This document shows positions 1 to 64,000 of a stretch of DNA of 64,000 bases, piece by piece. The notes beneath the pieces were generated by a model. That model saw only the letters and a program-made list of their open reading frames with translations, was not told the DNA's origin and ran no database searches. The translations under genes were made by a program, and so were the position numbers. The stretch's first letter is position 1. The number at the start of each line of letters is the position of its first letter. The stretch lies in contig JAGWYA010000003.1 in NCBI GenBank assembly GCA_018969615.1, positions 15,038 to 79,037 of the forward strand, in the 5' to 3' direction. The stretch is from Patescibacteria group bacterium. GTDB lineage: Bacteria; Patescibacteriota; Minisyncoccia; UBA6257; 02-FULL-45-10c.

Positions 1-56
1 AGAGTCCTAGCCGTTGGACGACACCCCCTTTAAGCTTTCCTTATTGTACCCTAAAA

Positions 57-86
57 TGAAAAACCCGCAAGACGCGGGTTTTTCGG
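57..86. terminator. Hairpin aaacccgc-aagac-gcgggttt flanked by A/T runs, immediately 3' of rpmG; likely bidirectional intrinsic terminator
   Basis: 8-bp GC-rich stem followed by ttttt on plus strand and T-run on minus strand. Confidence 0.6.
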
Positions 87-257
87 CTACTTCTTTGCTT
101 CCTTATGCTTCGTGTGCTTGCGGCAATGCTTGCACCACTTTGACATTTCGATCTTGCGCTCCACCTTCTTCTTGTTCTTCCGCGTATGATAATTCACCTG
201 CTTGCACGTTTCGCAGCGGAGGCGGATCAGGTTCTTGGAAAATTTTGATTCTGCCAT
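87..257 (-). CDS. rpmG: 50S ribosomal protein L33 (55 aa; not in ORF track because <60 aa)
   Basis: Manual translation of minus strand: MAESKFSKNLIRLRCETCKQVNYHTRKNKKKVERKIEMSKWCKHCRKHTKHKEAKK; two CxxC zinc-ribbon pairs and KHT.HKE tail typical of L33. Confidence 0.85.
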   Translation of the reverse strand: MAESKFSKNLIRLRCETCKQVNYHTRKNKKKVERKIEMSKWCKHCRKHTKHKEAKK

Positions 258-300
258 ATGCGAATGTAGTATACACTTTTGCCTTAAAAAAGCAATACTG

Positions 301-372
301 AGCCGATGGTCGGGATTGAACCGACGACCTACTCCTTACCATGGAGTTGCTCTACCACTGAGCTACATCGGC
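301..372 (-). tRNA. tRNA-Thr (anticodon GGT)
   Basis: Reverse complement GCCGATGTAGCTCAGTGGTAGAGCAACTCCATGGTAAGGAGTAGGTCGTCGGTTCAATCCCGACCATCGGCT folds as cloverleaf; anticodon loop aTGGTaa. Confidence 0.8.
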
Positions 373-417
373 GTTCTGTTTTTCTATTGTACATTGTTCG
401 TATAAAAAAACAATGTG

Positions 418-489
418 AGCCACCTCCCGGATTTGAACCGGGGACCTTCTCTTTACAAAAGAGTTGCTCTACCGCTGAGCTAAGGTGGC
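418..489 (-). tRNA. tRNA-Thr (anticodon TGT)
   Basis: Reverse complement GCCACCTTAGCTCAGCGGTAGAGCAACTCTTTTGTAAAGAGAAGGTCCCCGGTTCAAATCCGGGAGGTGGCT; acceptor GCCACCT/AGGTGGC, anticodon loop tTTGTaa. Confidence 0.75.
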
Positions 490-712
490 TTTGAGGCTCT
501 GTCTTTACCGCACACCAGCCGATGCGCGGTAAAGAACAAAGAAGCCTGCTCCCAGGATATAAGAAAAAAAGATGCGGGGCAAGGAGATTCGGGTGGCGCG
601 TTGGCTCTGCGCACTGAACCCTTATATTTTTCCGCCCCGAATTTCAATACGGAAAAATATAAAAGTTTAGCGCAAGAAATAACTTACAGAGATTCTCTTT
701 ATTTTCAAACCT

Positions 713-767
713 AAAAAACAGTGCTCTCGCGGCAGTATAAGAACCCGGTACTGCTGCGAGAGCACTG
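713..767 (-). terminator. Very strong 19-bp stem hairpin (cagtgctctcgcggcagta / tactgctgcgagagcactg) with aaaaaa upstream on plus strand (a T6 run on the minus strand): minus-strand intrinsic terminator or sRNA 3' end
   Basis: Near-perfect inverted repeat 719-767 with 10-nt loop; T-run only convincing on minus strand. Confidence 0.6.
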
Positions 768-779
768 TTTTACCTCGTC

Positions 780-905
780 TCTACCCAAGTCAAGCAGTTG
801 ACTCGCTCGCTCACTCGAACCACGCTCGCTAGACACCCCTGCCTGCCAGCAGGCAGGTTCGGTTTCCAACGTCGCTTCGCTCCTGCCTTCCTAATACGGG
901 GTGCG
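780..905 (-). repeat. Copy R1 of a tRNA-associated ~150-nt repeat element (contains the cctgcctgccagcaggcagg palindrome and ctcgctcgc motifs); homologous to 32307-32506
   Basis: Shared blocks with R2: GGG(C/A)TCGAAC..., CGTTGGAA(A)CCG..CCTGCCTGC(T/C)GGCAGGCAGG, GAGCG(C)GAGCG...GTGAG on minus strand. Confidence 0.55.
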
Positions 906-972
906 GCTGGTTCGAGCCCCTCAAGCCCTTCCAAGAAATTCTAAACCCGCCAAATGGCGGGTTTAGAATTTG

Positions 973-1055
973 TGGGCGCTGAGGGACTCGAACCCCCGTA
1001 GTCATAAAGACGTCTGGTCTACAGCCAGATGCAATTGCCGCTATGCGAAGCGCCC
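973..1055 (-). tRNA. tRNA-Tyr (anticodon GTA) with long variable arm
   Basis: Reverse complement GGGCGCTTCGCATAGCGGCAATTGCATCTGGCTGTAGACCAGACGTCTTTATGACTACGGGGGTTCGAGTCCCTCAGCGCCCA; anticodon loop cTGTAga; 83 nt. Confidence 0.85.
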
Positions 1056-1128
1056 ATGTATTTTTAAACTACTGCTCCCGCAAAGCCTCGCCGCAGGCGG
1101 GCAATGCTCATCTCAGAGTACCATCAAT

Positions 1129-1467
1129 CTATTTTTTTTCAACTTTTTCAGATGAAGAAGAAACTGGCTGGAAAAGCTTTTCCGCCGCCGCGTTCTTCCC
1201 GGCCAGCATGCCGGGCTTCAAGCCGCGCAATCGCTGGGAAAGGATCGCATCAAGCCGCGCAACGACCACCTTTAATTTCCGCAGCGTCTTTTCAAAAACC
1301 ATGCTTACAAAAGCGTCCGCCTTTTCAAACGGGATCTTTTCCAGAAGCTTTTCCAGCGAACCCTCTTCAGGCGAAGTCTCCTGAACGCGCGGAACCGCGC
1401 GGGCGAATAAATAAATGATCGTCGCCAGGCTCACCATGACGACCGTCTGCAAGATGAAGTTATACAT
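1129..1467 (-). CDS. Hypothetical small membrane protein (N-terminal TM helix), downstream of tsf
   Basis: 112-aa ORF; hydrophobic N-terminus TVVMVSLATIIYLFA; no recognisable family. Confidence 0.45.
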   Translation of the reverse strand: MYNFILQTVVMVSLATIIYLFARAVPRVQETSPEEGSLEKLLEKIPFEKADAFVSMVFEKTLRKLKVVVARLDAILSQRLRGLKPGMLAGKNAAAEKLFQPVSSSSEKVEKK

Positions 1468-1475
1468 CCCTTTTA

Positions 1476-1916
1476 TTATACCTGATAGCGCACAAACCGT
1501 GCGATCTTCATGTTCTCGCCTACTTTTGCGATCACGCCTTTCAAAACAGCCTCAACGGTCAGGGTCGGGTCTTTCACGAACGGCTGCTGAAGCAGGTCCT
1601 CAACCGTAGCGGGATCCATGGAAACGATCTGCAGAGAAAGGTCTTTGGCAAGCTGCTGGACCGGCTCTGAGTGCGCAACGAAATCGGTCTCCATGCGCAA
1701 TTCCAACAAGACGCCCACGCGGCCATTGTGGATATAGGCCTCCAAAAGCCCCGCGCCGGTAGCCCGGTCGGCCTTCTTTGCGGCTTTTGCGATACCCTTT
1801 TCGTTCAAAATTTCCTTTGCCTTCGCAAGATCGCCGCCCGCCTCCTCAAGCGCGCGCTTGCAGTCCATGATGCCGGCGCCCGTCTCTTCGCGAAGTTGTA
1901 CGACTGGATTGCTCAT
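1476..1916 (-). CDS. tsf: Elongation factor Ts, short form (~146 aa)
   Basis: MSNPVVQLREETGAGIMDCKRALEEAGGDLAKAKEIL N-terminal UBA-like EF-Ts signature; start moved to ATG at 1916 (upstream part of the track ORF would overlap rpsB). Confidence 0.85.
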   Translation of the reverse strand: MSNPVVQLREETGAGIMDCKRALEEAGGDLAKAKEILNEKGIAKAAKKADRATGAGLLEAYIHNGRVGVLLELRMETDFVAHSEPVQQLAKDLSLQIVSMDPATVEDLLQQPFVKDPTLTVEAVLKGVIAKVGENMKIARFVRYQV

Positions 1917-1927
1917 AGAAATAAACC

Positions 1928-2710
1928 TTATACCTTTGCCGGTGCAGCCTTCTCGGCCGCAAGCTTCCGTCCATCGGCAACCGCCTTTTCCAGGCGCTGT
2001 AAGATCCACAATACGCTTGCTTCGCTGCGGTCGTTCGCCGGGATCGGGAACTGCACCGTTTCCGGATCAGTGTCGGAGTTCATCACGCCGACAACCGGGA
2101 TCTTCAAAAGCTTCGCTTCATGCACCGGGATCCCCTGCTTGCTGATATCGACAACAAGAACGATCTCAGGAAGCCGGTCCATCAGTTCAATGCCGCCGAA
2201 CATCTTGGTCATTTTTTCGATCTGACGGTCAAAGTTCAGGCGTTCTTTCTTCGTGTATTTTTCCAAACGTCCCGCCTCCTTATCGGTCTTCAATTTCCGG
2301 AAATAGGAGATGCGCTTCGATAAGGTCTTGAAGTTGGTCAGCGTTCCGCCGAGCCAGCGCTCCGTCACCGACGGAAGGCCAAGTTTCTTTGCGAGTTCCG
2401 CAACGGCATCCTTTGCGACCGGGGTCGTTGCTACCAGTAATACGGTGCCTTTCGCGGCAACTTTGTTCTTCACAAACTCCATCGCTTCATCCAACAGACG
2501 CGCGGTCTCTTCGAGATCGATCACTTCCATGCCGTTCCGAACGCCAAAAAGATACGGTCTCATGCGCGGATGCGTCTTTGCGTGACGCTTCCCCATGAAC
2601 AAACCCGCTTTCATCATTTCTTCGAGCAACGCCAACTTCGCCGGATCGTGCTGAACCGGAGCCGCCTGCTCTTCTTTCAATTCCACGTCTTTTTCCATCG
2701 CCGTACTCAT
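1928..2710 (-). CDS. rpsB: 30S ribosomal protein S2
   Basis: 260 aa; LLEAMEFV..., VVDISKQGIPVHEAKLLKIPVVGVMNSDTDP motifs of uS2; rpsB-tsf gene order. Confidence 0.9.
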   Translation of the reverse strand: MSTAMEKDVELKEEQAAPVQHDPAKLALLEEMMKAGLFMGKRHAKTHPRMRPYLFGVRNGMEVIDLEETARLLDEAMEFVKNKVAAKGTVLLVATTPVAKDAVAELAKKLGLPSVTERWLGGTLTNFKTLSKRISYFRKLKTDKEAGRLEKYTKKERLNFDRQIEKMTKMFGGIELMDRLPEIVLVVDISKQGIPVHEAKLLKIPVVGVMNSDTDPETVQFPIPANDRSEASVLWILQRLEKAVADGRKLAAEKAAPAKV

Positions 2711-2743
2711 AGGATTAGAGTATATATGATGTCGAAAATTTAA

Positions 2744-3445
2744 TCAAGAGTTCTCCTCCCGCCATGCCTCGATCTGCTTATGGTCGCCCGACAAAAGCGC
2801 TTTCGGTACCCCGGCGACTTTCGACTTTCGACTTTTCACTTTTAACTTCACGCTTTCCGGCTTCGTATAGACCGGATAACTCCCCTTCTTCTCTTCCAGG
2901 GATGCCATCTTTCCCAGTACGCCGGGAACCAGGCGCGAAACCGCTTCGATCACGATCGCGGCCGGCAATTCGCCGCCGGAAAGGACGAAATCGCCGAGCG
3001 AGATCTCCTCATCGGCGACCTGCTGCGCCACGCGCTCATCCACTCCCTCATACCGGCCGCAGATAAAAATAAGCTGATCATATTTTGCGAGGCGATGCGC
3101 TTCTTTCTGGTCGAACTTCTTTCCCCGCAGCGAAAAGAGAATGACCCGTGATCGAGTTGATCTACCGCTTCGCTTGTTCGATCGCTTCACTTGTTTCATT
3201 CGAACAGCTCCATCAGCTCGAACCTTTTGGACCGCTTCCGCGATCGGTTCGGCCTTCAGCACCATCCCCGGACCGCCGCCATACGGCGTATCATCCACTT
3301 TGCGATGCTTGTCGTGCGTAAAATCACGCAAGTTATGTGTCGTGATCGTCAGCAATCCTTTTTCCTGGGCTTTCTTCAGCAGCGATTCCCCGAAATACGA
3401 ATCTAATATATTGGGAAATATGGTAATGATGTCGAATCTTTTCAT
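2744..3445 (-). CDS. trmD: tRNA (guanine37-N1)-methyltransferase TrmD, with a basic insertion (RMKQVKRSNKRSGRSTRSR)
   Basis: MKRFDIITIFP..., PYGGGPGMV, ICGRYEGVDERV trefoil-knot SPOUT motifs. Confidence 0.85.
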   Translation of the reverse strand: MKRFDIITIFPNILDSYFGESLLKKAQEKGLLTITTHNLRDFTHDKHRKVDDTPYGGGPGMVLKAEPIAEAVQKVRADGAVRMKQVKRSNKRSGRSTRSRVILFSLRGKKFDQKEAHRLAKYDQLIFICGRYEGVDERVAQQVADEEISLGDFVLSGGELPAAIVIEAVSRLVPGVLGKMASLEEKKGSYPVYTKPESVKLKVKSRKSKVAGVPKALLSGDHKQIEAWREENS

Positions 3446-3530
3446 ATTGATACTATAGTATGCTTATTCCTTAAAAAAGAAAAACTGCTTGGGGGAACCA
3501 AGCAGTTTGATCAAATGCATCTCTCGCCTC

Positions 3531-3902
3531 TTAATGCTTTTCCGATCTTTGTGCTGCAACGAGAAATTTCTCAGTAAGAGAGTATTTCTTTCGAAAAACC
3601 TCATTGGAAACCCATCTCGCATTCTTCATATTCTTTTCCGAAAATTTCACATGGGGATTATCGGGACCCGGAGCCTCTTCAAGCCCGCAAACAAGACATG
3701 CAGCAGCCGTTGCGTTAACGACCTCTCCCAGATAAAGCGTGATCACTACCTCTTCATGCTTGCACTCGCCTCTCAATTTTTCCAGAAGCTTAACTCCCTT
3801 CTTCTGGCTCGACAATACCCGCAAGACTTTTGACCGGATCGCTTGACGCTTCCGAGTAGCCTGATTCATTGCAACTCCTTTTTTGGAATGAACGATCTTC
3901 AC
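3531..3902 (-). CDS. Divergent Fur-family-like transcriptional regulator (occupies the position normally held by rimM)
   Basis: N-terminal TRKRQAIRSKVLRVL winged-helix-like segment and C-terminal ACLVCG resembling Fur HLICLDCG; weak, family assignment tentative. Confidence 0.35.
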   Translation of the reverse strand: MKIVHSKKGVAMNQATRKRQAIRSKVLRVLSSQKKGVKLLEKLRGECKHEEVVITLYLGEVVNATAAACLVCGLEEAPGPDNPHVKFSEKNMKNARWVSNEVFRKKYSLTEKFLVAAQRSEKH

Positions 3903-3984
3903 TAAAGATAATTCAATGGATTTTTTCTGTCAATAAAAACTAAAAGATCCCCTTTCGGAGATCTTTTATTCGTGAAGCGGTCCG

Positions 3985-4293
3985 TTAGGAAGCCGCTTCT
4001 GCGCTTTCTTCACGCGGAGCGCCGTGGCCCCGGGTGGAACCTTCCGGTTCTTCGATCTTGAGGTTCACGCGGGCATTATTGCGAATGCCGACGATCCTCA
4101 AAAGAGAGCGGATGGCCTTTGCGGTCGCGCCCTGCCGTCCTACGACCAGACCCATATCTTTCGGATCGACCGCGAGGGACAAGAGCACGCCCATTTCATC
4201 CACCTTCCGAGTTACCTTCACTTTATCAGGATTCTCGACAATGGATTTGACCAGATATTCAAGAAATTCTTCGTCGTGTGGTTTTTGTGCCAT
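3985..4293 (-). CDS. KH-domain RNA-binding protein (YlqC/UPF0109 family)
   Basis: GLVVGRQGATAKAIRSLL = KH GxxG motif; conserved position between rpsP and trmD. Confidence 0.8.
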   Translation of the reverse strand: MAQKPHDEEFLEYLVKSIVENPDKVKVTRKVDEMGVLLSLAVDPKDMGLVVGRQGATAKAIRSLLRIVGIRNNARVNLKIEEPEGSTRGHGAPREESAEAAS

Positions 4294-4399
4294 AGATGAG
4301 TTTCAGAATTACGTTCGTTACTGCCGACCTTTCATGAATGATAAAAGCATCATACCATAAAAAGGCAAAAAGTCAATTCCCCTCTGCGTGAGGGGAATG

Positions 4400-4708
4400 T
4401 TATGCCTTCGCTTCGGCCGGCGCTGCGGCTTCGGCTGCTTTCTTCGGCACGTTGTGGACCGCGATCTTCTTGCCGGTGACCACTCCTGCGCTGATGAGAA
4501 GGTTGTTGACCGTCGGGCTCATCTTCGCGCCCATGCTCAGCCAATGCTTCACGCGCTCTGCGTCAACATGGTTCTTGCTCTGCAGCGGATCGAACCATCC
4601 AAGCTCTTCCACCTGCTGGCCGTTGAGCTTTGAACGCTTCTCGCCGACCACGAGCCGGTAGAACGGCTGGTGCTTCTTTCCTTTGCGTTGTAATCGGATC
4701 ATTAACAT
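4400..4708 (-). CDS. rpsP: 30S ribosomal protein S16
   Basis: MLMIRLQRKGKKHQPFYRLVV... canonical bS16 N-terminus. Confidence 0.9.
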   Translation of the reverse strand: MLMIRLQRKGKKHQPFYRLVVGEKRSKLNGQQVEELGWFDPLQSKNHVDAERVKHWLSMGAKMSPTVNNLLISAGVVTGKKIAVHNVPKKAAEAAAPAEAKA

Positions 4709-4720
4709 AAGATAGTGTCT

Positions 4721-4749
4721 AGTTTAACTGAACTTCTTTCCTTGGTCAA
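4721..4749 (-). promoter_or_regulatory. Sigma70-like promoter for rpsP: TTGACC-17-TAAACT
   Basis: Minus strand reads TTGACCaaggaaagaagttcagtTAAACT ~13 nt upstream of rpsP ATG. Confidence 0.5.
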
Positions 4750-4909
4750 GGGGTGCTCGGAAGTATGGAGAAGGATTCGGGAACCGAGCTCATTCTCCTG
4801 CTGGAGACTGGCTCTGCGCCTCGCGCCGTCGCGCTCCGGAACTTCCCTCACCTCTCCATACTTCCTCGCTTCGATAAGGAAAAAAATAAAAAATACTGAA
4901 TTCTTAAAC

Positions 4910-7084
4910 TTATTCCAACTTCAAACTCAATACCTTTGAAACGCCGTCCTCTTCCATCGTCACGCCGTACAGCACATTCGCCGCTTCCATCGTCGCGCGG
5001 TTATGCGTGATCATCAGGAACTGCGTTTTTTCGGAAAAATCCCGGACAATATCCGCGAAGCGTTTCGTGTTCTTTTCATCAAGCGCCGCATCCACCTCAT
5101 CGAGTACCAGGAACGGCGGCGGGCTTACGGAAATAAGCGCGAACAGCGCCGCGATGGACACCAAGCTTTTTTCGCCGCCGGACAGCATATCAAGCCCGTG
5201 GATCCGCTTGCGAGGCAAGCTGAGCTCGATCTCAATACCGAGCTGTCTCAACTCATCGGTCTCAAGATCATCCGCTTCCTGCTGATGGATCCGAAGCTCT
5301 TTTTCTTCCTCGGTCAGATCGGCCGCCTTCGGCTCCTCAGGTTTTTCCAGCACCAGCTTCGCCTTGCCGCCGCCGAACATCAGATTAAAGAACTTATCGA
5401 ACTCTTTATTGATCTTATCCAGAGATTCATGGAACTCATGGTCGATCTTCTGCTCGAGGTCCTTGATAAGCACCTCGAGGTCCTTTGCCGCCTTCTCAAG
5501 ATCGGTCAGTTGGCCGGTCAGGAACGTATGCCTCGTCTCAATATCCTCCGCTTCCTTAATGAGCGCGTGATCGACATCGCCGATCCCCGCGATCTCGCCG
5601 CGAAGCCGGAGCATTTTCCGTTCCGTTCCCGCAAGGTCCTCTACTGCCGGCGGGTTCAACGCAAGCTTTTCGATCTCTTCCATGGTCCGGCCGATCTGCC
5701 CCACCTGGACCTCGACATCCTGGCGGCGCAAATTGATCCGTTCCACTTCGAACAATAAACGATTCTTATCGTTCTCAAGCTTCATGATCTCCTCTTTCTT
5801 CTTTTCCACCTTCTCGAACGCCGCACGGAACTCCGCGTTGAACTGTTCGTACCCTTTTGCAGATTCCTCTTCTTTTTTCGAAAGCGCCGTCAGCTCTTCG
5901 CGGATCGGACCGAGCTTCTGCATCAGCGCATCCTTGGTTCCTTTCAGGTCCTGGATCTCGCTCTTCTGTTTTGAGTTCCGGTCGGTGAACTTGGCAACCT
6001 TCTCCTGCAACGCACGCAGCTCGGCATGAACCGCCTCAAGCGTCTGTTCTTTCAAAAGCTTCACAATGCTATCCTTCACTTCCTCCAGCGCGGTCAAAAG
6101 CTCGCCGGCGCGGAGGTCAACGCGTTCGCTCGCTACCACTGAGTTCAAGAATTCCATCTTCGCCTCCAATTTCCCGACCTCGTGCTCGATCTCTGAGCGC
6201 TGCGCCAAAAGCTGGTCGCGCTGTTTGCGGATATCGCCCATGCCCGCATGCTGCGGTTTCGCCGATTCGGTCTTTTCAAGATCTTTTTTCAGCGCCTCAA
6301 GTTCTTTCCGCTTTGCCGCCATCGCCGCATCAAGCGCCGCGATCTCCGGGTCGAACTTTTTCTTTCCTTCGGCAAGCTCCTTCAGACGGTTCGCATAATA
6401 CGCATTCTCAAGATCATGCAGTTCCTTTTCAAGATCGCCAAGCTTCCCCCACTTCGCGGTCTGGCGCTTCAGGAAACGCAAATGCGGCGCGATCTCTTCG
6501 ATCGTCGCTTTCACTTTTTCAATATTGATGGAGGTGTTCTTCAACTTCCGGTCCGCCTCATGCTTCTTCAACTGATACTGGCGTAAACCGAGAATTTCCT
6601 CGATCATGGCGCGGCGCTCCTCCGGAGTCACCCGCACGAACAGATCGCTCGAACCCTGGCTGATAATGGAAAGACCGCGCGTACCGAGGCGAACCTTCGC
6701 AAAAAAATCGATGATATCCTTCAGGCGAACCTCGTCCTTATTCAAATAATAGTGCGAATTCCCGTCCCGCTCGATACGGCGCATGATCGTCACTTCTTTA
6801 TAATCCACCGGAAAGAATCCCGAGCTGTTGTCGAAGGTCATGCTCACCTGCGCCATGCCCATGCGCGGACGCTTCGGCGTACCGGCGAAGATCAGGTCTT
6901 CCGCCTTGCCGCCGCGGAGGTTCTTCGCCTCCCGTTCGCCGAGGATCCAGCGAACCGCGTCAATGACATTACTTTTGCCGCTGCCGTTCGGTCCCACAAT
7001 ACCGGCAATACCGCCGGGAAAATCCAAAACGGTCTTTTGGGCAAAAGACTTGAATCCGAGAAGCTCAAGACGCTTCAAATACAT
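4910..7084 (-). CDS. smc: SMC-family chromosome segregation ATPase, unusually short (724 aa) with no evident hinge domain
   Basis: N-terminal MYLKRLELLGFKSF...GPNGSGKSN Walker A; C-terminal LSGGEKSLVSIAALFAL signature and LVLDEVDAALD Walker B; long coiled coil between; start set at M17 of track ORF. Confidence 0.8.
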   Translation of the reverse strand: MYLKRLELLGFKSFAQKTVLDFPGGIAGIVGPNGSGKSNVIDAVRWILGEREAKNLRGGKAEDLIFAGTPKRPRMGMAQVSMTFDNSSGFFPVDYKEVTIMRRIERDGNSHYYLNKDEVRLKDIIDFFAKVRLGTRGLSIISQGSSDLFVRVTPEERRAMIEEILGLRQYQLKKHEADRKLKNTSINIEKVKATIEEIAPHLRFLKRQTAKWGKLGDLEKELHDLENAYYANRLKELAEGKKKFDPEIAALDAAMAAKRKELEALKKDLEKTESAKPQHAGMGDIRKQRDQLLAQRSEIEHEVGKLEAKMEFLNSVVASERVDLRAGELLTALEEVKDSIVKLLKEQTLEAVHAELRALQEKVAKFTDRNSKQKSEIQDLKGTKDALMQKLGPIREELTALSKKEEESAKGYEQFNAEFRAAFEKVEKKKEEIMKLENDKNRLLFEVERINLRRQDVEVQVGQIGRTMEEIEKLALNPPAVEDLAGTERKMLRLRGEIAGIGDVDHALIKEAEDIETRHTFLTGQLTDLEKAAKDLEVLIKDLEQKIDHEFHESLDKINKEFDKFFNLMFGGGKAKLVLEKPEEPKAADLTEEEKELRIHQQEADDLETDELRQLGIEIELSLPRKRIHGLDMLSGGEKSLVSIAALFALISVSPPPFLVLDEVDAALDEKNTKRFADIVRDFSEKTQFLMITHNRATMEAANVLYGVTMEEDGVSKVLSLKLE

Positions 7085-7137
7085 AGGAATAGTATACCGC
7101 ATCAGCCGTTTTGAGGAAAATAAAAACTCCATCTGTA

Positions 7138-8937
7138 CTAGATGGAGTTGATGGCCGCATCGATCTCGGCGGCATGCAAGGTCTCCTTCTCCAGGAGCGC
7201 CTTGGCAAGCGCATCGAGCTTCGCACGGTTTTCCTGAAGCATGTTTCGGACATCCGCAATAGCGTCATCCAGAAGCTTCTTCACTTCGTTCTCGAGCTTC
7301 TCTTTGTTCGCCGGAGAAATATCCGTACCAGTCGAGCGACCCCAGAAGTCGCTGTTGTCCTTATAGACCACAGAACCCGCGGAGGTCATACCGAACTCAT
7401 AGACCATCCTCCGGGCGATCTGCGTCGCGCGATCAAAATCGCTGGACGCACCGGTTGTCACCTCTTCCGGGCTGAACACCAGTTCCTCGGCGATCTTGCC
7501 ACCGGCAAGGATCCGCAACCGGCCCAAAAGATATTTCTTGCTGTAGCTGTGCTTGTCTTCCTCGGGAAGCTGCTTCGTGAATCCCAACGCGGGACCCCGC
7601 GGAATGATCGTCACCTTGTGCACCGGATCAGAGCCCGGTATCAACTTGGCGACGAGCGTATGCCCGCCCTCATGGTATGCGGTCAATTTCTTTTCTTTAT
7701 CGGAAAGTTTCATCGACCTCCGCGCCTTCCCCATTGAGACCTTATCAACGGCCTCATGAAGGTCGGCTTGGTCGATCTCGACTTTCCTCTGTTTTGAAGC
7801 GCTCAGCGCGGCCTCGTTCAAGACGTTCTCAAGATCAGCGCCAACCATACCGGCAGTATCACGCGCGATCTCCACAAAATTCACGGATGCGGCAAACTTC
7901 TTGCCGATCGCATGCACTTTCAAGATCGCTTCGCGCCCCATCACATCAGGACGAGGGACTTCCACTTCCCGGTCAAAACGACCGGGGCGGACCAAGGCCT
8001 CATCAAGAACATCAAGGCGATTCGTTGCCGCAATGACAACGATCGGGATCCGCGTCTTCTCAAATCCGTCGAGTTCGACGAGAAGTTGATTCAACGTTTG
8101 TTCCCGCTCATCATGGCCGCCGCCAATAGCGACGCCGCGCTTCTTGCCGATCGCATCGATCTCATCGATGAACACGATGCACGGCGCGCTTGCGCGAGCC
8201 TCATCGAACAGCGCACGCATGCGCGACGCACCGACGCCAACGAACATCTCGATGAACTCGGACCCCTTCGCTGAAAGGAACGGCACACCGGCTTCGCCGG
8301 CGACCGCCTTTGCAAGGAGCGTTTTCCCCGTTCCGGGAACGCCGTTGAGGAGCACACCCCGCGGCACTTTGCCGCCGAGCGATGAGAACACCTTCGGGTT
8401 CCTGAGGAACTCAACGATGTCCGCAACCTCTTCTTTTGCTTCCTCGCATCCCGCCACATCGGCGAACGTTTTTCGGTCCATGTTATCTTTTGCGACCGTA
8501 AACCGCTTTCCGCCACGCGAAACGAATTTATTCACATCCTTGACCTGACCCTTCATCATCCAGATCCAAAGAAAGATCAAGACAGCGAAAGGGGCCATCT
8601 CGATGATCATTGTCAAAAAAGCGCTCGGAACCTTTTGAGCAACGCACGAAACGTCATGCGTCTCGGCATCTTTTCGGATCTCGTCCATTTGCGTTGATCC
8701 GATCGCACGCGTCGAAAGCTCCCGGGAAAGAGCGCCTTTTTCTGCAGGCGCGAGCGTCCCCGTGATCTCGAACGTGTTCGGGTCGAAGGACAGATCCTTC
8801 ACCTGCCCCGATTCGATGGCAGACTCCAATTGCTTCGGAGTCATCTCCATCGTTTGCGGATTGAGCCGGGCAAACAGAACGAACAGAAGACAGCCGGCAC
8901 AAAACCACATCAAAAGGCTCTTCACTTGCTTGGACAT
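7138..8937 (-). CDS. ftsH: ATP-dependent zinc metalloprotease FtsH
   Basis: [23 protein letters not shown] Walker [12 protein letters not shown] Walker B, second region of homology, HEGGHTLVA zinc site; start at ATG 8937. Confidence 0.9.
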
Positions 8938-9011
8938 GGTGCACCTAGTTTTCAAAGTTCAAGTCTACCTTTAATCAAACTATAAAACCGTTGCAAACGC
9001 AATGATAAATA

Positions 9012-9143
9012 GGCAGTAGCACGTGGGCAGTAATAAAAAGTTCCGATACACAATCGGAACTTTTTATTTTTCTTTTCTATTTTCTACTGCCCACTGCCTA
9101 CTTTCTATAGGACTATTCCTTCTGTCTACGGGCCACTCCCTAC
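9012..9143. repeat. Imperfect inverted repeats (GGCAGTAGCACGTGGGCAGTAA / TACTGCCCACTGCCTAC plus extra CCACTNCCTACT copy) flanking a hairpin-terminator between ftsH and rnc
   Basis: Direct reading of both strands; central hairpin agttccgatacacaatcggaact followed by T-runs. Confidence 0.5.
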
Positions 9144-9823
9144 TACCTATTCTCCAGCGCTTTCTTCGCCGCTTCGATCTCCGCGTCCTGTTTTGACATT
9201 CCTTCACCGCGTGCAAGCTCTTCCTCGCCGAGGTACACGCCAACCACGAAAACCTTTTTATGGTCCGGGCCTTTTTCCATGATCAGTTTGTATACCGGGG
9301 TCATCTTCTTTGTTGCCTGAAGCTTTTCCTGCAGCAAGCTCTTCGGGTCCTTGTACGACCCCTTTGCCAGGATCCCGGGGATCTCCGGAAGAATAAAGCG
9401 GTCGATGAACGGTTTTGCGGCGGCCATACCGCCGTCGAGATACAGCGCGCCGATCAATGCTTCCATGGCGTTCGCCAGGATCACTTCGCGCGCGCGGCCG
9501 CGGTCCTTGGCCTCGCCCTTCGACATGAGGATGTTCCCTTCAAGATCGAGCTGCGCCGAGATCGCCGCCAGGATCTGATAGTTCACCAACGCCGCCCGGA
9601 GCGTGGTCAGCTTCCCTTCCGGCTCGTGCGGAAAACGGGCATAGAGGTCTTCGGTCACCACCAGTTCAAGGACCGCATCGCCCAGGAATTCCAGGCGTTC
9701 ATTATGCGGCGTTTTCCAGGACGGATTCTCATTCAGATAGGAACGGTGCGTCAAAGCCTCCTGAAGGAGGCTCGGCTGAGAAAAGGTATATTTGATCTTT
9801 TTTTCCAATGAGACGGCTGACAT
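9143..9823 (-). CDS. rnc: Ribonuclease III
   Basis: ERLEFLGDAVLELVV RNase III signature, C-terminal dsRBD; start at ATG 9823. Confidence 0.9.
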   Translation of the reverse strand: MSAVSLEKKIKYTFSQPSLLQEALTHRSYLNENPSWKTPHNERLEFLGDAVLELVVTEDLYARFPHEPEGKLTTLRAALVNYQILAAISAQLDLEGNILMSKGEAKDRGRAREVILANAMEALIGALYLDGGMAAAKPFIDRFILPEIPGILAKGSYKDPKSLLQEKLQATKKMTPVYKLIMEKGPDHKKVFVVGVYLGEEELARGEGMSKQDAEIEAAKKALENR

Positions 9824-9916
9824 GCAATGCGATTGGACAGGTGCGTAATCGGGCAATGGACCATCCCCCGCTTACGCATCTGCGCAATAGATTAATGATA
9901 AAAATATGCTGTTCGG

Positions 9917-10432
9917 TTATTTTTTCGGCGATGCCGGCTTTTTTTCTTTCGGCGCTTCTTCTTTTTTTTCTTCTTCTTTCTTTTCCTTCGGCTTCGGCTT
10001 GTCGTCCTTCCCCGGCTCGCCGATCTCGCGATAGATCGTCCCTAAGACGCCGTTAATGAACTTCCCGGAATTCGGGCCGCCGTAATTCTTCGCGATCTCG
10101 ATCGCTTCATTGATGGCAACCTTCGGCGGCACCTCGTTCCGGTCCGCGAACAATAATTCATACAGGCCGATCCGCAACGCATTGCGGTCGATCACGGCGA
10201 TCTGCGGCAATGGCCAGTCCGGCGCCGCTTTTTCGATGATCGTATCGATCTCTTTTTTATGATCGATCACGCCCTTCAATAATTTCCAGGCGAACTCAGG
10301 CTCGTCGATCCCGGGACCGAACTCCTGCATGTTGCGTTCCATCACCTTGATAAGATCTTCTTTTTGATTATGAAAATCCCACTCGTAGAGCGACTGGAGC
10401 ACTATTGATCTGCATAATTGTCGAGTTGCCAT
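9917..10432 (-). CDS. nusB: Transcription antitermination factor NusB with Lys/Glu-rich C-terminal tail
   Basis: [17 protein letters not shown]..., [34 protein letters not shown]; C-terminal [15 protein letters not shown] low-complexity extension. Confidence 0.85.
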
Positions 10433-10471
10433 TTGAAGTTCGAAGAGCTGATGCGAGAAACCGATCCTATA

Positions 10472-10636
10472 CTACGCCTGGGCGCCGCGGGTTCCGCAGT
10501 TCACGCAGAGCCGATGCGGAAGCATCGGGGACTTGCAGTTCGCACACACCACGAGATTGATCTTCTTCAATGCCTGGTGCGAGCGGTGCTTGCCTACTTT
10601 GGATTTCGAATGATGTTTTACTGGTACGCCTCCCAT
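10472..10636 (-). CDS. rpmF: 50S ribosomal protein L32 (54 aa; below ORF-track cutoff)
   Basis: Manual translation MGGVPVKHHSKSKVGKHRSHQALKKINLVVCANCKSPMLPHRLCVNCGTRGAQA; the 72-aa track ORF at 10467-10685 is a different frame. Confidence 0.85.
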   Translation of the reverse strand: MGGVPVKHHSKSKVGKHRSHQALKKINLVVCANCKSPMLPHRLCVNCGTRGAQA

Positions 10637-10667
10637 AAGAGTTAAAATTTACTTTTATATAGTTCCT

Positions 10668-10696
10668 ATCATATCCGCTCCGCACCCCCGTGTCAA
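10668..10696 (-). promoter_or_regulatory. Sigma70-like promoter for rpmF: TTGACA-17-TATGAT
   Basis: Minus strand TTGACAcgggggtgcggagcggaTATGAT. Confidence 0.5.
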
Positions 10697-10885
10697 CTTA
10701 TCCACACCTCCTCTTTTTTATACAAGTATGGTACAGTAAATGTAATCCTAGAAAGGAAAGGGCAAGGACTCCTGGTCTTCCGACTCTATCCCTGGGGATG
10801 AAAAGCTTCACGGCTTGGATTCCTTATGGCTCGAGCCGTGTAGAAAAGGAGTCTTTTTCCTTTCGTACCTTGAAACGAGGATCAT

Positions 10886-11731
10886 ATGAAACGATCCCTG
10901 GCCGTACTCGCCGTACTGCTCGTCATGCTTTTTTCTTATGCGAAAGCATCGCGGCAAGTCACTGCCCCTCAGGTCCCTCAGCATCCGATGTCGGCGATGA
11001 CGGACAATCACAACGCTGTTGTGAAAGCCCGCCCTCATCATCGCAAGTCTACCGCGACAAAGCACTCTCGGCTGAGAGTGCTTGATCCCGAGACGATCTA
11101 TAAACGGGACGTGCGTTTCGTCGTAAAGGTCCGGATATTCCGAAAGATCACCATCCCGGTAACGCATCAGGTGAAATATAGCGACATGCACAGCTGGGGC
11201 TCCGGCTCCATCGTGCGCTGCAAGAAATACGGCTACTGCGTGCTCACGGCGTTTCATGTCGTCAGCGACAGTTCGATGACCTTCTTCGCTGAAACGAACG
11301 ATGGTGCGCCTGATCAGCTGCTCGAAGTGGTCTACGGTACCACGACCTACGACAATGCGGTTCTCCGATTCGCGGATCCGCACTACGTTCCGAAGCACGT
11401 CGCCGTCCTCGGAAGTTCTGCAGCGCTTGTTCCCGGCGATCCCATCTATGCGATCGGGTCTCCGGTATACAGCGATTTCCACTTTAGCGTCGGCCGACTC
11501 TACACAAAGGTCGGCGATCCGGGCCCGTTCGCGCCCTGGCTCTACAATGGAAAGGTCATGTTCATCAATACGGTCATCTTCCACGGCTATTCCGGCGGTC
11601 CGCTGCTGAACAAGTACGGACAAGTCGTCGGTATCGCTGATGGATACTACAAAGATCCGGAAGAGCCTTCGGCAATGTACGTCGGCGTCCCGATCGATGA
11701 GATCAAAAAGATCCAAAAGATCCTCAAATAG
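10886..11731 (+). CDS. Secreted trypsin-like (S1/HtrA-like) serine protease with signal peptide
   Basis: N-terminal signal MKRSLAVLAVLLVMLFSYAKA; TAFHVV (His), GYSGGPL (Ser) catalytic motifs; antisense ORF 10808-11716 judged spurious. Confidence 0.75.
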   Translation: MKRSLAVLAVLLVMLFSYAKASRQVTAPQVPQHPMSAMTDNHNAVVKARPHHRKSTATKHSRLRVLDPETIYKRDVRFVVKVRIFRKITIPVTHQVKYSDMHSWGSGSIVRCKKYGYCVLTAFHVVSDSSMTFFAETNDGAPDQLLEVVYGTTTYDNAVLRFADPHYVPKHVAVLGSSAALVPGDPIYAIGSPVYSDFHFSVGRLYTKVGDPGPFAPWLYNGKVMFINTVIFHGYSGGPLLNKYGQVVGIADGYYKDPEEPSAMYVGVPIDEIKKIQKILK

Positions 11732-11734
11732 TAC

Positions 11735-11767
11735 CGATCCCTTGCTTCATGCAGGGGATCTTTTTTA
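11735..11767 (+). terminator. Intrinsic terminator after protease gene
   Basis: gatcccttgc-ttcat-gcaggggatc hairpin followed by tttttt. Confidence 0.65.
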
Positions 11768-12000
11768 CTTCAGCCAGGTCGACAAAGTTTTTTTAAAAAA
11801 CAACTGCACGATCAAAGCATAAGACCTCTTTTCTGAGTGTAAGAATTCAATGCTCAGAAAAGAGGTCTTATGCTTTTATACCTATGCACAAATTTTCTTG
11901 AACTACCTGCCCGTCTGCGATATTATTTTGATATGAGATCCCTTATGAACATCACACAACATCTTCCGGGGATTTCTTTTTTTAATATCCGCTAGCGCTC

Positions 12001-15000
12001 ATGGCAAAATTCGTCCATCTCCATAACCACTCTCACTACTCCCTTCTCGACGGACTCGGGAAAATCGATGATATCATTGCGCGCACCAAAGAGCTCGGCA
12101 TGGATGCGATCGCGATCACCGATCACGGCGCGCTGTACGGTTCCGTTGAGTTCTATAAAAAAGCAAAGAAGGCCGGCATCAAACCGATCCTCGGCGTGGA
12201 GACCTACGTCGCTCCGACCGACCATACGGTCAAACAATCGAACGGCGGCGAGCGCTATTACCACCTCATCCTCCTCGCCAAGAACGAAACCGGATGGAAA
12301 AACCTCATCAAGCTCGTCACGGTCGCCCACCTGGAAGGATTCTATTACAAGCCGCGCATCGACAAAGACCTCCTCCGCAAACATCACGAAGGCTTGATCG
12401 CGCTTTCAGCATGCATCACCGGCGAAGTTTCCAAAGCGATCCTCAATCATCAGATGATAGAAGCGGAAAGTCTCGCCCGCGAATACGAATCCATCTTCGG
12501 CAAAGGGAATTATTATCTCGAGATCGGGCATCATCCGGGCATTCCTGAAACGATCACCGCGAACGAAGGCCTCATCGAGCTCTCCAAAAAAACCGGCATC
12601 CCGCTGGTCGCTACGCATGATACGCACTACGTGAAGCCTGAGGACGCGCAGTACCACGACATTCTCCTTGCCGTGCAAACCGGCAACACGATCTACGACA
12701 AGAACCGCCTTACGCTCAAAGAGGACGATTTTTCGATCCGCTCCCCCGAGGAAATGGAGGCTTTCTTCAAGGACGTTCCGGAAGCGCTCGAAAATACCGT
12801 AAAAATAGCCGAACAATGCAACGTTGAGATCGAGCTCGGGAAGACCCAATTGCCGAAGTTCGACGTTCCGGAAGGCAAGACCGCCGCGGACATGCTGCAC
12901 GACATGGTCATAGAAAAAGCGCCGCGGCGCTACGCCGAAGTAACGCCCGCGATCCGCGAACGCATCGAGTATGAGCTCGGCGTCATCAATAAGACCGGTT
13001 TCGCCGATTACTTCCTGATCGTTCAGGACTTCGTGAACTGGGCGAAGGACCACGGCATCGCCGTCGGCCCGGGCCGCGGATCTGCCGCCGGCAGTATTAT
13101 TTCCTACATCCTTAACATCACCGATCTTGATCCGATCCACTACGACCTGCTCTTCGAGCGCTTCTTGAACCCGGACCGTATCCAAATGCCTGATATCGAT
13201 ATCGACTTTGCCGATAAGCGGCGCGACGAGGTATTCGGTTATCTAGAAGAAAAATACGGCAAAGACCGCGTCGCTCATATTATTACGTTCGGAACCATGG
13301 CCGCCCGCGCCGCCATCCGCGATGCCGGTCGCGCGCTGGGACTCACCTACGGATTCTGCGACCAGGTCGCAAAGATGATCCCCTTCAACGCCGATCTCGA
13401 GACCGCACTGGGAACGGTCGCGGAATTAAAGACGCTCTATGACACGAACCCGGATGCGCGCCGCGTCATTGACGCCGCAAAGAACCTTGAGGGAGTCGCC
13501 CGGCATGCCTCGGTGCACGCGTGCGGTACCGTGATCGCGCCGAAGCCGCTGACCGAATACATGCCGATCCAATACGCGCCGCAGGATGAGGACACGATCA
13601 TCACTCAATTCGAAGGACACAGCGTTGAAGACCTCGGTCTTTTAAAAATGGACTTGCTCGGCCTGAAGAACTTGACGATCATCGAAGACACCCTGCGCCT
13701 GCTTGATGAACTGCACGGCACGAAAGTCGATATCGGTACGATCCCGCTTGATGACGCAAAGACCTTTGAACTTCTCAAAGCCGCCGACACCACCGGCGTA
13801 TTCCAGCTGGAATCCAGCGGCATGCGGCGCTATCTCAAAGAACTGAAACCGCATGAAATGGAGGACATCATCGCTATGGTCGCGCTCTACCGCCCGGGCC
13901 CGATGGAACTGATCCCGCAATACATCAACCGCAAGTTCGGACGCGAACGGATCACTTACCTCCATCCGAAACTGGAGCCGATCCTGAAAAAAACGTACGG
14001 CGTCGCCATCTACCAGGAACAGCTGATGCAGATCGCGCGCACGCTTGCCGGCTTTACACTCGGTGAAGCGGATACGCTCCGCAAAGCCGTGGGTAAGAAG
14101 ATCAAGGCGCTCATGGACGAGCAGTCTCAGAAAATGATCGACGGTATGGTGAAGAACGGCATTACGCAGCGGACCGCTGAGCAGATCTGGCACTGGTTCG
14201 AACCGTTCGCCCGCTATGGTTTCAACCGATCACATGCAGCCTGCTACGCCATGATCGCCTACCGCACCGCCTATCTCCGCGCACATTATCCGGTGGAGCT
14301 CTACTCAAGCCTCTTCAACGCCGATGCGCACGACACCGACCGCATCGCGATCCTGATCGGCGAAGCGAAAAAAGCCGGCATCGCCGTGCTCGCGCCGGAC
14401 ATCAATAAGAGCATGTCCTCGTTCGTGCCGGAAGGTCCCGCGGTCCGCTTCGGACTTCTCGCGATCAAGAACGTCGGTCAGAACATCGTGAATGCGATCG
14501 TCGATGAGCGGCGCAAAGGCGGTCCCTTTAAGTCTCTTGTCGATCTCCTGCAGCGCGTTGATCATAAAGACCTCAATAAGAAAACTCTGGAGAACCTGCT
14601 GAAATCGGGCGCGCTTGATTCGCTCGATATTGAGCGCAATATGGGCCTGAGCAACCTTGAGGACATCGTGAAGTTCGCAAGCACGGTTCGCAAGAGCAAG
14701 CTTTCCGCGCAGGCTTCCCTCTTCGGTCTCGGCACGCCGTCGACCGCAACGCTCAAACTGAAACAGGCACCGGCCGCAACCCCGACGGAAAGGCTTGCCT
14801 GGGAAAAAGAACTGCTCGGCTTGTATGTTTCCGACCATCCGCTTAATCAATACAAAGACATGATCGCGAAGACCGGCGCCCAGCAGATCAAAAACCTTCT
14901 CGTCAAAACCGATGCCGACTTCTACCCGAAGACCAAGATCGTCGGGCTCGTTTCACAGCTCAAACGCATCACGACCAAGCTCGGCCAGCCGATGATGTTC

Positions 15001-15168
15001 GCCCGTGTTGAGGACCTCAGCGATGCGATCGAGGTGATCGTCTTCTCGGATACCCTCGAAAAGACCAACCTCGTCTGGGGCGAGAACAAGATCCTTCAGG
15101 TCAACGGCAAGATGTCCTGGCGGGGCGGCGAACCGAAATTCATCTGCGATAACGTCCGCGAAATATAA
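12001..15168 (+). CDS. dnaE: DNA polymerase III alpha subunit
   Basis: PHP domain start MAKFVHLHNHSHYSLLDG; 1055 aa; polymerase core motifs (GPGRGSAAGS, DIDIDF). Confidence 0.9.
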   Translation: MAKFVHLHNHSHYSLLDGLGKIDDIIARTKELGMDAIAITDHGALYGSVEFYKKAKKAGIKPILGVETYVAPTDHTVKQSNGGERYYHLILLAKNETGWKNLIKLVTVAHLEGFYYKPRIDKDLLRKHHEGLIALSACITGEVSKAILNHQMIEAESLAREYESIFGKGNYYLEIGHHPGIPETITANEGLIELSKKTGIPLVATHDTHYVKPEDAQYHDILLAVQTGNTIYDKNRLTLKEDDFSIRSPEEMEAFFKDVPEALENTVKIAEQCNVEIELGKTQLPKFDVPEGKTAADMLHDMVIEKAPRRYAEVTPAIRERIEYELGVINKTGFADYFLIVQDFVNWAKDHGIAVGPGRGSAAGSIISYILNITDLDPIHYDLLFERFLNPDRIQMPDIDIDFADKRRDEVFGYLEEKYGKDRVAHIITFGTMAARAAIRDAGRALGLTYGFCDQVAKMIPFNADLETALGTVAELKTLYDTNPDARRVIDAAKNLEGVARHASVHACGTVIAPKPLTEYMPIQYAPQDEDTIITQFEGHSVEDLGLLKMDLLGLKNLTIIEDTLRLLDELHGTKVDIGTIPLDDAKTFELLKAADTTGVFQLESSGMRRYLKELKPHEMEDIIAMVALYRPGPMELIPQYINRKFGRERITYLHPKLEPILKKTYGVAIYQEQLMQIARTLAGFTLGEADTLRKAVGKKIKALMDEQSQKMIDGMVKNGITQRTAEQIWHWFEPFARYGFNRSHAACYAMIAYRTAYLRAHYPVELYSSLFNADAHDTDRIAILIGEAKKAGIAVLAPDINKSMSSFVPEGPAVRFGLLAIKNVGQNIVNAIVDERRKGGPFKSLVDLLQRVDHKDLNKKTLENLLKSGALDSLDIERNMGLSNLEDIVKFASTVRKSKLSAQASLFGLGTPSTATLKLKQAPAATPTERLAWEKELLGLYVSDHPLNQYKDMIAKTGAQQIKNLLVKTDADFYPKTKIVGLVSQLKRITTKLGQPMMFARVEDLSDAIEVIVFSDTLEKTNLVWGENKILQVNGKMSWRGGEPKFICDNVREI

Positions 15169-15204
15169 ATAAAAATCCCCCGCTCTTGCGGGGGATGTCT
15201 TTTA
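15168..15204. terminator. Bidirectional intrinsic terminator (atcccccgc-tctt-gcgggggat) between dnaE and convergent minus-strand gene
   Basis: GC-rich hairpin with T-runs on both strands. Confidence 0.65.
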
Positions 15205-15642
15205 TTCCAGGACCTCAAAAAAGAAGGTCTTTGCGGCGCCGATCGCCGAAAGATGGTTATAGGTCCGGCCATCCCTGATCACACAGATCGGAGCATGGTC
15301 TTCAAGATGGGAGCAACCGAGCATCAGCCAATTCTTGGCGATATTCCGATCGATCGCCTGCCCTTTCTTCGCCCAGAAGCGGGATTCATTGACGATGAGC
15401 GCCGCGAGGTAGCATTCCTCCACATGCATCATATCCAAATTATCCAACGTCGCCTTCTTATACAGATAGGCGTCAGCCTTGGCAATATTCTTCCCCTGCT
15501 CATCGCCGAGAAGCGTCGCGATCAGCCAGCGACCGACCTTTCTCCGAAGAAAAACGCGGACGGTCTCCGGATCGGCCTTTCGGGCATCGTTCTCGATGTC
15601 TTTAAGGCGATCCTCCAGCCTTTTCCTGTCAGCTTTCTTCAT
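15202..15642 (-). CDS. Hypothetical protein (146 aa)
   Basis: ORF only; no recognisable motifs. Confidence 0.4.
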   Translation of the reverse strand: MKKADRKRLEDRLKDIENDARKADPETVRVFLRRKVGRWLIATLLGDEQGKNIAKADAYLYKKATLDNLDMMHVEECYLAALIVNESRFWAKKGQAIDRNIAKNWLMLGCSHLEDHAPICVIRDGRTYNHLSAIGAAKTFFFEVLE

Positions 15643-15710
15643 GGTCCCTCCCTTGGGAAGTACTTCTTAGAATATCGCAGATTCCTGCCGGGAAATCAAT
15701 AAAAAAGAGC

Positions 15711-16100
15711 CTATGAGGCTCTTTTGCATTTTATAAGCTCCGCCCGGAGCGGATTCTCATCTTTCCGGCGAATGAACAGGCGAGCCCACAGATCAGGCTC
15801 CCATCCGCGCTGCGTCCAGTGGATCCAAAACCCCAAAGCGCACGGCTGGCCGTGGCCTGGATTTTTCGGATATTCTTTCCACCCTGCTCTCCAGTCAGGA
15901 TCGATCACGCCGTCAAAAAGAATGTTTCCTTTCTCTCCGTACACCTTCAAATGATCACCGGAGTCGATGATCTTTAGGGCATCGTAGCCCTCTTTTCCAT
16001 CCTCTTCCAGCGACCACACGATCCCTTCGGTGCCGGTTTCAAAAAACGGATCGAGAACGCCCTTGATCACCTGGGGTTCGTCTTTTTTTGGTGAAGACAT
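15711..16100 (-). CDS. Hypothetical protein (129 aa)
   Basis: ORF only; Trp-rich C-terminal half; no family recognised. Confidence 0.4.
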   Translation of the reverse strand: MSSPKKDEPQVIKGVLDPFFETGTEGIVWSLEEDGKEGYDALKIIDSGDHLKVYGEKGNILFDGVIDPDWRAGWKEYPKNPGHGQPCALGFWIHWTQRGWEPDLWARLFIRRKDENPLRAELIKCKRAS

Positions 16101-16215
16101 TTGTGGACTCCTTTCCTAAACAGCTAAAAATAGCTTACTGCAGATCTTATAAAGAAGCAAAGGCTGCTGCCTTTTTAATTCGTTGAATATAAAAAACTGC
16201 ACACGATGTGCAGTT

Positions 16216-16824
16216 TTATGAAAAAAGGAACGTATGCAAACCATTCCGATTCCCTAAATATAATTTAGGAGAAGCATCTCCGAAATCGCTTATCTTTATT
16301 TTTGCCTCTACACATTTCCATTTCTTCCGATACATCGCCGCCAAACGCTCCATCTGCAGCGGAGTAATAAGATCGTATTCTCTGCGATAAAGGCCGACGA
16401 TATGCGAAGAATTGCCGGCCCGCAGGAAGCGGCTATCCTTTAAACAGGAATCGACTTCTTTCTTAAGCCTGGTCAGAAATCGGTCTGTGTAGCGCTGACC
16501 CAAAAGCATCACAGTGAACTCAACTCCGGAATTATCCTTTTTTAGGAACCAAAGGGAATGAGGCCAACGCATCGTCTTTTCATCGGATACAGTAAAGCGG
16601 ATATTCTGACCCTTTAATGCATAGAGTCGCTCTATCTCCGCGGCAACTTCCTTCGAGATCTTGGACAACTTTCTATCGGGAATAAGAACCGTTATATGCA
16701 CTAAACCGGAAACCGGCGCGTACATATCTCTGCATATCCGAGCTTGCCGCTCAAAGTCCTTCGTAAGGACCGCATCGATCTCATCCTTCAAATAAAGCGC
16801 TAAGGCCTGATCGCTTTTATTCAT
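16216..16824 (-). CDS. Hypothetical protein, possible 2H phosphoesterase (LigT/ThpR-like) fold
   Basis: Two spaced H-x-T/V-x motifs (GLVHITVL and SSHIVGLY) ~100 aa apart as in 2H phosphoesterases; tentative. Confidence 0.3.
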   Translation of the reverse strand: MNKSDQALALYLKDEIDAVLTKDFERQARICRDMYAPVSGLVHITVLIPDRKLSKISKEVAAEIERLYALKGQNIRFTVSDEKTMRWPHSLWFLKKDNSGVEFTVMLLGQRYTDRFLTRLKKEVDSCLKDSRFLRAGNSSHIVGLYRREYDLITPLQMERLAAMYRKKWKCVEAKIKISDFGDASPKLYLGNRNGLHTFLFS

Positions 16825-16920
16825 TGAATGCCTCTCTAATTCAAGTTGCTATATGAAAGAATACCAAGGAAAAAATATAAATTCAATAAAAAATATCCGA
16901 CGTTTGTCGGATATTAATGA

Positions 16921-17268
16921 TCAGGGACGGACGAATGCCTGCGCGGCGGCGAGGATCTCTTCCAGGTCGGCAATGGATGCCGCATGACGGATCGCCGTAC
17001 GCGGAACTTTATCTCGGAGGACGCGGTTCCGCTCGAGGACATGACTTCGCTCTTCGAGCCACTCCTTTGCCTTTTCGACGCCATATCCCTCAACCAAGAT
17101 CCTAGTGATCTGATGAAGATAGCGGATGCGCATCTCAACCGCAAGACGCACGGACGGCCATTTCGGCCAGTCATTTCGGGCGCAGCCGGCGCAATAAAGC
17201 ATCATCTTCCGTCCGAGCCGTCTTTCCACGTACGTAGCGATGCTCGAGAGCGATTCGCGAGTGTCCAT
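16921..17268 (-). CDS. Hypothetical protein (115 aa)
   Basis: ORF followed by hairpin terminator at 16889-16916. Confidence 0.4.
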   Translation of the reverse strand: MDTRESLSSIATYVERRLGRKMMLYCAGCARNDWPKWPSVRLAVEMRIRYLHQITRILVEGYGVEKAKEWLEERSHVLERNRVLRDKVPRTAIRHAASIADLEEILAAAQAFVRP

Positions 17269-17339
17269 GCTATGTCCTTTTGTCAGAACGTGCTGTTTTC
17301 AGCATAGCATCATAGTTCCGTCCGCTTCAAGATATTTCC

Positions 17340-17368
17340 TTGAGCTCGGTGCCGGAATCCGATATAAT
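17340..17368 (+). promoter_or_regulatory. Promoter for thrS: TTGAGC-17-TATAAT with -10 box 7 nt upstream of ATG (leaderless transcript likely)
   Basis: ttgagc at 17340-17345, tataat at 17363-17368, ATG at 17376. Confidence 0.55.
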
Positions 17369-17375
17369 CAAACGC

Positions 17376-19127
17376 ATGAGCGATAAACTCCCGCAAGCAT
17401 CCCTGGATGAGATCCGTCATTCGCTGGCCCATCTTTTAGCGGCGGCGGTCCTCCAAAAATACCCCGACACCAAGCTCGGCATCGGTCCGGTCATCGACAA
17501 CGGCTTTTATTATGATTTCCTGTTCTCCCAGCCGGTCACGGAAGACGACCTGAAGGATCTCCAGAAGGACATGCGCAAGCTTGCCCACCGGCATTTGGAC
17601 TTCACCGGCGAGAAACTGACCGCTGAGGGCGCAAAGAAAATGTTCAAGGATCAGCCGTTCAAGGTGGAGCTGATCGAAGAGTTCTCCAAGGACGGCAAAG
17701 AGCTCACCGCCTACCATACCGGCGATGTCTTCACCGATCTCTGCCGCGGCGGACACGTAACAAACACGAAACAGATCGATCCGGAGAGCTTCAAGCTTTC
17801 CCGCCTTGCCGGAGCCTACTGGCGCGGCAGCGAAAAGAACCCGATGCTCACCCGTATCTACGGACTCGCCTTCGCTTCCAAAAAAGAATTGGAGGCTTAT
17901 GAGAAGATGATGGAAGAAGCAAAAAAACGCGATCATCGCAAGCTCGGCAAAGACCTCGGTCTCTTTACGATCATCGATGAGATCGGCCCGGGACTCCCCT
18001 TGTTCTATCCGAAGGGTACGATCCTCCGCCGGCTTGTTGAGAATTATATTACCGACCTCCAGGAGAAGCGCGGTTATGTGCCGATCTGGATCCCGCACAT
18101 CACCAAGGGCAAGCTCTATGAGATCTCAGGCCATCTCCAAAAATACGACGCCATGTACCCGCCGATGCAGCTTCCGGATGAGGACGCCTACTACCTCAAG
18201 CCGATGAACTGCCCGCATTTCATGATGCTCTATAACACGCTCCCTCATTCCTACCGCGAACTGCCGATCCGCTACACCTCGACGACCACAAACTACCGCT
18301 ATGAAAAATCCGGCGAACTGACCGGACTGACCCGCGTCCGCGCGCTGACCCAGGATGACTGCCATGTCTTCACCCGTCCGGACCAGATCGAAGCGGAGAT
18401 CAACCTGATGCTTGATATGATCAATGAAGCGTACACGACCTTCGGCTTTTCCGATTTCTGGGTCCGCATCTCCACGCATGATCCGGAGAATAAAGAGAAA
18501 TACATCGGCGACAAAACGATCTGGGCGGAATCCGAAGCGGCGCTTGAAAAGCTTATTAAGAACCGCGGATGGAAGCATGAGATCGGCGTCGGCGAAGCGG
18601 CGTTTTACGGCCCGAAACTGGATTTCATCCTCAAAGACGTCCTTGGCCGCGAATGGCAGCTTTCGACCATTCAGCTCGATATGAACCTCCCTAAGCGTTT
18701 TAACCTTGAATATACGGATGCCGACGGCACCAAGAAGCAGCCGGTCGTCATCCATCGGGCGATCCTCGGCTCAACCGAGCGATTCCTGGCGATCCTGATC
18801 GAACATTTCGGCGGCGCATTCCCGCTCTGGCTCGCGCCGGTCCAGGTCGCGGTCATCCCGGTATCGGAAAAGCATATCGACTACGCCCGCGAGATCGCCA
18901 AAAAGCTTCCCGGATTCCGCGTTCAGATCGCCGAAGAGAACGAAACGCTTGGCAAGAAGATCCGCGGAGCCGAGATGCAGAAGATCCCCTACGTCCTGGT
19001 TGTCGGAGACAAAGAGATCGAACAGAATGCGGTCAATGTCCGGCACTATAAAGAAGGAGTTCTCGGGACGCTCTCGCTCGATCAACTTTCCGCGAAACTT
19101 AGGGAAGAGATCGAAAAGAAGGGATAA
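17376..19127 (+). CDS. thrS: Threonyl-tRNA synthetase (lacks N-terminal TGS domain)
   Basis: HSLAHLLAAAV editing-domain HxxxH, class II motifs (MNCPHFMMLY, TTTNYRYEKSGELTGLTRVRALTQDDCHVF); start moved to ATG 17376 downstream of promoter. Confidence 0.85.
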   Translation: MSDKLPQASLDEIRHSLAHLLAAAVLQKYPDTKLGIGPVIDNGFYYDFLFSQPVTEDDLKDLQKDMRKLAHRHLDFTGEKLTAEGAKKMFKDQPFKVELIEEFSKDGKELTAYHTGDVFTDLCRGGHVTNTKQIDPESFKLSRLAGAYWRGSEKNPMLTRIYGLAFASKKELEAYEKMMEEAKKRDHRKLGKDLGLFTIIDEIGPGLPLFYPKGTILRRLVENYITDLQEKRGYVPIWIPHITKGKLYEISGHLQKYDAMYPPMQLPDEDAYYLKPMNCPHFMMLYNTLPHSYRELPIRYTSTTTNYRYEKSGELTGLTRVRALTQDDCHVFTRPDQIEAEINLMLDMINEAYTTFGFSDFWVRISTHDPENKEKYIGDKTIWAESEAALEKLIKNRGWKHEIGVGEAAFYGPKLDFILKDVLGREWQLSTIQLDMNLPKRFNLEYTDADGTKKQPVVIHRAILGSTERFLAILIEHFGGAFPLWLAPVQVAVIPVSEKHIDYAREIAKKLPGFRVQIAEENETLGKKIRGAEMQKIPYVLVVGDKEIEQNAVNVRHYKEGVLGTLSLDQLSAKLREEIEKKG

Positions 19128-19128
19128 A

Positions 19129-19160
19129 GAAACCCCCGCGGCATGCGGGGGTTTTAGTTT
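19129..19160 (+). terminator. Intrinsic terminator after thrS (aaacccccgc-ggcat-gcgggggttt + T-run)
   Basis: Seen in sequence. Confidence 0.7.
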
Positions 19161-19576
19161 GAAGAAGGCGGAAGCTCGATCTTTTTAAAGTAAAAATAAG
19201 CCGAAACAACGTGGCAGAGTTTACGATCGTAGTTGACCACGCACCTAAACTCTTCGTCCGTACCCCTGATCTGCCATGCGCCGTCCTGAAACAGCGCAAC
19301 GCCATAGCGCTTAGAATCCTGTTCATCCCACCACCGCAATGCAAAGGGGCCTTTACCGTCCGGGAGACGGTATTCCATAAGGCGTAATGACGGGTTCTGG
19401 ATGCTTTTTTTGATGATCGCCATGCCGATAAGAAGCGACTCTTCCGCACATCCATAGGCGCGATCCTCAAGCACGCTCTTCTTCTTAGGGTCGAAATAAA
19501 GATCCATGATCTTCACTTCCGCCCATGCATTTAAATTTTTAAAGTCCGGAAGTTCGAAGTACCATTCAAAGTCCAT
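19154..19576 (-). CDS. Hypothetical protein (140 aa)
   Basis: ORF only. Confidence 0.4.
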   Translation of the reverse strand: MDFEWYFELPDFKNLNAWAEVKIMDLYFDPKKKSVLEDRAYGCAEESLLIGMAIIKKSIQNPSLRLMEYRLPDGKGPFALRWWDEQDSKRYGVALFQDGAWQIRGTDEEFRCVVNYDRKLCHVVSAYFYFKKIELPPSSN

Positions 19577-19583
19577 AAGGACC

Positions 19584-19620
19584 TCAAAAATACACTACTC
19601 CTTTCAGAGTAGTGTATTTT
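19584..19620 (-). terminator. Perfect inverted repeat aatacactact-cctttcag-agtagtgtatt; terminator for 19640-19903 gene
   Basis: 11-bp perfect stem, T-run on minus strand. Confidence 0.6.
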
Positions 19621-19639
19621 ACGATGCGAGGCAACGGGA

Positions 19640-19903
19640 TTAGCCGAGCTTTTCGAACTTCTTTCCGACCTGCTTCTCAGCTTCTTTTACGTCATTTTCC
19701 GTGATCTCAATCCGAGGCTGCTTCTCCGCGTCTTCCTCCAGCATTCTTTGTTCAATTTCACGAGCTTTTGCGCGTTCAGCTTCAAGTTTCTGGCGCTCTA
19801 ACTCCTTCTCGCGAGCCGCAACATCCGCAGCACGCTGTGCCGCAAGGATCTCTTCAGGAGTTGCGATCGGTTTTTTTGGTTGTTCAAAGTTTCCAAATTT
19901 CAT
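19640..19903 (-). CDS. Hypothetical charged coiled-coil protein (87 aa)
   Basis: ORF; Glu/Lys/Arg/Ala-rich repeats. Confidence 0.4.
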   Translation of the reverse strand: MKFGNFEQPKKPIATPEEILAAQRAADVAAREKELERQKLEAERAKAREIEQRMLEEDAEKQPRIEITENDVKEAEKQVGKKFEKLG

Positions 19904-19920
19904 AAGGATATTATACCATC

Positions 19921-21375
19921 TTATAGCTCTTTTTGCAAGAGGTCCTTCAGGACCGCTGGGTTCCCCCTTCCTTTCAGGGCCGCCATAGATTTCCCAACCA
20001 TAAACTGGAGCGCATTCATCTTCCCCTTCTTATAATCCTCCACCGCCTTCGGGTTTTCCTTGATAACCGCCTTGATCACATCCAAAAGCTCGCCTTCGCC
20101 TGAGACCTGCCCCAAGCCTTCTTCCTTCACCAGATTCCGCGGATCAGCTCCTGACTCGAACATGCGCGCCAAAAGGTCCTTTGCGGTGCGGCTGTTGATC
20201 TCTTTCTTTGAAAGAAGGTCCATCAGGTCGGCAAAGTTCTCCTGCGTCACCTTCAGGTCCGCGAACGAAATACCGGCATTCGCCATCAATCCCTTCAGGT
20301 CCGTATTCAAATAGTTGAACAAAAGCGCCACCTGCGCCGCATCAAGCTGATGTTGGAGATCCTCTTCCCATTCCGAGATCGCTTCCTCAAAATACTCGGA
20401 CTCGGCGCGATCCTCCACGAGGATGTTCGCCTGCTCAGCGGAAAGGCCGAGCTGCTCTTTAAAGCGCGTGCGTTTCGCGTCCGGCGATTCCGGTACGGCG
20501 CGCTCAAGCGCCGCAAGATCGAATGCCGACGGGTCCTGCGGAGGGATATCAGGCTCCGGAAAATAGCGGTAGTCCTGCGCCTCTTCTTTCGAGCGCTGAG
20601 ACACGGTCCTCTGCTTGACGTCGTCCCAGCCGCGGGTTTCCTGTTTGATGCGCTCGCCCGCCTCTAAAAGATCGGTTTGGCGCTTGATCTCGTAATTGAT
20701 CGCATCCTCGATCGCCCGGAACGAGTTCAGGTTCTTGATCTCCACCTTCGTTCCCAGCGCATCGGTCGCGCTGATCGAAATATTCGCGTCCGCACGCATC
20801 TGTCCGCGGTCGAGATCAGCCTCGGAAACACCTGCATAGCGAAGGATCAGCTGCAGCTCCTTTGCAAAGGCCACCGCTTCTTTTGCGCTATGCATATCCG
20901 GATCGGTCACCAACTCCATCAGCGGTACGCCGCCGCGGTTAAAATCAACAAGTGACGACTTTCCATCATCGGCGTGAACGAGCTTGCCCGCGTCTTCCTC
21001 AAGATGGACATGATGGATCTGAACCGTTTTCGGCGATCCAAGACGCGCTTCCACGTTAATGGTTCCGCCGAGGACCGTAGGATGCTCAAGTTGCGTGATC
21101 TGGTATCCCTTCGGAAGGTCTGGATAAAAATAGTTCTTCCGGTCAAAAGCAAAGACCTCATTGATCTTCCCTCCGAGCGCGAACCCAATGGTGATCATAT
21201 GCTCAAGCGCTTTCTTGTTCGGGGTCGGCAAAGCGCCGGGATGGCCCAAGCACACCGGACAGACATTCGTGTTCGGATGCTTTTCATCCGGATCGTTCGG
21301 ACAACCGCAAAACATCTTAGTTGCGGTCTTCAGCTCCGCATGGACCTCAAGACCGATGGTCGGCGCGTATTTCAT
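19921..21375 (-). CDS. gatB: Asp-tRNA(Asn)/Glu-tRNA(Gln) amidotransferase subunit B
   Basis: MKYAPTIGLEVHAELKTATKMFCGCPND N-terminus, GatB/YqeY C-terminal domain. Confidence 0.9.
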   Translation of the reverse strand: MKYAPTIGLEVHAELKTATKMFCGCPNDPDEKHPNTNVCPVCLGHPGALPTPNKKALEHMITIGFALGGKINEVFAFDRKNYFYPDLPKGYQITQLEHPTVLGGTINVEARLGSPKTVQIHHVHLEEDAGKLVHADDGKSSLVDFNRGGVPLMELVTDPDMHSAKEAVAFAKELQLILRYAGVSEADLDRGQMRADANISISATDALGTKVEIKNLNSFRAIEDAINYEIKRQTDLLEAGERIKQETRGWDDVKQRTVSQRSKEEAQDYRYFPEPDIPPQDPSAFDLAALERAVPESPDAKRTRFKEQLGLSAEQANILVEDRAESEYFEEAISEWEEDLQHQLDAAQVALLFNYLNTDLKGLMANAGISFADLKVTQENFADLMDLLSKKEINSRTAKDLLARMFESGADPRNLVKEEGLGQVSGEGELLDVIKAVIKENPKAVEDYKKGKMNALQFMVGKSMAALKGRGNPAVLKDLLQKEL

Positions 21376-21377
21376 GG

Positions 21378-22682
21378 TTATTGGGCGAACGTTAACAGAT
21401 ATTCTTTGATCTTTTCGGCATTGGTGTTCAGTTTATCACGATATTCAGGGAACGTGCAGATGCGCAGCACCTGATGCGAGCGGCCGTATTCCACCAGCGA
21501 AGCAAAGTGGTGCGGATAGAACTCGCTGAGCTTCACGATCTTCCCGTCTTTGCCGTAGACGTTCACATCCTCCGGCACGAACCGGTGATGCGACATCGCC
21601 GGGACGACCACGACGCTTTCGCGCGGGATCCCCGCAAGCTTCGCGATCCCGTCCTCAAAATCGGCAAGCAACTTGATGCTCGATACCTCTTCCTGCTCCA
21701 GGATCTTGTTCAGGGTCTCTTCCGGAAAACCGAAGGTGTGCAGCGCTTTTTCTTCAGAGCTCCGGTCTCCCTGCACGAATTGCGCATACTTGATCTCGAT
21801 CGCCGTCTTCGGGAACTGTCCAGTCATCAGCCGGGCGTAATAGTTCTTGATCAGCGGATTCTCCGAGATCTCAAAACGGCCGAGCAAACCGAAATCGGTC
21901 AGTTTCCAGATATCCTGCACGCTCATGCCCTCTTCCACCAGCGCGAACGCCATCTTCTGGATCAGCCGCTGCAGGATCGCGGACTTCTTCCGAAGATACA
22001 CATGCTTCGACATCTTGATATAAAATTCCTGGATCGCTTTCGCCTGGTCGATCACGCGCTCATCGACGACAACCTTGCCGTCCACGTAATAAATAAAACG
22101 CGAAAGATATTCTACGCCCGGCAGCTCGTTGATCGTGTAATACGCGTCGCGCGTCAGATAATCGAACTTCTCCATGCCGAGGTTCTTGTCATGGACCGCG
22201 CGGTACAGCGGATTCTTATGCTCAAAGATCTCCATGAACAGGTCGAAGTTCACGCCGCATTTCTCCACGTTCTCGCGAAGGCTCCGTGCGATCTCGATGC
22301 CCATCGCGTCATCGGCGCGCAATTTTGTTTTCTTGGATCCCGGCAACAGATCGAACAGGGGCTCCACGGTATGCGAGAACGGTCCGTGGCCGATGTCGTG
22401 ATACAGCGCGAACGCATTCGCGGCGGTTGCCTCTTCCTGCGTCACCATGCCGGCATCCACCCAGCGGCGCATCAAGTTCTTCGTCCGCTGATGGGCGCCC
22501 AGGCAATGCTGCTTGCGGGTATGGGTCGCCGACGGGAACAATAAGAACGCCAGGCCGAGCTGGTATTTATAGGCAAGCGATTGAAACTGGCGGACGTCGA
22601 TCATCGGCAAATATTTGCCGATATCGATCAGTCCGAGGATCGGGTCGGAAACGATCTTTTGCGAAGGGATCTTCATGTGCAT
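21378..22682 (-). CDS. HD-domain phosphohydrolase (dGTPase-like/dNTP triphosphohydrolase-like)
   Basis: QLGLAFLLFPSATHTRKQHCLG...YHDIGHGPFSH HD motif. Confidence 0.7.
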   Translation of the reverse strand: MHMKIPSQKIVSDPILGLIDIGKYLPMIDVRQFQSLAYKYQLGLAFLLFPSATHTRKQHCLGAHQRTKNLMRRWVDAGMVTQEEATAANAFALYHDIGHGPFSHTVEPLFDLLPGSKKTKLRADDAMGIEIARSLRENVEKCGVNFDLFMEIFEHKNPLYRAVHDKNLGMEKFDYLTRDAYYTINELPGVEYLSRFIYYVDGKVVVDERVIDQAKAIQEFYIKMSKHVYLRKKSAILQRLIQKMAFALVEEGMSVQDIWKLTDFGLLGRFEISENPLIKNYYARLMTGQFPKTAIEIKYAQFVQGDRSSEEKALHTFGFPEETLNKILEQEEVSSIKLLADFEDGIAKLAGIPRESVVVVPAMSHHRFVPEDVNVYGKDGKIVKLSEFYPHHFASLVEYGRSHQVLRICTFPEYRDKLNTNAEKIKEYLLTFAQ

Positions 22683-22724
22683 AGTTCCAGTATAGAGGAT
22701 TTTAGAGCGTCTTTGTAGGCTTTA

Positions 22725-22761
22725 AATAAAAATAAAACTGCCCCGATCTAGATCGGGGCAG
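22725..22761 (-). terminator. Intrinsic terminator after tmk (ctgccccgatc-ta-gatcggggcag, T-run on minus strand)
   Basis: Seen in sequence. Confidence 0.65.
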
Positions 22762-23506
22762 TGGTCGGACTGATCAGGCTCACGGCCTGTTCCAGTACTT
22801 TTTCAATGGGAGCATTGGCATCCAACAGCACCGTTTTCGGAAAAAGATTCTTTCGGAAGATAAGCGCACGATAGTTCTTATGGATCTGGATAAGACGCTC
22901 GAGCTTCTCCTCAAAAACATCGATGACCTTCCCGGACGACTTGAGACGCGCCATAGCGATCTTTGCGTCGAGATCGAGCATGATCATCAGATCGGGCTGC
23001 CAATCCGCCGGTGTAAGACCGAACGAATTAAACGCTTTCATCTGCCATTCGACCATCTTCTCCCTGTCCACGCCGCCGGAACCTCCATAGGCAAGCGTGC
23101 TGGCAAAGTAGCGGTCCTGCAGGACCATCTTCCCCGACGCACGGGCGGGGCCGATCCGTTCGACGAGGTCGTAGACGCGGTCGGCCATGAACAGCAACTG
23201 CATATCGAGCTCGCTGATCTTTTGGCCCAGCTTCACTTGATCAAGGACATGCGCGATATACAGCCAGAAATCCTCGCCCTCGCGGCCGTAGCCCTTCTTC
23301 GTGTATTCGAGGGCCTGCTCCAGGTCATGAGCCGGGAACGGCCGGCGCTCGTACACCGAGCGGATCACCGCGCCGAACAAAAGATGGGTCGGCTCGACAT
23401 TGCAGAACGCATCCGGAAATCGCTTCTCCAGAAGCTTATGGATCGTGCTCTTGCCCGATCCGGAAATACCCTCCAGAACGACGAACTTCCCCGTGGATGT
23501 GGTCAT
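22748..23506 (-). CDS. tmk: Thymidylate kinase-like nucleotide kinase
   Basis: KFVVLEGISGSGKST P-loop; start at ATG 23506; TATACT -10 box 7 nt upstream of ATG. Confidence 0.7.
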   Translation of the reverse strand: MTTSTGKFVVLEGISGSGKSTIHKLLEKRFPDAFCNVEPTHLLFGAVIRSVYERRPFPAHDLEQALEYTKKGYGREGEDFWLYIAHVLDQVKLGQKISELDMQLLFMADRVYDLVERIGPARASGKMVLQDRYFASTLAYGGSGGVDREKMVEWQMKAFNSFGLTPADWQPDLMIMLDLDAKIAMARLKSSGKVIDVFEEKLERLIQIHKNYRALIFRKNLFPKTVLLDANAPIEKVLEQAVSLISPTTAPI

Positions 23507-23572
23507 GGTCTTAGTATACTCCTCTATGCAAAGTTGCTTCCTCAAAAATACCATGCCGGAGCGGGTGCTGTC

Positions 23573-23604
23573 CAGAAAAAAATTCCCCCGTTTGGGGGAA
23601 TTTT
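23573..23604 (-). terminator. Terminator after rplK (aattcccccg-ttt-gggggaatt with flanking T/A runs)
   Basis: Seen in sequence. Confidence 0.65.
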
Positions 23605-24030
23605 TTAATCAACGATCTCGATACCCATGTTCCGCGCGGTACCGGCGATGACTTTCATTGCCGCGTCCACGTCATAGGCGTTCAGGTCAACCATCTTGCG
23701 TTCAGCGATCTTGCGGAGGTCTTCTTTCGTGACCTTACCCACCTTCGTCTTCAGCGGATCACCGGATCCTTTCTCGATACCGGCCGCTTTCTTCAGCAAT
23801 GCCGATGCCGGCGGGGTCTTGAGGCGGAAATCGAAGCTGCGGTCCTCATAGATCGTGATCTCTGCCGGAACCACGTCACCCATCATATCCTTGGTCGCGT
23901 CGTTGAACTTCTTGCAGAAATCCTGAATGTTCACGCCGTGCTGACCGAGGGCCGGACCGATCGGCGGAGCCGGATTCGCCTTCCCTGCTTCGATCTGCAA
24001 TTTCAATATTGTTTTGATTGGTTTTGCCAT
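23605..24030 (-). CDS. rplK: 50S ribosomal protein L11
   Basis: [35 protein letters not shown] canonical uL11. Confidence 0.92.
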
Positions 24031-24082
24031 ATGTTTGATGAGATCGGACAGGAGAGGCGCCCGTCGTACCCGTACTTTAAAT

Positions 24083-24670
24083 TTATAACTTCTGGATCTG
24101 TAACGAATCCAATTCTACCACCGTATCACGTCCGAAGATCGGCACCAAGACCTTCACCTTCGCGCGCTCGTTATCAACTTCGGAAACCTTCGCTTCATAA
24201 TCCTTGAACGGCCCGTCGATGACCTTCACGACATCGCCCACCGTCACATCGATCTTGAACTTCTTTTCCTCGCCGGTTCCCATTCTCGCCATCAGCATAT
24301 CGATCTCATCCTTGGACAGCGGGGTCGGGGTCACCGAGTCAGGACCGACGAAGCCGGTCACTCGCGGCGTATTACGCACCACGTACCAGGAATCTTCCGT
24401 CAGGACCATATCCACCAGCACATAGCCCGGATAGATCTTTTCCGCGACCGTACGGCGCTTGCCGTTCTTGATCTTGATCTTGGTCTCCTTCGGAACGAGG
24501 ACATTGAAGATCTTATCGTTCATGGACAGCGAGTCCACGCGCTGCTTCAGATACCGGGTCACGGCATCTTCATAGCCGGAATACGTATGCACGGCATACC
24601 AGTGCCGCGCCTTATCCTTGATCTCAACCGCCTGCTTTTTTTCCTCTTTATGAGTAGATCCTTCTGCCAT
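24083..24670 (-). CDS. nusG: Transcription termination/antitermination factor NusG
   Basis: [17 protein letters not shown] domain, C-terminal KOW ([18 protein letters not shown]). Confidence 0.9.
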
Positions 24671-24671
24671 A

Positions 24672-24860
24672 TTAGCGAAGCACGATTAATTGGAGGAGAT
24701 ACGTAAAGAACGCATCGAACGAGCCCAAAAGAGCCGCAACCAATAATGAAATACCGATCACGACGATCGTTAAACGGATCGTCTCTTCGCGCGTCGGCCA
24801 ATTCACCCGCGTCAGCTCCTGGCGGGATTCCCCTAAAAAGGATGATAATTTCGTAAACAT
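24672..24860 (-). CDS. secE: Preprotein translocase subunit SecE
   Basis: 62 aa, single C-terminal TM helix, KVNWPTREE motif; secE-nusG-rplK order. Confidence 0.85.
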   Translation of the reverse strand: MFTKLSSFLGESRQELTRVNWPTREETIRLTIVVIGISLLVAALLGSFDAFFTYLLQLIVLR

Positions 24861-24868
24861 TGTTATAT

Positions 24869-24897
24869 AGTATATCCACTCATCGCCCGAGTGTCAA
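24869..24897 (-). promoter_or_regulatory. Consensus sigma70 promoter for secE-nusG-rplK: TTGACA-17-TATACT, -10 box 8 nt upstream of secE ATG
   Basis: Minus strand TTGACActcgggcgatgagtggaTATACTatataacaATG. Confidence 0.65.
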
Positions 24898-24913
24898 TGC
24901 GAAGCGCCGCGGC

Positions 24914-26854
24914 CTAAATATCGAGGTTCTTCACCGAAAGGGCGCGGGCCTGGATGAAGTTCTTGCGCGGGCCTACTTCCTGTCCCATTAAGATGTCGAA
25001 CAGTTTATCCGCAGCAACGGCATCGTCAATGGTCACCTGCCGCAAGACGCGAAATTCAGGGTTCATGGTCGTTTCCCACAGCTGCTCCGGGTTCATCTCA
25101 CCGAGACCTTTGTAGCGCTGGATACTGATGCCGGATTCTTTTTCCTTTGCACCCTTAGAGAGCTCACTGACCGCCCGTTCTTTTTCCGAATCGCTGAATA
25201 CGTAGCGGAAATCCTTTCCTTTCTGCACTTTGAACAGCGGCGGCTGGGCGATGTAGATATTGCCGTTCGTGATCAGCTGCTGGAAGTACCGGTAAAAAAG
25301 CGTAAGCAGAAGCGTACGGATATGCGCGCCGTCCACATCGGCATCGGTCATGAGGACGATCTTGTGATACCGGAGGTTCGTGATATCGAAGGACTCCGCG
25401 ATCGCGGTTCCGAGTGCAACGACAAGCGCTTTGATCTCCTTGTTCACCAGCATCTTATCAATGCGGGATTTTTCCACATTCAAGATCTTCCCTTTAAGCG
25501 GAAGGATCGCCTGCGTTCTGCGGTCACGCCCCTGTTTTGCGCTGCCGCCTGCGCTGTCACCCTCAACGATGAACAGTTCCGATTCTCCCGGGTCGCGGGA
25601 ACTGCAATCGGCAAGCTTTCCCGGAAGCGTCAGCCCCTCAAGCACGCCCTTTCGGAGGATGGTCTCCTTTGCCGCCTTGGCGGCCTTACGGGCCTTCACC
25701 GCGAGCAAGCATTTCTCGATAACGCGGCGGGCATCTGCCGGATGGCGTTCCAGCCAGTCCTTCATCGCCTCATTCACGACCGACTCTACCGCGGTACGCG
25801 CCGGCGGATTCCCTAAACGAGCCTTGGTCTGTCCTTCGAACTGCGGTTCGCTCAGGCGCACCGATATGATCACCGATAATCCCTCACGCACGTCATCGCC
25901 GGTCAGGTTGTCATCCTTGCCTTTGATATACCCCTCAGCGCTCGCATAATCGTTCAGCGTACGGGTCAGCGCCGACCGGAAACCGGTCAGATGCATACCG
26001 CCGTCCGGCGTGTAAATATTGTTCGCAAAGCTCAGCTCCTGGGTCTCAATATCCTCGTTGTACACGAATGACGCCTCAACTTCGATCTCATCAAGCGATT
26101 TATGGACGTAGAACGGATCGTTCTGGATCAGTTTGTTCCCTTCCGTAATGTATTTGATGAACGAAAGCAGTCCGCCGTCAAAATAGAATCCCTGATAGAG
26201 CGCGGGAAGTTTACGATGGTCGATGATCTCGATCTTCACGCCCTTGGTCAGGAATGCCTGCTGGCGAAGATGGTCGACAATGCGCTTCAGGTCCCATTCG
26301 ATCTTCGCAAAGATCTCGGCATCGGGAAGGAACGTCACGCGGGTTCCGGTCCGCGACGTCTTCACCGTCTTCTTCACTTTATATTGCGGCTTGCCGCGCT
26401 TGTATTCCTGCACCCAGACATACCCTTCGCGGGATACTTCCACCATCACCCATTCGGAAAGCGCGTTCACGACGGAAACACCGACGCCGTGAAGACCTCC
26501 GGAAACCTTGTACGAACCACCGCCGAACTTGCCGCCGGCGTGCAGCGTCGTAAGAACCGTTTCCAGCGCCGATTTCTTGGTCTGCTTATGCGTCTCAACC
26601 GGAATACCGCGGCCGTCGTCATCAACGCTGATCTTATTCCCCGGAAGCAGCTCCACGCGGATATTATGCGCATACCCGCCCATCGCTTCGTCGATGGAGT
26701 TATCCACGACCTCCCAGATCAAGTGATGCAAACCGGCCGAATCGGTCGTACCGATGTACATGCCCGGACGCTTCCGCACCGGATCAAGCCCCTCCAAAAC
26801 ATAAATATCCTTTGCTGAATATGAACTTCCTTTTCCCTCCGGTTCTTTTGCCAT
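24914..26854 (-). CDS. gyrB: DNA gyrase subunit B
   Basis: GLHHLIWEVVDNSIDEAMGGY GHKL ATPase motif, TOPRIM EGDSAGGSAKQGRDR; 646 aa. Confidence 0.92.
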   Translation of the reverse strand: MAKEPEGKGSSYSAKDIYVLEGLDPVRKRPGMYIGTTDSAGLHHLIWEVVDNSIDEAMGGYAHNIRVELLPGNKISVDDDGRGIPVETHKQTKKSALETVLTTLHAGGKFGGGSYKVSGGLHGVGVSVVNALSEWVMVEVSREGYVWVQEYKRGKPQYKVKKTVKTSRTGTRVTFLPDAEIFAKIEWDLKRIVDHLRQQAFLTKGVKIEIIDHRKLPALYQGFYFDGGLLSFIKYITEGNKLIQNDPFYVHKSLDEIEVEASFVYNEDIETQELSFANNIYTPDGGMHLTGFRSALTRTLNDYASAEGYIKGKDDNLTGDDVREGLSVIISVRLSEPQFEGQTKARLGNPPARTAVESVVNEAMKDWLERHPADARRVIEKCLLAVKARKAAKAAKETILRKGVLEGLTLPGKLADCSSRDPGESELFIVEGDSAGGSAKQGRDRRTQAILPLKGKILNVEKSRIDKMLVNKEIKALVVALGTAIAESFDITNLRYHKIVLMTDADVDGAHIRTLLLTLFYRYFQQLITNGNIYIAQPPLFKVQKGKDFRYVFSDSEKERAVSELSKGAKEKESGISIQRYKGLGEMNPEQLWETTMNPEFRVLRQVTIDDAVAADKLFDILMGQEVGPRKNFIQARALSVKNLDI

Positions 26855-26944
26855 AATTTAAAAAAAGGCCGCGCCCTTACTGATTATTTTTCCTTATCAG
26901 TATACCAAAAATACCCCCTTCACGCAAACAAAAAACGCACGGGT

Positions 26945-27304
26945 TTATTCGTGCGTTTCTCCCTCATTTTTATCCGTATTTTGTTCCACTTTTTTGATCG
27001 CTTCATTCAGCATAACGCGGGCCTTAGCGTCACGATCGAGCTCCTGTCCGATGCCTCGCGCGACACGAAGTCCTTCAGCGATCTCTTCTTCAGCGGCGGC
27101 AAGCTTCCCCTCCAATCTCTTTTGCATTTCGGTGTTCCCCGCCTGGATCGCTTGCTGTAACGACGCCTGCAGACTCTTCTTGCGCTGAAGCCAGGCGTCG
27201 ATCAGCTTAAGCGCCCGGGCGCTCAAATTCGATAGCTCCTGTCCACGATGAGGCATCTTCTCGCTTTCCGGCTCAGGATGCTTTTCGAACGGATTTTCGC
27301 TCAT
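26945..27304 (-). CDS. Hypothetical coiled-coil protein (119 aa) co-transcribed downstream of pheT
   Basis: ORF 5 nt after pheT stop; followed by hairpin terminator 26934-26957. Confidence 0.45.
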   Translation of the reverse strand: MSENPFEKHPEPESEKMPHRGQELSNLSARALKLIDAWLQRKKSLQASLQQAIQAGNTEMQKRLEGKLAAAEEEIAEGLRVARGIGQELDRDAKARVMLNEAIKKVEQNTDKNEGETHE

Positions 27305-27309
27305 AGTCT

Positions 27310-29283
27310 CTAGCGGATCTCCGCGTCAAATTTATCCTCGATGGCAGACCGCAATTTCGCCATCTCCCGGTCGGCATCGGCGTCCGTCAACGTCCGATCA
27401 TCGGCGCGGAATACGATCCGCAGCGTAATGCTCTTTTTCCCGTCGCCGAGCTTCTCGTCTTCATACCAATCAACCAGGTCCACATCTTCAACAAGAGCCG
27501 TATCCGCCGCCTGCATAAATGCGATGATCTCGCCGACGCGGGCGCTCTGATCGATCAGCAAAGAAAGATCGCGGACGATGGCGGGATATTTCGCCAGCGG
27601 CTCGTATTCACGTTCACCGTCCACTTCTTCAAGAAGCGCTTCAACATCAACCTCAAGGATCGCTCCGGCAATATCGCGCAATGAACCCAGATATCCGATC
27701 GCACGGCCGTCGATCTCGATCTGCAGCGCCTCATCAGCGCGCATAAGATCGCATCGGTGCGCAAGCGGCACTAGCGATACATCGGTCATGCCCAAGCGCC
27801 GGAAAAGCATATCGGCGACTCCCTTTAATTCCAAAACGCTGTTCGGGGCCGCGATCGCGATCCCAAGAACGGTCTCTTCCGAGACTGACGCTTCACGCTG
27901 CTGGAAAACATGGCCGATCTCAAAGACCCGCACGTCGGGAAAAAACCGCTTGTTCTCTTTCAAATTCTTGAAAAGTCCCTGCCAGAGACTGTCGCGCAGA
28001 ACCGCCGTCTCCGCACTCATCGGATTCGCAAGCCGGACCGGTTTGCCGGCGGCCGCGCGGATCATCTCCGGAGCCAAGCCGCAGTCCCGTTCGGAAACCA
28101 GAGAATAGTTATAGGTTTCCGTATACCCGACGCCGGTCAAAAGATCGCGAAGCTGGTCTTTGACCGTCACTAATTCCTGTGCGGTCGCGGCTCCCAGCGC
28201 AATATGCGGAGGCTGCGCCCGCAACTGCTCATATCCGGTAAAACGGATGATCTCTTCGGCCACATCCTCGATATCCTCAAGGTCCGTCCGCAGCAGTGGC
28301 ACTTCAAGTTTTTTCCCGCGGACCGTAAAACCAAGCGCGGTCAAAAGACGCACTGCAGCGGTCTTCCGGACCGGCACGCCGATGATCGCTTCGATCTTTT
28401 TGAGATCAAAAAGAATGCTTTCTTTCGTCTGTTTCTTCGGATAGACATCGATCGGCGGATGAACCTGCGCCTGGGCGACTTCCTGGAGCAGCATAAGCGC
28501 CCGCTTCATCCCCCGCGCCGCAAGCTCAGCGCTTAGCGCGTGGGAAAAGCGGATCGAAGCATCGGTGCGAAGTCCTAATTTGCGGGACGTTGCATAGATC
28601 TCCGCGCTGCGGAACGATGCGGACTCGATCAGTAAACGCGTGGTCGCGGCGGTCACTTCGCTCGCTTTGCCGCCTTTAATACCTGCGATCGCAAGCGGCG
28701 CATCGGCATCGGCGATGACCAGAACGCTTGGATCAAGCGCGAATCTCTGTCCGTCGATCGTCTCGATCGATTCTCCCTGCTTCGCATTCCGGACGACCAA
28801 GCCTCCCCGCACTTTATCCGCATCGAACGCATGGAGCGGCTGCCCCACTTCGAGCATCACGTAGTTCATCACATCCACGACGTTATTAATGGAGCGCAAA
28901 CCGCATGCCTCCAGTGCGTCACGCAACCATCGCGGCGACGGACCGATATGGATCCCATCAACGTAGGCAGCCTGGTATCGGGCGCAGGAACGGGCGTTCT
29001 TCACATTCACCCGGAACACACCGCGGTCTTTATGGGCGAACCGAAGCGCGCCTGCGACCGGATCCTTATAAACACCCCCCATAATGATCGCCGCCTCCCG
29101 AGCGATCCCGGCATGCGAGCTCGCATCGGAGAACCGGTTCGGCGTGACCGAAATATCCAGCACATCGCCGCCGATATCAACGGCCTCGAACGCATGAAAA
29201 TTCAAACCCTTTACGAGGTCCTGCTTCGTGTAATTTCCCGGTGCGAATTTTTTGATCAATGCAAAGCTGAATTTCATAGACAT
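27310..29283 (-). CDS. pheT: Phenylalanyl-tRNA synthetase beta subunit (short form, no N-terminal OB/tRNA-binding domain)
   Basis: MSMKFSFALIKKFAPG... B3/4 and B5 domain motifs; 657 aa. Confidence 0.85.
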   Translation of the reverse strand: MSMKFSFALIKKFAPGNYTKQDLVKGLNFHAFEAVDIGGDVLDISVTPNRFSDASSHAGIAREAAIIMGGVYKDPVAGALRFAHKDRGVFRVNVKNARSCARYQAAYVDGIHIGPSPRWLRDALEACGLRSINNVVDVMNYVMLEVGQPLHAFDADKVRGGLVVRNAKQGESIETIDGQRFALDPSVLVIADADAPLAIAGIKGGKASEVTAATTRLLIESASFRSAEIYATSRKLGLRTDASIRFSHALSAELAARGMKRALMLLQEVAQAQVHPPIDVYPKKQTKESILFDLKKIEAIIGVPVRKTAAVRLLTALGFTVRGKKLEVPLLRTDLEDIEDVAEEIIRFTGYEQLRAQPPHIALGAATAQELVTVKDQLRDLLTGVGYTETYNYSLVSERDCGLAPEMIRAAAGKPVRLANPMSAETAVLRDSLWQGLFKNLKENKRFFPDVRVFEIGHVFQQREASVSEETVLGIAIAAPNSVLELKGVADMLFRRLGMTDVSLVPLAHRCDLMRADEALQIEIDGRAIGYLGSLRDIAGAILEVDVEALLEEVDGEREYEPLAKYPAIVRDLSLLIDQSARVGEIIAFMQAADTALVEDVDLVDWYEDEKLGDGKKSITLRIVFRADDRTLTDADADREMAKLRSAIEDKFDAEIR

Positions 29284-29702
29284 TATTTTTCTCCTTTTCT
29301 CGAGGCTCTACCAAAAATAGCGGTTACTCGATTTGAAGCAAAATCTAAAAAGTCATTTCGCGCTTTTTGCTCTTCTCGTTCGCCCTCAGAAGTCATGGCA
29401 TCAACTTTTCTTCGACACGCCCTAATGGCAGCAGTGCATTCTTGAAATGCCTCCATCGTATCGGCATGCATGATCGCATTTAAAATCCGAGCCTCTTCGA
29501 TATTAATAAGATCAGGCTGCATTCTTTTCAGTGCATAGGCATAGTGCATTTCGGGAGTCTCTGGATAAGGAGCTCCTTCTGCGTCTGCTTTTTTGATGAT
29601 TTCTTGAAGTCTTATGATCTCCGCGCGCGCAGCCTCAATAAGCTTCGCCTCCTGTTCGGCTGCGGACGCTTTTTCCGGATGATTTTTTTCAGGATGTTCC
29701 AT
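29283..29702 (-). CDS. Hypothetical protein (139 aa) inserted between pheS and pheT, translationally coupled to both
   Basis: 2-nt gap to pheS stop, 1-nt overlap with pheT start. Confidence 0.5.
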   Translation of the reverse strand: MEHPEKNHPEKASAAEQEAKLIEAARAEIIRLQEIIKKADAEGAPYPETPEMHYAYALKRMQPDLINIEEARILNAIMHADTMEAFQECTAAIRACRRKVDAMTSEGEREEQKARNDFLDFASNRVTAIFGRASRKGEK

Positions 29703-29704
29703 AA

Positions 29705-30769
29705 TTAGAATTGCTTAATGAACCGGAGATCGCCGGAATAGAACAGGCGGATATCGGGAATATTGTATTTGATCATCGCGATGCGCTCCAAACCGAGCCC
29801 GAACGCAAAGCCCTGCAGCTCGCGCGGATTATAGCCCGCCGCCTCGAACACATGAGGATGCACCATGCCCGCGCCCATCACCTCCAGCCATCCCGATTCC
29901 TTGCACAGCGTGCAGGCTCCGCCGTCGCGCAAACGCCCCTTCCCGCCGCACTTCACGCAGGCGACGTCAACCTCAAGCCCCGGTTCTACGAACGGAAAAT
30001 AGCTCGGCCGCAAACGGATCGCGATATCCTTTTTGAACAGCCGCTTAAAGAACTCGGTGATCACAAATTTGAAATTCGCGAGGCTCACATCCTTCCCTAC
30101 CATCAGGCCCTCCACCTGATAGAAGTTAACCTCATGAGAGGCATCGGTCGCCTCATACCGAAACACCCGGCCGGGAACGATGATCTGGAAGGGCGGCTTA
30201 TGCTGTTCCATATAGCGGATCTGGACCGGCGATGTATGCGTGCGCAGCAACAGTCGTTCCGCGCGCTTTGTTTGATGTTCTTTGCTGTTTGTTTTGAGCC
30301 AGAACGTATCCCACATGTCGCGCGCCGGATGGTCTTTCGGAATGTTCAGTGCATCGAAATTATAGTGCTCGGATTCCACTTCCGGACCTTCAACGACCGA
30401 AAAGTTCATTGCTAAAAAGATCTCGCGGATCTCGCGTTCCACCCGTGTGAGCGGATGCAAATGTCCGACCGGAATTTTTTTCCCCGGCATCGTCACGTCG
30501 ATCGCTCGTTTTTTCTTTGCACCGGAAAGACGCTCGAGCGTTTCCGAGAACAACGCCTCGGCGTCACGCTTCAGCGTATTCAACGCAGGACCCATCGTCC
30601 GGCGCTCCTCTACGGACATCTGAGGAAGCTGCTTCACAAGCTTCGTAACCTCGCCGTCCTTACGCCCCAAATACCTGACCCTGAGCGCCTCCAGCGCCTG
30701 CGCATCCTTTGCGGCCGAAAGCTGCTCGGAGATCTCTTGATATAATTGCGTGATATCGGTTTTTTTCAT
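29705..30769 (-). CDS. pheS: Phenylalanyl-tRNA synthetase alpha subunit
   Basis: Class II motifs (FRYEATDASHEVNFYQVEGL, YFPFVEPGLEVDV). Confidence 0.9.
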   Translation of the reverse strand: MKKTDITQLYQEISEQLSAAKDAQALEALRVRYLGRKDGEVTKLVKQLPQMSVEERRTMGPALNTLKRDAEALFSETLERLSGAKKKRAIDVTMPGKKIPVGHLHPLTRVEREIREIFLAMNFSVVEGPEVESEHYNFDALNIPKDHPARDMWDTFWLKTNSKEHQTKRAERLLLRTHTSPVQIRYMEQHKPPFQIIVPGRVFRYEATDASHEVNFYQVEGLMVGKDVSLANFKFVITEFFKRLFKKDIAIRLRPSYFPFVEPGLEVDVACVKCGGKGRLRDGGACTLCKESGWLEVMGAGMVHPHVFEAAGYNPRELQGFAFGLGLERIAMIKYNIPDIRLFYSGDLRFIKQF

Positions 30770-30775
30770 GATACT

Positions 30776-31393
30776 TTATAAAATAGAAATGGCCACTTGA
30801 TATGATCGGGCGGCGCCCGAATCCGGAGTGAGTATAAAATTCAGGACATACGCCCCCTGCTGCGCCCAGGCATGCGAGACGATCTTCGTCTCCCCTTTTG
30901 CGACCTCGCCGGTTCCGGTAGTTCCATCTTTCCAATCAACGGTATAGGTCATCGGTCCGCCGTTCGTGTTATCGATCGTAAAATACACTTGCACCCCCGG
31001 CTGCTGAGCGACGACGATCGGCGTTGCTCCCGACTGATCCGATCCGCCGCTTGCCGACAATGAAGTTGCGCCGATGTCGGAGGCAAGCGCATTAAGCTTA
31101 GCATCAACGGTCGTCTTTACGGCAGTGACCGCCTGGGTCTTTGCCGCCGAAACCGTGCTTTGCACGAACGCATTGACCTGGTCAGTGACGGCATTGGTAA
31201 TAGCGCTCAATTGAGTACCGACCGTACTCCGCACCGAATCGTTCACTTGGGAAACCCCCTGCTGAAGGGTTATTTGCTGGGACGGTGAAAGGAACGGGGC
31301 CGTATAGGCCCAGACGCTCTTTTGGCTCAGTAAAAACCATCCTACGCCAAGTAACAATCCGACTACCGCGATCTTTCCAAGGTGCTTCGTCAT
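30776..31393 (-). CDS. Hypothetical secreted/membrane-anchored protein with Ala/Thr/Val-rich repeats and C-terminal beta domain
   Basis: N-terminal TM/signal KIAVVGLLLGVGWFLL; low-complexity middle. Confidence 0.45.
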   Translation of the reverse strand: MTKHLGKIAVVGLLLGVGWFLLSQKSVWAYTAPFLSPSQQITLQQGVSQVNDSVRSTVGTQLSAITNAVTDQVNAFVQSTVSAAKTQAVTAVKTTVDAKLNALASDIGATSLSASGGSDQSGATPIVVAQQPGVQVYFTIDNTNGGPMTYTVDWKDGTTGTGEVAKGETKIVSHAWAQQGAYVLNFILTPDSGAARSYQVAISIL

Positions 31394-31438
31394 AGCTGTA
31401 TCCCCTTTAGTATACGAAATAAACAGCTCTGCTTCAAT

Positions 31439-32242
31439 TTAAAGCTTAAGCGTTACGCTTACCGGACAATGATCGGACCCCGTGATATTCGCATGGATAT
31501 CCGCCGCGATGATCTTCTTTTTTAACTTTTCCGAAGCGAGAAAATAATCAATGCGCCATCCGACATTCCTCGCGCGGGCGTTCGCCCAATGCGACCACCA
31601 GGTATAATGGCCGTTCCCCTTATGGAACAGGCGGAAGGTATCCAAAAAACCGGCATCCAAGAACCGCTGGAACCCTTGCCGCTCTTCGGCAGTGTATCCG
31701 TGCTCCCCTTCGTTCTCTTTCGGGTTCGCAAGATCATCCGGCCCATACGCCACATTCAGATCACCGCAAAAAAGCACCGGCTTCTTCTTTTCCAATTGCT
31801 TGCAGTACATAAGGAACGCCGGATCCCACCGTTTCTCCCGGAGCGGCAACCGGCTCAAGTCGCCCTTCGCATTCGGCGTATAGACCGTCACCAGGAAAAG
31901 ATCCTTGAATTCAGCCGTCAGCACTCTTCCTTCTTTCGTCGAATCGCCGTACTGATCATTGGCAAGCTTATATTTTTTTATGATCGCGGCAGGCAGACCG
32001 TTCATAATGCTCAGTGGTTTGATCTTCGTAAAGATCGCAACGCCTGAATACCCCTTCCGGTCGGCCGAGTTCCAATACTCCTCATACTCCGGCAGATCGA
32101 CCTCGGACTGGTGCTGCATCGCCTTCGTTTCCTGGAGGCACACGATATCCGGCTTTTCCTTTTTGATAAAAGAATCGAAAAGCCCCTTGTTATGCACGGC
32201 ACGGAGCCCGTTCACATTCCACGAATATATTTTGAGATTCAT
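31439..32242 (-). CDS. xth: Exodeoxyribonuclease III / AP endonuclease
   Basis: MNLKIYSWNVNGLRA, CLQETK, GDLNVAY, SDHCPV EEP-family motifs. Confidence 0.88.
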   Translation of the reverse strand: MNLKIYSWNVNGLRAVHNKGLFDSFIKKEKPDIVCLQETKAMQHQSEVDLPEYEEYWNSADRKGYSGVAIFTKIKPLSIMNGLPAAIIKKYKLANDQYGDSTKEGRVLTAEFKDLFLVTVYTPNAKGDLSRLPLREKRWDPAFLMYCKQLEKKKPVLFCGDLNVAYGPDDLANPKENEGEHGYTAEERQGFQRFLDAGFLDTFRLFHKGNGHYTWWSHWANARARNVGWRIDYFLASEKLKKKIIAADIHANITGSDHCPVSVTLKL

Positions 32243-32286
32243 AGATACATCGTATCACAAAAACACCCGCTATCCGGATGTTTTTG

Positions 32287-32506
32287 TTTTGTGCCTGTGG
32301 CAGGGAATCTCACTCGCGCTCGCTGGATCTCACTGACAAGACGCTCGCGCTCTTTGGAACCTGCCTGCCGGCAGGCAGGCCCGGCGGTTCCAACGCCCCG
32401 CAAAATGCGGGGCTGCCTCCGCTCCGGAGAAACTTCCGTTTCCCCGACCCCCTTCCCGTTCGATCCCAAACACAAAAATAAATACCCCGCTCTGCGGGAT
32501 ATTTAT
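32287..32506 (-). repeat. Copy R2 of tRNA-associated repeat element, bounded by a 20-bp duplication of the tRNA-Met 3' end (ttttgtgcctgtggcaggga at 32287-32306 and 32507-32526)
   Basis: Exact 20-mer direct repeat; internal sequence homologous to 780-905 (R1). Confidence 0.6.
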
Positions 32507-32511
32507 TTTTG

Positions 32512-32583
32512 TGCCTGTGGCAGGGATCGAACCTGCGACCTCGGCCTTATGAAGACCTCGCTCTACCACTGAGCTACACAGGC
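32512..32583 (-). tRNA. tRNA-Met (anticodon CAT; elongator or Ile2-lysidine type)
   Basis: Reverse complement GCCTGTGTAGCTCAGTGGTAGAGCGAGGTCTTCATAAGGCCGAGGTCGCAGGTTCGATCCCTGCCACAGGCA. Confidence 0.75.
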
Positions 32584-32597
32584 GTATTCATTTTTGT

Positions 32598-32668
32598 TGC
32601 GGGGGTGGGAGTCGAACCCACTACCTCAAGGTTATGAGCCTTGCGAGCAACCGGTACTCTTCCCCGCG
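32598..32668 (-). tRNA. tRNA-Met (CAT), probably initiator tRNA-fMet (5' CGCGGGG with C1:A72 mismatch)
   Basis: Reverse complement CGCGGGGAAGAGTACCGGTTGCTCGCAAGGCTCATAACCTTGAGGTAGTGGGTTCGACTCCCACCCCCGCA. Confidence 0.7.
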
Positions 32669-32708
32669 TGTCCATAATAGTATAAAAACATTGCCGGCGC
32701 AAGGAATA

Positions 32709-32738
32709 TTGACGCGAAGGTAAAAGATAACCTATGCT
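32709..32738 (+). promoter_or_regulatory. Promoter TTGACG-18-TATGCT with GGAG ribosome-binding site before the 32769 gene
   Basis: Seen in sequence. Confidence 0.45.
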
Positions 32739-32768
32739 CAGATCAGCATCTTTTCAAGCGGAGAGCTC

Positions 32769-33035
32769 ATGGGGCACCTTTACATTGCCGTATACGATAC
32801 GCTCGATCCGGTAACTGGAGAAAAAAAGTACTATCAGAATGCAGAGATCCTCGCGATGGACGATGACGAGGCCGAAAGGCTCGCCCTCGAGAAGATCGAT
32901 ATTTTTCTCAAGATCGAATCGGTCCTCCCCGGAAATCGGCTCATGTCGCCTCTACCGATCTTTCTCAGAAGCATGAAAGACCAAGAAACTCGGCGCTTCA
33001 TCTATCATCAATATGAACGGATATACGATCGATAA
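32769..33035 (+). CDS. Hypothetical protein (88 aa), own promoter, ribosome-binding site and terminator, between tRNA loci
   Basis: GGAGAGCTC-ATG; terminator hairpin 33042-33070. Confidence 0.5.
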   Translation: MGHLYIAVYDTLDPVTGEKKYYQNAEILAMDDDEAERLALEKIDIFLKIESVLPGNRLMSPLPIFLRSMKDQETRRFIYHQYERIYDR

Positions 33036-33072
33036 ATAAACAATGCCCCGCATAGGGCATTTTTCTTTTCTC

Positions 33073-33249
33073 ATTGCGCGGTGAATGGGATTTCTCCTCG
33101 CCCGTCGCTCGCAGCGCACCACGTGCAGGCTCGCTCCTCCTTCAGAGCCGGGGTTTCCAAAAACATAAAGCAGTTTATGTTTTTGGAATACCCTTCAAAT
33201 CCCTCACATTCATGAATTATAAAAGCAGAGCTTTAGCTCTGCTTTTATA
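33073..33249 (-). repeat. Copy R3 of tRNA-associated element bounded by 21-bp duplication of tRNA-Asp 3' end (attgcgcggtgaatgggattt at 33073-33093 and 33250-33270)
   Basis: Exact 21-mer direct repeat; interior shares GAGCGAGC/GCGAG..GAGAAATCCC tail motif with R2. Confidence 0.55.
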
Positions 33250-33253
33250 ATTG

Positions 33254-33327
33254 CGCGGTGAATGGGATTTGAACCCACGATCTCCTCCGTGACAGGGAGG
33301 CGCTTTAGGCCGCTAAGCTACCACCGC
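33254..33327 (-). tRNA. tRNA-Asp (anticodon GTC)
   Basis: Reverse complement GCGGTGGTAGCTTAGCGGCCTAAAGCGCCTCCCTGTCACGGAGGAGATCGTGGGTTCAAATCCCATTCACCGCG. Confidence 0.8.
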
Positions 33328-33397
33328 TTCTATTTCCGTTTTACTATATCAGACTCTTTGGAAAAAACAAATCCCTCGCAGTGCGAGGGATATCGGG

Positions 33398-33736
33398 TCA
33401 ATTCGGGTCGTAGAGACGCTTATTGGTACGCTCTCTTTCCAATGCCCAGTCTTCTCCGCAATAATGTTTGTTCCATGCAAACCGGAGAACATCTCCGCGC
33501 TCGTGGAAAAGCGATATCACTAGAACTACCTGCGTCACATCATACAACGACATCTCTTTTACAAAGTCCAGAGCTTCATCAAGCGCATCCTGTCCAGGTG
33601 ATACCTTTATTCGTTCATTCTCAAGATGAGCAGCGATCTTCTCGCACGCATCGATCATTTCTTCCTCACCGCGCGTCATCCGGCGGCGCGCTTGCCATGC
33701 CCGGTATTCATTCTCTGAACCCCTTTTTACGCGCAT
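33398..33736 (-). CDS. Hypothetical protein (112 aa)
   Basis: ORF only. Confidence 0.4.
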   Translation of the reverse strand: MRVKRGSENEYRAWQARRRMTRGEEEMIDACEKIAAHLENERIKVSPGQDALDEALDFVKEMSLYDVTQVVLVISLFHERGDVLRFAWNKHYCGEDWALERERTNKRLYDPN

Positions 33737-33798
33737 GAAACCTCCTTACAAAAACTATGTTCAGTCTATAAAAAAACCCGCGCCATCTCAAGCGCGGG

Positions 33799-34455
33799 TT
33801 ATTCCTCGTCGGGAGAAAGCAGGTTCAATTCCTTGAACGACTGCTCGTACACCCCGATCGCTTCCCGCGCTTCCGCCTCAGAAAGCTCGTAAGAAAGATC
33901 GCTCTGGACCTTCACGGCGATCGCATGAGCTCTCCGGACATCTTCGATATTCTTCAGTTGAGCATCGGTGAGATCGGCGAGGACGTCCTTCATCGAACCG
34001 ATATAGCCCGACATCTTCAAGATCTCATGCAGAATGCGGTCGGCGACCAGGATCGCCTTCTTCCATTCGTTCTGGTCCTGCGCTCGCATGCGCTTCTGGA
34101 TCTCCTTCCATGCGATCAGCGACCGGCGGCGCGAAACATGGTCCTTACCCAGCGTATCAAGGAATTGCTCGGTTTTCAGGTTCATATACTGCGTGTCATG
34201 CGAGATAGAAATGATCCCCCAAAGGAACAGCGCGGAAAGCAGGACGGCGACGACCTCGAGCCACCACAGATTCTCCGAGAACCACGGCGCAAAATAAGCC
34301 CTGATCCCCTCCAGGAACACGACCGGCTGGACGAACGGTTCAAGGATACCGCTGAAATAGGTCAGAATGACCAGCGCAAGACCGCCGAACACGATCAGCT
34401 CCAATGCCGAGTTATTACTTCCTCCTCCGCCGGGTTTTGGTTTTCTGTCAGCCAT
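33799..34455 (-). CDS. Hypothetical integral membrane protein (218 aa)
   Basis: Gly-rich N-terminus, 2-3 TM helices, charged C-terminal domain; terminator 33769-33798. Confidence 0.5.
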   Translation of the reverse strand: MADRKPKPGGGGSNNSALELIVFGGLALVILTYFSGILEPFVQPVVFLEGIRAYFAPWFSENLWWLEVVAVLLSALFLWGIISISHDTQYMNLKTEQFLDTLGKDHVSRRRSLIAWKEIQKRMRAQDQNEWKKAILVADRILHEILKMSGYIGSMKDVLADLTDAQLKNIEDVRRAHAIAVKVQSDLSYELSEAEAREAIGVYEQSFKELNLLSPDEE

Positions 34456-34464
34456 GTCTTTAGT

Positions 34465-35919
34465 TTACAACTTTTCGTAGTACTGTCCGAGCCCAAGGAT
34501 ATCCGCTTCGCCCCAATGCTTTCCGATGAGCTGGAATCCGACCGGAAGCGTCTTGCCGTCCACCGACAGTCCCCCTTTGACCGGAATGGAGATCGCCGGA
34601 AGTCCGGCAAGGTTCACCGGGATCGTGAAGATATCGGAAAGATACATGGACAGCGGATCGCTCATTTTTTCACCGATCTTGAACGCGGGAGTCGGCGTGA
34701 CCGGTGTCAGGATCACATCCACCTCTTTATACGCATTCGCAAAATCCTGTGCGATCAGCCGACGCACCTTCTGGGCTTTCGCATAATACGCGTCGTAATA
34801 TCCCGAAGAAAGCACGAACGTCCCGAGCAGAATACGGCGTTTCGATTCCGTACCAAACCCCGCTTCGCGGTCTTTCCGATACAGATCACTCAGTGATGCG
34901 GCGTGCTCGCGGGAGCCGTAACGGATCCCTTCGAAGCGTTCCAGGTTCGAACTGACCTCCGCCGGCATGACGATGTAATAACAGGACAATGCATATTTCG
35001 TATGCGGAAGACTGATGCGCTTTATCTCGACGCCGAGGCTTTTTATCGAAGCGATCGCTTCTTCCACTTTCTGCGCGATCTCCGGTGCAAGACCTTCGAT
35101 GAAATATTCATCGGGAATGCCGACGCGAAGCGACCGGACCCGCTCAAGGGTTGGATGTAAAAGCGCGTCCGCGATATCGTCGTTCGCCCGCGGCGACGAG
35201 GTCGCATCCATCGGATCATGACCCCGCAGCGCCTGATACATGATCGCCGCATCCTCAACGGTCTTCGTGAACGGACCGATCTGGTCCAGGCTGGATGCCA
35301 TCGCCATCAATCCGAAGCGCGATACGGATCCGTACGTCGGCTTCAATCCCACCGCACCGCAAAATGCCGCCGGTTGGCGGATCGATCCGCCGGTGTCGGA
35401 GCCAAGCGCAGCGACCGCCATATGTGCCGCGACCGCGGCTGCAGACCCTCCTGAAGAACCGCCGGGGACCCGGGTGGGGTCATGGGGATTCCTGGTCAGC
35501 TGGAACGCCGAGCTTTCAGTGGACGATCCCATCGCAAACTCATCCATATTCGTCCTGCCAAGAAATACCGATCCGGCTTTTTTAAGCTTTGCGATCACCG
35601 TCGCATCATACGCGGCGGTATAGTTCTCCAGGATCTTCGACGCCGCCGAAGCGCGCTCGCCTTCGATCAAGATATTATCCTTGATCGCAAGCGGAATTCC
35701 CGCCAGCATCCCCGCCGGCGTATCCTGCGCGATCGCAATGTCAGCGGCTTCCGCCTGGCGGACCGCCAGATCCTTATGCAAAGAAAGATACGCCCCCACT
35801 TCCGGATCGCGCTTTTCGATCCATGCAAAGAATGCCTGGGTCATTTCCAGCGATGAATACTCCTTGGCAAGGAGCCCGTCATGCATTTTTTTGATCGTCA
35901 GATCGTGGAGCGGATGCAT
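34465..35919 (-). CDS. gatA: Glutamyl-tRNA(Gln) amidotransferase subunit A
   Basis: Amidase signature GGSSGGSAAAVAA. Confidence 0.9.
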   Translation of the reverse strand: MHPLHDLTIKKMHDGLLAKEYSSLEMTQAFFAWIEKRDPEVGAYLSLHKDLAVRQAEAADIAIAQDTPAGMLAGIPLAIKDNILIEGERASAASKILENYTAAYDATVIAKLKKAGSVFLGRTNMDEFAMGSSTESSAFQLTRNPHDPTRVPGGSSGGSAAAVAAHMAVAALGSDTGGSIRQPAAFCGAVGLKPTYGSVSRFGLMAMASSLDQIGPFTKTVEDAAIMYQALRGHDPMDATSSPRANDDIADALLHPTLERVRSLRVGIPDEYFIEGLAPEIAQKVEEAIASIKSLGVEIKRISLPHTKYALSCYYIVMPAEVSSNLERFEGIRYGSREHAASLSDLYRKDREAGFGTESKRRILLGTFVLSSGYYDAYYAKAQKVRRLIAQDFANAYKEVDVILTPVTPTPAFKIGEKMSDPLSMYLSDIFTIPVNLAGLPAISIPVKGGLSVDGKTLPVGFQLIGKHWGEADILGLGQYYEKL

Positions 35920-35920
35920 A

Positions 35921-36202
35921 TTAGAGGATCGGAGGAACCTTTAAATACCCGTCGTGCTTTTCGGGAAAAGCAGCCGGACCTTTTCCGACCTGCTCAGGAA
36001 GGACCGACGCATCATCGCGAAGAGCGTTCCGGACATCGGTTCCGCCGGTCATCGGCGCCACCGTTTCAGTATCAAGAACCTGAAGCTCTTTGAAATATTC
36101 GAGGACCTCATCCAGGTCATGCTGGAGCTTCGCCTCTTCGCCCTCCTTCAGCTCGATCCGCGCAAGATCGGCGAGATGCTCCAGTTCTTTTTTCGTAAGC
36201 AT
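35921..36202 (-). CDS. gatC: Glutamyl-tRNA(Gln) amidotransferase subunit C
   Basis: 93 aa, LTKKELEHLADLARIEL..; directly upstream of gatA. Confidence 0.8.
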   Translation of the reverse strand: MLTKKELEHLADLARIELKEGEEAKLQHDLDEVLEYFKELQVLDTETVAPMTGGTDVRNALRDDASVLPEQVGKGPAAFPEKHDGYLKVPPIL

Positions 36203-36219
36203 ATGTATAGGATACAGGG

Positions 36220-38295
<2,076 letters not shown>

Positions 38296-38465
38296 TCAAA
38301 AGGGGGAAAAGACGCCGCTTCCCTTTATTATTGTTCCCGAGGGAGGAGTAACGCACGATTGTGGGCATGCCGTATCGCCGGCCGCGCAAATTAAAGGATG
38401 ACTTTGACCAGGAGGGCACGATCCAGGAGCTAGCCCGCTTGAGCCGCTACCCGTATTCGTTGAAC

Positions 38466-38948
38466 CTAGGGGGGGGTAGTTGTTGCCGGAACCTGGCGGC
38501 TGAAGGTCAGATCGAACGCACGGGCTGAATTATTGGAAAGTCCCTTCGATTGAATATCAACGGTCTGTGTCGTGCTCGCGGTCGACGACGTGCACGTCGT
38601 CGTAAACGTCGCATTGTTCGTCAATGCCGGCGCAGGACACGCACCGCCGGCTGGACAATCCTGGCATACCTCACCGTCTACTTTAAAGAACTTATACAGC
38701 CGCCACTCGATCCCCGCATCCGCCGCAAAAACAGCCTTGGTCGAATTAACCGTATCCGTCGTCTGCCGCACCTGGTTCAGCATCAAATAGCCGGCGATCG
38801 CGGTTGCGCCAAGAAGCGTTCCTGAGAGCGCCAAAACCGTGATCAGCATCACTTGTCCTGAGCGCTTCGGTTGTTCCTCAACATAAACCCGCCGAAGGAC
38901 TTGTCCTGATCGAGGACGAAAAATGTTCATAGTCTTATTATACGGCAA
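38466..38948 (-). CDS. PilX-like minor pilin / pilus-associated protein; gene ends in a C8 homopolymer (plus-strand G8 at 38469-38476)
   Basis: N-terminal RSGQVMLITVLALSGTLLGATAIAGYLML...AVFAADAGIE resembles PilX_N domain; Thr/Ser-rich C-terminus ending PATTTPP. Confidence 0.5.
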   Translation of the reverse strand: MPYNKTMNIFRPRSGQVLRRVYVEEQPKRSGQVMLITVLALSGTLLGATAIAGYLMLNQVRQTTDTVNSTKAVFAADAGIEWRLYKFFKVDGEVCQDCPAGGACPAPALTNNATFTTTCTSSTASTTQTVDIQSKGLSNNSARAFDLTFSRQVPATTTPP

Positions 38949-38959
38949 TTTTGACCAAT

Positions 38960-38993
38960 AAAAAACCGCCCCGATCAGACCTTGGGGCGGTTT
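38960..38993 (-). terminator. Intrinsic terminator (accgcccc..ggggcggt hairpin + T-run on minus strand) after 39008-39202 gene
   Basis: Seen in sequence. Confidence 0.6.
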
Positions 38994-39007
38994 CTAAAAT
39001 CTTTCTC

Positions 39008-39202
39008 CTATGCGCCCCTAACTATCCACACAGAAAGAGCGCCCATTACAATAAGTGACCAAATAGTGAGGATCCATCCTTCCTTCCTATGCTCAGGCTC
39101 GGCAAGAAGCGCAAGGCCAAAAATGATCCCACTAAAACCGCCGATGGTCGCAACTAAAAGACCAACCCAGAACCATTTATGAAACAGCGTGAACTTATCC
39201 AT
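39008..39202 (-). CDS. Hypothetical 2-TM small membrane protein (64 aa)
   Basis: ORF; two hydrophobic helices. Confidence 0.45.
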   Translation of the reverse strand: MDKFTLFHKWFWVGLLVATIGGFSGIIFGLALLAEPEHRKEGWILTIWSLIVMGALSVWIVRGA

Positions 39203-39235
39203 AATTTTTTATTTTTTAACTAAGACAATAATATT

Positions 39236-40147
39236 TTACTGCGGCTTCACTTCCTGAATACTCGGCGTGAATAAACTCACGGTCTGCGGGATAGATATCG
39301 TACCATCTACGTTCGTACACGAAAGTGTATAAGTCGTCGTTGCCGTCGGCGTGATCGTGACCGAGCCGTTCGTCGCATTCACCGTCTGTGTATTCCCCTG
39401 AGAATCCGTAAGTTTGCAGCTCCCCGTATCCACGACCGGATCATTATACAAGCATGTCCATTGAAGGGTTGTTGATCCGTGAGTGACCACGCTTGAACTT
39501 GCAGAACCGAATCCGCATTGCGGAAGACATTTCGTATACTCGCTCACCGGCGCGGTATCAGAGGTTGCATATCCAGACTCCGAAGGATATGGAATGCGGA
39601 TCTTATACGAGTACGTGGTGTGCGGCGTAAGCCCGGTATCAGTAAAACTTGTATCAGCTGAAGTTAGCTTGAGAACAATGACATTATCCCGCAATACCGC
39701 ATAATTATGCCCATTTGGATTAATGCCGCTAAAACTTAATGAGGTACACGTTGGAGATGCCGACGAAGAAGAAAACGTTGAAGTTGAGCTTGGCGAAGAC
39801 GAACTCGGAGCGCCGCCAGAAGGAGAGTTGCAACTACTACCGGAGAAACCCGTATTGCTACCCGTCGGATTGTTAAGATAACAATTATAACTTGTTTTAA
39901 ATGGATTTAAGCCACCGCCGCAGGGGCCAATCTTAGGATTACAGATTCCCGAAGTCATAATAGTAACCGTGGTCTGAATCGTGTAAGTAACTGCAACAGC
40001 AATAGTATTTTTAACAAAATTAACAAGCGCATTAAGATTGCCTGAACCTATTGCTTTGAGTACCTGCGCTGCATGCGCCGGAGGAACCTGCACCGAAAGA
40101 AGGAGCAGGGTGACCATTAAAAAAACTGAGAGAGATTTTGTGAACAT
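39236..40147 (-). CDS. Secreted protein with signal peptide, Ser-rich linker and Ig/FN3-like beta domains (possible adhesin)
   Basis: MFTKSLSVFLMVTLLLLSVQVPPAHA signal; SSSSPSSTSTFSSSSASP low complexity; multiple Cys pairs. Confidence 0.55.
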   Translation of the reverse strand: MFTKSLSVFLMVTLLLLSVQVPPAHAAQVLKAIGSGNLNALVNFVKNTIAVAVTYTIQTTVTIMTSGICNPKIGPCGGGLNPFKTSYNCYLNNPTGSNTGFSGSSCNSPSGGAPSSSSPSSTSTFSSSSASPTCTSLSFSGINPNGHNYAVLRDNVIVLKLTSADTSFTDTGLTPHTTYSYKIRIPYPSESGYATSDTAPVSEYTKCLPQCGFGSASSSVVTHGSTTLQWTCLYNDPVVDTGSCKLTDSQGNTQTVNATNGSVTITPTATTTYTLSCTNVDGTISIPQTVSLFTPSIQEVKPQ

Positions 40148-40175
40148 AAAAATACAAAATCCTTAAGGGGTACTA

Positions 40176-40385
40176 TTACAAAATGCTGCTGCACCCCGTG
40201 AAATGCGGCTCATCATTCGCCGTCGCTGCACAACGATCAGCCGTCTGGCGTAAGTTGCTGCTATCGGTCAGCGCAGCCTTTACCGCAACCACTGTCCGCT
40301 GCACCAACATCGCTGCCGTCATAATCAAAAAACCGATCAATACCGCTAGACCTGTATTTTTAATTGCTTGTTCGTTCGTTTTCAT
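40176..40385 (-). CDS. Hypothetical small membrane protein (69 aa) with promoter motif shared with pilA
   Basis: ORF; upstream agtataccatatcc (minus strand GGATATGGTATACT) identical to pilA upstream. Confidence 0.45.
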   Translation of the reverse strand: MKTNEQAIKNTGLAVLIGFLIMTAAMLVQRTVVAVKAALTDSSNLRQTADRCAATANDEPHFTGCSSIL

Positions 40386-40441
40386 AATGTATTTATATAA
40401 AAATGACCTTTCCTCCAGTATACCATATCCTCTTTTATATG

Positions 40442-41962
40442 CTATAAGGAACGCCTCTTAATAAGTTCAGCAATGTGCGCAAGATCCAAATCAATACCAA
40501 CTGAATCTTCCCGGCGCGGATGTGCAATTGACCGGATCTTCTTATAAAACTTCTTACCCTCAGGAGATAGTTTCTGCCACCCTCGAAGATCGGCGGCGGC
40601 ACAAACCACCATGACAAGACGCGCGAGGAGTGCCCGATTAAGATCTACGAGGTCGTACGCTGCTTCAGCCGCCAGCGTCCCAAAGCTCACGATATCCTGA
40701 TTCCCCGACTCGAATGGGCGGGACAAAACCGAATGCGGGAATGATCGTTGGACCGATTCGGCAAAATACGATCCTGCGGAAATTCCCACTCCTTTCAATC
40801 CACTGTTCAACCCGGGGTCAATACCCGCAAGACTTGGCGGAAGAATGTGATTCTTATCGCTGTCCAACAACCGGTCGATCATGGTCTGTTCCATATTGGC
40901 AAGATGCGCCAGGAGGATCTTCGCAAAATCCATCCCGAGACCGATATAAAATCCGGAAAAGTTCCCGCCATGCAGTATTTTTTTTCCATCACCATCGATC
41001 AATGGGTTATCATTCGCCGAATTCAACTCCCGCGTCACCCACAGACGCAAAAGCGAAAGGAGCTCACGATGCGGACCCAGGAATTGCGGGAGGCAGCGGA
41101 TCGAATACGGATCCTGTACTTCGCCATGGATATTCTCCGTGGATTGTGCGAGCTTGCTTCCTTTTACCTGCTTTCGTAATTCCCGCGCAGCCTCCGTAGC
41201 CCCGGGATGATTTTTAAGCTCGTGAAGAAGTTCATCGAACGGATCGGTGATCCCGCCAAGCACTTCGGTGTACATCGCCGCAGCCTTTGTAAAAACCGTA
41301 AGGAGGTATTCCATATCAGAGACCACAAAAGCCGCGACTGTCGTCATAACCGAGGTATTATTCACAACTGCCAAGGCTTCTTTCGGCATAAATTCGAGCG
41401 AGGAAGCGCCGATCATTCGAAGCGCCGATTTTGCAGAAATGGCTTTTCCGTTATGGCGAACTTTCCCCTCGCCCATCAACGCTAACGCAAGACCAGAAGA
41501 AAGAACCAGGTCGCCGCTCGCGCCCAGCGAACCATAACGTGGAACGAACGGAAGCATATCTTTTGCGAGCAACCTCTCGATCACATGAATGATCTCGGGG
41601 CGAACACCCGAATACCCCTTCGCGAAACAATTTAGGCGCGCCACCATAAATCCGCGACTGATCTCATCATTGAGAAACGGCGCACTGCCTGCCGCAAGCG
41701 AATAAACAAGCTTTTTCTGATGCCGAGCAAGATCTTTCAAAGGGATCGTAAAACGAACATTGCTACCGAAGCCCGTATTCGTACCATAGATCGTCTTACC
41801 TGTTCTCAAAGAATGATCCAAAAAATGCCTGCCGCGCTTGCTCTTTTTTATCCCCCTTAAAGAAACGATAGCCGGGCCGCTATTTCTCGCGGCATGAACA
41901 AACGCCTTGATCGAAAGAGATCGTCCGTCCAATACTATTTTCTTGCCCTTCTTTTCTTTCAT
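40442..41962 (-). CDS. MIO-dependent aromatic amino acid/histidine ammonia-lyase family enzyme (HAL/PAL/TAL)
   Basis: GSLGASGDL Ala-Ser-Gly MIO-forming triad; ~506 aa typical of the family. Confidence 0.75.
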   Translation of the reverse strand: MKEKKGKKIVLDGRSLSIKAFVHAARNSGPAIVSLRGIKKSKRGRHFLDHSLRTGKTIYGTNTGFGSNVRFTIPLKDLARHQKKLVYSLAAGSAPFLNDEISRGFMVARLNCFAKGYSGVRPEIIHVIERLLAKDMLPFVPRYGSLGASGDLVLSSGLALALMGEGKVRHNGKAISAKSALRMIGASSLEFMPKEALAVVNNTSVMTTVAAFVVSDMEYLLTVFTKAAAMYTEVLGGITDPFDELLHELKNHPGATEAARELRKQVKGSKLAQSTENIHGEVQDPYSIRCLPQFLGPHRELLSLLRLWVTRELNSANDNPLIDGDGKKILHGGNFSGFYIGLGMDFAKILLAHLANMEQTMIDRLLDSDKNHILPPSLAGIDPGLNSGLKGVGISAGSYFAESVQRSFPHSVLSRPFESGNQDIVSFGTLAAEAAYDLVDLNRALLARLVMVVCAAADLRGWQKLSPEGKKFYKKIRSIAHPRREDSVGIDLDLAHIAELIKRRSL

Positions 41963-42012
41963 AAAAAATAAATATCACCCCTAACAATGATCAAATATAG
42001 TATACTATAAAT

Positions 42013-42591
42013 ATGTTTACCTTTGCGAAAATAGCCACTATCGGAGCGTGGATTGCGATCTGGGCTAGCTCATGGACGAGCAAAAAGACCCATGCAGCAA
42101 TGCCGGAACCCATGTATGCCGAAAATCCAACCCGCATCTCTCCGTGGGGAGTTATGATCTTTTTTATATTTCTCTATGCAGTCCTTTGGATCCCTTTTCC
42201 AATCGAGGCTATTTTCCCCGTTCAATGGATCCTCGTCTCTATTTTCTTTGGCTACATCCTCTTAGCCATTGGAACACTTCTAGGCGCGTGGGCGACGTGG
42301 ACTCTGGGAAAACTTGTAACATTCTCAGGCGCGATCCCGACGAACTATTCGCTCATTGAGTCGGGGCCTTATGCCTATGTTCGTCACCCTATTCAGCTTG
42401 CTGAAATTTTGATCTGGCTCGGATCATCACTGATCTTCGTCAGCGTCCTTGGCATCCTCATGGGCGCCATCCTTCTGCCCTTGATCAAGAAACAGATCCG
42501 ACTTGAGGAAAAGAAATTACTCGAGATCAATGGCGAGCTCTATCAAGTTTATACCCGCCGGGTCGGAAGCCTTTTTCTAAAACTGTGGTAA
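42013..42591 (+). CDS. Isoprenylcysteine carboxyl methyltransferase (ICMT)/phospholipid methyltransferase family membrane protein
   Basis: Multi-TM; LIESGPYAYVRHPIQLAE motif characteristic of ICMT/PEMT family; 3' end overlaps lnt convergently. Confidence 0.65.
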   Translation: MFTFAKIATIGAWIAIWASSWTSKKTHAAMPEPMYAENPTRISPWGVMIFFIFLYAVLWIPFPIEAIFPVQWILVSIFFGYILLAIGTLLGAWATWTLGKLVTFSGAIPTNYSLIESGPYAYVRHPIQLAEILIWLGSSLIFVSVLGILMGAILLPLIKKQIRLEEKKLLEINGELYQVYTRRVGSLFLKLW

Positions 42592-44096
42592 AGGAATATC
42601 ACAAGAAGCAAGAACCCGATCAGCCACTCGCCGACATAATCGTAAATGGCAACCGCACGCTGAGTAGGAACCGACAATTGATCGGATAAGATCCCATTTT
42701 TCTCGAACTCCATCCCCGCAAGAATAGATCCGTCGGGGGCGATGATGGCAGAGGGCCCCTTACGATCTGATCGCACAACGAACACATTGTTTTCAGCTGC
42801 GCGAAACTGCGCAAGAACCACATTGCGCTCACCCATCGTTGCATCACGGAACTCGGCATCCGAACCGATCGCAAAGATCACATCGGCCCGAGAACCGTCC
42901 TGGCGCGCCAAAGGAGCATTATTCAACTCAGAACAGATCAGATCTCCGATCGTTATTCCATGAGACGTAACCAGCTGATCCTGAGGGCCCGGCACATAAT
43001 CAAAGAAGGTCGTATAATATCCCCGCCGGGCAATGAACTCCGGCGTGAAATCAAGGAACGGGAAAAGGTCTCTTTTTGCATAGGCGGACGAAAGGCCTGA
43101 GTGGTCCCAGAATTCTATCTCAGCCATGATCCCCTTCCCGGAACGAAGCGTGCTGGTCCACGTAACAAAGGTGGTTCCCGCAGGAACAAATGAGTGGATC
43201 CATGATCCAAACTGATCAAGAGTACCGCTCAAAAAATCTTTTCCCTGCTGTGAGCTCGACCCATCGGTTAAAACACCTCCGACCGGATTAAAAGGATAGA
43301 TCAGAAAATCAGGCCCCTGGAACACAGCCGCGCGCAAAAGCGACTCAGTCCGCGCCGGGAAAGAAAAGGTTCCGTCAGGAGCGATCGAGCCAAAAGGATC
43401 GCTCTCACCATTAAGCTGGGCGGTTGAAATAGTGATCTGCTTTGTCGGAGCATGAACACTCTGAAGATACACCATATTTCCTGCGAATACCGCGCAAATA
43501 ATCACCGTAATGCCAATGAGTATGAAAGCGTCTTTTTTAACCCAAGAGCGGTACACAATCGCATAGGCAAAAACCGCATTGATCAGAACAAGGATAAACG
43601 AAACTAAAAGAACGCCGCCGATACCGGCAAAGGCCATAAAGAACGGAAGTGCATGCATCGTATACCCAAGCATTCCGTAGTCAAAATAAACAAGAAGCCA
43701 TTGGCGGACCATCTCGGTCGCGGTCCACATCGCGGCGAAAAGAAAGATATCGCCCAAAGGCGTTCGTGATAGCCTCCGGAAGATCCAGGAACCTAACGCG
43801 CCGAGGCATAATGAAAAAAGAGCGATTGGGATCCAAAGAAGCTGCATTGCGATCGTTACGATCTCCGCAAAGGCATACCAATGGAATTGCATAACCACGG
43901 CGAAGGCGATCCCTAACGAAAAACAAAGTCCGAGGAGAGCCCCTGCAAAAACAGCCTGCCGAAGAGAAAATCGTCTCTTGTCATACAGGATCACTGCATA
44001 GGGAACAAGCGCAATAAACGAAAGCCACCACCAATCAAGCGGATAAAATGATGCATACAGAAGCCCTGCCGACAATAAAGACAAAAGATACACCAT
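42549..44096 (-). CDS. lnt: Apolipoprotein N-acyltransferase-like protein (N-terminal polytopic domain + C-terminal CN-hydrolase domain)
   Basis: 8 predicted TM helices then nitrilase-type domain with GDLICSELNN catalytic Cys region and terminal TM. Confidence 0.7.
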   Translation of the reverse strand: MVYLLSLLSAGLLYASFYPLDWWWLSFIALVPYAVILYDKRRFSLRQAVFAGALLGLCFSLGIAFAVVMQFHWYAFAEIVTIAMQLLWIPIALFSLCLGALGSWIFRRLSRTPLGDIFLFAAMWTATEMVRQWLLVYFDYGMLGYTMHALPFFMAFAGIGGVLLVSFILVLINAVFAYAIVYRSWVKKDAFILIGITVIICAVFAGNMVYLQSVHAPTKQITISTAQLNGESDPFGSIAPDGTFSFPARTESLLRAAVFQGPDFLIYPFNPVGGVLTDGSSSQQGKDFLSGTLDQFGSWIHSFVPAGTTFVTWTSTLRSGKGIMAEIEFWDHSGLSSAYAKRDLFPFLDFTPEFIARRGYYTTFFDYVPGPQDQLVTSHGITIGDLICSELNNAPLARQDGSRADVIFAIGSDAEFRDATMGERNVVLAQFRAAENNVFVVRSDRKGPSAIIAPDGSILAGMEFEKNGILSDQLSVPTQRAVAIYDYVGEWLIGFLLLVIFLYHSFRKRLPTRRV

Positions 44097-44114
44097 TATT
44101 CGCTAAAATAAGAA

Positions 44115-44642
44115 TTATCGATCACTCAGCTTATTTTCTAAATATGCCCTGATCTCCTTTTCAATGGACTGCGAGTCGCTATAAAAAATAAGGTCTGTTT
44201 TCTGAAATCGTTTGAGTCCCTTCAAACGATCAACGACTTCCTGCGAAGAAGTTAGGAACGCACTGAGGGTATATGTAAGCATCCATTGTTTTTCAAAATA
44301 AGCCAGATGTTCAAGGTCTTCGACGATCGCGATCGTCGGCCTTCCCAAGCCGAATGCATAACCACATTCCCATGAACTGTCAGTCCCCGCCGGACCTCCG
44401 TTCTTATCCGGAACATACTCCTTCATAAAGGCAAGGACGGCATCGCAATTTTTTATTCTATCGACATCATAAAACGCGACCCCGGGCGCGATCTTCGTAT
44501 GATCATCGGGGACGCCAAGCGTTCCGGGCTCAAAAAGATCAAGCGTTCGATTAAAAAAGGCTGAATAGCGCTCGGTAAATTCTTTACGCCACAACTTAAT
44601 AGATCCTGCAAGATATAAGCTTATTTTTTTATTTTCCTCCAT
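44115..44642 (-). CDS. Nucleoside 2-deoxyribosyltransferase-like (NDT/Rcl/YtoQ fold) protein
   Basis: ISLYLAGSI N-terminal motif and GTDSSWECGYAFG (catalytic Glu context) typical of NDT superfamily. Confidence 0.55.
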   Translation of the reverse strand: MEENKKISLYLAGSIKLWRKEFTERYSAFFNRTLDLFEPGTLGVPDDHTKIAPGVAFYDVDRIKNCDAVLAFMKEYVPDKNGGPAGTDSSWECGYAFGLGRPTIAIVEDLEHLAYFEKQWMLTYTLSAFLTSSQEVVDRLKGLKRFQKTDLIFYSDSQSIEKEIRAYLENKLSDR

Positions 44643-44654
44643 AATAATTTATAG

Positions 44655-45527
44655 TTAGATTCCCAAACTTAAGATCAATCCTACAATAAATCCAAATATA
44701 TAAGTGATATAGATCATCCATTGGAATATTTCAACGCCCCTTTCCTCTAAGTGCCCCTCATGCATGTTCCACAGTATAAAGACCGGGAATATGGATCCCA
44801 ATAAAGCTATAAAATAGAATCCGCCGAAAACTAAGAGAAGCAGGAAAAATATATAAAAGGTCAAACTCAAAGCCAGCCCTTTTTGCTCCGATCCTAATCG
44901 GACTATCGAGTTTTGAATCCCGGCAGCCGCATCGTAAGACATATCAAGGGCAGCCCCTAAACAGTGTCCTCCTGCCATAAAAAGAATTCCAAGAAAAATA
45001 AGATAGGCGCCGGGCATCTTATTGATAGCTGCCGCATATCCGATCATGCTAATAAGCATGTAATGACCGACGCCTCCGAAAAGGATATCGGTAACTGGAT
45101 ACTGCTTAAACCTAAAAGGAGGGATATTATAGGCGCCAACAACTAAGATCCATACCACAACTAATAAAGCAGTAAGATTTGAAATAAACGGGAAAAGAAG
45201 AAACGCTGGAAGCAAGCTGACCGCAGCTACCGCTGAAACGCTTCGCCTTTCTTCCAGAGCGATAGTCGGCTCAAGAGCTTGCTTTCGCGGATTCCGGCGA
45301 TCAGTTTCATAATCAAAAATATCATTAAGTCCATTTAAAAAAATATTCGCCGGGACCGTAAACCATAAAAATAGAAGGAGGTACGGCAGTTCTCCAAATG
45401 ATGCGCCCTTATTTGCTAAAATGCCTCCCAATAAAAAAAATCCCGAGCTCCAAACCCAAAAATGAGGGAATCGCGAGATGCGTATGATCCGAGAAAGATC
45501 AAGGGATTGCTTTGCGGAAGATCGCAT
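44655..45527 (-). CDS. UbiA-family membrane prenyltransferase (paralog 1)
   Basis: NDIFDYETD (NDxxDxxxD) and DMSYD second Asp-rich motif; 8-9 TM helices. Confidence 0.7.
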   Translation of the reverse strand: MRSSAKQSLDLSRIIRISRFPHFWVWSSGFFLLGGILANKGASFGELPYLLLFLWFTVPANIFLNGLNDIFDYETDRRNPRKQALEPTIALEERRSVSAVAAVSLLPAFLLFPFISNLTALLVVVWILVVGAYNIPPFRFKQYPVTDILFGGVGHYMLISMIGYAAAINKMPGAYLIFLGILFMAGGHCLGAALDMSYDAAAGIQNSIVRLGSEQKGLALSLTFYIFFLLLLVFGGFYFIALLGSIFPVFILWNMHEGHLEERGVEIFQWMIYITYIFGFIVGLILSLGI

Positions 45528-45536
45528 ATGCTTATA

Positions 45537-46391
45537 TTACTGCACAAGCAGCAGTGACGCAATGAAGCCGATAACGTAATGTAGATAAATGAAATAACGG
45601 TACCACCTAACCTGATCCGTATATTTTTTTCGGAGCATAAAATGAATAAGGAAAAAAAGCGCATATGCCATACCCAAAACCATTAAAAGGGGCTGATTCG
45701 CTAGAATAAGGACCCCGGAGAAAATAAAGGAAAGAATGATGCATACGAGCAAATTACGCCCCTCAGAGCCTATAAAAACAGCTGAGGTTATAAGTCCTGC
45801 GTCTTTATCGGATCGTATATCGGCGATGGATGTATACATATGCATGGCGATCGCAAAAACAAATAAAGCGAGGAGTATCAAAAAGGGCGGGGCCTTATCC
45901 ATAGTCGCCATATAACCCATCACGCCCCATAGTGGAAAGTTAACAGCGAAGAAGAGATCCCAGAATGGCCGGCCCTTAAAACGCAAAGGGGGCATATTAT
46001 ACATGACCACAATAAGCAGCCATAGCAAAAACAATGCTTTTATTGCATTTGAAAACTGAGAAATGATCCAAAACGCCGGAACCAATGCGAAAGCCGCAAG
46101 GGTCAATAAGCTTTTCCGTTCTCCGAACGATGCGCGATGTTCGAATTCATCCTTTTTAGGATTATGAAGATCCGTTTCAAGATCATAAGCATCATTGAAT
46201 GCATAGAGAAACAAATTCGCTGGGAGGGTCAGCCAAAGCGTAAGCCAAATAAGATCAGGTGAAAATACATGTATTATATTACCGGTACCCACCTGTACAC
46301 CTAAAGCAAAAGAGCCGACCGTATAGATCCAGATCCTCGGCCTGGAAATAAACAGGATCTTTTTAAGAAATTCCATACCCGGACTAATCAA
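45537..46391 (-). CDS. UbiA-family membrane prenyltransferase (paralog 2)
   Basis: NDAYDLETD motif, PPLRFK loop shared with paralog 1 (PPFRFK). Confidence 0.7.
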   Translation of the reverse strand: MISPGMEFLKKILFISRPRIWIYTVGSFALGVQVGTGNIIHVFSPDLIWLTLWLTLPANLFLYAFNDAYDLETDLHNPKKDEFEHRASFGERKSLLTLAAFALVPAFWIISQFSNAIKALFLLWLLIVVMYNMPPLRFKGRPFWDLFFAVNFPLWGVMGYMATMDKAPPFLILLALFVFAIAMHMYTSIADIRSDKDAGLITSAVFIGSEGRNLLVCIILSFIFSGVLILANQPLLMVLGMAYALFFLIHFMLRKKYTDQVRWYRYFIYLHYVIGFIASLLLVQ

Positions 46392-47652
46392 TATGATTGA
46401 TCAAATGCCTTGTTTTCTCGGTTTTTGTTGAAAGTGCATCAACAAACTTCACCTGCGGCTTCAAGATCATCCCTTTCATCACCGCATCTCCAAGCGTTAC
46501 ATAAGACGTCAAATGCCATGTATGCATTAACGTATCGATCACCGATGCGCCAAGCTCATTATTACTAGGGACAGCGAGCTCAACAATCATTTCAGTCTCC
46601 ACACCGCCGCTCTGTAATTTCTGATAAAAATGAACCTGGTAGCGATCACCTATCGTATCAGCAAACGAAACCATGATCCGCTCGAGGTCGGTTAGTTTAA
46701 ATTCCATACCCGCGATCCTGACCACGTCCGCATTGACCCTTCCCTTCCACTGTAGAGTAGGCTTTCCGCAAGAGCACTGCGCATCGGCATACGCGAACAT
46801 ATCTCCGGTCCGATAGCGGATCAACGGCATCGCCGCATTTCCAGCATAGGTAATAACCAGCTCGCCGGTATCCAAAAGCTCAGTCGCTAAAAGCGCCGGA
46901 TGCGGATGGAACAATTCAAGATCCTTCTCAATGAGCTCTTTGCACGGAAACAAGATATACTGTCCGATCTCGGAAGAAGCGTACAAATTAACAATCTTCG
47001 CGGCAGGATAGAGCTTCTGAAGCTGTTCCCTTCGTGCGGCGGATAGCGTTTCACCGCAAAGACCGACTAAATGAAGCTTTCCGGGATCATAGTACTTCTG
47101 CACATACGGATGAAGCATAAATGCCAGTGTCGGGGTTGCAAAAAGCGCATCAGCCTCACACCGCTGGGCGATCACCGCACTGTTCGGCAAATTATAGATA
47201 TCCCCGAAAATAGGGTAAGACCCCGTCCCCGCCTCGTCGCACTGCTGAGCAAGTGTATGGCTAAAATGCTTATTGATCGGGGGGAATAAAAAGAATAATC
47301 GCTGGACCCCAAGCCCAAGCGTCGGATCAAACTGATAATTCGGGATTTTCGCATAATACGTGATCAGCGGCATCTGACTCGTCGTCCCCGAGGAATACGC
47401 CGCAAAATAGATCTCTTCACGGGGAATGTAAAGCCGCTGCAGCGGATCAGTTGCCTGAAGCTCAGAACGCTCAAGAAAAGGAAGTTTTAAAAAAATTGAG
47501 GGATCAACAAGGAGGTCAGGAGTTAGTCCTGCTTGTTCGTATTTTTTACGATAAAAAATTGCATGCGGGCTATCCCACACCATTTTCAAAACTTCCTTTA
47601 TTTTCGGAAAAGAGATCTTATCCATAAACCCTGTATCCATAGCATAACGCAA
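46384..47652 (-). CDS. PaaK-like adenylate-forming enzyme (phenylacetate-CoA ligase / F390 synthetase / CapK family)
   Basis: YSSGTTSQMP AMP-binding motif, YRTGD motif; 8-bp overlap with downstream UbiA gene. Confidence 0.7.
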   Translation of the reverse strand: MRYAMDTGFMDKISFPKIKEVLKMVWDSPHAIFYRKKYEQAGLTPDLLVDPSIFLKLPFLERSELQATDPLQRLYIPREEIYFAAYSSGTTSQMPLITYYAKIPNYQFDPTLGLGVQRLFFLFPPINKHFSHTLAQQCDEAGTGSYPIFGDIYNLPNSAVIAQRCEADALFATPTLAFMLHPYVQKYYDPGKLHLVGLCGETLSAARREQLQKLYPAAKIVNLYASSEIGQYILFPCKELIEKDLELFHPHPALLATELLDTGELVITYAGNAAMPLIRYRTGDMFAYADAQCSCGKPTLQWKGRVNADVVRIAGMEFKLTDLERIMVSFADTIGDRYQVHFYQKLQSGGVETEMIVELAVPSNNELGASVIDTLMHTWHLTSYVTLGDAVMKGMILKPQVKFVDALSTKTEKTRHLINHID

Positions 47653-47720
47653 AACGGAAGCGGAGAAAATAAAAAAGGCCCCTATGACTGTGTGTACACA
47701 ATCATAGGGGCTGTAATGCC

Positions 47721-48380
47721 TTACCAGTACCAGGACAGACTAGCCTTCGTCACGCCGCCGTCCGAATTCAGCTGACCGGCCGCGGAATTCACGCCTTTCG
47801 TTGAAAGATTGGCGAGAACTCCTTCGGTCGCGACGTCGAACGAAGCGACGACCGCCGAACGATACTTCGTCCCGTCCGCCGACTTCCAGCCGTGAAGCAG
47901 GACATCCACGCCGGCATCGAAACCGGCGTACGAAGACAGGATCCCCTGATTGTACTTTCCGGAATCCAGCTTCGACATCGGTCCGACCGCCACGGTCATG
48001 AACGTATGGAGACCGACCGGCCACCGATGCGGATCATCGAACGGATTCGTCACGAATCCGACGCGGCCGCCGACGCCCGTGAAGTTCAGCTGCTTCTGCG
48101 AAGTGGTCACCGTGCGCTGACGCACCGCGAGACCCCACGACAGACACAGCCAGCGACGGTGGAAGTCCCAGTTCAGGTCGGCGCCGCGCACCGGATCCTT
48201 TTCCTGGAGCACGGGCACGGTCTGACCGCCCATCAGGAGAGTGCTGCTGTAGCTTCCCCCCATCACGTCCGAGACCTCGAGTGACTCCTGCTTGGAGTGC
48301 TTCACCCACGACGCGAAAGCCTGGCCCGTCAGGCCGAGGCAGAGCGCAAACGCCAGCACGACCTTGGTCATGTTTTTCAT
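47721..48380 (-). CDS. Secreted beta-barrel-like protein with OMP-type C-terminal aromatic residue (…SLSWYW); gene noticeably GC-rich
   Basis: Signal peptide MKNMTKVVLAFALCLGLTGQAFA; alternating hydrophobic pattern; terminal W. Confidence 0.5.
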   Translation of the reverse strand: MKNMTKVVLAFALCLGLTGQAFASWVKHSKQESLEVSDVMGGSYSSTLLMGGQTVPVLQEKDPVRGADLNWDFHRRWLCLSWGLAVRQRTVTTSQKQLNFTGVGGRVGFVTNPFDDPHRWPVGLHTFMTVAVGPMSKLDSGKYNQGILSSYAGFDAGVDVLLHGWKSADGTKYRSAVVASFDVATEGVLANLSTKGVNSAAGQLNSDGGVTKASLSWYW

Positions 48381-48482
48381 ACTTCCTCCTGCCTTTCGGC
48401 ATTACTTGCCCTTATGGGCACGAAATTGTGAACGAACTTATTATAAGGATAGCACAAAACAGGCTATTTGTCAACTTCCCTC

Positions 48483-49718
48483 TTATTTGTGCTCGGGACC
48501 TAGTAAAACCCGCGTAAATCTCTCCGGAGCGAGGTAAACACCCACAGCCTTCTCAATATCTTGGATGGTAATATCTTGAATTGCCGCCTGAACCTCCTCA
48601 TAGCCATAAGGCTTTCCCAGCGTTACCGTAGAAGAACTGGCTCCCATTATAATATTCCATGGGTTCTCAAAACGAAGCGCCAATGAGCCCAATTCCATTC
48701 TTTTTGCTTTTTCTAAAAGAGCCTCATTGCGCTTATTAGCATCTATAAGTGGCAAAGCAGTATCGATCGCTTCTTTATATTTCTCTTTTGACGTCGCCAT
48801 ATAAATAACGAATAATCCAAGGTCTGTTAACCAATGATAAGAGGCAGATGCTGAATAACACAAACCCCGCCTATCTCTAATTTCTTGAAATAAAGGAGAC
48901 GCCATCCCTCGTCCAAGCATAGTCGCGAACAGATCAAGGCACCACTTTTCTTTTATGCTTGCATTCAGGATCGGGACGGCAACATACATATGCATTTGAT
49001 TAAGCGGTCGATGGAAAATATATTCTTTTTCTAAAGGGAAATAAAGAGTCTCGTCTTTTCCCCGTTTATTCCGTTCACCGGATATCGGTGCTGTAAAATA
49101 CGAATCGAACATCCTCACTGCCGCATCAGGATCAATACGACCTGCGGTAAAAAAAGTGAAATTCGCAGAGTTATAATACTGCTTCATAAAATCAATAAAA
49201 TCCTCTCGTTGCAGGGCCAAAAGAGAGCGCTCATTTCCAAGGGTTGGATGGGCTAGAGGATGCCCCTTAAAGATAGCCTCGTAGGCAAGGTCATATAATG
49301 CACCGGAAGGATTATCCTGCTTCCTCTTTATTTCTTGCAAGATAACATTGACCTCTTTCTTGATCTTGTCCTCGGGAATCAAGGGATGCTGGATCTGCTC
49401 ACTTAAAAAATCGACTCCTCGCTCAAATTCTCTGAAAGGAACCTGGTTCAAAAAGAACGTTCGTTCCTTTGAAGTAAAACCGTTCTTAAATCCACCGACA
49501 TCCTCGATATATTCAGCAAGCGACCGCTGATCAGGAAATTTTTTTGTTCCTTGAAAAAAAAGATGTTCGAAACTATGGGCCAGCCCCGCCTCATGCGGGA
49601 GACGCTCGTCTCGCGAGCCAACATTTACCATAACACCCGAAGCGACCGAGTTTGCTTCCGCCATAGGGAATATATAAAGGGGAACGCCACTTTTGGTATC
49701 TTTTCGTATAAAACGCAT
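48483..49718 (-). CDS. M16-family (pitrilysin/insulinase-like) zinc peptidase
   Basis: HSFEHLFFQGT inverted HxxEH zinc-binding motif; 411 aa. Confidence 0.75.
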   Translation of the reverse strand: MRFIRKDTKSGVPLYIFPMAEANSVASGVMVNVGSRDERLPHEAGLAHSFEHLFFQGTKKFPDQRSLAEYIEDVGGFKNGFTSKERTFFLNQVPFREFERGVDFLSEQIQHPLIPEDKIKKEVNVILQEIKRKQDNPSGALYDLAYEAIFKGHPLAHPTLGNERSLLALQREDFIDFMKQYYNSANFTFFTAGRIDPDAAVRMFDSYFTAPISGERNKRGKDETLYFPLEKEYIFHRPLNQMHMYVAVPILNASIKEKWCLDLFATMLGRGMASPLFQEIRDRRGLCYSASASYHWLTDLGLFVIYMATSKEKYKEAIDTALPLIDANKRNEALLEKAKRMELGSLALRFENPWNIIMGASSSTVTLGKPYGYEEVQAAIQDITIQDIEKAVGVYLAPERFTRVLLGPEHK

Positions 49719-49750
49719 ATTAAAAATCTACCATTTCTTATGCAATAAAA

Positions 49751-49780
49751 AAAGGACATTCGTCAGAAATGTCCTTTAAG
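49751..49780 (-). terminator. Intrinsic terminator (aaaggacatt-cgtcag-aaatgtccttt, T7 run on minus strand) after small peptide gene
   Basis: Seen in sequence. Confidence 0.65.
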
Positions 49781-49786
49781 CACCTA

Positions 49787-49897
49787 TCAGTACGGGCCCG
49801 ACTCGTTCGCCGTGTCCGCGCTGTCGTTGCCGTCGTTCCCCTGCTCGGCCGCTGGAGTGTCGTCCGTTCCGTCGTCGGTGCCAGGTCCTCTGGTCAT
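49787..49897 (-). CDS. Small acidic Gly/Asp/Thr-rich peptide (36 aa) with consensus ribosome-binding site; not in ORF track
   Basis: Manual translation MTRGPGTDDGTDDTPAAEQGNDGNDSADTANESGPY; AAGGAG 6 nt upstream of ATG; own terminator. Confidence 0.5.
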   Translation of the reverse strand: MTRGPGTDDGTDDTPAAEQGNDGNDSADTANESGPY

Positions 49898-50028
49898 AAG
49901 ATCTCCTTTGAGGCTTTAAAGTACTGCAGCTGCGAGTAATAATGCCAAAGCATCACCCCGCAACACTTACTTTATACACCTTGATCTTTATTTTTTCAAG
50001 AGAAAAAACTCGTAAAATAGTATTGGAC

Positions 50029-50547
50029 CTACGGCAACGTGCGGGCACTCACCGTGGTCTGCAAATTCACTACTGGATCAGTGAACGGCGAGCCGGCAGC
50101 CCCTGCCTGAAGCACAATAGTAATGCGCGGAGGATACGGATTCCCTGCGGTTCCGGTAAAAAGAACGAACTGCAGGTTCTTCACCAGCACATTATCAGCC
50201 GTGATCGGCTCAAACGTGGTCCCGCCATCCGCACTGCGTTCGATCGCGGATGTCGCGCTATTCACGCGATAGACCACAGAATCGTTTTGCGCATTCATAA
50301 ACTGAAGCTCGCCGTTCACGACGGAAAAGCCCTGTCCGGTCCGAACCTCACGCGCGATCTGCTCGATCGCCGAGCTGCTATTTCCTTCTGCGGCCAGGAT
50401 CGCAACGGTCTCATGCTGGGTCCGCAGAATATGAATGAACGCCCCCGTCGTGATCGCGATCACGACAAGAAAAAGCCCCATGGCAACGATCATTTCCACA
50501 AGCGTAAATCCTGACTCCCGACGAATTTTTGAGAAAAAAGAAAGCAT
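50029..50547 (-). CDS. Type IV pilin-like/pseudopilin protein
   Basis: Prepilin leader ...KIRRESG|FTLVEM; start set at ATG 50547. Confidence 0.7.
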   Translation of the reverse strand: MLSFFSKIRRESGFTLVEMIVAMGLFLVVIAITTGAFIHILRTQHETVAILAAEGNSSSAIEQIAREVRTGQGFSVVNGELQFMNAQNDSVVYRVNSATSAIERSADGGTTFEPITADNVLVKNLQFVLFTGTAGNPYPPRITIVLQAGAAGSPFTDPVVNLQTTVSARTLP

Positions 50548-50551
50548 GATG

Positions 50552-51046
50552 TTATCGCCAGTTATAGAAATAATCTTCGGCATCGACATTGAACGCCCCG
50601 CCGCCGCGCGTCGTCCAGGAAACATAAGAGGTCACTTTGATCTCATCCGCGGAGATCGTATCGATCGTGATCTTTCGGATATAGGAGGTCGTATTCCCCG
50701 TAGTGTACTGATAGAAACCGGTCACCGGATCGAAAAGCAACGGACTTCCGGTGAACGGGCTCAGTGCGGTCGCGCTGTAATCCCCCTCATAATCCCCCGC
50801 CGTGATCCCGATGTTCCACGGCTGGTTCTGTAAAACGTTCTTGTCGATCATATTCTTCACGATCTCGATCCCTTCTGAAGCAAGGTTGGAACCGACGTAC
50901 TGGCTGGTAACGATCTGCGTTTCACCCAGCGAGCTCGAGGTCAGTGAAAAAATACCGAGAAGCCCTATGATCGCGATCGTGATCGCGATCGTGGCCTCGA
51001 CCATCATCTGACCCTTTCGATCACGGAGATAGGAAAAGAAGTTCAT
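50552..51046 (-). CDS. Pseudopilin/minor pilin (atypical +1 Gln: RKG|QMMVEA)
   Basis: Leader + hydrophobic helix with Glu at +5. Confidence 0.6.
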   Translation of the reverse strand: MNFFSYLRDRKGQMMVEATIAITIAIIGLLGIFSLTSSSLGETQIVTSQYVGSNLASEGIEIVKNMIDKNVLQNQPWNIGITAGDYEGDYSATALSPFTGSPLLFDPVTGFYQYTTGNTTSYIRKITIDTISADEIKVTSYVSWTTRGGGAFNVDAEDYFYNWR

Positions 51047-51051
51047 AAAAA

Positions 51052-51567
51052 CTAGTTCGTTGAGATCTGCCCGGCGTTATTGACCTTGATCTTCACCTGG
51101 GAGGTACTCCCGGTCGCCTGCAGCGTAATGGTCCCCGACGTGATCGGCGGCGTCATAATAACGGTCGGATTTGGCGGAACAAAAAGGATATCGGTCATGT
51201 CGCTTGAGGCGAACGTAATGTTTTGATCAAGGATAATATGGGAAAAGTCTTCGGACGGTCCCGAGTAGACGTTGTCTGAGTTCGCACAATTCGCCGCCTG
51301 ATCTTTGAACAGGATCACGGTATTCGGCAGCGTGAAATGAACGCCGTAGCCGCAGGCTGCCCCGCCGCTGACATAGGTTTGCAGCGCCAGCGATTTCGCC
51401 TTTTCAATGATGCCGATCACCTGCGATTGGTCGCGGAACAGCGTGATCTGATTCTCGCCGATATGGCTATACAAGATCAGGACTGTGGAAAGAAGTGCGG
51501 TAATGCTGAGCACGACCAGTGTCTCGATCAGGGTGAATCCGCGTGTGGATGATGTGCGCCCGCTCAT
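51052..51567 (-). CDS. Pseudopilin/minor pilin
   Basis: MSGRTSSTRG|FTLIETLVVLSI prepilin motif. Confidence 0.7.
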   Translation of the reverse strand: MSGRTSSTRGFTLIETLVVLSITALLSTVLILYSHIGENQITLFRDQSQVIGIIEKAKSLALQTYVSGGAACGYGVHFTLPNTVILFKDQAANCANSDNVYSGPSEDFSHIILDQNITFASSDMTDILFVPPNPTVIMTPPITSGTITLQATGSTSQVKIKVNNAGQISTN

Positions 51568-51608
51568 TAATTCAATTTTACCACAGAAGCGGCCCGGAAC
51601 GGAGCCGT

Positions 51609-52472
51609 CTAGGAGAAGATCCGGAAATAAAGATCAAGCAGCGATTTCCCATAGAACATCAGGGTTAGCGCGCCTAAAATAATGAACGGGCCGAACGGGA
51701 TCGCATCTTTCATCTTCTTCGCACGCATAAGAATGACATACACCCCGTACACTGACCCGAGGATGAATGCGAACATCAACAAAAGCCCGATATCCGGCCA
51801 TCCGAACAGAAAACCAAGAGCGCCGGCAAGCTTGAGGTCCCCTACGCCCATCCCGCGCCCGCGCGTCACGAGGATGATCGCACCCACGAACAAGATCCCA
51901 AGGATCGCGCCGATAAAGTGATTGACCACCACGTCGCTGCGGAATCCGAACAATGCCGCAAAGCTTCCCGCGAACGATCCGGTAAACACCCCGAAGGTAC
52001 CGTTCATTTGCTGGAGTGCGATACGGCCGAAACCAAGCGCGACCAAAAAAAGGTTCAACTCGTCCGGAATGATCATCCAATAGTAATCGATCGCGGCGAT
52101 GACCAGGAATGCGAGGAATGCGAGCACCCAGAGCCATCCGACTTCGATCGAATAGATCCGCATGAACGGATCATAAAAATAAAGCGGCGTAAGGAAGATC
52201 AATCCCGTCAGGAGCTCAACAATGGGATACTGCAGCGAAAGACGCGTCTTGCAGGATCGACAGCGGCCGCGCTGGACCAAAAAGCTGACGACCGGGAGCA
52301 GCTCATACCAGGCAAGCGTCTTCCCGCAGGACATGCAGTGTGAACGCCCGGTCAGCGGCGTGAGCGCGAAAGCGGACCGCTCAGGCCGGTACCGCAAGAT
52401 CACCACGTTCAAAAAACTGCCGATACAGAGACCGAACGCAAAAAGATACGCAGGAATGAGCCACGGGATCAT
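51609..52472 (-). CDS. pilD: Prepilin peptidase (A24 family)
   Basis: N-terminal CxxC...CxxC (CMSCGKTL, CRSCKTRL) zinc motif, polytopic, catalytic Asp pair region. Confidence 0.85.
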   Translation of the reverse strand: MIPWLIPAYLFAFGLCIGSFLNVVILRYRPERSAFALTPLTGRSHCMSCGKTLAWYELLPVVSFLVQRGRCRSCKTRLSLQYPIVELLTGLIFLTPLYFYDPFMRIYSIEVGWLWVLAFLAFLVIAAIDYYWMIIPDELNLFLVALGFGRIALQQMNGTFGVFTGSFAGSFAALFGFRSDVVVNHFIGAILGILFVGAIILVTRGRGMGVGDLKLAGALGFLFGWPDIGLLLMFAFILGSVYGVYVILMRAKKMKDAIPFGPFIILGALTLMFYGKSLLDLYFRIFS

Positions 52473-52496
52473 ACGAAAGAGGCTAACGCTAATGCA

Positions 52497-52943
52497 CTAA
52501 AATGAAACGCAATAATATGACGGCGTGCAGCTGGTAACCGTGCCGGTATAATCGCCGACAACCGTTTCCTGATTGCTGTCCGCAAAGATCGAATCGCCTG
52601 CGCTGGCATCCAGCTTTGCCGCAAGAACATACCCCTGCTTATCCGCGGTACGGTAACTGTAAAGATAATCACCCCCGGTCCCCGGATCGGTCGGAAGCTT
52701 CGTGATGCCGATGCCTGCCGTCAAAAGATCGGTTAATGTGTTCGGATAGGAATTATTACGCGCATAATAAAGCTCAAGACCGTTCTGGAGCGATTTCAGA
52801 TCGGATACGCGGCGCGTGTCACGACCCCGGGAACGGAACCCGCCAAGGCCGACAAGGACCATGGACGCCAAAAGACCGATGATCGAGACAACAATCAGGA
52901 CTTCGATAAGAGTAAAGGCTTTCCGCGAGGTGCGTGATCTCAT
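52497..52943 (-). CDS. pilA: Major type IV pilin candidate (PilA-like), unusual Ala at -1 (SRKA|FTLIEVL)
   Basis: Class III signal, 148 aa, C-terminal Cys pair (SCTPSYYC). Confidence 0.7.
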   Translation of the reverse strand: MRSRTSRKAFTLIEVLIVVSIIGLLASMVLVGLGGFRSRGRDTRRVSDLKSLQNGLELYYARNNSYPNTLTDLLTAGIGITKLPTDPGTGGDYLYSYRTADKQGYVLAAKLDASAGDSIFADSNQETVVGDYTGTVTSCTPSYYCVSF

Positions 52944-52979
52944 AATGCGTAGAATAATTATTATCTGATCTTCTCTCCT

Positions 52980-53008
52980 AGTATACCATATCCCCCTTCA
53001 TTTCCCAT
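52980..53008 (-). promoter_or_regulatory. Extended -10 promoter (TGgTATACT) upstream of pilA; motif GGATATGGTATACT shared with 40176 gene
   Basis: agtataccatatcc 14-mer identical at 52980-52993 and 40417-40430. Confidence 0.5.
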
Positions 53009-53018
53009 CCACAGGAGC

Positions 53019-54227
53019 CTAGAACGTCTGGGCAAGGTTGTAGATCGGCAAAAGAACGGCAGCGAACAGTAAGCCGACCATCACGCCCATGATCACCATC
53101 AGGATCGGCTGGATCAGTTCCACCAAGTTCGAGACCGTATTATCAACCTCGCGGGAATAAAAGCCGGAAACGCGCGTCAGCAACTGTTCAAGCTTACCGG
53201 TCGATTCGCCAACCGCCACCATTTGATGGACCAGCGGCGGGAAGAAGTCCTCATGAGCGGCAAGCGCCTGAGACATCAGCTGTCCGCTCCGGACCGCTTC
53301 AGCGACCTCGTGCAACGCATCGCGATAGATCAAGCTGCCGATCGTGTGGCCGGAGATCTCCAGCGCCTGAGCGATCGGAATGCCGCCGCGAATAAGCACC
53401 GCGGACGATTCCGCAAAACGGGAAACATACAGCTTCCGGTACATATCGCCGATGATCGGCAGACGGACCCGGAACTCATCAAGGACCACCTTTCCTTCCG
53501 GGGTGTCGAAGTAGTCATAAAGAACAACACCGACGATCGCAAGGACGATCAGGATCGCAAGCCACCAATTCGCTATGAACTGTCCGAGTCCCAGTAAAAC
53601 CTGCGTCACCAGCGGGATCTTCGCGTTCGACTCGGTAAAGACCGGCTCAAGCTGCGGGAAGACCACGCCCACCATAATGCCGACGACCACCGCGAACAAT
53701 ACCATGAGAACCACCGGATAGATCATGGCGCCGCGCACGCGCGACATCAATCCCGACTCTTTTTCCAGATAATCCGCCATAAAACCCATCACCTCTTCCA
53801 AGCGGCCGGTGACCTCAGCGGAACGGACCATGCTCACATAAAAATTAGAAAAGACCTGGGGATGGCGCTCCATCGCCTGAGAAAGCAGCAGTCCGGAATC
53901 GATATCCGATGAAAGGTCAGAGATCACCTCCTTTAAGATCGCATTGGCGGTCTGCCGGCGAAGATTCTTCAACGCATCGCCAAGCGAGATCTTCGCATCA
54001 AGAAGCGTTGCGAATTGCCGCGTAAACACCATGAGATCGGTCGTCTTTACGCGGTTCACCAACCGAAGGAACGGATCATACCAATGCGGCTTATCAGCTT
54101 CCTGGACCGATAAAATAAAAAGCTCGTGTCCAACGAGGATGTTGATCGCTGCTTCCCGGTTCACCGCCTCGATGAAACCCGTCTGCAGCTCTCCCTCTTT
54201 TGTTCGTGCGGTATATTGAAATTTCAT
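53019..54227 (-). CDS. pilC: Type IV pilus inner-membrane platform protein PilC (GspF family)
   Basis: Two GspF repeats, 402 aa, 3 TM segments. Confidence 0.85.
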   Translation of the reverse strand: MKFQYTARTKEGELQTGFIEAVNREAAINILVGHELFILSVQEADKPHWYDPFLRLVNRVKTTDLMVFTRQFATLLDAKISLGDALKNLRRQTANAILKEVISDLSSDIDSGLLLSQAMERHPQVFSNFYVSMVRSAEVTGRLEEVMGFMADYLEKESGLMSRVRGAMIYPVVLMVLFAVVVGIMVGVVFPQLEPVFTESNAKIPLVTQVLLGLGQFIANWWLAILIVLAIVGVVLYDYFDTPEGKVVLDEFRVRLPIIGDMYRKLYVSRFAESSAVLIRGGIPIAQALEISGHTIGSLIYRDALHEVAEAVRSGQLMSQALAAHEDFFPPLVHQMVAVGESTGKLEQLLTRVSGFYSREVDNTVSNLVELIQPILMVIMGVMVGLLFAAVLLPIYNLAQTF

Positions 54228-54242
54228 ACGGATGCCCGAACG

Positions 54243-55322
54243 CTAGCTTCGCTCCAACAGGATGCGAAGTTCCGACGGGTTCAATGAGTACAACTCCGCA
54301 TTTTCCAAAGAGATCTCCTTTTTCCGGATCAGGCCCGCGAGCGACCGGTTCAAAGTGATCATGCCTTCCTGCATGCTGGTTTCAATGACCAGATCGATCT
54401 GATAGGTCTTCCGTTCGCGGATCAGGTTGCGGATCGCCGAGTTCACCAGCATGATCTCGTTCGCCGGCACGCGGCCGCCGTCGATCCTCGGGATCAAACG
54501 CTGGGAAACGATCGCGACCAGGGTCGCGGCAAGCTGGGAAACTACCTGCCCCTGCTGATCAGCCGGGAAACTGTCAATGATACGGTCGATCGTCTGGGAA
54601 GCGGAGTTGGTGTGAAGCGTGGAAAATACCAAGTGACCGGTCTCCGCCGAGGTCATAGCGGTACTGATGGATTCGCTGTCGCGCATTTCACCGATCATCA
54701 CCACGTCAGGGTCTTGGCGCAGCAGCGTACGCAAGGCATCATGGAAGTTCGGCGTATCGTTCCCCACTTCACGCTGAGAGATAATGGAACGGTCCTGAAC
54801 GAACAGATATTCGATCGGATCTTCGATCGTGATCACGTGATCGGTCCGCTGATGGTTGATCTCATCAAGGATCGAGGCGAGGGTCGTTGATTTCCCGTGA
54901 CCAGCCGGTCCCACCACCAAAATAAATCCCTGTGATAACCGGGCAAAATCATGCAGGATCGACGGAAGCTGCAGATCCTCTATGGTCTTGATCTGACCCG
55001 GGATCAAACGCATCGCCGCCGCCATAAAACCGCGCTGGAAGAAAACATTCACGCGGAAACGCGCCTTATCTTCATAGGCATACGCAAAATCAAGCTGACG
55101 CTCTCTTAAAAAACGCTCTTTCTGTTCCGGGGTCAGCAAAGCAGTGACGAGCCCCTCCATCATCTCAGGGGTAACGATCAGCTCTTTCTGGATCGGGACC
55201 AAAACACCGTCCAACCGAAGCGTCGGCCGCCGGCCGACCGCCAAATGAAGATCGGAAGCGCCCTGCTTTGCCGCGGTCAGCAATAATTCATCTAATTTCG
55301 TTTTATAGGAAAGTTCAGCCAT
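54243..55322 (-). CDS. pilT: Type IV pilus retraction ATPase PilT
   Basis: GPAGHGKSTTLASILDEIN Walker A, Asp box, His box; ~360 aa; start at ATG 55322. Confidence 0.85.
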   Translation of the reverse strand: MAELSYKTKLDELLLTAAKQGASDLHLAVGRRPTLRLDGVLVPIQKELIVTPEMMEGLVTALLTPEQKERFLRERQLDFAYAYEDKARFRVNVFFQRGFMAAAMRLIPGQIKTIEDLQLPSILHDFARLSQGFILVVGPAGHGKSTTLASILDEINHQRTDHVITIEDPIEYLFVQDRSIISQREVGNDTPNFHDALRTLLRQDPDVVMIGEMRDSESISTAMTSAETGHLVFSTLHTNSASQTIDRIIDSFPADQQGQVVSQLAATLVAIVSQRLIPRIDGGRVPANEIMLVNSAIRNLIRERKTYQIDLVIETSMQEGMITLNRSLAGLIRKKEISLENAELYSLNPSELRILLERS

Positions 55323-55356
55323 ACCTCTATTGTACACTATGCCGAAAGAAAACGCT

Positions 55357-57087
55357 CTACACCTCCGCGGTCTCGCGGAGCACCTCTTCCATGCTTATCA
55401 TTCCCCGCAGTGCTTTCAGGATGCCGTCCTGACGGAGCGTGATCATGCCCTGACGCTTCGCTTCATCAAGGATCTTTTGCTCGTTCATACCTTCTGTAAT
55501 GATGTTTTGAAGCTCGGCGGTCATCTTAAGGACCTCAAAAATACCCACGCGGCCGCTGACGCCCTTGCCTTTGCAGACCGCACAGCCAGGCGCATGCCAG
55601 ATCTGCAGGCTTTTATCCGCCGGACGGCTGTCCGCAGGTAATTTCTCAAACTCTTTCTTCACCACCGCAGCCATGTCTGCCGGCAATTCCTCCGCCGCTT
55701 TACAGCTCTGGCATAATCGGGAGATCAAACGCTGCGCGATCATAATATTAAGCGCCGGCGGGATCAGGAAGCTGTCCACTTTCATATCGATCAAGCGCGG
55801 AATGACGCCCACGGCGTTGTTCGTGTGGAGGGTTGAGAGCACAATATGGCCGGTCAATGCCGCATGGATCGTCAGCTGGGCGGTCTCGGTATCGCGTACC
55901 TCACCGACCATGATCACGTCAGGGTCCTGACGCAAGATCTGGCGCAATCCGGAGGCAAAATCATATCCGATGTCCGGCTGGACCTGGGACTGGTTGACGC
56001 CGTCGATAAAATATTCCACCGGATCTTCAAGGCTCACGATGTTCGACGCCTCATTATTGAGCAGCTGCAGCAACGCATACTGCGTGGTTGTTTTACCGGA
56101 CCCGGTCGGACCGCTGATCACCACCAAACCGAACGGACGATGGATCGCCTCCTGCACGATCTTCAGGTTCTTGCCGATAAGGCCGAGATCGTCAAGCGAT
56201 TTCAATCCGGTTGTCGGATCGAGAACGCGGATCGCCACCTTCTCTCCGGACGGCGTCGGGAACGTTGCCACGCGAAAATCGATATCGCGGCCGAAGATCA
56301 CCGTGCGAAAACGGCCATCCTGAGGAATGCGCGTTTCATCAAGCTTCAGGTTCGATAAAACCTTGATGCGGGAAATGACCGGCTGATGGAGCTCGATCGG
56401 CATCTTGCTGACCTCTTTCAGATCGCCGTCGATGCGAAACCGGATCCGAAGCGATGACCGCTGCGGTTCGATGTGGATATCGGACGCATGCTGATTCACG
56501 GCTTCTTTCAACGTAGAGGCGACCAATTTGATGATTGGCGCTTCTTCGGCAACCGTCGCACCCGCATCAAGCTTAACCATGCGCGCGCCGGCGGAAGATC
56601 CTTTGCCCGATTTCAAGTTCAATCCTCTGACCGCGGCATCAACCGCATCTTTGTACGGCGAATATTTCTGCATCGCAAGATCATAATCGCCCGGCGTAAT
56701 GAGATACACGCCCAGATTGGTCTTCTGTTGTTTCGCCACGAACCGGAGCGCTTCCTGCGATTGAGGATCGTTCGGATAGACCATGCCGACGACGAGCATA
56801 TCGGACGTCGCCGAGAGCGGGATCACATGATAGGTGCTTGCCGTCTCCTCAGGGATCATCGCGAGCAGCTCTTTCGTGATCGTCTCCGGCTGCACGCGCT
56901 TGAACGGGATCTTCAGGAGAGCGCTTTTCACTTTGGCGACCTCTTCTTCAGGAACGACGTGGCGGTCATAAATAACGTCCTCGGCGCTTTTACCGAGCAA
57001 CGCGGCATCCGCGGCCACTTTTTGCGCCGCTTCCGCGCTCAATAAACCTCCGGAAACCAAATTATCCAATAACGTCTTATCGTCCAT
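55357..57087 (-). CDS. pilB: Type IV pilus assembly ATPase PilB (GspE family)
   Basis: N1/N2 domains, GPTGSGKTTT Walker A, tetracysteine motif (CQSC...CAVCKGKG). Confidence 0.88.
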   Translation of the reverse strand: MDDKTLLDNLVSGGLLSAEAAQKVAADAALLGKSAEDVIYDRHVVPEEEVAKVKSALLKIPFKRVQPETITKELLAMIPEETASTYHVIPLSATSDMLVVGMVYPNDPQSQEALRFVAKQQKTNLGVYLITPGDYDLAMQKYSPYKDAVDAAVRGLNLKSGKGSSAGARMVKLDAGATVAEEAPIIKLVASTLKEAVNQHASDIHIEPQRSSLRIRFRIDGDLKEVSKMPIELHQPVISRIKVLSNLKLDETRIPQDGRFRTVIFGRDIDFRVATFPTPSGEKVAIRVLDPTTGLKSLDDLGLIGKNLKIVQEAIHRPFGLVVISGPTGSGKTTTQYALLQLLNNEASNIVSLEDPVEYFIDGVNQSQVQPDIGYDFASGLRQILRQDPDVIMVGEVRDTETAQLTIHAALTGHIVLSTLHTNNAVGVIPRLIDMKVDSFLIPPALNIMIAQRLISRLCQSCKAAEELPADMAAVVKKEFEKLPADSRPADKSLQIWHAPGCAVCKGKGVSGRVGIFEVLKMTAELQNIITEGMNEQKILDEAKRQGMITLRQDGILKALRGMISMEEVLRETAEV

Positions 57088-57090
57088 CGA

Positions 57091-57378
57091 TCAATAATGG
57101 ATGAATGGGTTCGTGCGTCCCATCTGCGGCAACGGCGCGGGACCGCCATACTGTTTCAACGACTGATAGGTCTTATTCTGCAAAAGATCCGATGCGTTCA
57201 GATCAACACCCGAAAGCTCGGTGGTCGACTGTACGCTCGGCGGGATGATCAGCTGAACCGCAGGTGACGGCGCAAAGAACAGGAAATAGGCAAGCCCGAA
57301 GACGCCGATAACGACGGCGAGAAAAATGATCAAAGCCTTCCAATTGAATCGCTGCTGTTCTTCAAGGACGATCGCCAT
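57091..57378 (-). CDS. Small single-TM pilus-cluster protein (95 aa; PilP-position)
   Basis: ORF between pilO and pilB; one TM helix. Confidence 0.45.
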   Translation of the reverse strand: MAIVLEEQQRFNWKALIIFLAVVIGVFGLAYFLFFAPSPAVQLIIPPSVQSTTELSGVDLNASDLLQNKTYQSLKQYGGPAPLPQMGRTNPFIHY

Positions 57379-57387
57379 AGATATGAA

Positions 57388-57993
57388 TTAATTTGCTTGA
57401 TAATAAGTATCAACCGTCAATCCGAAATTGAGCAGATCCTGGGTTCCCTGGGTCGCCGTTTGGTTCCCCTGCCCGCTTTGGTTTTGGACCGCGGAGCTCA
57501 TTTGGAGCGTACGTACATCCATAATGCGGAGGTTGCGCTCGAGGTCGATCAGAAAATCTCTGCCGGCCGCATACGGACCCACGAACTTGATATCAAGCCG
57601 CATTGACCCGATCCCTTTCGCGAACGTCAGCTTCACCGGCGGCGGAATGATCGGAAGGTAATTGACGCCGACGCCCTGCAGAACCACGCCATGAGCCTGC
57701 GCAAGCGCGTTCAACTGCGCCATCACGGCCGACAATGAACTGTCGGAAGGCAATGCCGCCGAAAGCGCATTACTGATATTCCCGATGCTCTGAAGGCTGA
57801 CGACCAGGTTCTTCACCTGCTCGACCGCTTTCGTTTCCACGTTCAGGATCTGCGTCTTCGCCGCAAGCGTTCCCCGCAGCTGCTGAACCGCAGCGTATTC
57901 TCCCTGGATCAGCAATCCATAGACCATCAAAGCGCCGACCAGCAGCGCGGCGGAGAGAAGAAGACTTAAGGCTCGTTTGACGGAGGGTTTCAT
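57388..57993 (-). CDS. pilO: PilO-like pilus assembly protein
   Basis: N-terminal TM, coiled coil, ferredoxin-like C-terminus; position after pilN. Confidence 0.65.
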   Translation of the reverse strand: MKPSVKRALSLLLSAALLVGALMVYGLLIQGEYAAVQQLRGTLAAKTQILNVETKAVEQVKNLVVSLQSIGNISNALSAALPSDSSLSAVMAQLNALAQAHGVVLQGVGVNYLPIIPPPVKLTFAKGIGSMRLDIKFVGPYAAGRDFLIDLERNLRIMDVRTLQMSSAVQNQSGQGNQTATQGTQDLLNFGLTVDTYYQAN

Positions 57994-58547
57994 TATTGTG
58001 GAGTTGTTAAGAGACCGGTATTCAGCGTAAGCGACACCTTGAACTGAACCGCTCCGCTGTTCAACTGAGACTGCACCAACGTATACTGGTCGATCTGCTT
58101 CGATTCGGCGAAGGCTTCAAGCTGCTCCGCGAGCACCGGGAACGAAGCGGCAACGCCATCAAGATCAAGCGTCCGCTGATCGGTCTTCACAGTCGCGCCG
58201 GTAAAGTACACCTGCGGATCGGTCAGGGTTTCCAAAAGCGCCAATGCGTTCGATGCGAACACATGATTCGCGGTCAGGTTCTTCAAATTAATGATCTGCG
58301 AATACACTTGGATGAACTTGTTCTGGTCCGCCTGAGGCACAACGGACGAGGTCTGCGAGATCTGCTGGTCCACCGCATTGATCTGATTGTTCAGGAACGG
58401 TTCGTAGCCGAATACCAGTCCGAGATACACCAAAATGGAAGCAAGGAAAACGACGAATGCGAACATGAAAAAACGCCACGGCCAGCCGACCGGGAGTCGC
58501 TCAGACTCGAACTGATTCATTGGATTTTGGACGAATTGCTGAGCCAT
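57993..58547 (-). CDS. pilN: PilN-like pilus assembly protein
   Basis: Short cytoplasmic N-terminus (PilM-binding), single TM, periplasmic/external domain. Confidence 0.65.
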   Translation of the reverse strand: MAQQFVQNPMNQFESERLPVGWPWRFFMFAFVVFLASILVYLGLVFGYEPFLNNQINAVDQQISQTSSVVPQADQNKFIQVYSQIINLKNLTANHVFASNALALLETLTDPQVYFTGATVKTDQRTLDLDGVAASFPVLAEQLEAFAESKQIDQYTLVQSQLNSGAVQFKVSLTLNTGLLTTPQ

Positions 58548-58570
58548 AGGGCCTACAAACTTATCTTACC

Positions 58571-59647
58571 TTATTTTAAAGGTTTTATCCCGAGACCGAT
58601 CGCGACCGCGAGCTCCGGACCGAGCTCTCCCACCAGCGGTTCCATCGATGAGGGGTAATGGATCTGTGAAAAAGGATTCGCTTTTGTCGTCGGAAGTCCC
58701 ATCTGGTCCTGGACGTACGAAATGATGCCCAGAAGATTAGCGGTCCCTCCCGTCACAATGACCTGCTCTACCTTATCAGTATACCCTTTTTCATAATTAT
58801 TCCTAACTCGTTGCGCCTCGCTGATGATCACATCAAGGATCGGAAGCATAAGCGTCGACAGTTCGAACTCGCCGCCGGAACCTTTGAGGCCCCGCAGCTT
58901 CTTCAGGTCCTCGGCGCGGCGGACGCGGATGTTCAAGCCTGATGCGATGGTTTGCGTCAGCGATCCGCCGGCAAAATCGGTCTGTCCGATGGACAAGAGA
59001 TTGCCGTTTTTGGCGATCGCGATGCTGGTCGAGCGCGATCCGATATCCAGGATAAGCGTCGTCTGCTTGCTCGCCGATGAAAGGATGCGCGCATTGCTCA
59101 AGCCCTCCACTTCAAGCGAGGCGAGCGTCAGTCCGGCTCCTTTGAAGATCGCCTGATATTTTTTGATCTGTTCGTTCGGCACCGAAACCAGCAGTACCTG
59201 CTGGATCGTGTTCCCCTGCTCATCCTTCCGCTCGCCAACCTTGATCCAGTCGATCGTCACCGCCGAGATCGGCAGCGGGATATACTGCTTTGCCTGGAAC
59301 TGCATCGCTTTCGTCGTATCCTCGCTGGACATCTGCGGGATCTCAAGCAGGGTCGTGAAGGATGAGAAGGTCGGAAGCGACGCGACAACGCGCGTGCTTT
59401 TCACGTTGCTGTTCTTGATCAGGATCTTCAGCAGCTGGATCATATCCCGGTCCAGCATTTTCAGCGTGCTCGTCTGCAGCGCATTATTAAGGCGCTCCAA
59501 ATGTCCGTAGCTCTCCAAAAATCCGTAGTTCATCAATTCGAACGAGCTGTTCGCGCGGCGAAGTTCGACGACCTTAATGGACGTGGTGCCGATATCAACG
59601 CCGAGATAACTTTTTTCTGAAAAAAGAGAGCTGAAAAGATTAGGCAT
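58571..59647 (-). CDS. pilM: PilM actin-like pilus assembly ATPase
   Basis: YLGVDIGTTSIKVVEL actin-fold phosphate-1 motif; start set at ATG 59647 (longer track ORF would run into comF promoter region). Confidence 0.8.
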   Translation of the reverse strand: MPNLFSSLFSEKSYLGVDIGTTSIKVVELRRANSSFELMNYGFLESYGHLERLNNALQTSTLKMLDRDMIQLLKILIKNSNVKSTRVVASLPTFSSFTTLLEIPQMSSEDTTKAMQFQAKQYIPLPISAVTIDWIKVGERKDEQGNTIQQVLLVSVPNEQIKKYQAIFKGAGLTLASLEVEGLSNARILSSASKQTTLILDIGSRSTSIAIAKNGNLLSIGQTDFAGGSLTQTIASGLNIRVRRAEDLKKLRGLKGSGGEFELSTLMLPILDVIISEAQRVRNNYEKGYTDKVEQVIVTGGTANLLGIISYVQDQMGLPTTKANPFSQIHYPSSMEPLVGELGPELAVAIGLGIKPLK

Positions 59648-59686
59648 AGCTTGCGCGGCGAAAGCGCTTAGTTCTATTATATCAGA

Positions 59687-60418
59687 ATGCGCGACCGCAT
59701 AAAAACGCTTGTACGCAATGCGTTGCGGGGAAAGGAGCTTCTGCTCGACATCCTCTTTCCCCCGGCGTGTCTTCATTGCGCGAGATCGACCCCCTCAGGC
59801 ACGGCACTGCTCTGCGATGCCTGCATGCGGACGATCACTGTGCACACCACTTTTTTCTGCGCTGAATGCAAAGCGCGGCTTCCCGAGAATATAAAGACGT
59901 GTCATAAGGCGGCGCCCTTCATTCTTGCCGCCGTTACCAATTACGACGAGGCCGTCAAAAGTTCCGTCCATCAATTCAAATACCGCCGCTGGACCTCGGT
60001 CATGTCGGTCTTCGCTCCGCTGATCGAAACCTATCTTGACCGCTGCGGTCTGCACGAAAGCGACGCTCTGATCGTTCCGATCCCGCTGCATCCGTCCCGG
60101 CTTCGTGACCGCGGATTCAATCAGGCCGCTCTTATCGCACGCGTTGTAGCGCACAAGCTCGGCGCCCCGCTCCGGCCGGAGCTTTTAAAGCGCGTGCGGC
60201 AAACGCACGCGCAAGCGGAACTGACTGATTGGCAAGCCCGGGCCGAAAATCTTGCGAACGCATTTTCCGTTCCGGACGGTGTATCATTTGAAAACAAGAG
60301 CATCATCCTCGTGGATGATGTCTATACCTCCGGCGCAACGATGCGTGACGCCGCCCGCGCGCTCCGCGCCGCCGGCGCGCGCAAGATCATCGCATTCGTG
60401 GTCGCAAAGACCGGATAG
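59687..60418 (+). CDS. comF: ComF-family competence protein (double zinc ribbon + phosphoribosyltransferase domain)
   Basis: CLHCA...CDAC / CAEC...C zinc ribbons; PRTase motif ILVDDVYTSGATM. Confidence 0.8.
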   Translation: MRDRIKTLVRNALRGKELLLDILFPPACLHCARSTPSGTALLCDACMRTITVHTTFFCAECKARLPENIKTCHKAAPFILAAVTNYDEAVKSSVHQFKYRRWTSVMSVFAPLIETYLDRCGLHESDALIVPIPLHPSRLRDRGFNQAALIARVVAHKLGAPLRPELLKRVRQTHAQAELTDWQARAENLANAFSVPDGVSFENKSIILVDDVYTSGATMRDAARALRAAGARKIIAFVVAKTG

Positions 60419-61402
60419 CTATTTTTTCCTGCTCTCAAACCAGGCGACGGTTCGTTTCAATCCTTCATCGAAAGAAACGGTCGGTTTGTACCCGAACCAT
60501 TTCCGCGCTTTGGAGATATCCGCATGCGTATGGCGCACATCCCCTTTCCGCGGCGGTCGGCGGTCCAGTACCAGCTTCCGTCCGGTGTATTTTTCGATCA
60601 GGCGCTTCACTTCATTGACCGTGGTCCGTTCGCCGTGCGCGATATTGAACACTTCGCCGTGGAACGGCTTTTTCGATCGCATCGCCAGAATGTTCGCCTG
60701 CACGATATTGTCGACATAGCAGAAGTCGCGCGATTGGTTTCCATCGCCCTCAATAAACGCTTTTTTATGCTTTGGAAAATAGAGCGCCTCCAGCCATGCC
60801 GAGACGACCGTTGAATAGGCTGAATCACCGTACTGCCACGGACCGAATGCATTGAAGTATCGGAGCGATACTGTATCCAATCCGTACAAACGCGAGAAAA
60901 CCCGGCAGATCGGTTCGATCGCATATTTTTGCGCACCGTACGGCGATTGCGGGTTCGGGAGATTCTCCGATTCTTTAGTCGGCAGCAGTTTGGCGCCGCC
61001 GTACACCGATGACGACGAAGAGAAAATGAACCGCTTGGTGGCGTGGTTCTTTGCGGCTTCCAATAACGCGATCGTCCCGACAATATTCACCTCGCTGGTC
61101 TCGCGGGGATGCTCCACCGAATAGGAGACGCGCGGGATCGCCGCAAAATGGAACACATACTCCGGCTTATATTTTTTAAACGTTGCTTCAAGCCGGCGGA
61201 CGTTCAAAATAGAATATTCAAAAAAAACGAACTTACCGCCGATCTCTTTCGAAAGCCGTTGAACGATATCCCGCCGTCCGGAGGAAAAGTCGTCGATCCC
61301 GATGATCCTGGTCTGCGGAAATTCCTTATGGAACTGCCGCACGAGATTACTGCCAATGAATCCTGCGCACCCGGTCACGAGAATTGATTTTGGATGAGTC
61401 AT
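60419..61402 (-). CDS. NAD-dependent epimerase/dehydratase (UDP-glucose 4-epimerase-like, extended SDR)
   Basis: ILVTGCAGFIGSNL Rossmann motif, YGAQKYAIE YxxxK catalytic motif. Confidence 0.8.
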   Translation of the reverse strand: MTHPKSILVTGCAGFIGSNLVRQFHKEFPQTRIIGIDDFSSGRRDIVQRLSKEIGGKFVFFEYSILNVRRLEATFKKYKPEYVFHFAAIPRVSYSVEHPRETSEVNIVGTIALLEAAKNHATKRFIFSSSSSVYGGAKLLPTKESENLPNPQSPYGAQKYAIEPICRVFSRLYGLDTVSLRYFNAFGPWQYGDSAYSTVVSAWLEALYFPKHKKAFIEGDGNQSRDFCYVDNIVQANILAMRSKKPFHGEVFNIAHGERTTVNEVKRLIEKYTGRKLVLDRRPPRKGDVRHTHADISKARKWFGYKPTVSFDEGLKRTVAWFESRKK

Positions 61403-61507
61403 ATTATGTGTAACTCACGCGCCGAATAAAAAGTTTTGCGCCTAGAAGCGAAATCTGAATTCACGCATACTCCAAAAAATATAAGAAGGTGATTTTATAA
61501 TGCCAAC

Positions 61508-61849
61508 TCAAAATTGACCAGTGTATTTTATTCCTTGGTCATTTAAGCAAATTACCTGGATATTAGAAGTTGATTCATTATAAAGAAAATCATGTTGCCC
61601 CGTCTTAGGATCGGGCTGTGTTGTAAATGACTGCTGAGTACCATTTTGAACATAAGTCCACGTACACGTAGAGTGAGCGCCTGGAACATAAAGATAATAT
61701 TCGCCTAATCCAGTATACGGTGAAGTTTCCGACAGAACAGAAATCGTCCGCTGCTGATTTGCCGGGAATCCCTGAAGAGCACTGCTAAATAAAACGAAAA
61801 TCCCCAGCGTAATGAAAACAGTAATAATGGTTGGGATAAGTCTTTTCAT
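61508..61849 (-). CDS. Hypothetical small secreted protein (113 aa) in AT-rich islet
   Basis: Signal/TM IITVFITLGIFVLFSSA. Confidence 0.4.
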   Translation of the reverse strand: MKRLIPTIITVFITLGIFVLFSSALQGFPANQQRTISVLSETSPYTGLGEYYLYVPGAHSTCTWTYVQNGTQQSFTTQPDPKTGQHDFLYNESTSNIQVICLNDQGIKYTGQF

Positions 61850-61852
61850 TTT

Positions 61853-62146
61853 TTATTGCTTAACTTTTCCAATAAGAATATTGACTCTATTCCTTCCAAA
61901 TCCGTTTGCTTGGTAAGTTTCCTCAAAAGTATTTATAATCGTATATTTCCCAGTATTTAATTTTTGTCTTACGGCATCAAGTTGATTCACTACATTCCCT
62001 GCGCTTCCCGCAATAGTGTACATTTCCAAATCATAGTAAACCCTCGTTTTATACCAGCTTTTTATAGAGATCACCAGCGCCATAACACTAATAACCAATG
62101 CTGGCGCATTATTTAAAAGCCAATTCGATATATTTATCCAAGTCAT
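61853..62146 (-). CDS. Hypothetical membrane-anchored protein (97 aa) in AT-rich islet
   Basis: N-terminal TM APALVISVMALVISI. Confidence 0.4.
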   Translation of the reverse strand: MTWINISNWLLNNAPALVISVMALVISIKSWYKTRVYYDLEMYTIAGSAGNVVNQLDAVRQKLNTGKYTIINTFEETYQANGFGRNRVNILIGKVKQ

Positions 62147-62169
62147 GAATAAAAAAATCTTTCTATTTA

Positions 62170-62254
62170 TGGTGCCCAGGAGAGGATTCGAACCTCCACG
62201 CCTTGCGGCGCTACCACCTCAAGGTAGTGCGTCTGCCAGTTTCGCCACCTGGGC
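62170..62254 (-). tRNA. tRNA-Leu (anticodon GAG), long variable arm, CCA encoded
   Basis: Reverse complement GCCCAGGTGGCGAAACTGGCAGACGCACTACCTTGAGGTGGTAGCGCCGCAAGGCGTGGAGGTTCGAATCCTCTCCTGGGCACCA. Confidence 0.8.
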
Positions 62255-62295
62255 ATCGGTATTTGAAGCTATCCGTATTGTAAAGCAAAATCCTA

Positions 62296-62324
62296 AAAAC
62301 GCAAACGGCCCCGAAAGGGCCGTT
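62296..62324 (-). terminator. Intrinsic terminator after rplS (aacggcccc-gaaa-gggccgtt + T-run on minus strand)
   Basis: Seen in sequence. Confidence 0.65.
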
Positions 62325-62345
62325 GTGCATAGATCCAGGAAAGGG

Positions 62346-62672
62346 TTATTTCGCCGTTCCCATTTTCTGGCGCGTTTCCTTGCGGGAAAGCTCGCGAACA
62401 TAGTAAAGCTTTGAGCGACGAACCTTTTTCGGCGCATCGATCACCTCCACTTTTTCGATCAGCGGCGAGTTGATAGGAAACACCTTTTCCACGCCAACGC
62501 CGGCAATGGTCGAACGAACCATGAACGAAGCGCCCTGTTCAGAGCCATGCTTGCGGGAAAGGACCAGGCCGGAGAACTGAGCCACGCGCTCTTTGTCCCC
62601 TTCTTTCACTTTCTCGAACACCTTAACGGTGGCACCCGGCTTTATTTTCGGAAGTATTGCTTGAGCGATCAT
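62346..62672 (-). CDS. rplS: 50S ribosomal protein L19
   Basis: KIKPGATVKVFEKVKEGDKERVAQFSGLVLSRKHGSEQGASFMVR canonical bL19. Confidence 0.9.
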   Translation of the reverse strand: MIAQAILPKIKPGATVKVFEKVKEGDKERVAQFSGLVLSRKHGSEQGASFMVRSTIAGVGVEKVFPINSPLIEKVEVIDAPKKVRRSKLYYVRELSRKETRQKMGTAK

Positions 62673-62799
62673 AATGTCATTTATAGTACCCTTTTCCCGC
62701 CGGGATTGTCAATGATCAAAAATCAATGGGAAAAATCCCCTTACAATGGTATTTTGATAAGGTATGGCCGACCCACGCCCCTCCCGTCCGCGGAGAACA

Positions 62800-64000
62800 A
62801 TGCACGATATCCGCAAACCTGTAAAGCCGGGCGCGAACTTTCCGTATCCGCTCCCGGAAACCTACTCCGCGCGGCGCATGGTTCATGCTATCCGAAAGCG
62901 CCTGACACGCAAGGCGCTTCTCACCGCATTGGGGATCCTGGCCGGCGGCTATCTGATCATGCTTGCGGTCTTCGCGCATTCGGCATGGAATGCCGTCGAA
63001 ACAGCAAAGAACGCCCTTCCCGAACTGAGGGCCGCGGCGGAGCATTTTGATACCGGCGCTGCGGTCGCCAAACTCGATACTATTTCACAAACGATCGATA
63101 CCGCCACCCAGCAGGCGGAGCTTTCCGGGATCTCCGTGATCGCATCGGTCCTGGGGATCGTCATTCCCCCGCTCCGGGAGGTCCCTCCGCTGCTTTCCAA
63201 TATCGCGACGCTCAATACAAAAACCCTTGCGCTTGCGAACGATATCAATGAGCTCAAAACCGGCGGCATTGCCATGGTTATGGGCCGGCACGGCTCCGAT
63301 CTGATCGATCTTCTGACGCGGACCGATGCGGATATGAAAACGATCAGCGCGACCGACAGCGCGCTCTCAGCCCAATCGGACCAGCTCGGACGGGATTCCG
63401 CAACGCTCGCCTCGCTCATCCGTCCGCTGACCGATAAATATATGACGATCAACTCCCATCTTGCCGAAGCCGAGAACTTCCTCGATTCACTGATCGCGCT
63501 CCTGCGCCAGCCGGGCGAGGTCCATCTCGCGCTGTTGCTCCAAAATCCGACCGAGATCCGTCCCGGCGGCGGCTTTCTCGGAAGCTTCGGCGACATCGTT
63601 CTGCAAAACGGAAGCCTGGAAGCGGTCCATATCGATGACATCTATAATGCCGACCGCCAGCTCACGGTCAAAGTACTTCCCCCGCCTGAGCTCGCCGGTA
63701 TCACGCCGACCTGGGGTGCGCGGGATGCAAATTGGTTCTTTGATTTCCCGACCTCGGCGCAGAAGGTCATGGACCTTCTCCAGGCCTCGCAATTATTCCA
63801 ACAGCCGCAGCAGGTCACGTTCCAGGGCGCGATCGCGGTGAACACGAATGTCCTGCAGTCCATTCTCGCCGCAACCGGACCGGTCACGCTCGACCACTAC
63901 GGCCTGACGGTCACCGCGGATAACTTCCTCCCCGAGCTCCAGCGGGAAGTTGAAACGGGTCCCGATAAGAAACCGGGACAGAACCCGAAGCGGATCCTCT
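62800..64000 (+). CDS. DUF4012-family membrane protein, 5' part (runs off the window end; no stop within window so absent from ORF track)
   Basis: Manual translation: MHDIRKP...LTALGILAGGYLIMLAVFA TM helix; NPTEIRPGGGFLGSFGDIVLQNGSL matches the DUF4012 NPAE(L/I)RxTGGFxGS motif; alternative start ATG 62764. Confidence 0.6.
   Translation, partial: MHDIRKPVKPGANFPYPLPETYSARRMVHAIRKRLTRKALLTALGILAGGYLIMLAVFAHSAWNAVETAKNALPELRAAAEHFDTGAAVAKLDTISQTIDTATQQAELSGISVIASVLGIVIPPLREVPPLLSNIATLNTKTLALANDINELKTGGIAMVMGRHGSDLIDLLTRTDADMKTISATDSALSAQSDQLGRDSATLASLIRPLTDKYMTINSHLAEAENFLDSLIALLRQPGEVHLALLLQNPTEIRPGGGFLGSFGDIVLQNGSLEAVHIDDIYNADRQLTVKVLPPPELAGITPTWGARDANWFFDFPTSAQKVMDLLQASQLFQQPQQVTFQGAIAVNTNVLQSILAATGPVTLDHYGLTVTADNFLPELQREVETGPDKKPGQNPKRIL

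Follow-up and report, generated by a model that had tools for sequence, protein, structure and literature searches.

A Patescibacteria-Specific Gene Module Joining a PaaK-Like Ligase, an Lnt Paralog and a Small Membrane Protein, With a Possible Role in Acyl Transfer at the Cell Envelope

Gene Organization of the Locus

The window, i.e., the whole stretch of DNA that was analysed, spans 64,000 nt and originates from a Patescibacteria MAG. A first-pass annotation had described seven genes at the locus. All seven were verified at their coordinates and strands, and re-checking of the sequence together with family searches also bore out their families and spacing. A small-protein ORF directly downstream of the lyase gene had been overlooked. 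The features are listed below.

38960..38990, minus strand: hairpin CCGCCCC...GGGGCGG followed by a T-run
39008..39202, minus strand: membrane protein of 64 aa with two helices, encoded by the final gene ahead of the terminator
39236..40147, minus strand: Cys-rich secreted protein; signal peptide, Ig/PKD-like domain at the C-terminus, P-x-I-[KQ]-E tail
40176..40385, minus strand: small single-pass membrane protein of 69 aa, ending HFTGCSSIL
40442..41962, minus strand: MIO-dependent aromatic amino acid ammonia-lyase or aminomutase (PF00221, E 3e-139)
42013..42591, plus strand: ICMT/PEMT-family membrane methyltransferase (PEMT 52.6 bits, ICMT 33.7 bits)
42549..44096, minus strand: Lnt-like integral-membrane acyltransferase of the CN-hydrolase fold (LNT_N and CN_hydrolase), active site Phe-Lys-Cys
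44115..44642, minus strand: NDT/Rcl-like protein with the nucleoside deoxyribosyltransferase fold
44655..45527, minus strand: paralogous prenyltransferase UbiA_B (PF01040 96 bits, PRK12875 153 bits)
45537..46391, minus strand: membrane prenyltransferase UbiA_A (PF01040, 75.7 bits)
46384..47652, minus strand: PaaK-like adenylate-forming ligase of the ANL superfamily, 422 aa as the longest ORF (NCBIfam and profile search)
47678..47711, minus strand: intrinsic-terminator-like hairpin, 15-pair stem with 8 G-C pairs and a T-run

The five genes from the ligase to the Lnt-like gene are spaced by an 8-bp overlap and then by 9, 12 and 18 bp. The overlap arises because the start of UbiA_A is taken as a TTG; the NCBI start is an ATG five codons downstream (279 aa), which gives a 7-bp gap instead. 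For the ligase, the true start is probably the ATG at 47640 or 47625. The strong hairpin just upstream of the ligase marks the end of the upstream gene and the 5′ boundary of the ligase operon. Thus, the five genes can form one transcription unit, as the first-pass annotation had claimed from their spacing, but the 8-bp overlap that was part of this claim hinges on the TTG start. The hairpin at 38960..38990 was read straight from the sequence, as its loop of more than 8 nt kept it out of the terminator scan, and it is likely the 3′ end of the unit encoding the lyase, the small protein and the Ig-like protein. The methyltransferase gene runs toward the Lnt-like gene, and the 3′ ends of the two share 43 bp; a convergent overlap of 40–48 bp is conserved in five lineages (L001, L002, L005, L006, and L007). 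An M16 peptidase gene lies just upstream in the window and was found in none of the other compared loci.

Composition and Distribution of the Module

We compared 27 distinct Lnt-like lineages (<90% identity), comprising the window and 26 other loci that were obtained by protein search, by genome and metagenome scans and by independent NDT and UbiA searches. The IYPF motif was one of two search patterns in the metagenome scan, which biases that part of the sample; the motif is also present in loci found without using it (L008, L009, L034, L038, and L039).

The invariant core consists of the PaaK-like ligase gene adjoining the Lnt-like gene, along with a single-pass protein of 61–91 aa. In each of the 22 lineages whose contig extends far enough, the ligase gene lies next to the Lnt-like gene. 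Common partners are the secreted Ig-like protein, the ICMT/PEMT methyltransferase (16/27) and the MIO lyase (15/27). The neighborhood varies by lineage and may contain pilus genes and LigA, transketolase and PfkB, or S6 and SSB. That these associations persist despite changing flanks bears out the earlier suggestion that the genes are functionally linked in a pathway not yet described. The five genes of the operon had also been expected to co-localize in other genomes, and all five are indeed found together again in L034 and L038. The L031 fragment, which is truncated just on the ligase side, still combines the Lnt-like gene, the UbiA-UbiA-NDT trio, the methyltransferase and the small protein.

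Within 10 kb, several lineages lack lyase and methyltransferase. L012–L017 are without a lyase, so the activated acid is not necessarily an aromatic one. The module was found to contain no MBOAT, no carrier protein and no transporter. A caffeoyl-CoA-type O-methyltransferase is encoded within the module of L039, and genes for UbiA, polyprenyl synthase and GT2 proteins join it in L008 and L024. Taken together, the module is restricted to Patescibacteria, is larger than five genes and matches no described system.

The Lnt-Like Protein and the PaaK-Like Ligase

The Lnt-like protein scores 116.6 against TIGR00546, below the cut-off of 132.9. Its AF2 model (pLDDT 91.7) shows the full Lnt architecture, with a TM score of 0.71–0.79 to solved Lnt structures. 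In canonical Lnt the catalytic triad E267-K335-C387 and a thioester mechanism are documented (PMC5500888; PDB 6nwr). The paralog shares the fold, the Lys and the Cys with these enzymes (K341 and C388, with E390 also kept), but has F269 in place of the catalytic Glu; in an alignment this position is Phe in 6/6 members of the Lnt-like family vs. Glu in 27/27 canonical Lnt. Two near-invariant aromatics of canonical Lnt are also changed in the family (E. coli numbering): Ser takes the place of Tyr388 and Trp415 has been lost, whereas Lys, Cys and Glu389 are kept. The first-pass annotation had looked to the catalytic Cys and to an intact E-K-C triad. The Cys is present; the triad is not intact, its Glu being replaced by an invariant Phe. 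Without this Glu, the protein may not be an acyltransferase at all and could instead, e.g., serve in binding, as a scaffold or as an amidase. Lnt structures with phosphatidylethanolamine (PE) exist.

The Pfam AMP-binding match of the ligase is weak, and its best NCBIfam models, the DVU_1553 family and PaaK, score ∼62 bits, far under their cut-offs. Its orthologs are 42–66% identical, and a profile built from five of them matches the PDB entries 9s3l and 4r1l of PaaK as well as the aryl-acid ligase AjiA1. Among solved structures its nearest relatives are PaaK, AjiA1 and 6siw, the latter two being aryl-acid ligases.

The MIO Lyase and the Methyltransferase

The MIO lyase carries the Ala-Ser-Gly triad, and all equivalog models score below cut-off. 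Its selectivity positions read Ser-Leu in the window vs. Ser-His in most orthologs; His83 of HAL corresponds to Leu and the Glu414 position to Gln. On these grounds and on the equivalog scores, the identity as HutH was rejected. Lyases are known to be paired with PaaK-like ligases in flexirubin (FlxA/FlxY) and bagremycin (BagA/BagE) biosynthesis, and the window proteins match the flexirubin/bagremycin TAL and PaaK-like models, weakly. The same pairing makes it plausible that, as had been proposed, the lyase and the adenylating enzyme supply an activated aryl acid. The methyltransferase can be aligned with Tribolium ICMT (5VG9) in its C-terminal part, where the RHP and EE motifs lie.

An Optional UbiA-UbiA-NDT Cassette

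Both prenyltransferases retain the two Asp-rich motifs. The best NCBIfam model for UbiA_A is PRK12875 (181 bits, under the cut-off of 205), and this protein is 31% identical (E 6e-30) to a haloarchaeal prenyltransferase encoded between crtI and cruF. The first-pass annotation had suggested UbiA/MenA-like chemistry for the two proteins and that the NDT-like enzyme could feed a phosphoribosyl-polyprenyl-phosphate (DPPR) branch. Both UbiAs instead fall nearest the lycopene-elongase (LyeJ/CrtEb) clade, not with UbiA/MenA or DPPR synthase, and we found nothing in support of the DPPR branch. The NCBIfam scores and the same placement led us to reject a CtaB-type identity.

Nor did the five-gene operon hold up as a unit, as its UbiA-UbiA-NDT trio proved optional: this cassette of lower GC (42% in UbiA_A) was found in only 4/27 module lineages. 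The closest relatives, L001 and L002, lack it, and their ligase gene directly adjoins the Lnt-like gene. The cassette occupies three other positions within the module in three distant lineages, i.e., four positions including the window, and UbiA_B lies directly 3′ of UbiA_A in all four lineages that carry it. The trio was also found alone; five of the seven distinct UbiA/NDT contexts fall within the module. UbiA genes are part of the module in 7/27 lineages and absent from 20/27.

A Dedicated Small Membrane Protein and Its Neighbors

The small protein, which is the best conserved of the module's partners, matches no Pfam or NCBIfam family. Its terminus F-x-G-C-[S/N]-[S/T]-[I/V]-[I/L]-stop is present in 26/27 lineages, exactly once per module locus. 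The motif gave 34 matches in 1.04 million six-frame codons and none in reversed controls. Two Cys are always present, spaced 10–17 residues apart; they may simply form a disulfide, leaving no free thiol. In 22 sequences the N-terminal flank holds 71 Lys/Arg, each N-terminus being added as one positive charge, vs. 33 for the C-terminal flank. This charge bias, taken by itself, suggests an N-in/C-out topology, which would put the tail in the same compartment as the nitrilase domain of the Lnt-like protein. The small protein is likely the substrate or the acyl shuttle of the module.

The Ig-like gene adjoins the small-protein gene in most loci, in varying order. The P-x-I-[KQ]-E tail at the C-terminus of its product is conserved, and the L004 ortholog has weak PKD/Ig matches. 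We regard this secreted protein as a candidate acceptor or partner. The 64-aa two-helix protein has a homolog in L008 (49% identity), whose gene adjoins the small-protein gene; homologs were not detected in the other compared loci, and its membership in the module is uncertain.

Discussion

The first reading to be weighed is that the locus is merely a set of unrelated housekeeping neighbors, i.e., a canonical Lnt, HutH, a PaaK phenylacetate ligase and UbiAs of quinone or haem synthesis. Each protein does belong to a well-known family. This reading, to which we give hardly any credence, is already contradicted: every equivalog model scores below cut-off, the catalytic Glu of Lnt is lost, the lyase has the Leu and Gln replacements described above, the UbiAs are not of the UbiA, MenA or CtaB type, and the adjacency persists over 27 lineages with differing flanks.

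We tentatively favor the view that the locus encodes a Patescibacteria-specific module for acyl transfer, that is, post-translational modification, at the cell envelope. Its obligatory parts might be the cytoplasmic PaaK-like ligase, the Lnt-derived membrane acyltransferase and the dedicated small membrane protein. Where present, the MIO enzyme would convert an aromatic amino acid to an aryl-acrylic acid, or to a β-amino acid if it is a mutase, and the ligase, judging from its family, would adenylate this product or another carboxylic acid. More speculatively, the invariant C-terminal G-C-S-S tail of the small protein might receive the acyl group in ester or thioester linkage. This protein is short enough that it could be completed before export and, given its predicted N-in/C-out topology, would carry the group to the outer face. 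A membrane-crossing intermediate of this kind is postulated, as the ligase is cytoplasmic and the Lnt domain extracytoplasmic. An analogue is the D-alanine carrier DltX, in which a conserved extracytoplasmic C-terminal motif serves, downstream of an adenylating enzyme, to carry the acyl group transiently (PMC13653941). The Lnt paralog would then take the acyl group on Cys388 and hand it to an amine; this candidate acceptor might lie on the co-encoded Ig-like protein, on the small protein or in the wall or a lipid. The ICMT/PEMT enzyme presumably methylates a membrane-embedded intermediate, a step that would be common, and in some lineages, including the window, the mobile UbiA-UbiA-NDT cassette may add an optional isoprenoid decoration.

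It is possible, but in our view unlikely, that the small protein is instead the precursor of a RiPP-like lipopeptide or pheromone. Its N-terminal helix would be a leader or signal. Once the C-terminal part was cleaved off, the Lnt paralog would N-acylate it with the acid activated by the ligase, and the ICMT-like enzyme would methyl-esterify its C-terminus; prenylation would be optional, and the product would then be released to act as a signal or toxin. The gene has the size of a precursor gene and adjoins enzymes of the tailoring type, and F-[TSG]-G|C resembles a lipobox-like site of cleavage and N-acylation. M16-family peptidases serve as leader peptidases in the maturation of PQQ and yeast a-factor, and ICMT-type enzymes methylate C-terminal carboxylates. 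However, the M16 gene is particular to the window, and the module has no conserved protease and no conserved exporter. The tail is invariant although the enzymes are ∼30% identical, which fits a mechanistic handle better than a diversifying peptide, and the ICMT active site is cytoplasmic while the Lnt domain faces outward. Remodeling of membrane lipids rather than modification of a protein seems to us rather unlikely as well. Here the Lnt paralog and the PEMT-family enzyme would act on the head groups of scavenged phospholipids, e.g., by N-acylation or N-methylation of PE, the activated acid and the UbiA products would yield unusual N-acyl, aryl or prenyl lipids, and the small protein would be merely a subunit or regulator. 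PE is the acyl donor bound by canonical Lnt and is methylated by PEMT enzymes; Patescibacteria reportedly lack fatty-acid synthesis and depend on host lipids. In Actinobacteria the Lnt/Ppm1 pairing ties Lnt to a GT2 polyprenyl-phosphate enzyme, and the genes that join the module in L008 and L024 point the same way. This account leaves unexplained the near-perfect co-occurrence of the small protein, its invariant tail and its pairing with the Ig-like protein, and the Tyr388/Trp415 positions, taken to serve the phospholipid donor, are replaced in the paralog.

The first-pass annotation had further drawn an analogy to CAAX-type lipidation. Applied to the small protein, the Cys of C-S-S-I-L would be prenylated by the UbiAs, the later residues removed and the new carboxylate methylated by the ICMT homolog. 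The analogy gains from the conserved Cys near the C-terminus of a dedicated protein, from the frequent ICMT-family gene with its RHP and EE motifs and from the recruitment of UbiA in some lineages. It falters elsewhere, and we consider it improbable: the Cys occupies position −5 instead of −4, the loci share no conserved CAAX or CPBP protease, and the UbiAs are lycopene-elongase-like and missing both from the closest relatives and from most other lineages. The predicted topology puts the tail on the extracytoplasmic side, opposite to the cytoplasm-facing ICMT-type sites, and we know of no UbiA-family protein-Cys prenyltransferase. Moreover, it leaves the two invariant enzymes, the ligase and the Lnt paralog, without a function. 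The module as a whole is probably a new way to decorate the cell envelope.

Organization of the locus

The ORF map contains all seven genes named by the first-pass annotation, and their families are backed by Pfam and NCBIfam matches, none of the module proteins reaching a curated equivalog cut-off in these libraries. A small ORF of 69 codons had been overlooked. The locus comprises the following features:

47711–47678: terminator-like hairpin of 15 pairs, preceding the ligase gene
46384–47652, minus strand: PaaK-like ligase
45537–46391, minus strand: UbiA_A
44655–45527, minus strand: UbiA_B
44115–44642, minus strand: NDT-like gene
42549–44096, minus strand: Lnt-like gene
42013–42591, plus strand: ICMT/PEMT methyltransferase
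40442–41962, minus strand: MIO lyase
40176–40385, minus strand: small protein of 69 aa, directly downstream of the lyase gene
39236–40147, minus strand: secreted Ig-like protein, adjoining the small-protein gene
39008–39202, minus strand: x64, a two-helix membrane protein of 64 aa
about 38990–38960: second hairpin, with a T-run, 3′ of the last small gene

The tight packing described for the five genes from the ligase to the Lnt-like gene is correct: the first two overlap by 8 bp, and the three gaps after them measure 9, 12 and 18 bp. The overlap requires a TTG start, the NCBI start being an ATG five codons downstream. The methyltransferase gene runs towards the Lnt-like gene, the two sharing 43 bp at the 3′ end of the latter, and a convergent overlap of 40–48 bp between these two genes is kept across related loci. 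Based on the two hairpins we divide the locus into three units: the ligase to the Lnt-like gene, the methyltransferase alone, and the lyase to x64. A scan for promoters and terminators turned up no more candidates than expected from shuffled sequence, and the 15-pair hairpin was its sole convincing item. The Lnt-like protein is identical to an annotated hypothetical protein (locus tag KGO95_02340) of a Patescibacteria group bacterium MAG.

A gene module shared among Patescibacteria

The Lnt-like protein has five close homologs (31–51% identity), after which the next matches are canonical Lnt proteins at about 25%. In the data searched, the family is confined to Patescibacteria. Loci for comparison with the window (handles L001–L039) were gathered from the contexts of these homologs, from a genome scan with a ligase profile, from a metagenome scan with an Lnt-like profile and from searches started with NDT-like and UbiA proteins. 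The resulting module sample holds 27 distinct lineages (<90% identity), the window included, with named records from Candidatus Paceibacterota, Nomurabacteria, Pacebacteria and “Patescibacteria group”. The five genes had been proposed to form one unit, which does not hold in the two closest relatives: in L001 and L002 (49–51% identity) the trio of UbiA_A, UbiA_B and the NDT-like gene is absent and the ligase gene abuts the Lnt-like gene. The occurrence of the genes is listed below.

Occurrence of module genes among the lineages
Ligase gene adjoining the Lnt-like gene: 22/22 lineages with room on the contig
Small-protein motif: 26/27 lineages
ICMT/PEMT methyltransferase: 16/27 lineages; duplicated in L002 and L007, and of a 438-aa form in the L003 group
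MIO lyase: 15/27 lineages
UbiA gene, any: 7/27 lineages

Flanking the module, the window and L001 have pilus genes and LigA, L003 has transketolase and PfkB, L009 has S6 and SSB, and L038 and L039 have IF3. As the flanks vary among lineages, the linkage of the module genes amounts to more than inherited synteny. Our literature searches on Patescibacteria with Lnt and on UbiA with NDT found no report, and the search on CPR with UbiA found nothing relevant. Neither the small protein nor the present gene combination is described in the curated family libraries or the literature searched.

The small protein and its Ig-like neighbour

The 69-aa protein has a Lys-rich N-terminus, a single hydrophobic helix and the C-terminal end ...HFTGCSSIL. 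Orthologs of 61–91 residues were found at related loci, and their final nine residues are almost invariant, with the consensus [H/Q/K/Y/N]-F-x-G-C-[S/N]-[S/T]-[I/V]-[I/L]-stop. The pattern F.GC[SN][ST][IV][IL]* gave 34 matches in the 1.04 million six-frame codons of all DNA fetched, with exactly one copy per module locus except in the short fragments L007 and L020. It gave no match in the four loci that carry the UbiA/NDT cassette alone and none in a reversed-sequence control. Each small protein has two Cys, spaced 10–17 residues apart. In 22 sequences the flanks of the helix hold 71 Lys/Arg on the N-terminal side vs. 33 on the C-terminal side, every N-terminus being added as one extra positive charge. 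This bias suggests an N-in/C-out orientation.

As a single-sequence query against 1.84 billion representatives the small protein retrieved three true relatives, a search too insensitive for estimating family size. One further match, P0086, was rejected as a homolog. It is a 1011-aa ORF with 16 tandem copies of a ~63-aa unit that matched at the segment “LTDSSxLR” (E 6e-23), which we consider a cumulative repeat artefact.

In most loci the small-protein gene is adjoined, in varying order, by a gene for a secreted Cys-rich protein of 250–360 aa with an Ig/PKD-like C-terminal domain and a conserved P-x-I-[K/Q]-E tail. No significant Pfam or NCBIfam match was found for the small protein, this Ig-like protein, x64 or x133, a conserved 133-aa protein of some loci.

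The Lnt-like protein lacks the catalytic Glu

The AF2 model of the Lnt-like protein (pLDDT 91.7) has the eight transmembrane helices and extracytoplasmic nitrilase-fold domain of Lnt. In Foldseek it aligns over its full length with 24 Lnt structures at TM 0.71–0.79, including those of E. coli and P. aeruginosa. The catalytic triad of E. coli Lnt is Glu267-Lys335-Cys387 (PMC5500888). The first-pass annotation had proposed checking whether this E-K-C triad is intact. The window protein has Phe-Lys-Cys: K341 and the catalytic Cys, C388, are kept, and the Glu position is Phe269. Phe occupies this position in 8/8 aligned family members vs. Glu in 27/27 canonical Lnt proteins, and the W-P-E of canonical Lnt is I-Y-P-F in all eight. 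I-Y-P-F is also present in L034, L038 and L039, loci that were found without using it. Among other E. coli Lnt positions, Glu389 is retained, Tyr388 is replaced by Ser, Trp415 is lost and Gly342 is hydrophobic. Thus, the nucleophile has been kept while the base and part of the active-site surroundings have been remodelled; in our reading, these surroundings are the acyl-donor pocket.

With Lnt (PDB 5N6H, 5N6M, 6NWR) the Lnt-like protein shares the Lys, the Cys nucleophile, Glu389 and the Y-x-K and P-F motifs, and it probably works via a thioester acyl-enzyme. It differs from Lnt of the Lgt-LspA-Lnt lipoprotein pathway (TIGR00546) in scoring 116.6 bits, below the cut-off of 132.9, in an insertion of ~25 residues in the nitrilase domain and in its consistent association with a small protein of its own and a ligase that uses ATP. 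Untargeted inspection of the genes at the examined loci noticed no lgt or lspA.

Ligase, MIO enzyme and methyltransferase

Ligase orthologs are 42–66% identical, and the nearest solved relatives of the ligase are PaaK (9s3l, 4r1l) and the aryl-acid ligases AjiA1 and 6siw. An assignment as the phenylacetate-CoA ligase PaaK was rejected (57.6 bits vs. a TIGR02155 cut-off of 646), its fold relatives still being PaaK-type.

The Ala-Ser-Gly triad of the MIO enzyme is present in every ortholog. The Ser-His and N-F-H-G-E of HAL correspond to Ser-Leu and N-F-S-G-F in the window, L001 and L002; most remaining lineages retain HAL-like selectivity residues. At the HAL His83 position the window clade has Leu, whereas most orthologs keep His; at that of HAL Glu414 every ortholog has Gln, as in PAL and TAL. 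The selectivity-switch residues of MIO lyases were reportedly worked out by Louie and by Watts in 2006. The combination seen here (Ser-Leu or Ser-His, with Gln at Glu414) matches none of HAL, PAL and TAL. We rejected HutH as the identity of the lyase, given 370.7 bits against a TIGR01225 cut-off of 539 and the changes Glu414 to Gln and, in the window clade, His83 to Leu. PDB scores are near-equal for HAL, tyrosine aminomutase and AdmH, that is, for lyase and mutase alike.

An MIO lyase (TAL) is likewise paired with a PaaK-like adenylating ligase in the flexirubin (FlxA/FlxY) and bagremycin (BagA/BagE) systems, whose models the window lyase and ligase match weakly, far below cut-off. A lyase and an adenylating ligase, TAL and pCL, also serve photoactive yellow protein, where the acid ends up thioester-linked to a protein Cys. 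Unlike these aryl-acid starter modules, the present module has no polyketide, aryl-polyene or PYP genes, its lyase is missing in 12/27 lineages, and the selectivity pair is Ser-Leu or Ser-His rather than the His-Leu of TAL.

The methyltransferase scores above the Pfam cut-offs of both PEMT (52.6 vs. 25 bits) and ICMT (33.7 vs. 24) and below that of the isoprenylcysteine-specific equivalog NF040696 (34.5 vs. 160). Residues 58–186, its C-terminal core, align with insect ICMT (5VG9) and contain the G-x-Y-x-x-x-R-H-P (RHP) and E-E-x-x-L (EE) motifs. In L003 (7440–8756), L019, L024 and L027 the protein is 438 aa long: an extended membrane region at the N-terminus precedes the PEMT/ICMT domain, which takes up the C-terminal third, and these four loci also encode x133.

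The UbiA-UbiA-NDT cassette is accessory

We initially viewed the trio as an insertion specific to the window and unrelated to the module, owing to its absence from L001–L004 and its lower GC content (42–44%, against 47–50% for the remaining module and 52% for the entire window). This view was rejected, since the whole trio lies within three other distant modules at differing positions. In L034 and L038 all five genes are together, contrary to the refuting case named by the first-pass annotation, in which they are never co-localized in related genomes. In L034 the trio is 3′ of the Lnt-like gene on the same strand, in L038 it is 3′ of that gene in the order NDT-UbiA-UbiA, and in L031 it occupies the opposite strand, in the same orientation as the genes for the small protein and the methyltransferase. 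The L039 module has one UbiA and a caffeoyl-CoA-type O-methyltransferase. The trio or a UbiA and NDT pair stands alone in L035/L036 and L033/L037. As five of the seven distinct cassette contexts are within the module, we take the link to be functional but accessory.

Both UbiA paralogs belong to the UbiA superfamily, scoring 75.7 (UbiA_A) and 96 bits (UbiA_B) against PF01040 (cut-off 34.2). The Asp-rich motifs NDxxDxxxD and DxxxD are kept, with N66, D70, D74, D191 and D195 invariant in both paralog groups. Earlier, UbiA/MenA-type prenylation and a phosphoribosyl-polyprenyl-phosphate branch had been suggested for these genes. The scores speak against the first, as does the lycopene-elongase placement described below, and lend the second no support: TIGR01474 gives 27 bits (cut-off 275), MenA NF004751 17 (cut-off 264) and the DPPR-synthase models 23–29 (NF008978: 29, cut-off 207). 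Judged by these profiles, the cassette enzymes are not UbiA, MenA, CtaB, DGGGPS or DPPR synthase.

The best NCBIfam models are PRK12875, PRK13595 and PRK13105. PRK12875 scores 181 bits for UbiA_A and 153 for UbiA_B, below its cut-off of 205 (PRK13105: 217). It corresponds to a haloarchaeal gene between crtI and cruF, a member scoring 397 bits; PRK13105 corresponds to an actinobacterial gene after crtB, crtI and lycopene-cyclase-domain genes, a member scoring 469. By this gene context they are the lycopene elongases LyeJ/CrtEb, which makes these UbiA-superfamily enzymes the closest annotated relatives of both cassette UbiAs; the closest characterized relatives attach C5 units at a double bond of an isoprenoid. 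UbiA_A and the haloarchaeal PRK12875 protein are 31% identical (E 6e-30), with S-R-P-R-x-W and N-D-x-x-D-x-x-x-D-x-x-N-P-K-K in common. Unlike lycopene elongases, the cassette UbiAs come as a paralog pair with an NDT-like protein, and no crt genes (crtB, crtI) or cruF were found at the cassette loci. The NDT-like protein shows the fold of the nucleoside 2-deoxyribosyltransferase/Rcl family together with its conserved acidic motif, including the catalytic Glu.

Some loci carry further genes of interest near UbiA. The L039 methyltransferase (9360–9986, plus strand; Methyltransf_3, caffeoyl-CoA/catechol O-methyltransferase type) lies between the Lnt-like gene and UbiA at a locus with no PEMT gene, a possible sign that this lineage uses a phenolic or catechol intermediate. 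In L008 (5472–8619, minus strand) and L024 (9032–10785, minus strand) a more distant UbiA (28–30% identity) and a GT2 glycosyltransferase abut the module, joined in L008 by a polyprenyl synthase. In Actinobacteria, Lnt is paired with Ppm1, a GT2 polyprenyl-phosphate mannose synthase, and the arrangement in L008 and L024 recalls that pairing. In L033/L037 (9119–10525; Ca. Pacebacteria GCA_021734945.1) a TspO/MBR gene is transcribed away from a stand-alone pair of one UbiA and one NDT-like gene. The carotenoid gene cluster of Rhodobacter includes TspO (CrtK), and the arrangement is a curious echo of the lycopene-elongase affinity of the UbiAs.

Genes surrounding the module

Upstream of the ligase gene, 47721–48380 (minus strand) encodes a 219-aa signal-peptide protein ending ...SWYW. 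Its GC content is 61.8% vs. 52% for the window and 43–47% for its neighbours, and the gene is followed by the strongest terminator hairpin of the region. The protein has a 30%-identical homolog at the equivalent position in L001 and a weak N-terminal match to the NCBIfam “BLB8/JUQZ-1 family” (E 6e-4). An M16 (insulinase/PqqF-like) peptidase gene (48483–49718, minus strand) lies a short way upstream of the module. As it is present in the window only and not in related loci it is probably outside the module, though it could act as a processing peptidase in the window. At 50029–57087 (minus strand) follows a type IV pilus cluster with pilins bearing N-methylation motifs, PilD, PilC (T2SSF) and two T2SSE ATPases, which is syntenic with L001 and adjoins the module in both genomes. 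A link between module and type IV pili, suggested by this adjacency, was dropped because the other lineages are flanked differently.

On the other side, 38466–38948 (minus strand) encodes a 160-aa protein with a single hydrophobic helix and no family match. Its identity in L001/L002 is 69–74% vs. 49–67% for the module enzymes, and it is also found near the module in L013 and L014 (48%). In L009, a Nomurabacteria locus, an RVT_1 reverse transcriptase gene (7081–8103, plus strand) lies ~2 kb upstream of the module, near S6 and SSB; it may derive from a group II intron or retron.

Discussion

The invariant set of a cytoplasmic adenylating enzyme, an outward-facing acyltransferase fold of the thioester-forming type and a mini-protein with an invariant, predicted extracytoplasmic tail leads us to propose acyl transfer, with this tail at its centre, as the function of the module. 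With its chemistry deduced from the anatomy of the module, we hold this model tentatively, at somewhat short of an even chance. The ligase would activate a carboxylic acid, probably the product of the MIO enzyme in about half of the lineages. The Lnt paralog would take the acyl group onto Cys388 and then transfer it to an amine. We infer that the enzyme could do without the Glu base if the donor were pre-activated, e.g., as a thioester or ester on the tail Cys or Ser. Because a protein of 61–91 residues would be finished before export, its tail should be briefly within reach of cytoplasmic enzymes. The final acceptor could be the Ig-like neighbour, the small protein itself or an amine of the wall or a lipid. 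The substrates of the methyltransferase and of the UbiA cassette would be intermediates embedded in the membrane and reached from its cytoplasmic face.

All module enzymes come from known families, and their logic resembles that of the Lnt and Dlt systems. In the Dlt system (the adenylase DltA, DltC, the MBOAT protein DltB, DltX and DltD) a conserved extracytoplasmic C-terminal motif of DltX is a transient acyl carrier downstream of DltA (PMC13653941). On grounds of analogy, DltX is the closest mechanistic precedent for the module: both systems combine a cytoplasmic adenylating enzyme, a membrane acyltransferase and a small single-pass protein, with a similar operon logic. The proteins are not homologous, however, the module has no carrier protein or MBOAT, its tail is G-C-S-S-I-L, unlike the DltX motif, and the acid is probably other than D-alanine. 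The likeness is thus one of mechanism by analogy and not of membership.

Several other explanations were weighed. That unrelated housekeeping genes happen to lie together here is effectively excluded. The first-pass annotation saw a resemblance to eukaryotic CAAX processing, which employs a prenyltransferase, Rce1/Ste24 and ICMT. What stands of this analogy is an ICMT-family gene beside a dedicated protein, now known, with a conserved tail and a near-C-terminal Cys, sometimes together with prenyltransferase genes. The Cys, however, is at −5 in every small-protein sequence vs. −4 in CaaX, no CAAX protease (CPBP or Ste24) was found in the module loci, the prenyltransferases are membrane UbiA-type enzymes that are optional (just 7/27 lineages), and the module tail is predicted to be outside the cell. 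We consider a CAAX-type system highly improbable.

A RiPP-like lipopeptide would account for the precursor-like gene and the lipobox-like F-T-G|C, but the module has no conserved protease or exporter and the tail is too invariant, which makes this reading unlikely. A pathway of lipid remodelling would suit the substrates of Lnt and PEMT as well as lipid scavenging by CPR; it leaves the small protein without an explanation, and we regard it as rather improbable. Returning to the acyl-transfer model, a more specific version, possible but doubtful, is that Patescibacteria have evolved a new, fatty-acid-independent machinery for surface modification, with a retooled Lnt, a mini-protein carrier and a surface protein or the wall as target. 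The Glu-less Lnt paralog would then have been retooled for an ATP-activated acyl group other than a fatty acid, derived from an aromatic amino acid and sometimes prenylated and methylated. The invariant Cys/Ser tail of the mini-protein would ferry this group across the membrane, and it would end up on a secreted surface protein or the wall.

Patescibacteria (CPR) account for much of bacterial diversity; most are uncultured episymbionts almost without lipid biosynthesis, which bears on the way their envelope can be built and decorated. The module is compact and lineage-restricted, and it offers experimental handles: an eight-residue invariant tail on a protein of ~65 residues, an Lnt paralog with a natural Glu-to-Phe change in its active site, and a soluble ligase and a lyase open to substrate assays in vitro. 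Should the small protein act as shuttle or acceptor, it would be a second DltX-type mini-protein acyl relay, the Lnt/nitrilase fold would have a new reaction type, and the system might account for the anchoring or modification of surface proteins used in host attachment. If the fatty-acid-independent reading is true, the module would provide lipidation or decoration of surface proteins in organisms that are unable to make fatty acids.

Follow-up and report, generated by a model that had tools for sequence, protein, structure and literature searches.

What does a 36-codon ORF do immediately beside the gene for an M16 zinc peptidase, and is it a gene at all? Both questions arise in the stretch of DNA that we analyzed, a 64-kb window from a Patescibacteria (CPR) bacterium. 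An earlier note had picked out this unannotated ORF for an acidic peptide and placed it downstream of the peptidase gene. Pfam matches confirm that an M16 gene is the neighbor, but the order is the reverse: the small ORF is 68 nt upstream (5') of the M16 gene, and both are on the minus strand. The pair does lie where the note put it, between a lipid/prenyl block (Lnt, two UbiA proteins, and a PaaK-like ligase) on one side and a type IV pilus locus on the other.

We argue below that the ORF is very probably a real, translated gene, and we lean towards a functional link between its product and the peptidase. The conjunction of the two, a real microprotein gene that is also tied to the peptidase, seems to us evenly balanced. 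That the microprotein is specifically a substrate or pseudo-substrate of the enzyme is a more tentative proposal. Everything that we say about the function of the microprotein is inferred from synteny.

The small gene and its expression signals

The ORF is predicted to encode MTRGPGTDDGTDDTPAAEQGNDGNDSADTANESGPY, with five Thr, two Ser, and no Cys. An AlphaFold 2 (AF2) model of this 36-mer has a pLDDT of 57 and no secondary structure. Across both strands of the window, it is the sole ATG-initiated ORF of 15-70 aa whose product is acidic and of low hydrophobicity. The local GC content is elevated, as had been claimed: the small ORF has a GC content of 0.68 (0.83 at third codon positions, or GC3), versus 0.43 (GC3 of 0.41) for the M16 gene. 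Its codons are biased accordingly, with 7 GAC and no GAT, and 3 AAC and no AAT. The features of the locus are listed in Table 1.

Table 1. Features of the small gene and the adjacent M16 gene, with positions in the 64-kb window.
Feature	Position	Strand	Details
M16B (insulinase/pitrilysin family) zinc peptidase, stand-alone	48483..49718	minus	411 aa; PF00675 + PF05193
-10-like box TAGATT	49725..49730	minus	6 nt 5' of the M16 ATG; candidate promoter for a leaderless M16 mRNA
Intrinsic terminator of the small gene (predicted)	49744..49777	minus	11-bp stem, 5-nt loop (scan scoring), T7 tail
Probable microprotein gene	49787..49897	minus	36 codons; acidic product, predicted disordered, net charge -8, pI about 4
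Shine-Dalgarno sequence AAGGAG	49903..49908	minus	5-nt spacer to the ATG of the small ORF
5' leader stem-loop (predicted)	49931..49962	minus	UGCGGGGUGAUGC-UUUG-GCAUUAUUACUCGCA
Candidate sigma-70 promoter of the small gene	49971..49999	minus	TTGAAA (49999..49994), 17-nt spacer, TATAAA (49976..49971)

The near-consensus boxes upstream of the small ORF may well be its promoter. We read them from the sequence (a simple promoter scanner did not list them), and they align with TTGACA / TAgTAT-type boxes at four related loci (L001, L002, L005, and L007). About 2-4 nt past the predicted transcription start, a stem-loop begins, with a folding energy of -15.1 kcal/mol (z = -2.7). The orthologous leader hairpins have energies of -14 to -18 kcal/mol (z = -2.4 to -5.1), and RNAalifold predicts 13 pairs, of which 3 are preserved through two-sided changes. 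The hairpin occurs once in the 64-kb window and once per related locus; L008, L009, and L010 retain the acidic ORF but not the hairpin. The stem-loop does not match any family in Rfam 15. A search of positions 49650..50100 against Rfam 15 found nothing meaningful at E ≤ 10, and in the window as a whole, only tRNAs reached the gathering scores. When we scanned a metagenome collection with a degenerate pattern for the hairpin, we recovered only the organism of L005 again (L015) and a chance match in a coding region (L014), so the leader is rare in that collection.

The ribosome-binding site is AAGGAG, as first noted, but it is 5 nt from the ATG instead of 6. It is indeed stronger than those of most genes here: of the window's 57 long ORFs, just 4 have a Shine-Dalgarno match of 6 nt, and another 2 have a match of 5 nt. 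A TATAAT-like box stands just 5' of the ATG of many long ORFs. A match of 4-7 nt precedes the first small ORF in every complete orthologous locus that we scored (at L009, the scoring covered the first ORF only, and L016, where the ORF is truncated, was not part of it).

The small gene also has the private terminator that was claimed for it. The hairpin, AAAGGACATT-TCTGACG-AATGTCCTTT followed by T7, begins 9 nt past the stop codon. A hairpin with a T-rich tail also follows the stop codon at L001, L002, L005, L007, L008, L009, L010, and L016; the distance from the stop to the terminator is 5-13 nt in most of the loci. The transcript predicted between promoter and terminator is discrete and about 220 nt long, and its fold as a whole is not exceptional (z = -1.85).

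The M16 gene probably has a promoter of its own, since TATAAT-like boxes are found 6-10 nt 5' of the M16 ATG at all loci, including two that lack the small ORF (L003 and L004). Given the strong terminator between the two genes, and the -10-like box before a leaderless-type M16 start, the small gene and the M16 gene look separately transcribed.

We considered an antisense ORF (49769..49939 on the plus strand) and rejected it. It has no Shine-Dalgarno sequence, and both the candidate promoter and the terminator point along the minus strand. Also, changes at the third position of sense codons would fall at the first position of antisense codons and would mostly be non-synonymous.

Conservation of the small ORF and its linkage to M16 genes

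The earlier note had proposed looking for homologous small ORFs beside M16 genes in relatives and estimating dN/dS among them. We found such homologs, and among the microprotein orthologues of L001, L005, and L007, dN/dS is 0.18, 0.12, and 0.06. In the 25 C-terminal codons that the window shares with its closest relative, L002, 19 of the 28 differences affect the third codon position, and both loci encode TPA[AV]EQ.N..ND.AD.ANESGPY despite using GC-ending codons in the window and AT-ending codons in L002. The small ORF of L007 has a 3-nt indel, which keeps the frame. Judging from these alignments, the substitution pattern is of the coding type and the conservation is at the level of the protein, which is why we are confident that this is a genuine small protein gene. 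The note had held that a lack of conservation, conservation of nucleotides only, or a non-syntenic M16 neighbor would speak against it, and we found none of these.

The peptides of this family are about 24-50 aa long, have net charges of -4 to -14, lack hydrophobic segments, and are predicted to be disordered. They are mosaics of short motifs and fall into several motif subfamilies, which keep the composition, the charge, and the length class. Across all of the subfamilies there is no cleavage motif and no single conserved residue beyond Met1, so a composition-driven function fits as well as a specific enzyme-substrate pair. The peptides end in GPY, DTD, DTG, DAD, PKD, PTS, or EDD. The only two cysteines in the family are both in the truncated L016 peptide, and the Thr and Ser residues of the window's peptide are not kept from one subfamily to another. 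At L009, there are four ORFs of this type, arranged as two mini-operons.

These genes nearly always escape gene callers. The ORF in the window was rightly described as unannotated, as the exact peptide is not recorded as a called gene. In a collection of about 15 billion proteins, profile searches with the peptides returned just two called family members (P0121 and P0122, neither of which has a name), along with one non-match at E = 5.7. With permissive E-values, none of 8 peptides matched a Pfam-A family, and none of the 6 of these that we compared to NCBIfam matched a family there. Exact look-ups of the peptide and of the M16 protein in a contig index found nothing, a megablast comparison of the region with plasmids was negative, and our literature search did not find a description of such a microprotein-M16 pair.

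One or more acidic small ORFs are found directly upstream of orthologous M16 genes (encoding proteins that are 47-71% identical), and on the same strand, in 8 of 10 distinct loci, which is a small sample with several loci from related groundwater samples. (The loci listed with an acidic small ORF are the window, L001, L002, L005, L007, L008, L009, L010, and L016.) Each of these small ORFs has a Shine-Dalgarno sequence and a terminator. Nearly all of the outer flanks differ between loci, and the pair alone is conserved: the upstream outer neighbors include a pseudopilin (twice), Lnt, a class-Ib aminoacyl-tRNA synthetase, an AbiEii-like gene, and unknowns, and the downstream ones include NusA, HrcA, a nitroreductase, a Pyr_redox gene, and unknowns. 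At L001, a 43-codon relic of Lnt lies immediately 5' of the small-gene promoter, so a breakpoint there left the promoter, the ORF, and the M16 gene together. Applying the same ORF filter elsewhere in about 139 kb (the 64-kb window and about 75 kb of related loci) gave nothing. A scan of genome contigs with the M16 protein found one locus only (L001).

At L003 and L004, the orthologous M16 gene is present with a tRNA-Lys gene in place of the small ORF, so the peptidase does not need the microprotein gene in cis. In a neighbor-joining tree of the peptidases, the deepest branches already have the ORF, and the two loci that lack it are nested within the clade. P0015, which is the next M16 relative (42% identity), is outside of this module: it belongs to a pair of tandem M16 genes that lacks a small ORF. 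We also considered whether a 219-aa protein encoded downstream of the M16 gene is conserved at L001, and rejected this, as homology was undetectable by BLASTP (E = 1.3). As far as these comparisons go, the microproteins are a fast-evolving and lineage-restricted family that is co-inherited with one M16B gene in a Parcubacteria-type lineage of the CPR.

The peptidase itself is 100% identical to "insulinase family protein [Patescibacteria group bacterium]" at NCBI. We assigned it to M16B, for which we required a single chain of about 400-450 aa (this one has 411 aa) that matches both PF00675 (E = 9e-27, 94.2 bits versus a cut-off of 22.3) and PF05193 (E = 2e-32, 112.8 bits versus a cut-off of 23) above the gathering score. 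H48-x-x-E51-H52, E122, E129, and R284...Y288 are invariant in 13 M16 orthologues. The roles of these residues (the inverted HxxEH zinc motif, the distal Glu ligand, and the Arg/Tyr pair in the C-terminal domain of the self-sufficient homodimeric type) follow the M16 literature, PMC12731061 included. With all of the catalytic residues kept, the enzyme is, by its sequence, catalytically competent. Its closest solved structure is 3HDI (the homodimeric BH2405 from B. halodurans, E = 7e-43), and going only by this similarity, it would form a clam-shell homodimer around peptide substrates. L008 has a second M16 gene near the pair, so the enzyme may instead form a heterodimer. The peptidases of the clade have net charges of -7 to +2, versus a median of -14 for 100 other M16B matches. 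We view this higher charge as weak evidence for a link to an acidic peptide; the higher pI of the clade could also be mere CPR proteome composition.

A putative ligand of the peptidase and the alternatives

By its signals, the small gene is a transcription unit of its own, with a near-consensus promoter, a 5'-terminal stem-loop that may be of the mRNA-stabilizing kind known in bacteria, a strong Shine-Dalgarno sequence, C-ending codons, and a terminator. Together, these features predict high expression. We propose that the microprotein is the cognate ligand of the neighboring M16B enzyme. Its own promoter would supply the peptide in excess, and a separate, leaderless-type promoter would drive the enzyme. 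M16 chambers can hold unfolded peptides as long as about 65 residues, and PqqF takes in the 25-residue PqqA (PMC12731061). In one version of our proposal, the microprotein is a substrate: an unfolded peptide of a size (about 24-50 aa) that suits the chamber would be enclosed and cut by the clam-shell dimer. Alternatively, it might be a pseudo-substrate that fills the chamber and gates the enzyme. Among the roles suggested in the earlier note, the peptidase substrate or small regulator is thus our best reading, which we infer from the conserved pairing. The secreted signalling peptide is not supported: we found neither a signal peptide nor a double-glycine leader, and an adjacent exporter is not conserved.

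The main competing explanation, which we think is less likely, is that the microprotein is a disordered protein that works independently of the peptidase and through its charge, and that the two genes are adjacent by inherited synteny, with no functional connection. It might be a polyanion that buffers cations or polyamines, a "hero"-like solubilizer, or a mimic of nucleic acid or of the substrate of some other partner. The small gene's own promoter, terminator, and strong Shine-Dalgarno sequence would fit with this, as would the M16 genes of L003 and L004 that do without it, and the preservation of composition, charge, and length amid sequence turnover is typical of proteins that depend on charge instead of on a fold. 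The spacer between the two genes is short (about 50-100 nt), which makes breakpoints within it less likely a priori, but this explains merely a 2-3-fold bias, and both outer flanks changed at nearly every locus while the junction of the ORF and the M16 gene was kept at 8 of 10. Also, the low dN/dS within subfamilies (0.06-0.18) implies selection on the specific sequence, beyond its composition.

The other explanations are that the ORF encodes a peptide that is processed into a product, that it is a regulatory leader peptide, or that it is incidental to a functional RNA. Our data do not support PQQ-like, Pup-like, secreted-signal, attenuator, or sRNA readings. It is improbable that the ORF encodes the precursor of a RiPP, a PQQ-like cofactor, or a secreted signal, with the M16 protein as the leader or maturation protease. 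The gene order (small gene, terminator, M16 gene) is like that of precursor-plus-protease loci, the peptides of the window and L002 end in E-S-G-P-Y with the E-x3-Y spacing of PqqA, and the M16 protein weakly matches a PqqF model (TIGR02110, E = 2.7e-22). However, that match scores 79.3 bits versus a cut-off of 320, which undercuts the analogy to PqqF and leader-peptide processing in the earlier note, and E-x3-Y is missing from the peptides of L001, L005, L007, L008, L009, and L010. At no locus is a radical-SAM protein, PqqB/C/D/E, a cyclase, a dehydratase, or an exporter conserved beside the pair, and the peptides have no Cys/Ser/Thr-rich core. Attenuation is slightly less probable still: the richness of the ORF in Asp, Glu, Gly, and Asn codons, along with the order of ORF, nearby terminator, and M16 gene, could suggest a leader peptide that senses Asp, Glu, or Gly and controls read-through into the M16 gene. 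But we see no antiterminator pairing in the predicted fold of the transcript (the terminator forms in both the minimum free energy and the centroid structures), attenuator leaders are not usually under purifying selection for their amino acids, a -10-like box precedes the M16 gene itself and is kept where the ORF is absent, and the four ORFs in two mini-operons at L009 also speak against attenuation. Least probable of all is a non-coding sRNA or cis-regulatory RNA with an incidental ORF. The discrete transcript would suit an RNA gene, its best-conserved segment is the untranslated 5' hairpin, with compensatory changes, and several frames are open in this GC-rich sequence. Yet the changes concentrate at position 3 of the sense codons, the indel is in frame, the Shine-Dalgarno sequence and the ATG are conserved, three loci without the hairpin still have the acidic ORF, and neither the Rfam searches (even at E = 10) nor the fold of the whole transcript point to a structured RNA.

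The most far-reaching form of our ligand proposal is that the acidic microproteins are dedicated natural ligands, either substrates or chamber-plugging regulators, of a stand-alone cytosolic M16B peptidase, in a minimal two-gene module of the CPR. This is speculative, and we consider it less likely than not. If it is true, the microprotein would be the first natural partner for an M16B enzyme of the BH2405/YmxG type, and co-diversification of peptide and enzyme would account for the mosaic of motifs. A microprotein gene that stays beside the gene of such an enzyme is a concrete lead to its substrate. If the link to M16 is merely historical, this is one more unannotated small gene. The analysis also adds a conserved and evidently translated microprotein family to the CPR/Patescibacteria. 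It shows, too, that in a largely SD-poor, leaderless-looking genome, a transcript that is probably abundant has a 5' hairpin and a strong Shine-Dalgarno sequence as its expression signals.

Comparison with known systems

Two known gene arrangements, sboA-alb and pqqA-pqqF, combine a precursor with a protease. As in the PqqA/PqqF system, a very small peptide gene is linked here to an M16 zinc peptidase, the peptide would fit the M16 chamber, and E-x3-Y is found near the C-terminus in the window and L002. The differences are that the enzyme is a 411-aa M16B protein that scores far below the PqqF cut-off, that there are no pqqB/C/D/E genes, that E-x3-Y is not family-wide, and that the peptides are polyacidic and 24-50 aa long. 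In the subtilosin system, the heterodimeric M16B proteins AlbE and AlbF act on a dedicated ribosomal peptide, the subtilosin precursor SboA (PMC12731061). The order of a precursor-type small gene, a stem-loop, and then M16B is shared with our locus, which has one M16B gene instead of a pair, lacks a radical-SAM (AlbA), ABC exporter, or immunity gene, and encodes a peptide without Cys or hydrophobic residues.

Pup and UBact are small, acidic, intrinsically disordered modifiers that are encoded beside a protease gene, and our microproteins resemble them in all of these respects. But the peptides here lack the C-terminal GGQ/GGE, they are shorter (24-50 aa versus about 64 aa for Pup), and the neighbor is an ATP-independent M16 peptidase. 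Pfam scans of the neighboring genes found no PafA/Dop ligase or proteasome genes.

Like BH2405/YmxG (3HDI), the peptidase is a single chain of about 410-420 aa with HxxEH, a C-terminal R/Y pair, and no signal peptide. It differs in that the CPR clade is less acidic and in that a partner microprotein gene has not been described for BH2405/YmxG. The review PMC12731061 lists no natural substrate for BH2405, and few physiological substrates are known for bacterial cytosolic M16B proteins of the BH2405/YmxG type.

The small ORF and its expression signals

Directly upstream of the M16B zinc peptidase gene lies a 36-codon ORF that encodes an acidic microprotein. The earlier note had this ORF downstream of the peptidase, which reverses the actual order: both genes are on the minus strand, and the ORF comes first. 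The consensus ribosome-binding site and the private terminator that it described are both present (AAGGAG, and an 11-bp stem followed by T7). It was also correct that this ribosome-binding site is unusually strong, since a 6-nt Shine-Dalgarno (SD) match precedes just 4 of the 57 long ORFs in the window and a 5-nt match precedes 2 more. Strong SDs in the window are restricted to a few genes, and a TATAAT-like box abuts the start codon of many long ORFs. Many starts have such a box 5-10 nt 5' of the ATG and no SD (for example, 2710, 3445, 22682, 30769, 42013, and 44642). Much of the host genome looks leaderless.

We filtered both strands of the 64-kb window for acidic ORFs (ATG start, 15-70 aa, net acidic, few hydrophobic residues), and the small ORF was the sole match. 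It has a GC content of 0.68 and a GC3 of 0.83 (GC3 is 0.41 for the M16 gene and ~0.68 for the window background). Its two-fold codons end in C (GAC 7, GAT 0; AAC 3, AAT 0), its SD and terminator are strong, and its 5' leader has a hairpin; together, these signals suggest a highly expressed and stable mRNA. A -10-like box abuts the M16 ATG, which suggests that the M16 transcript is separate and of the leaderless type.

Features of the small gene and the M16 gene in the window, and the corresponding loci (L numbers) around relatives of the M16 protein; identities are to the window M16 protein
Feature or locus	Position	Strand	Details
Small ORF	49897 to 49787	minus	encodes MTRGPGTDDGTDDTPAAEQGNDGNDSADTANESGPY
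AAGGAG SD	5 nt 5' of small-ORF ATG	minus	
Terminator hairpin	starts 9 nt past small-ORF stop codon		11-bp stem, T7 tail
Candidate promoter	49999..49971	minus	TTGAAA-17-TATAAA, read by eye
5' stem-loop	begins 2-4 nt after predicted transcription start of small gene		32 nt
M16 peptidase gene	starts 49718, 68 nt past end of small ORF	minus	411 aa
-10-like box	immediately 5' of M16 ATG		TAGATT
L002	directly upstream of M16	same as M16	71%; MRKKSSIDEDEEIPDPPEPVEDQGQDSTPAVEQENNDNDDADSANESGPY
L001	directly upstream of M16	same as M16	60%; MKGPGNGQEGADSQYEGDRGQGEGTHNADTD
L005 (= L006, L015)	directly upstream of M16	same as M16	58%; MKGPGNGQEGADGQYEGDHGQGEGTHNADTG
L007	directly upstream of M16	same as M16	60%; MKNGPGNGQEGADGQYEGDDNQGEGTHNADAD
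L016	upstream of M16	same as M16	57%; ...GNIGGCDPEPEDGGCVPSF (ORF clipped by contig end)
L008	directly upstream of M16	same as M16	55%; MGEENDWDDEAAEEQENLPEDSPEDPKD
L010 (= L011)	directly upstream of M16	same as M16	50%; MPGWPWIPFGDDDDPPEGTVPDDDGESEDD
L009	upstream of M16	same as M16	47%; four acidic ORFs, 16-28 aa, two mini-operons
L003	tRNA-Lys(UUU) gene 2814..2885	opposite	70%; small ORF absent
L004	tRNA-Lys(UUU) gene 5..76	opposite	61%; small ORF absent
L012/L013, outgroup	second M16 gene (tandem pair) upstream		42%; small ORF absent

Coding signature and the encoded peptides

Among L001, L005, and L007, synonymous and non-synonymous codon changes occur in ratios of 4:3, 8:4, and 10:4, and dN/dS is 0.18, 0.12, and 0.06 (Nei-Gojobori). 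The ORF in L007 has one additional codon and keeps the frame. The last 25 residues of the window peptide align with those from L002 (DDTPAAEQGNDGNDSADTANESGPY and DSTPAVEQENNDNDDADSANESGPY); synonymous sites are saturated in this pair, and codon position 3 holds 19 of the 28 nucleotide differences. L008, L009, and L010 keep the acidic ORF without the window-type leader. Given the synonymous excess, the position-3 differences, the in-frame indel, and the ORFs that lack the leader, the small ORF is, on this comparative evidence, a protein-coding gene under purifying selection. Analysis of dN/dS had been proposed in the earlier note, and it points to selection at the protein level. We are highly confident that the small gene is real and translated.

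The small-gene RNA has no match in Rfam. Its 5' hairpin is conserved (13 pairs by RNAalifold, 3 with changes on both sides; folds of -14 to -18 kcal/mol), and it lies outside the ORF at the extreme 5' end, with one copy per locus. Stem-loops at the 5' terminus have an established role in stabilizing mRNA. From five sequences, we infer that this one is an mRNA-stabilizing or expression element.

The peptides are 16-50 aa overall (24-50 aa for the principal ORF adjoining M16), with net charges of -4 to -14, pI ~4, and GRAVY of -0.95 to -2.2, and they have neither a signal peptide nor a hydrophobic segment. In a single-sequence AF2 structure prediction, which is indicative only, the window peptide had no secondary structure (pLDDT 57, pTM 0.13). 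Motifs are distributed across the loci as a mosaic: N-terminal GPG (window, L001, L005, L007), AAE(E)Q (window, L002, L008, the first ORF of L009), PEPEDG (the third ORF of L009, L016, the N-terminal half of L002), and DPPEGT (the fourth ORF of L009, L010). The peptides have no family matches in Pfam or NCBIfam. Across 5.8 billion clusters and 1.84 billion representatives, we found two called members, both unnamed; the family is undescribed and almost never gene-called.

Linkage to the M16 gene

We retrieved the DNA surrounding eleven M16 orthologues. The orthologues form a tight clade (39-71% identity), and relatives outside it are at most 34% identical. Homologous small ORFs beside M16 genes in related genomes, which the earlier note had proposed to look for, are present in 8 of the 10 distinct orthologous loci, window included. 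An SD match of 4-7 nt precedes the ORF in the complete loci, and a terminator hairpin follows it in all loci with the ORF. With an SD requirement added, our filter found no such ORFs in ~75 kb of related loci outside the position upstream of M16. The ORF is already on the deepest branches of a neighbor-joining peptidase tree, in which the ORF-less L003 and L004 are nested within the window/L002 subclade; this nesting implies that they lost or relocated it secondarily.

Two of these loci have other peculiarities. A 750-nt gap upstream of M16 in L009 (2241..3000) holds ORFs of 26, 16, 28, and 24 aa as two promoter-ORF-ORF-terminator units, which suggests that the microprotein gene was duplicated and diversified. 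The database protein call at L002 (P0002; 446 aa; 447..1787) is over-extended: the true M16 start is at 553, and the called N-terminus overlaps, in another frame, the 50-aa acidic ORF and its terminator.

The outer neighbors differ. The small ORF is preceded by a pseudopilin gene (window, L001), Lnt (L005), a class-Ib aminoacyl-tRNA synthetase (L008), an AbiEii-like gene (L010), or an unknown gene (L002, L009). The gene following M16 varies in nearly all loci (NusA, HrcA-GrpE, nitroreductase, a Pyr_redox gene, unknowns). In L001, a 43-codon relic of the Lnt C-terminus (5619..5747; 67% identity to L005's intact Lnt, E = 2e-19) separates the small-gene promoter from the last pseudopilin gene and directly adjoins that promoter, so a rearrangement broke the sequence just beside the unit without splitting the promoter, ORF, and M16 gene from one another. 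The ORF-M16 spacer is ~50-100 nt, and breakage there is somewhat less likely a priori; by our reckoning, this is insufficient to explain retention in 8 of 10 loci. Because this junction is kept and both outer junctions are almost wholly turned over, we see moderate evidence that the linkage is under selection, in a small sample confined to one CPR lineage. The comparison shows co-inheritance of the small gene with the M16B peptidase gene, and the small gene bears strong expression signals. (Upstream of Lnt in L005, a 281-aa gene at 535..1380 has an odd combination of 23S_rRNA_IVP/bAvd-like and weak N_methyl Pfam matches.)

In the window, a type IV pilus locus lies upstream in the direction of transcription (PilM/N, two T2SSE ATPases, T2SSF, pilin-like N_methyl proteins, and an A24 prepilin peptidase). 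Past the M16 gene are a 219-aa signal-peptide protein, a PaaK-like ligase, two UbiA prenyltransferases, Lnt, and an aromatic amino-acid lyase. A low-GC block (39236..49718; GC 0.42-0.50 and GC3 0.41-0.53, versus a background of ~0.55 and ~0.68) includes the lyase, Lnt, both prenyltransferases, the ligase (PaaK/FlxY-like), and the M16 gene, and is possibly an acquired accessory island serving an aryl/prenyl lipid. It encloses two GC-rich genes: the 36-aa ORF and the 219-aa gene (47721..48380, minus strand; GC 0.62, AGGAGG SD, C-terminus -SWYW), whose product has no Pfam matches. L001 has a 199-aa signal-peptide protein at the same position (C-terminus -IFYW), with no homology to the 219-aa protein detectable by BLASTP (E = 1.3).

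Possible roles of the microprotein

An NCBI entry from 'Patescibacteria group bacterium' matches the window M16 protein at 100% identity, and our search of species-representative genomes with the window protein gave a single locus, from a Candidatus Harrisonbacteria MAG. Across 13 orthologues, no substitutions occur in HxxEH, in the distal Glu residues, or in the C-terminal R...Y pair; since all catalytic residues are kept, the peptidase is presumably active. The nearest solved structure is BH2405 from B. halodurans (3HDI, E = 7e-43), an M16B homodimer for which no natural substrate is listed; unfolded peptides of up to ~65 residues fit inside M16 chambers, and PqqF takes the 25-residue PqqA (PMC12731061).

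We tentatively propose that the microprotein is a cognate ligand of the M16B peptidase. It would be a disordered substrate sized for the chamber or, alternatively, a pseudo-substrate that gates the enzyme. Peptide and enzyme would be expressed from separate promoters, so their ratio could be adjusted independently. Other M16B matches are markedly more acidic than the peptidase clade (median net charge -14, versus -7 to +2 in the clade); the difference is compatible with an acidic ligand but may be mere CPR proteome composition. Against a cognate ligand are the separate-looking transcription, the two loci without the ORF, and the lack of any conserved cleavage motif. Of the competing explanations, the strongest is that the microprotein works through its charge, with no connection to M16; we consider this somewhat unlikely.

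A precursor of a PQQ-like cofactor or a RiPP is improbable, as tests for membership in these groups came out negative. A Pup-like modifier is less likely as well, as the C-terminus is wrong. If the ORF were an attenuator leader peptide, we would not expect selection on the peptide sequence or a -10 box belonging to the M16 gene itself, and we saw no antiterminator in the folded transcript, so we consider this improbable too. The coding signature rules out an sRNA for practical purposes.

As a new conserved microprotein gene, the finding stands on firm ground; with its function inferred, it is also a good starting point for experiments on M16B substrates. A tiny peptide gene beside an M16 peptidase is an arrangement already known from PqqA/PqqF and SboA/AlbEF. 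Unlike in those systems, the M16B here is single and stands alone, without modifying enzymes or an exporter, and the peptide family is polyacidic and disordered.
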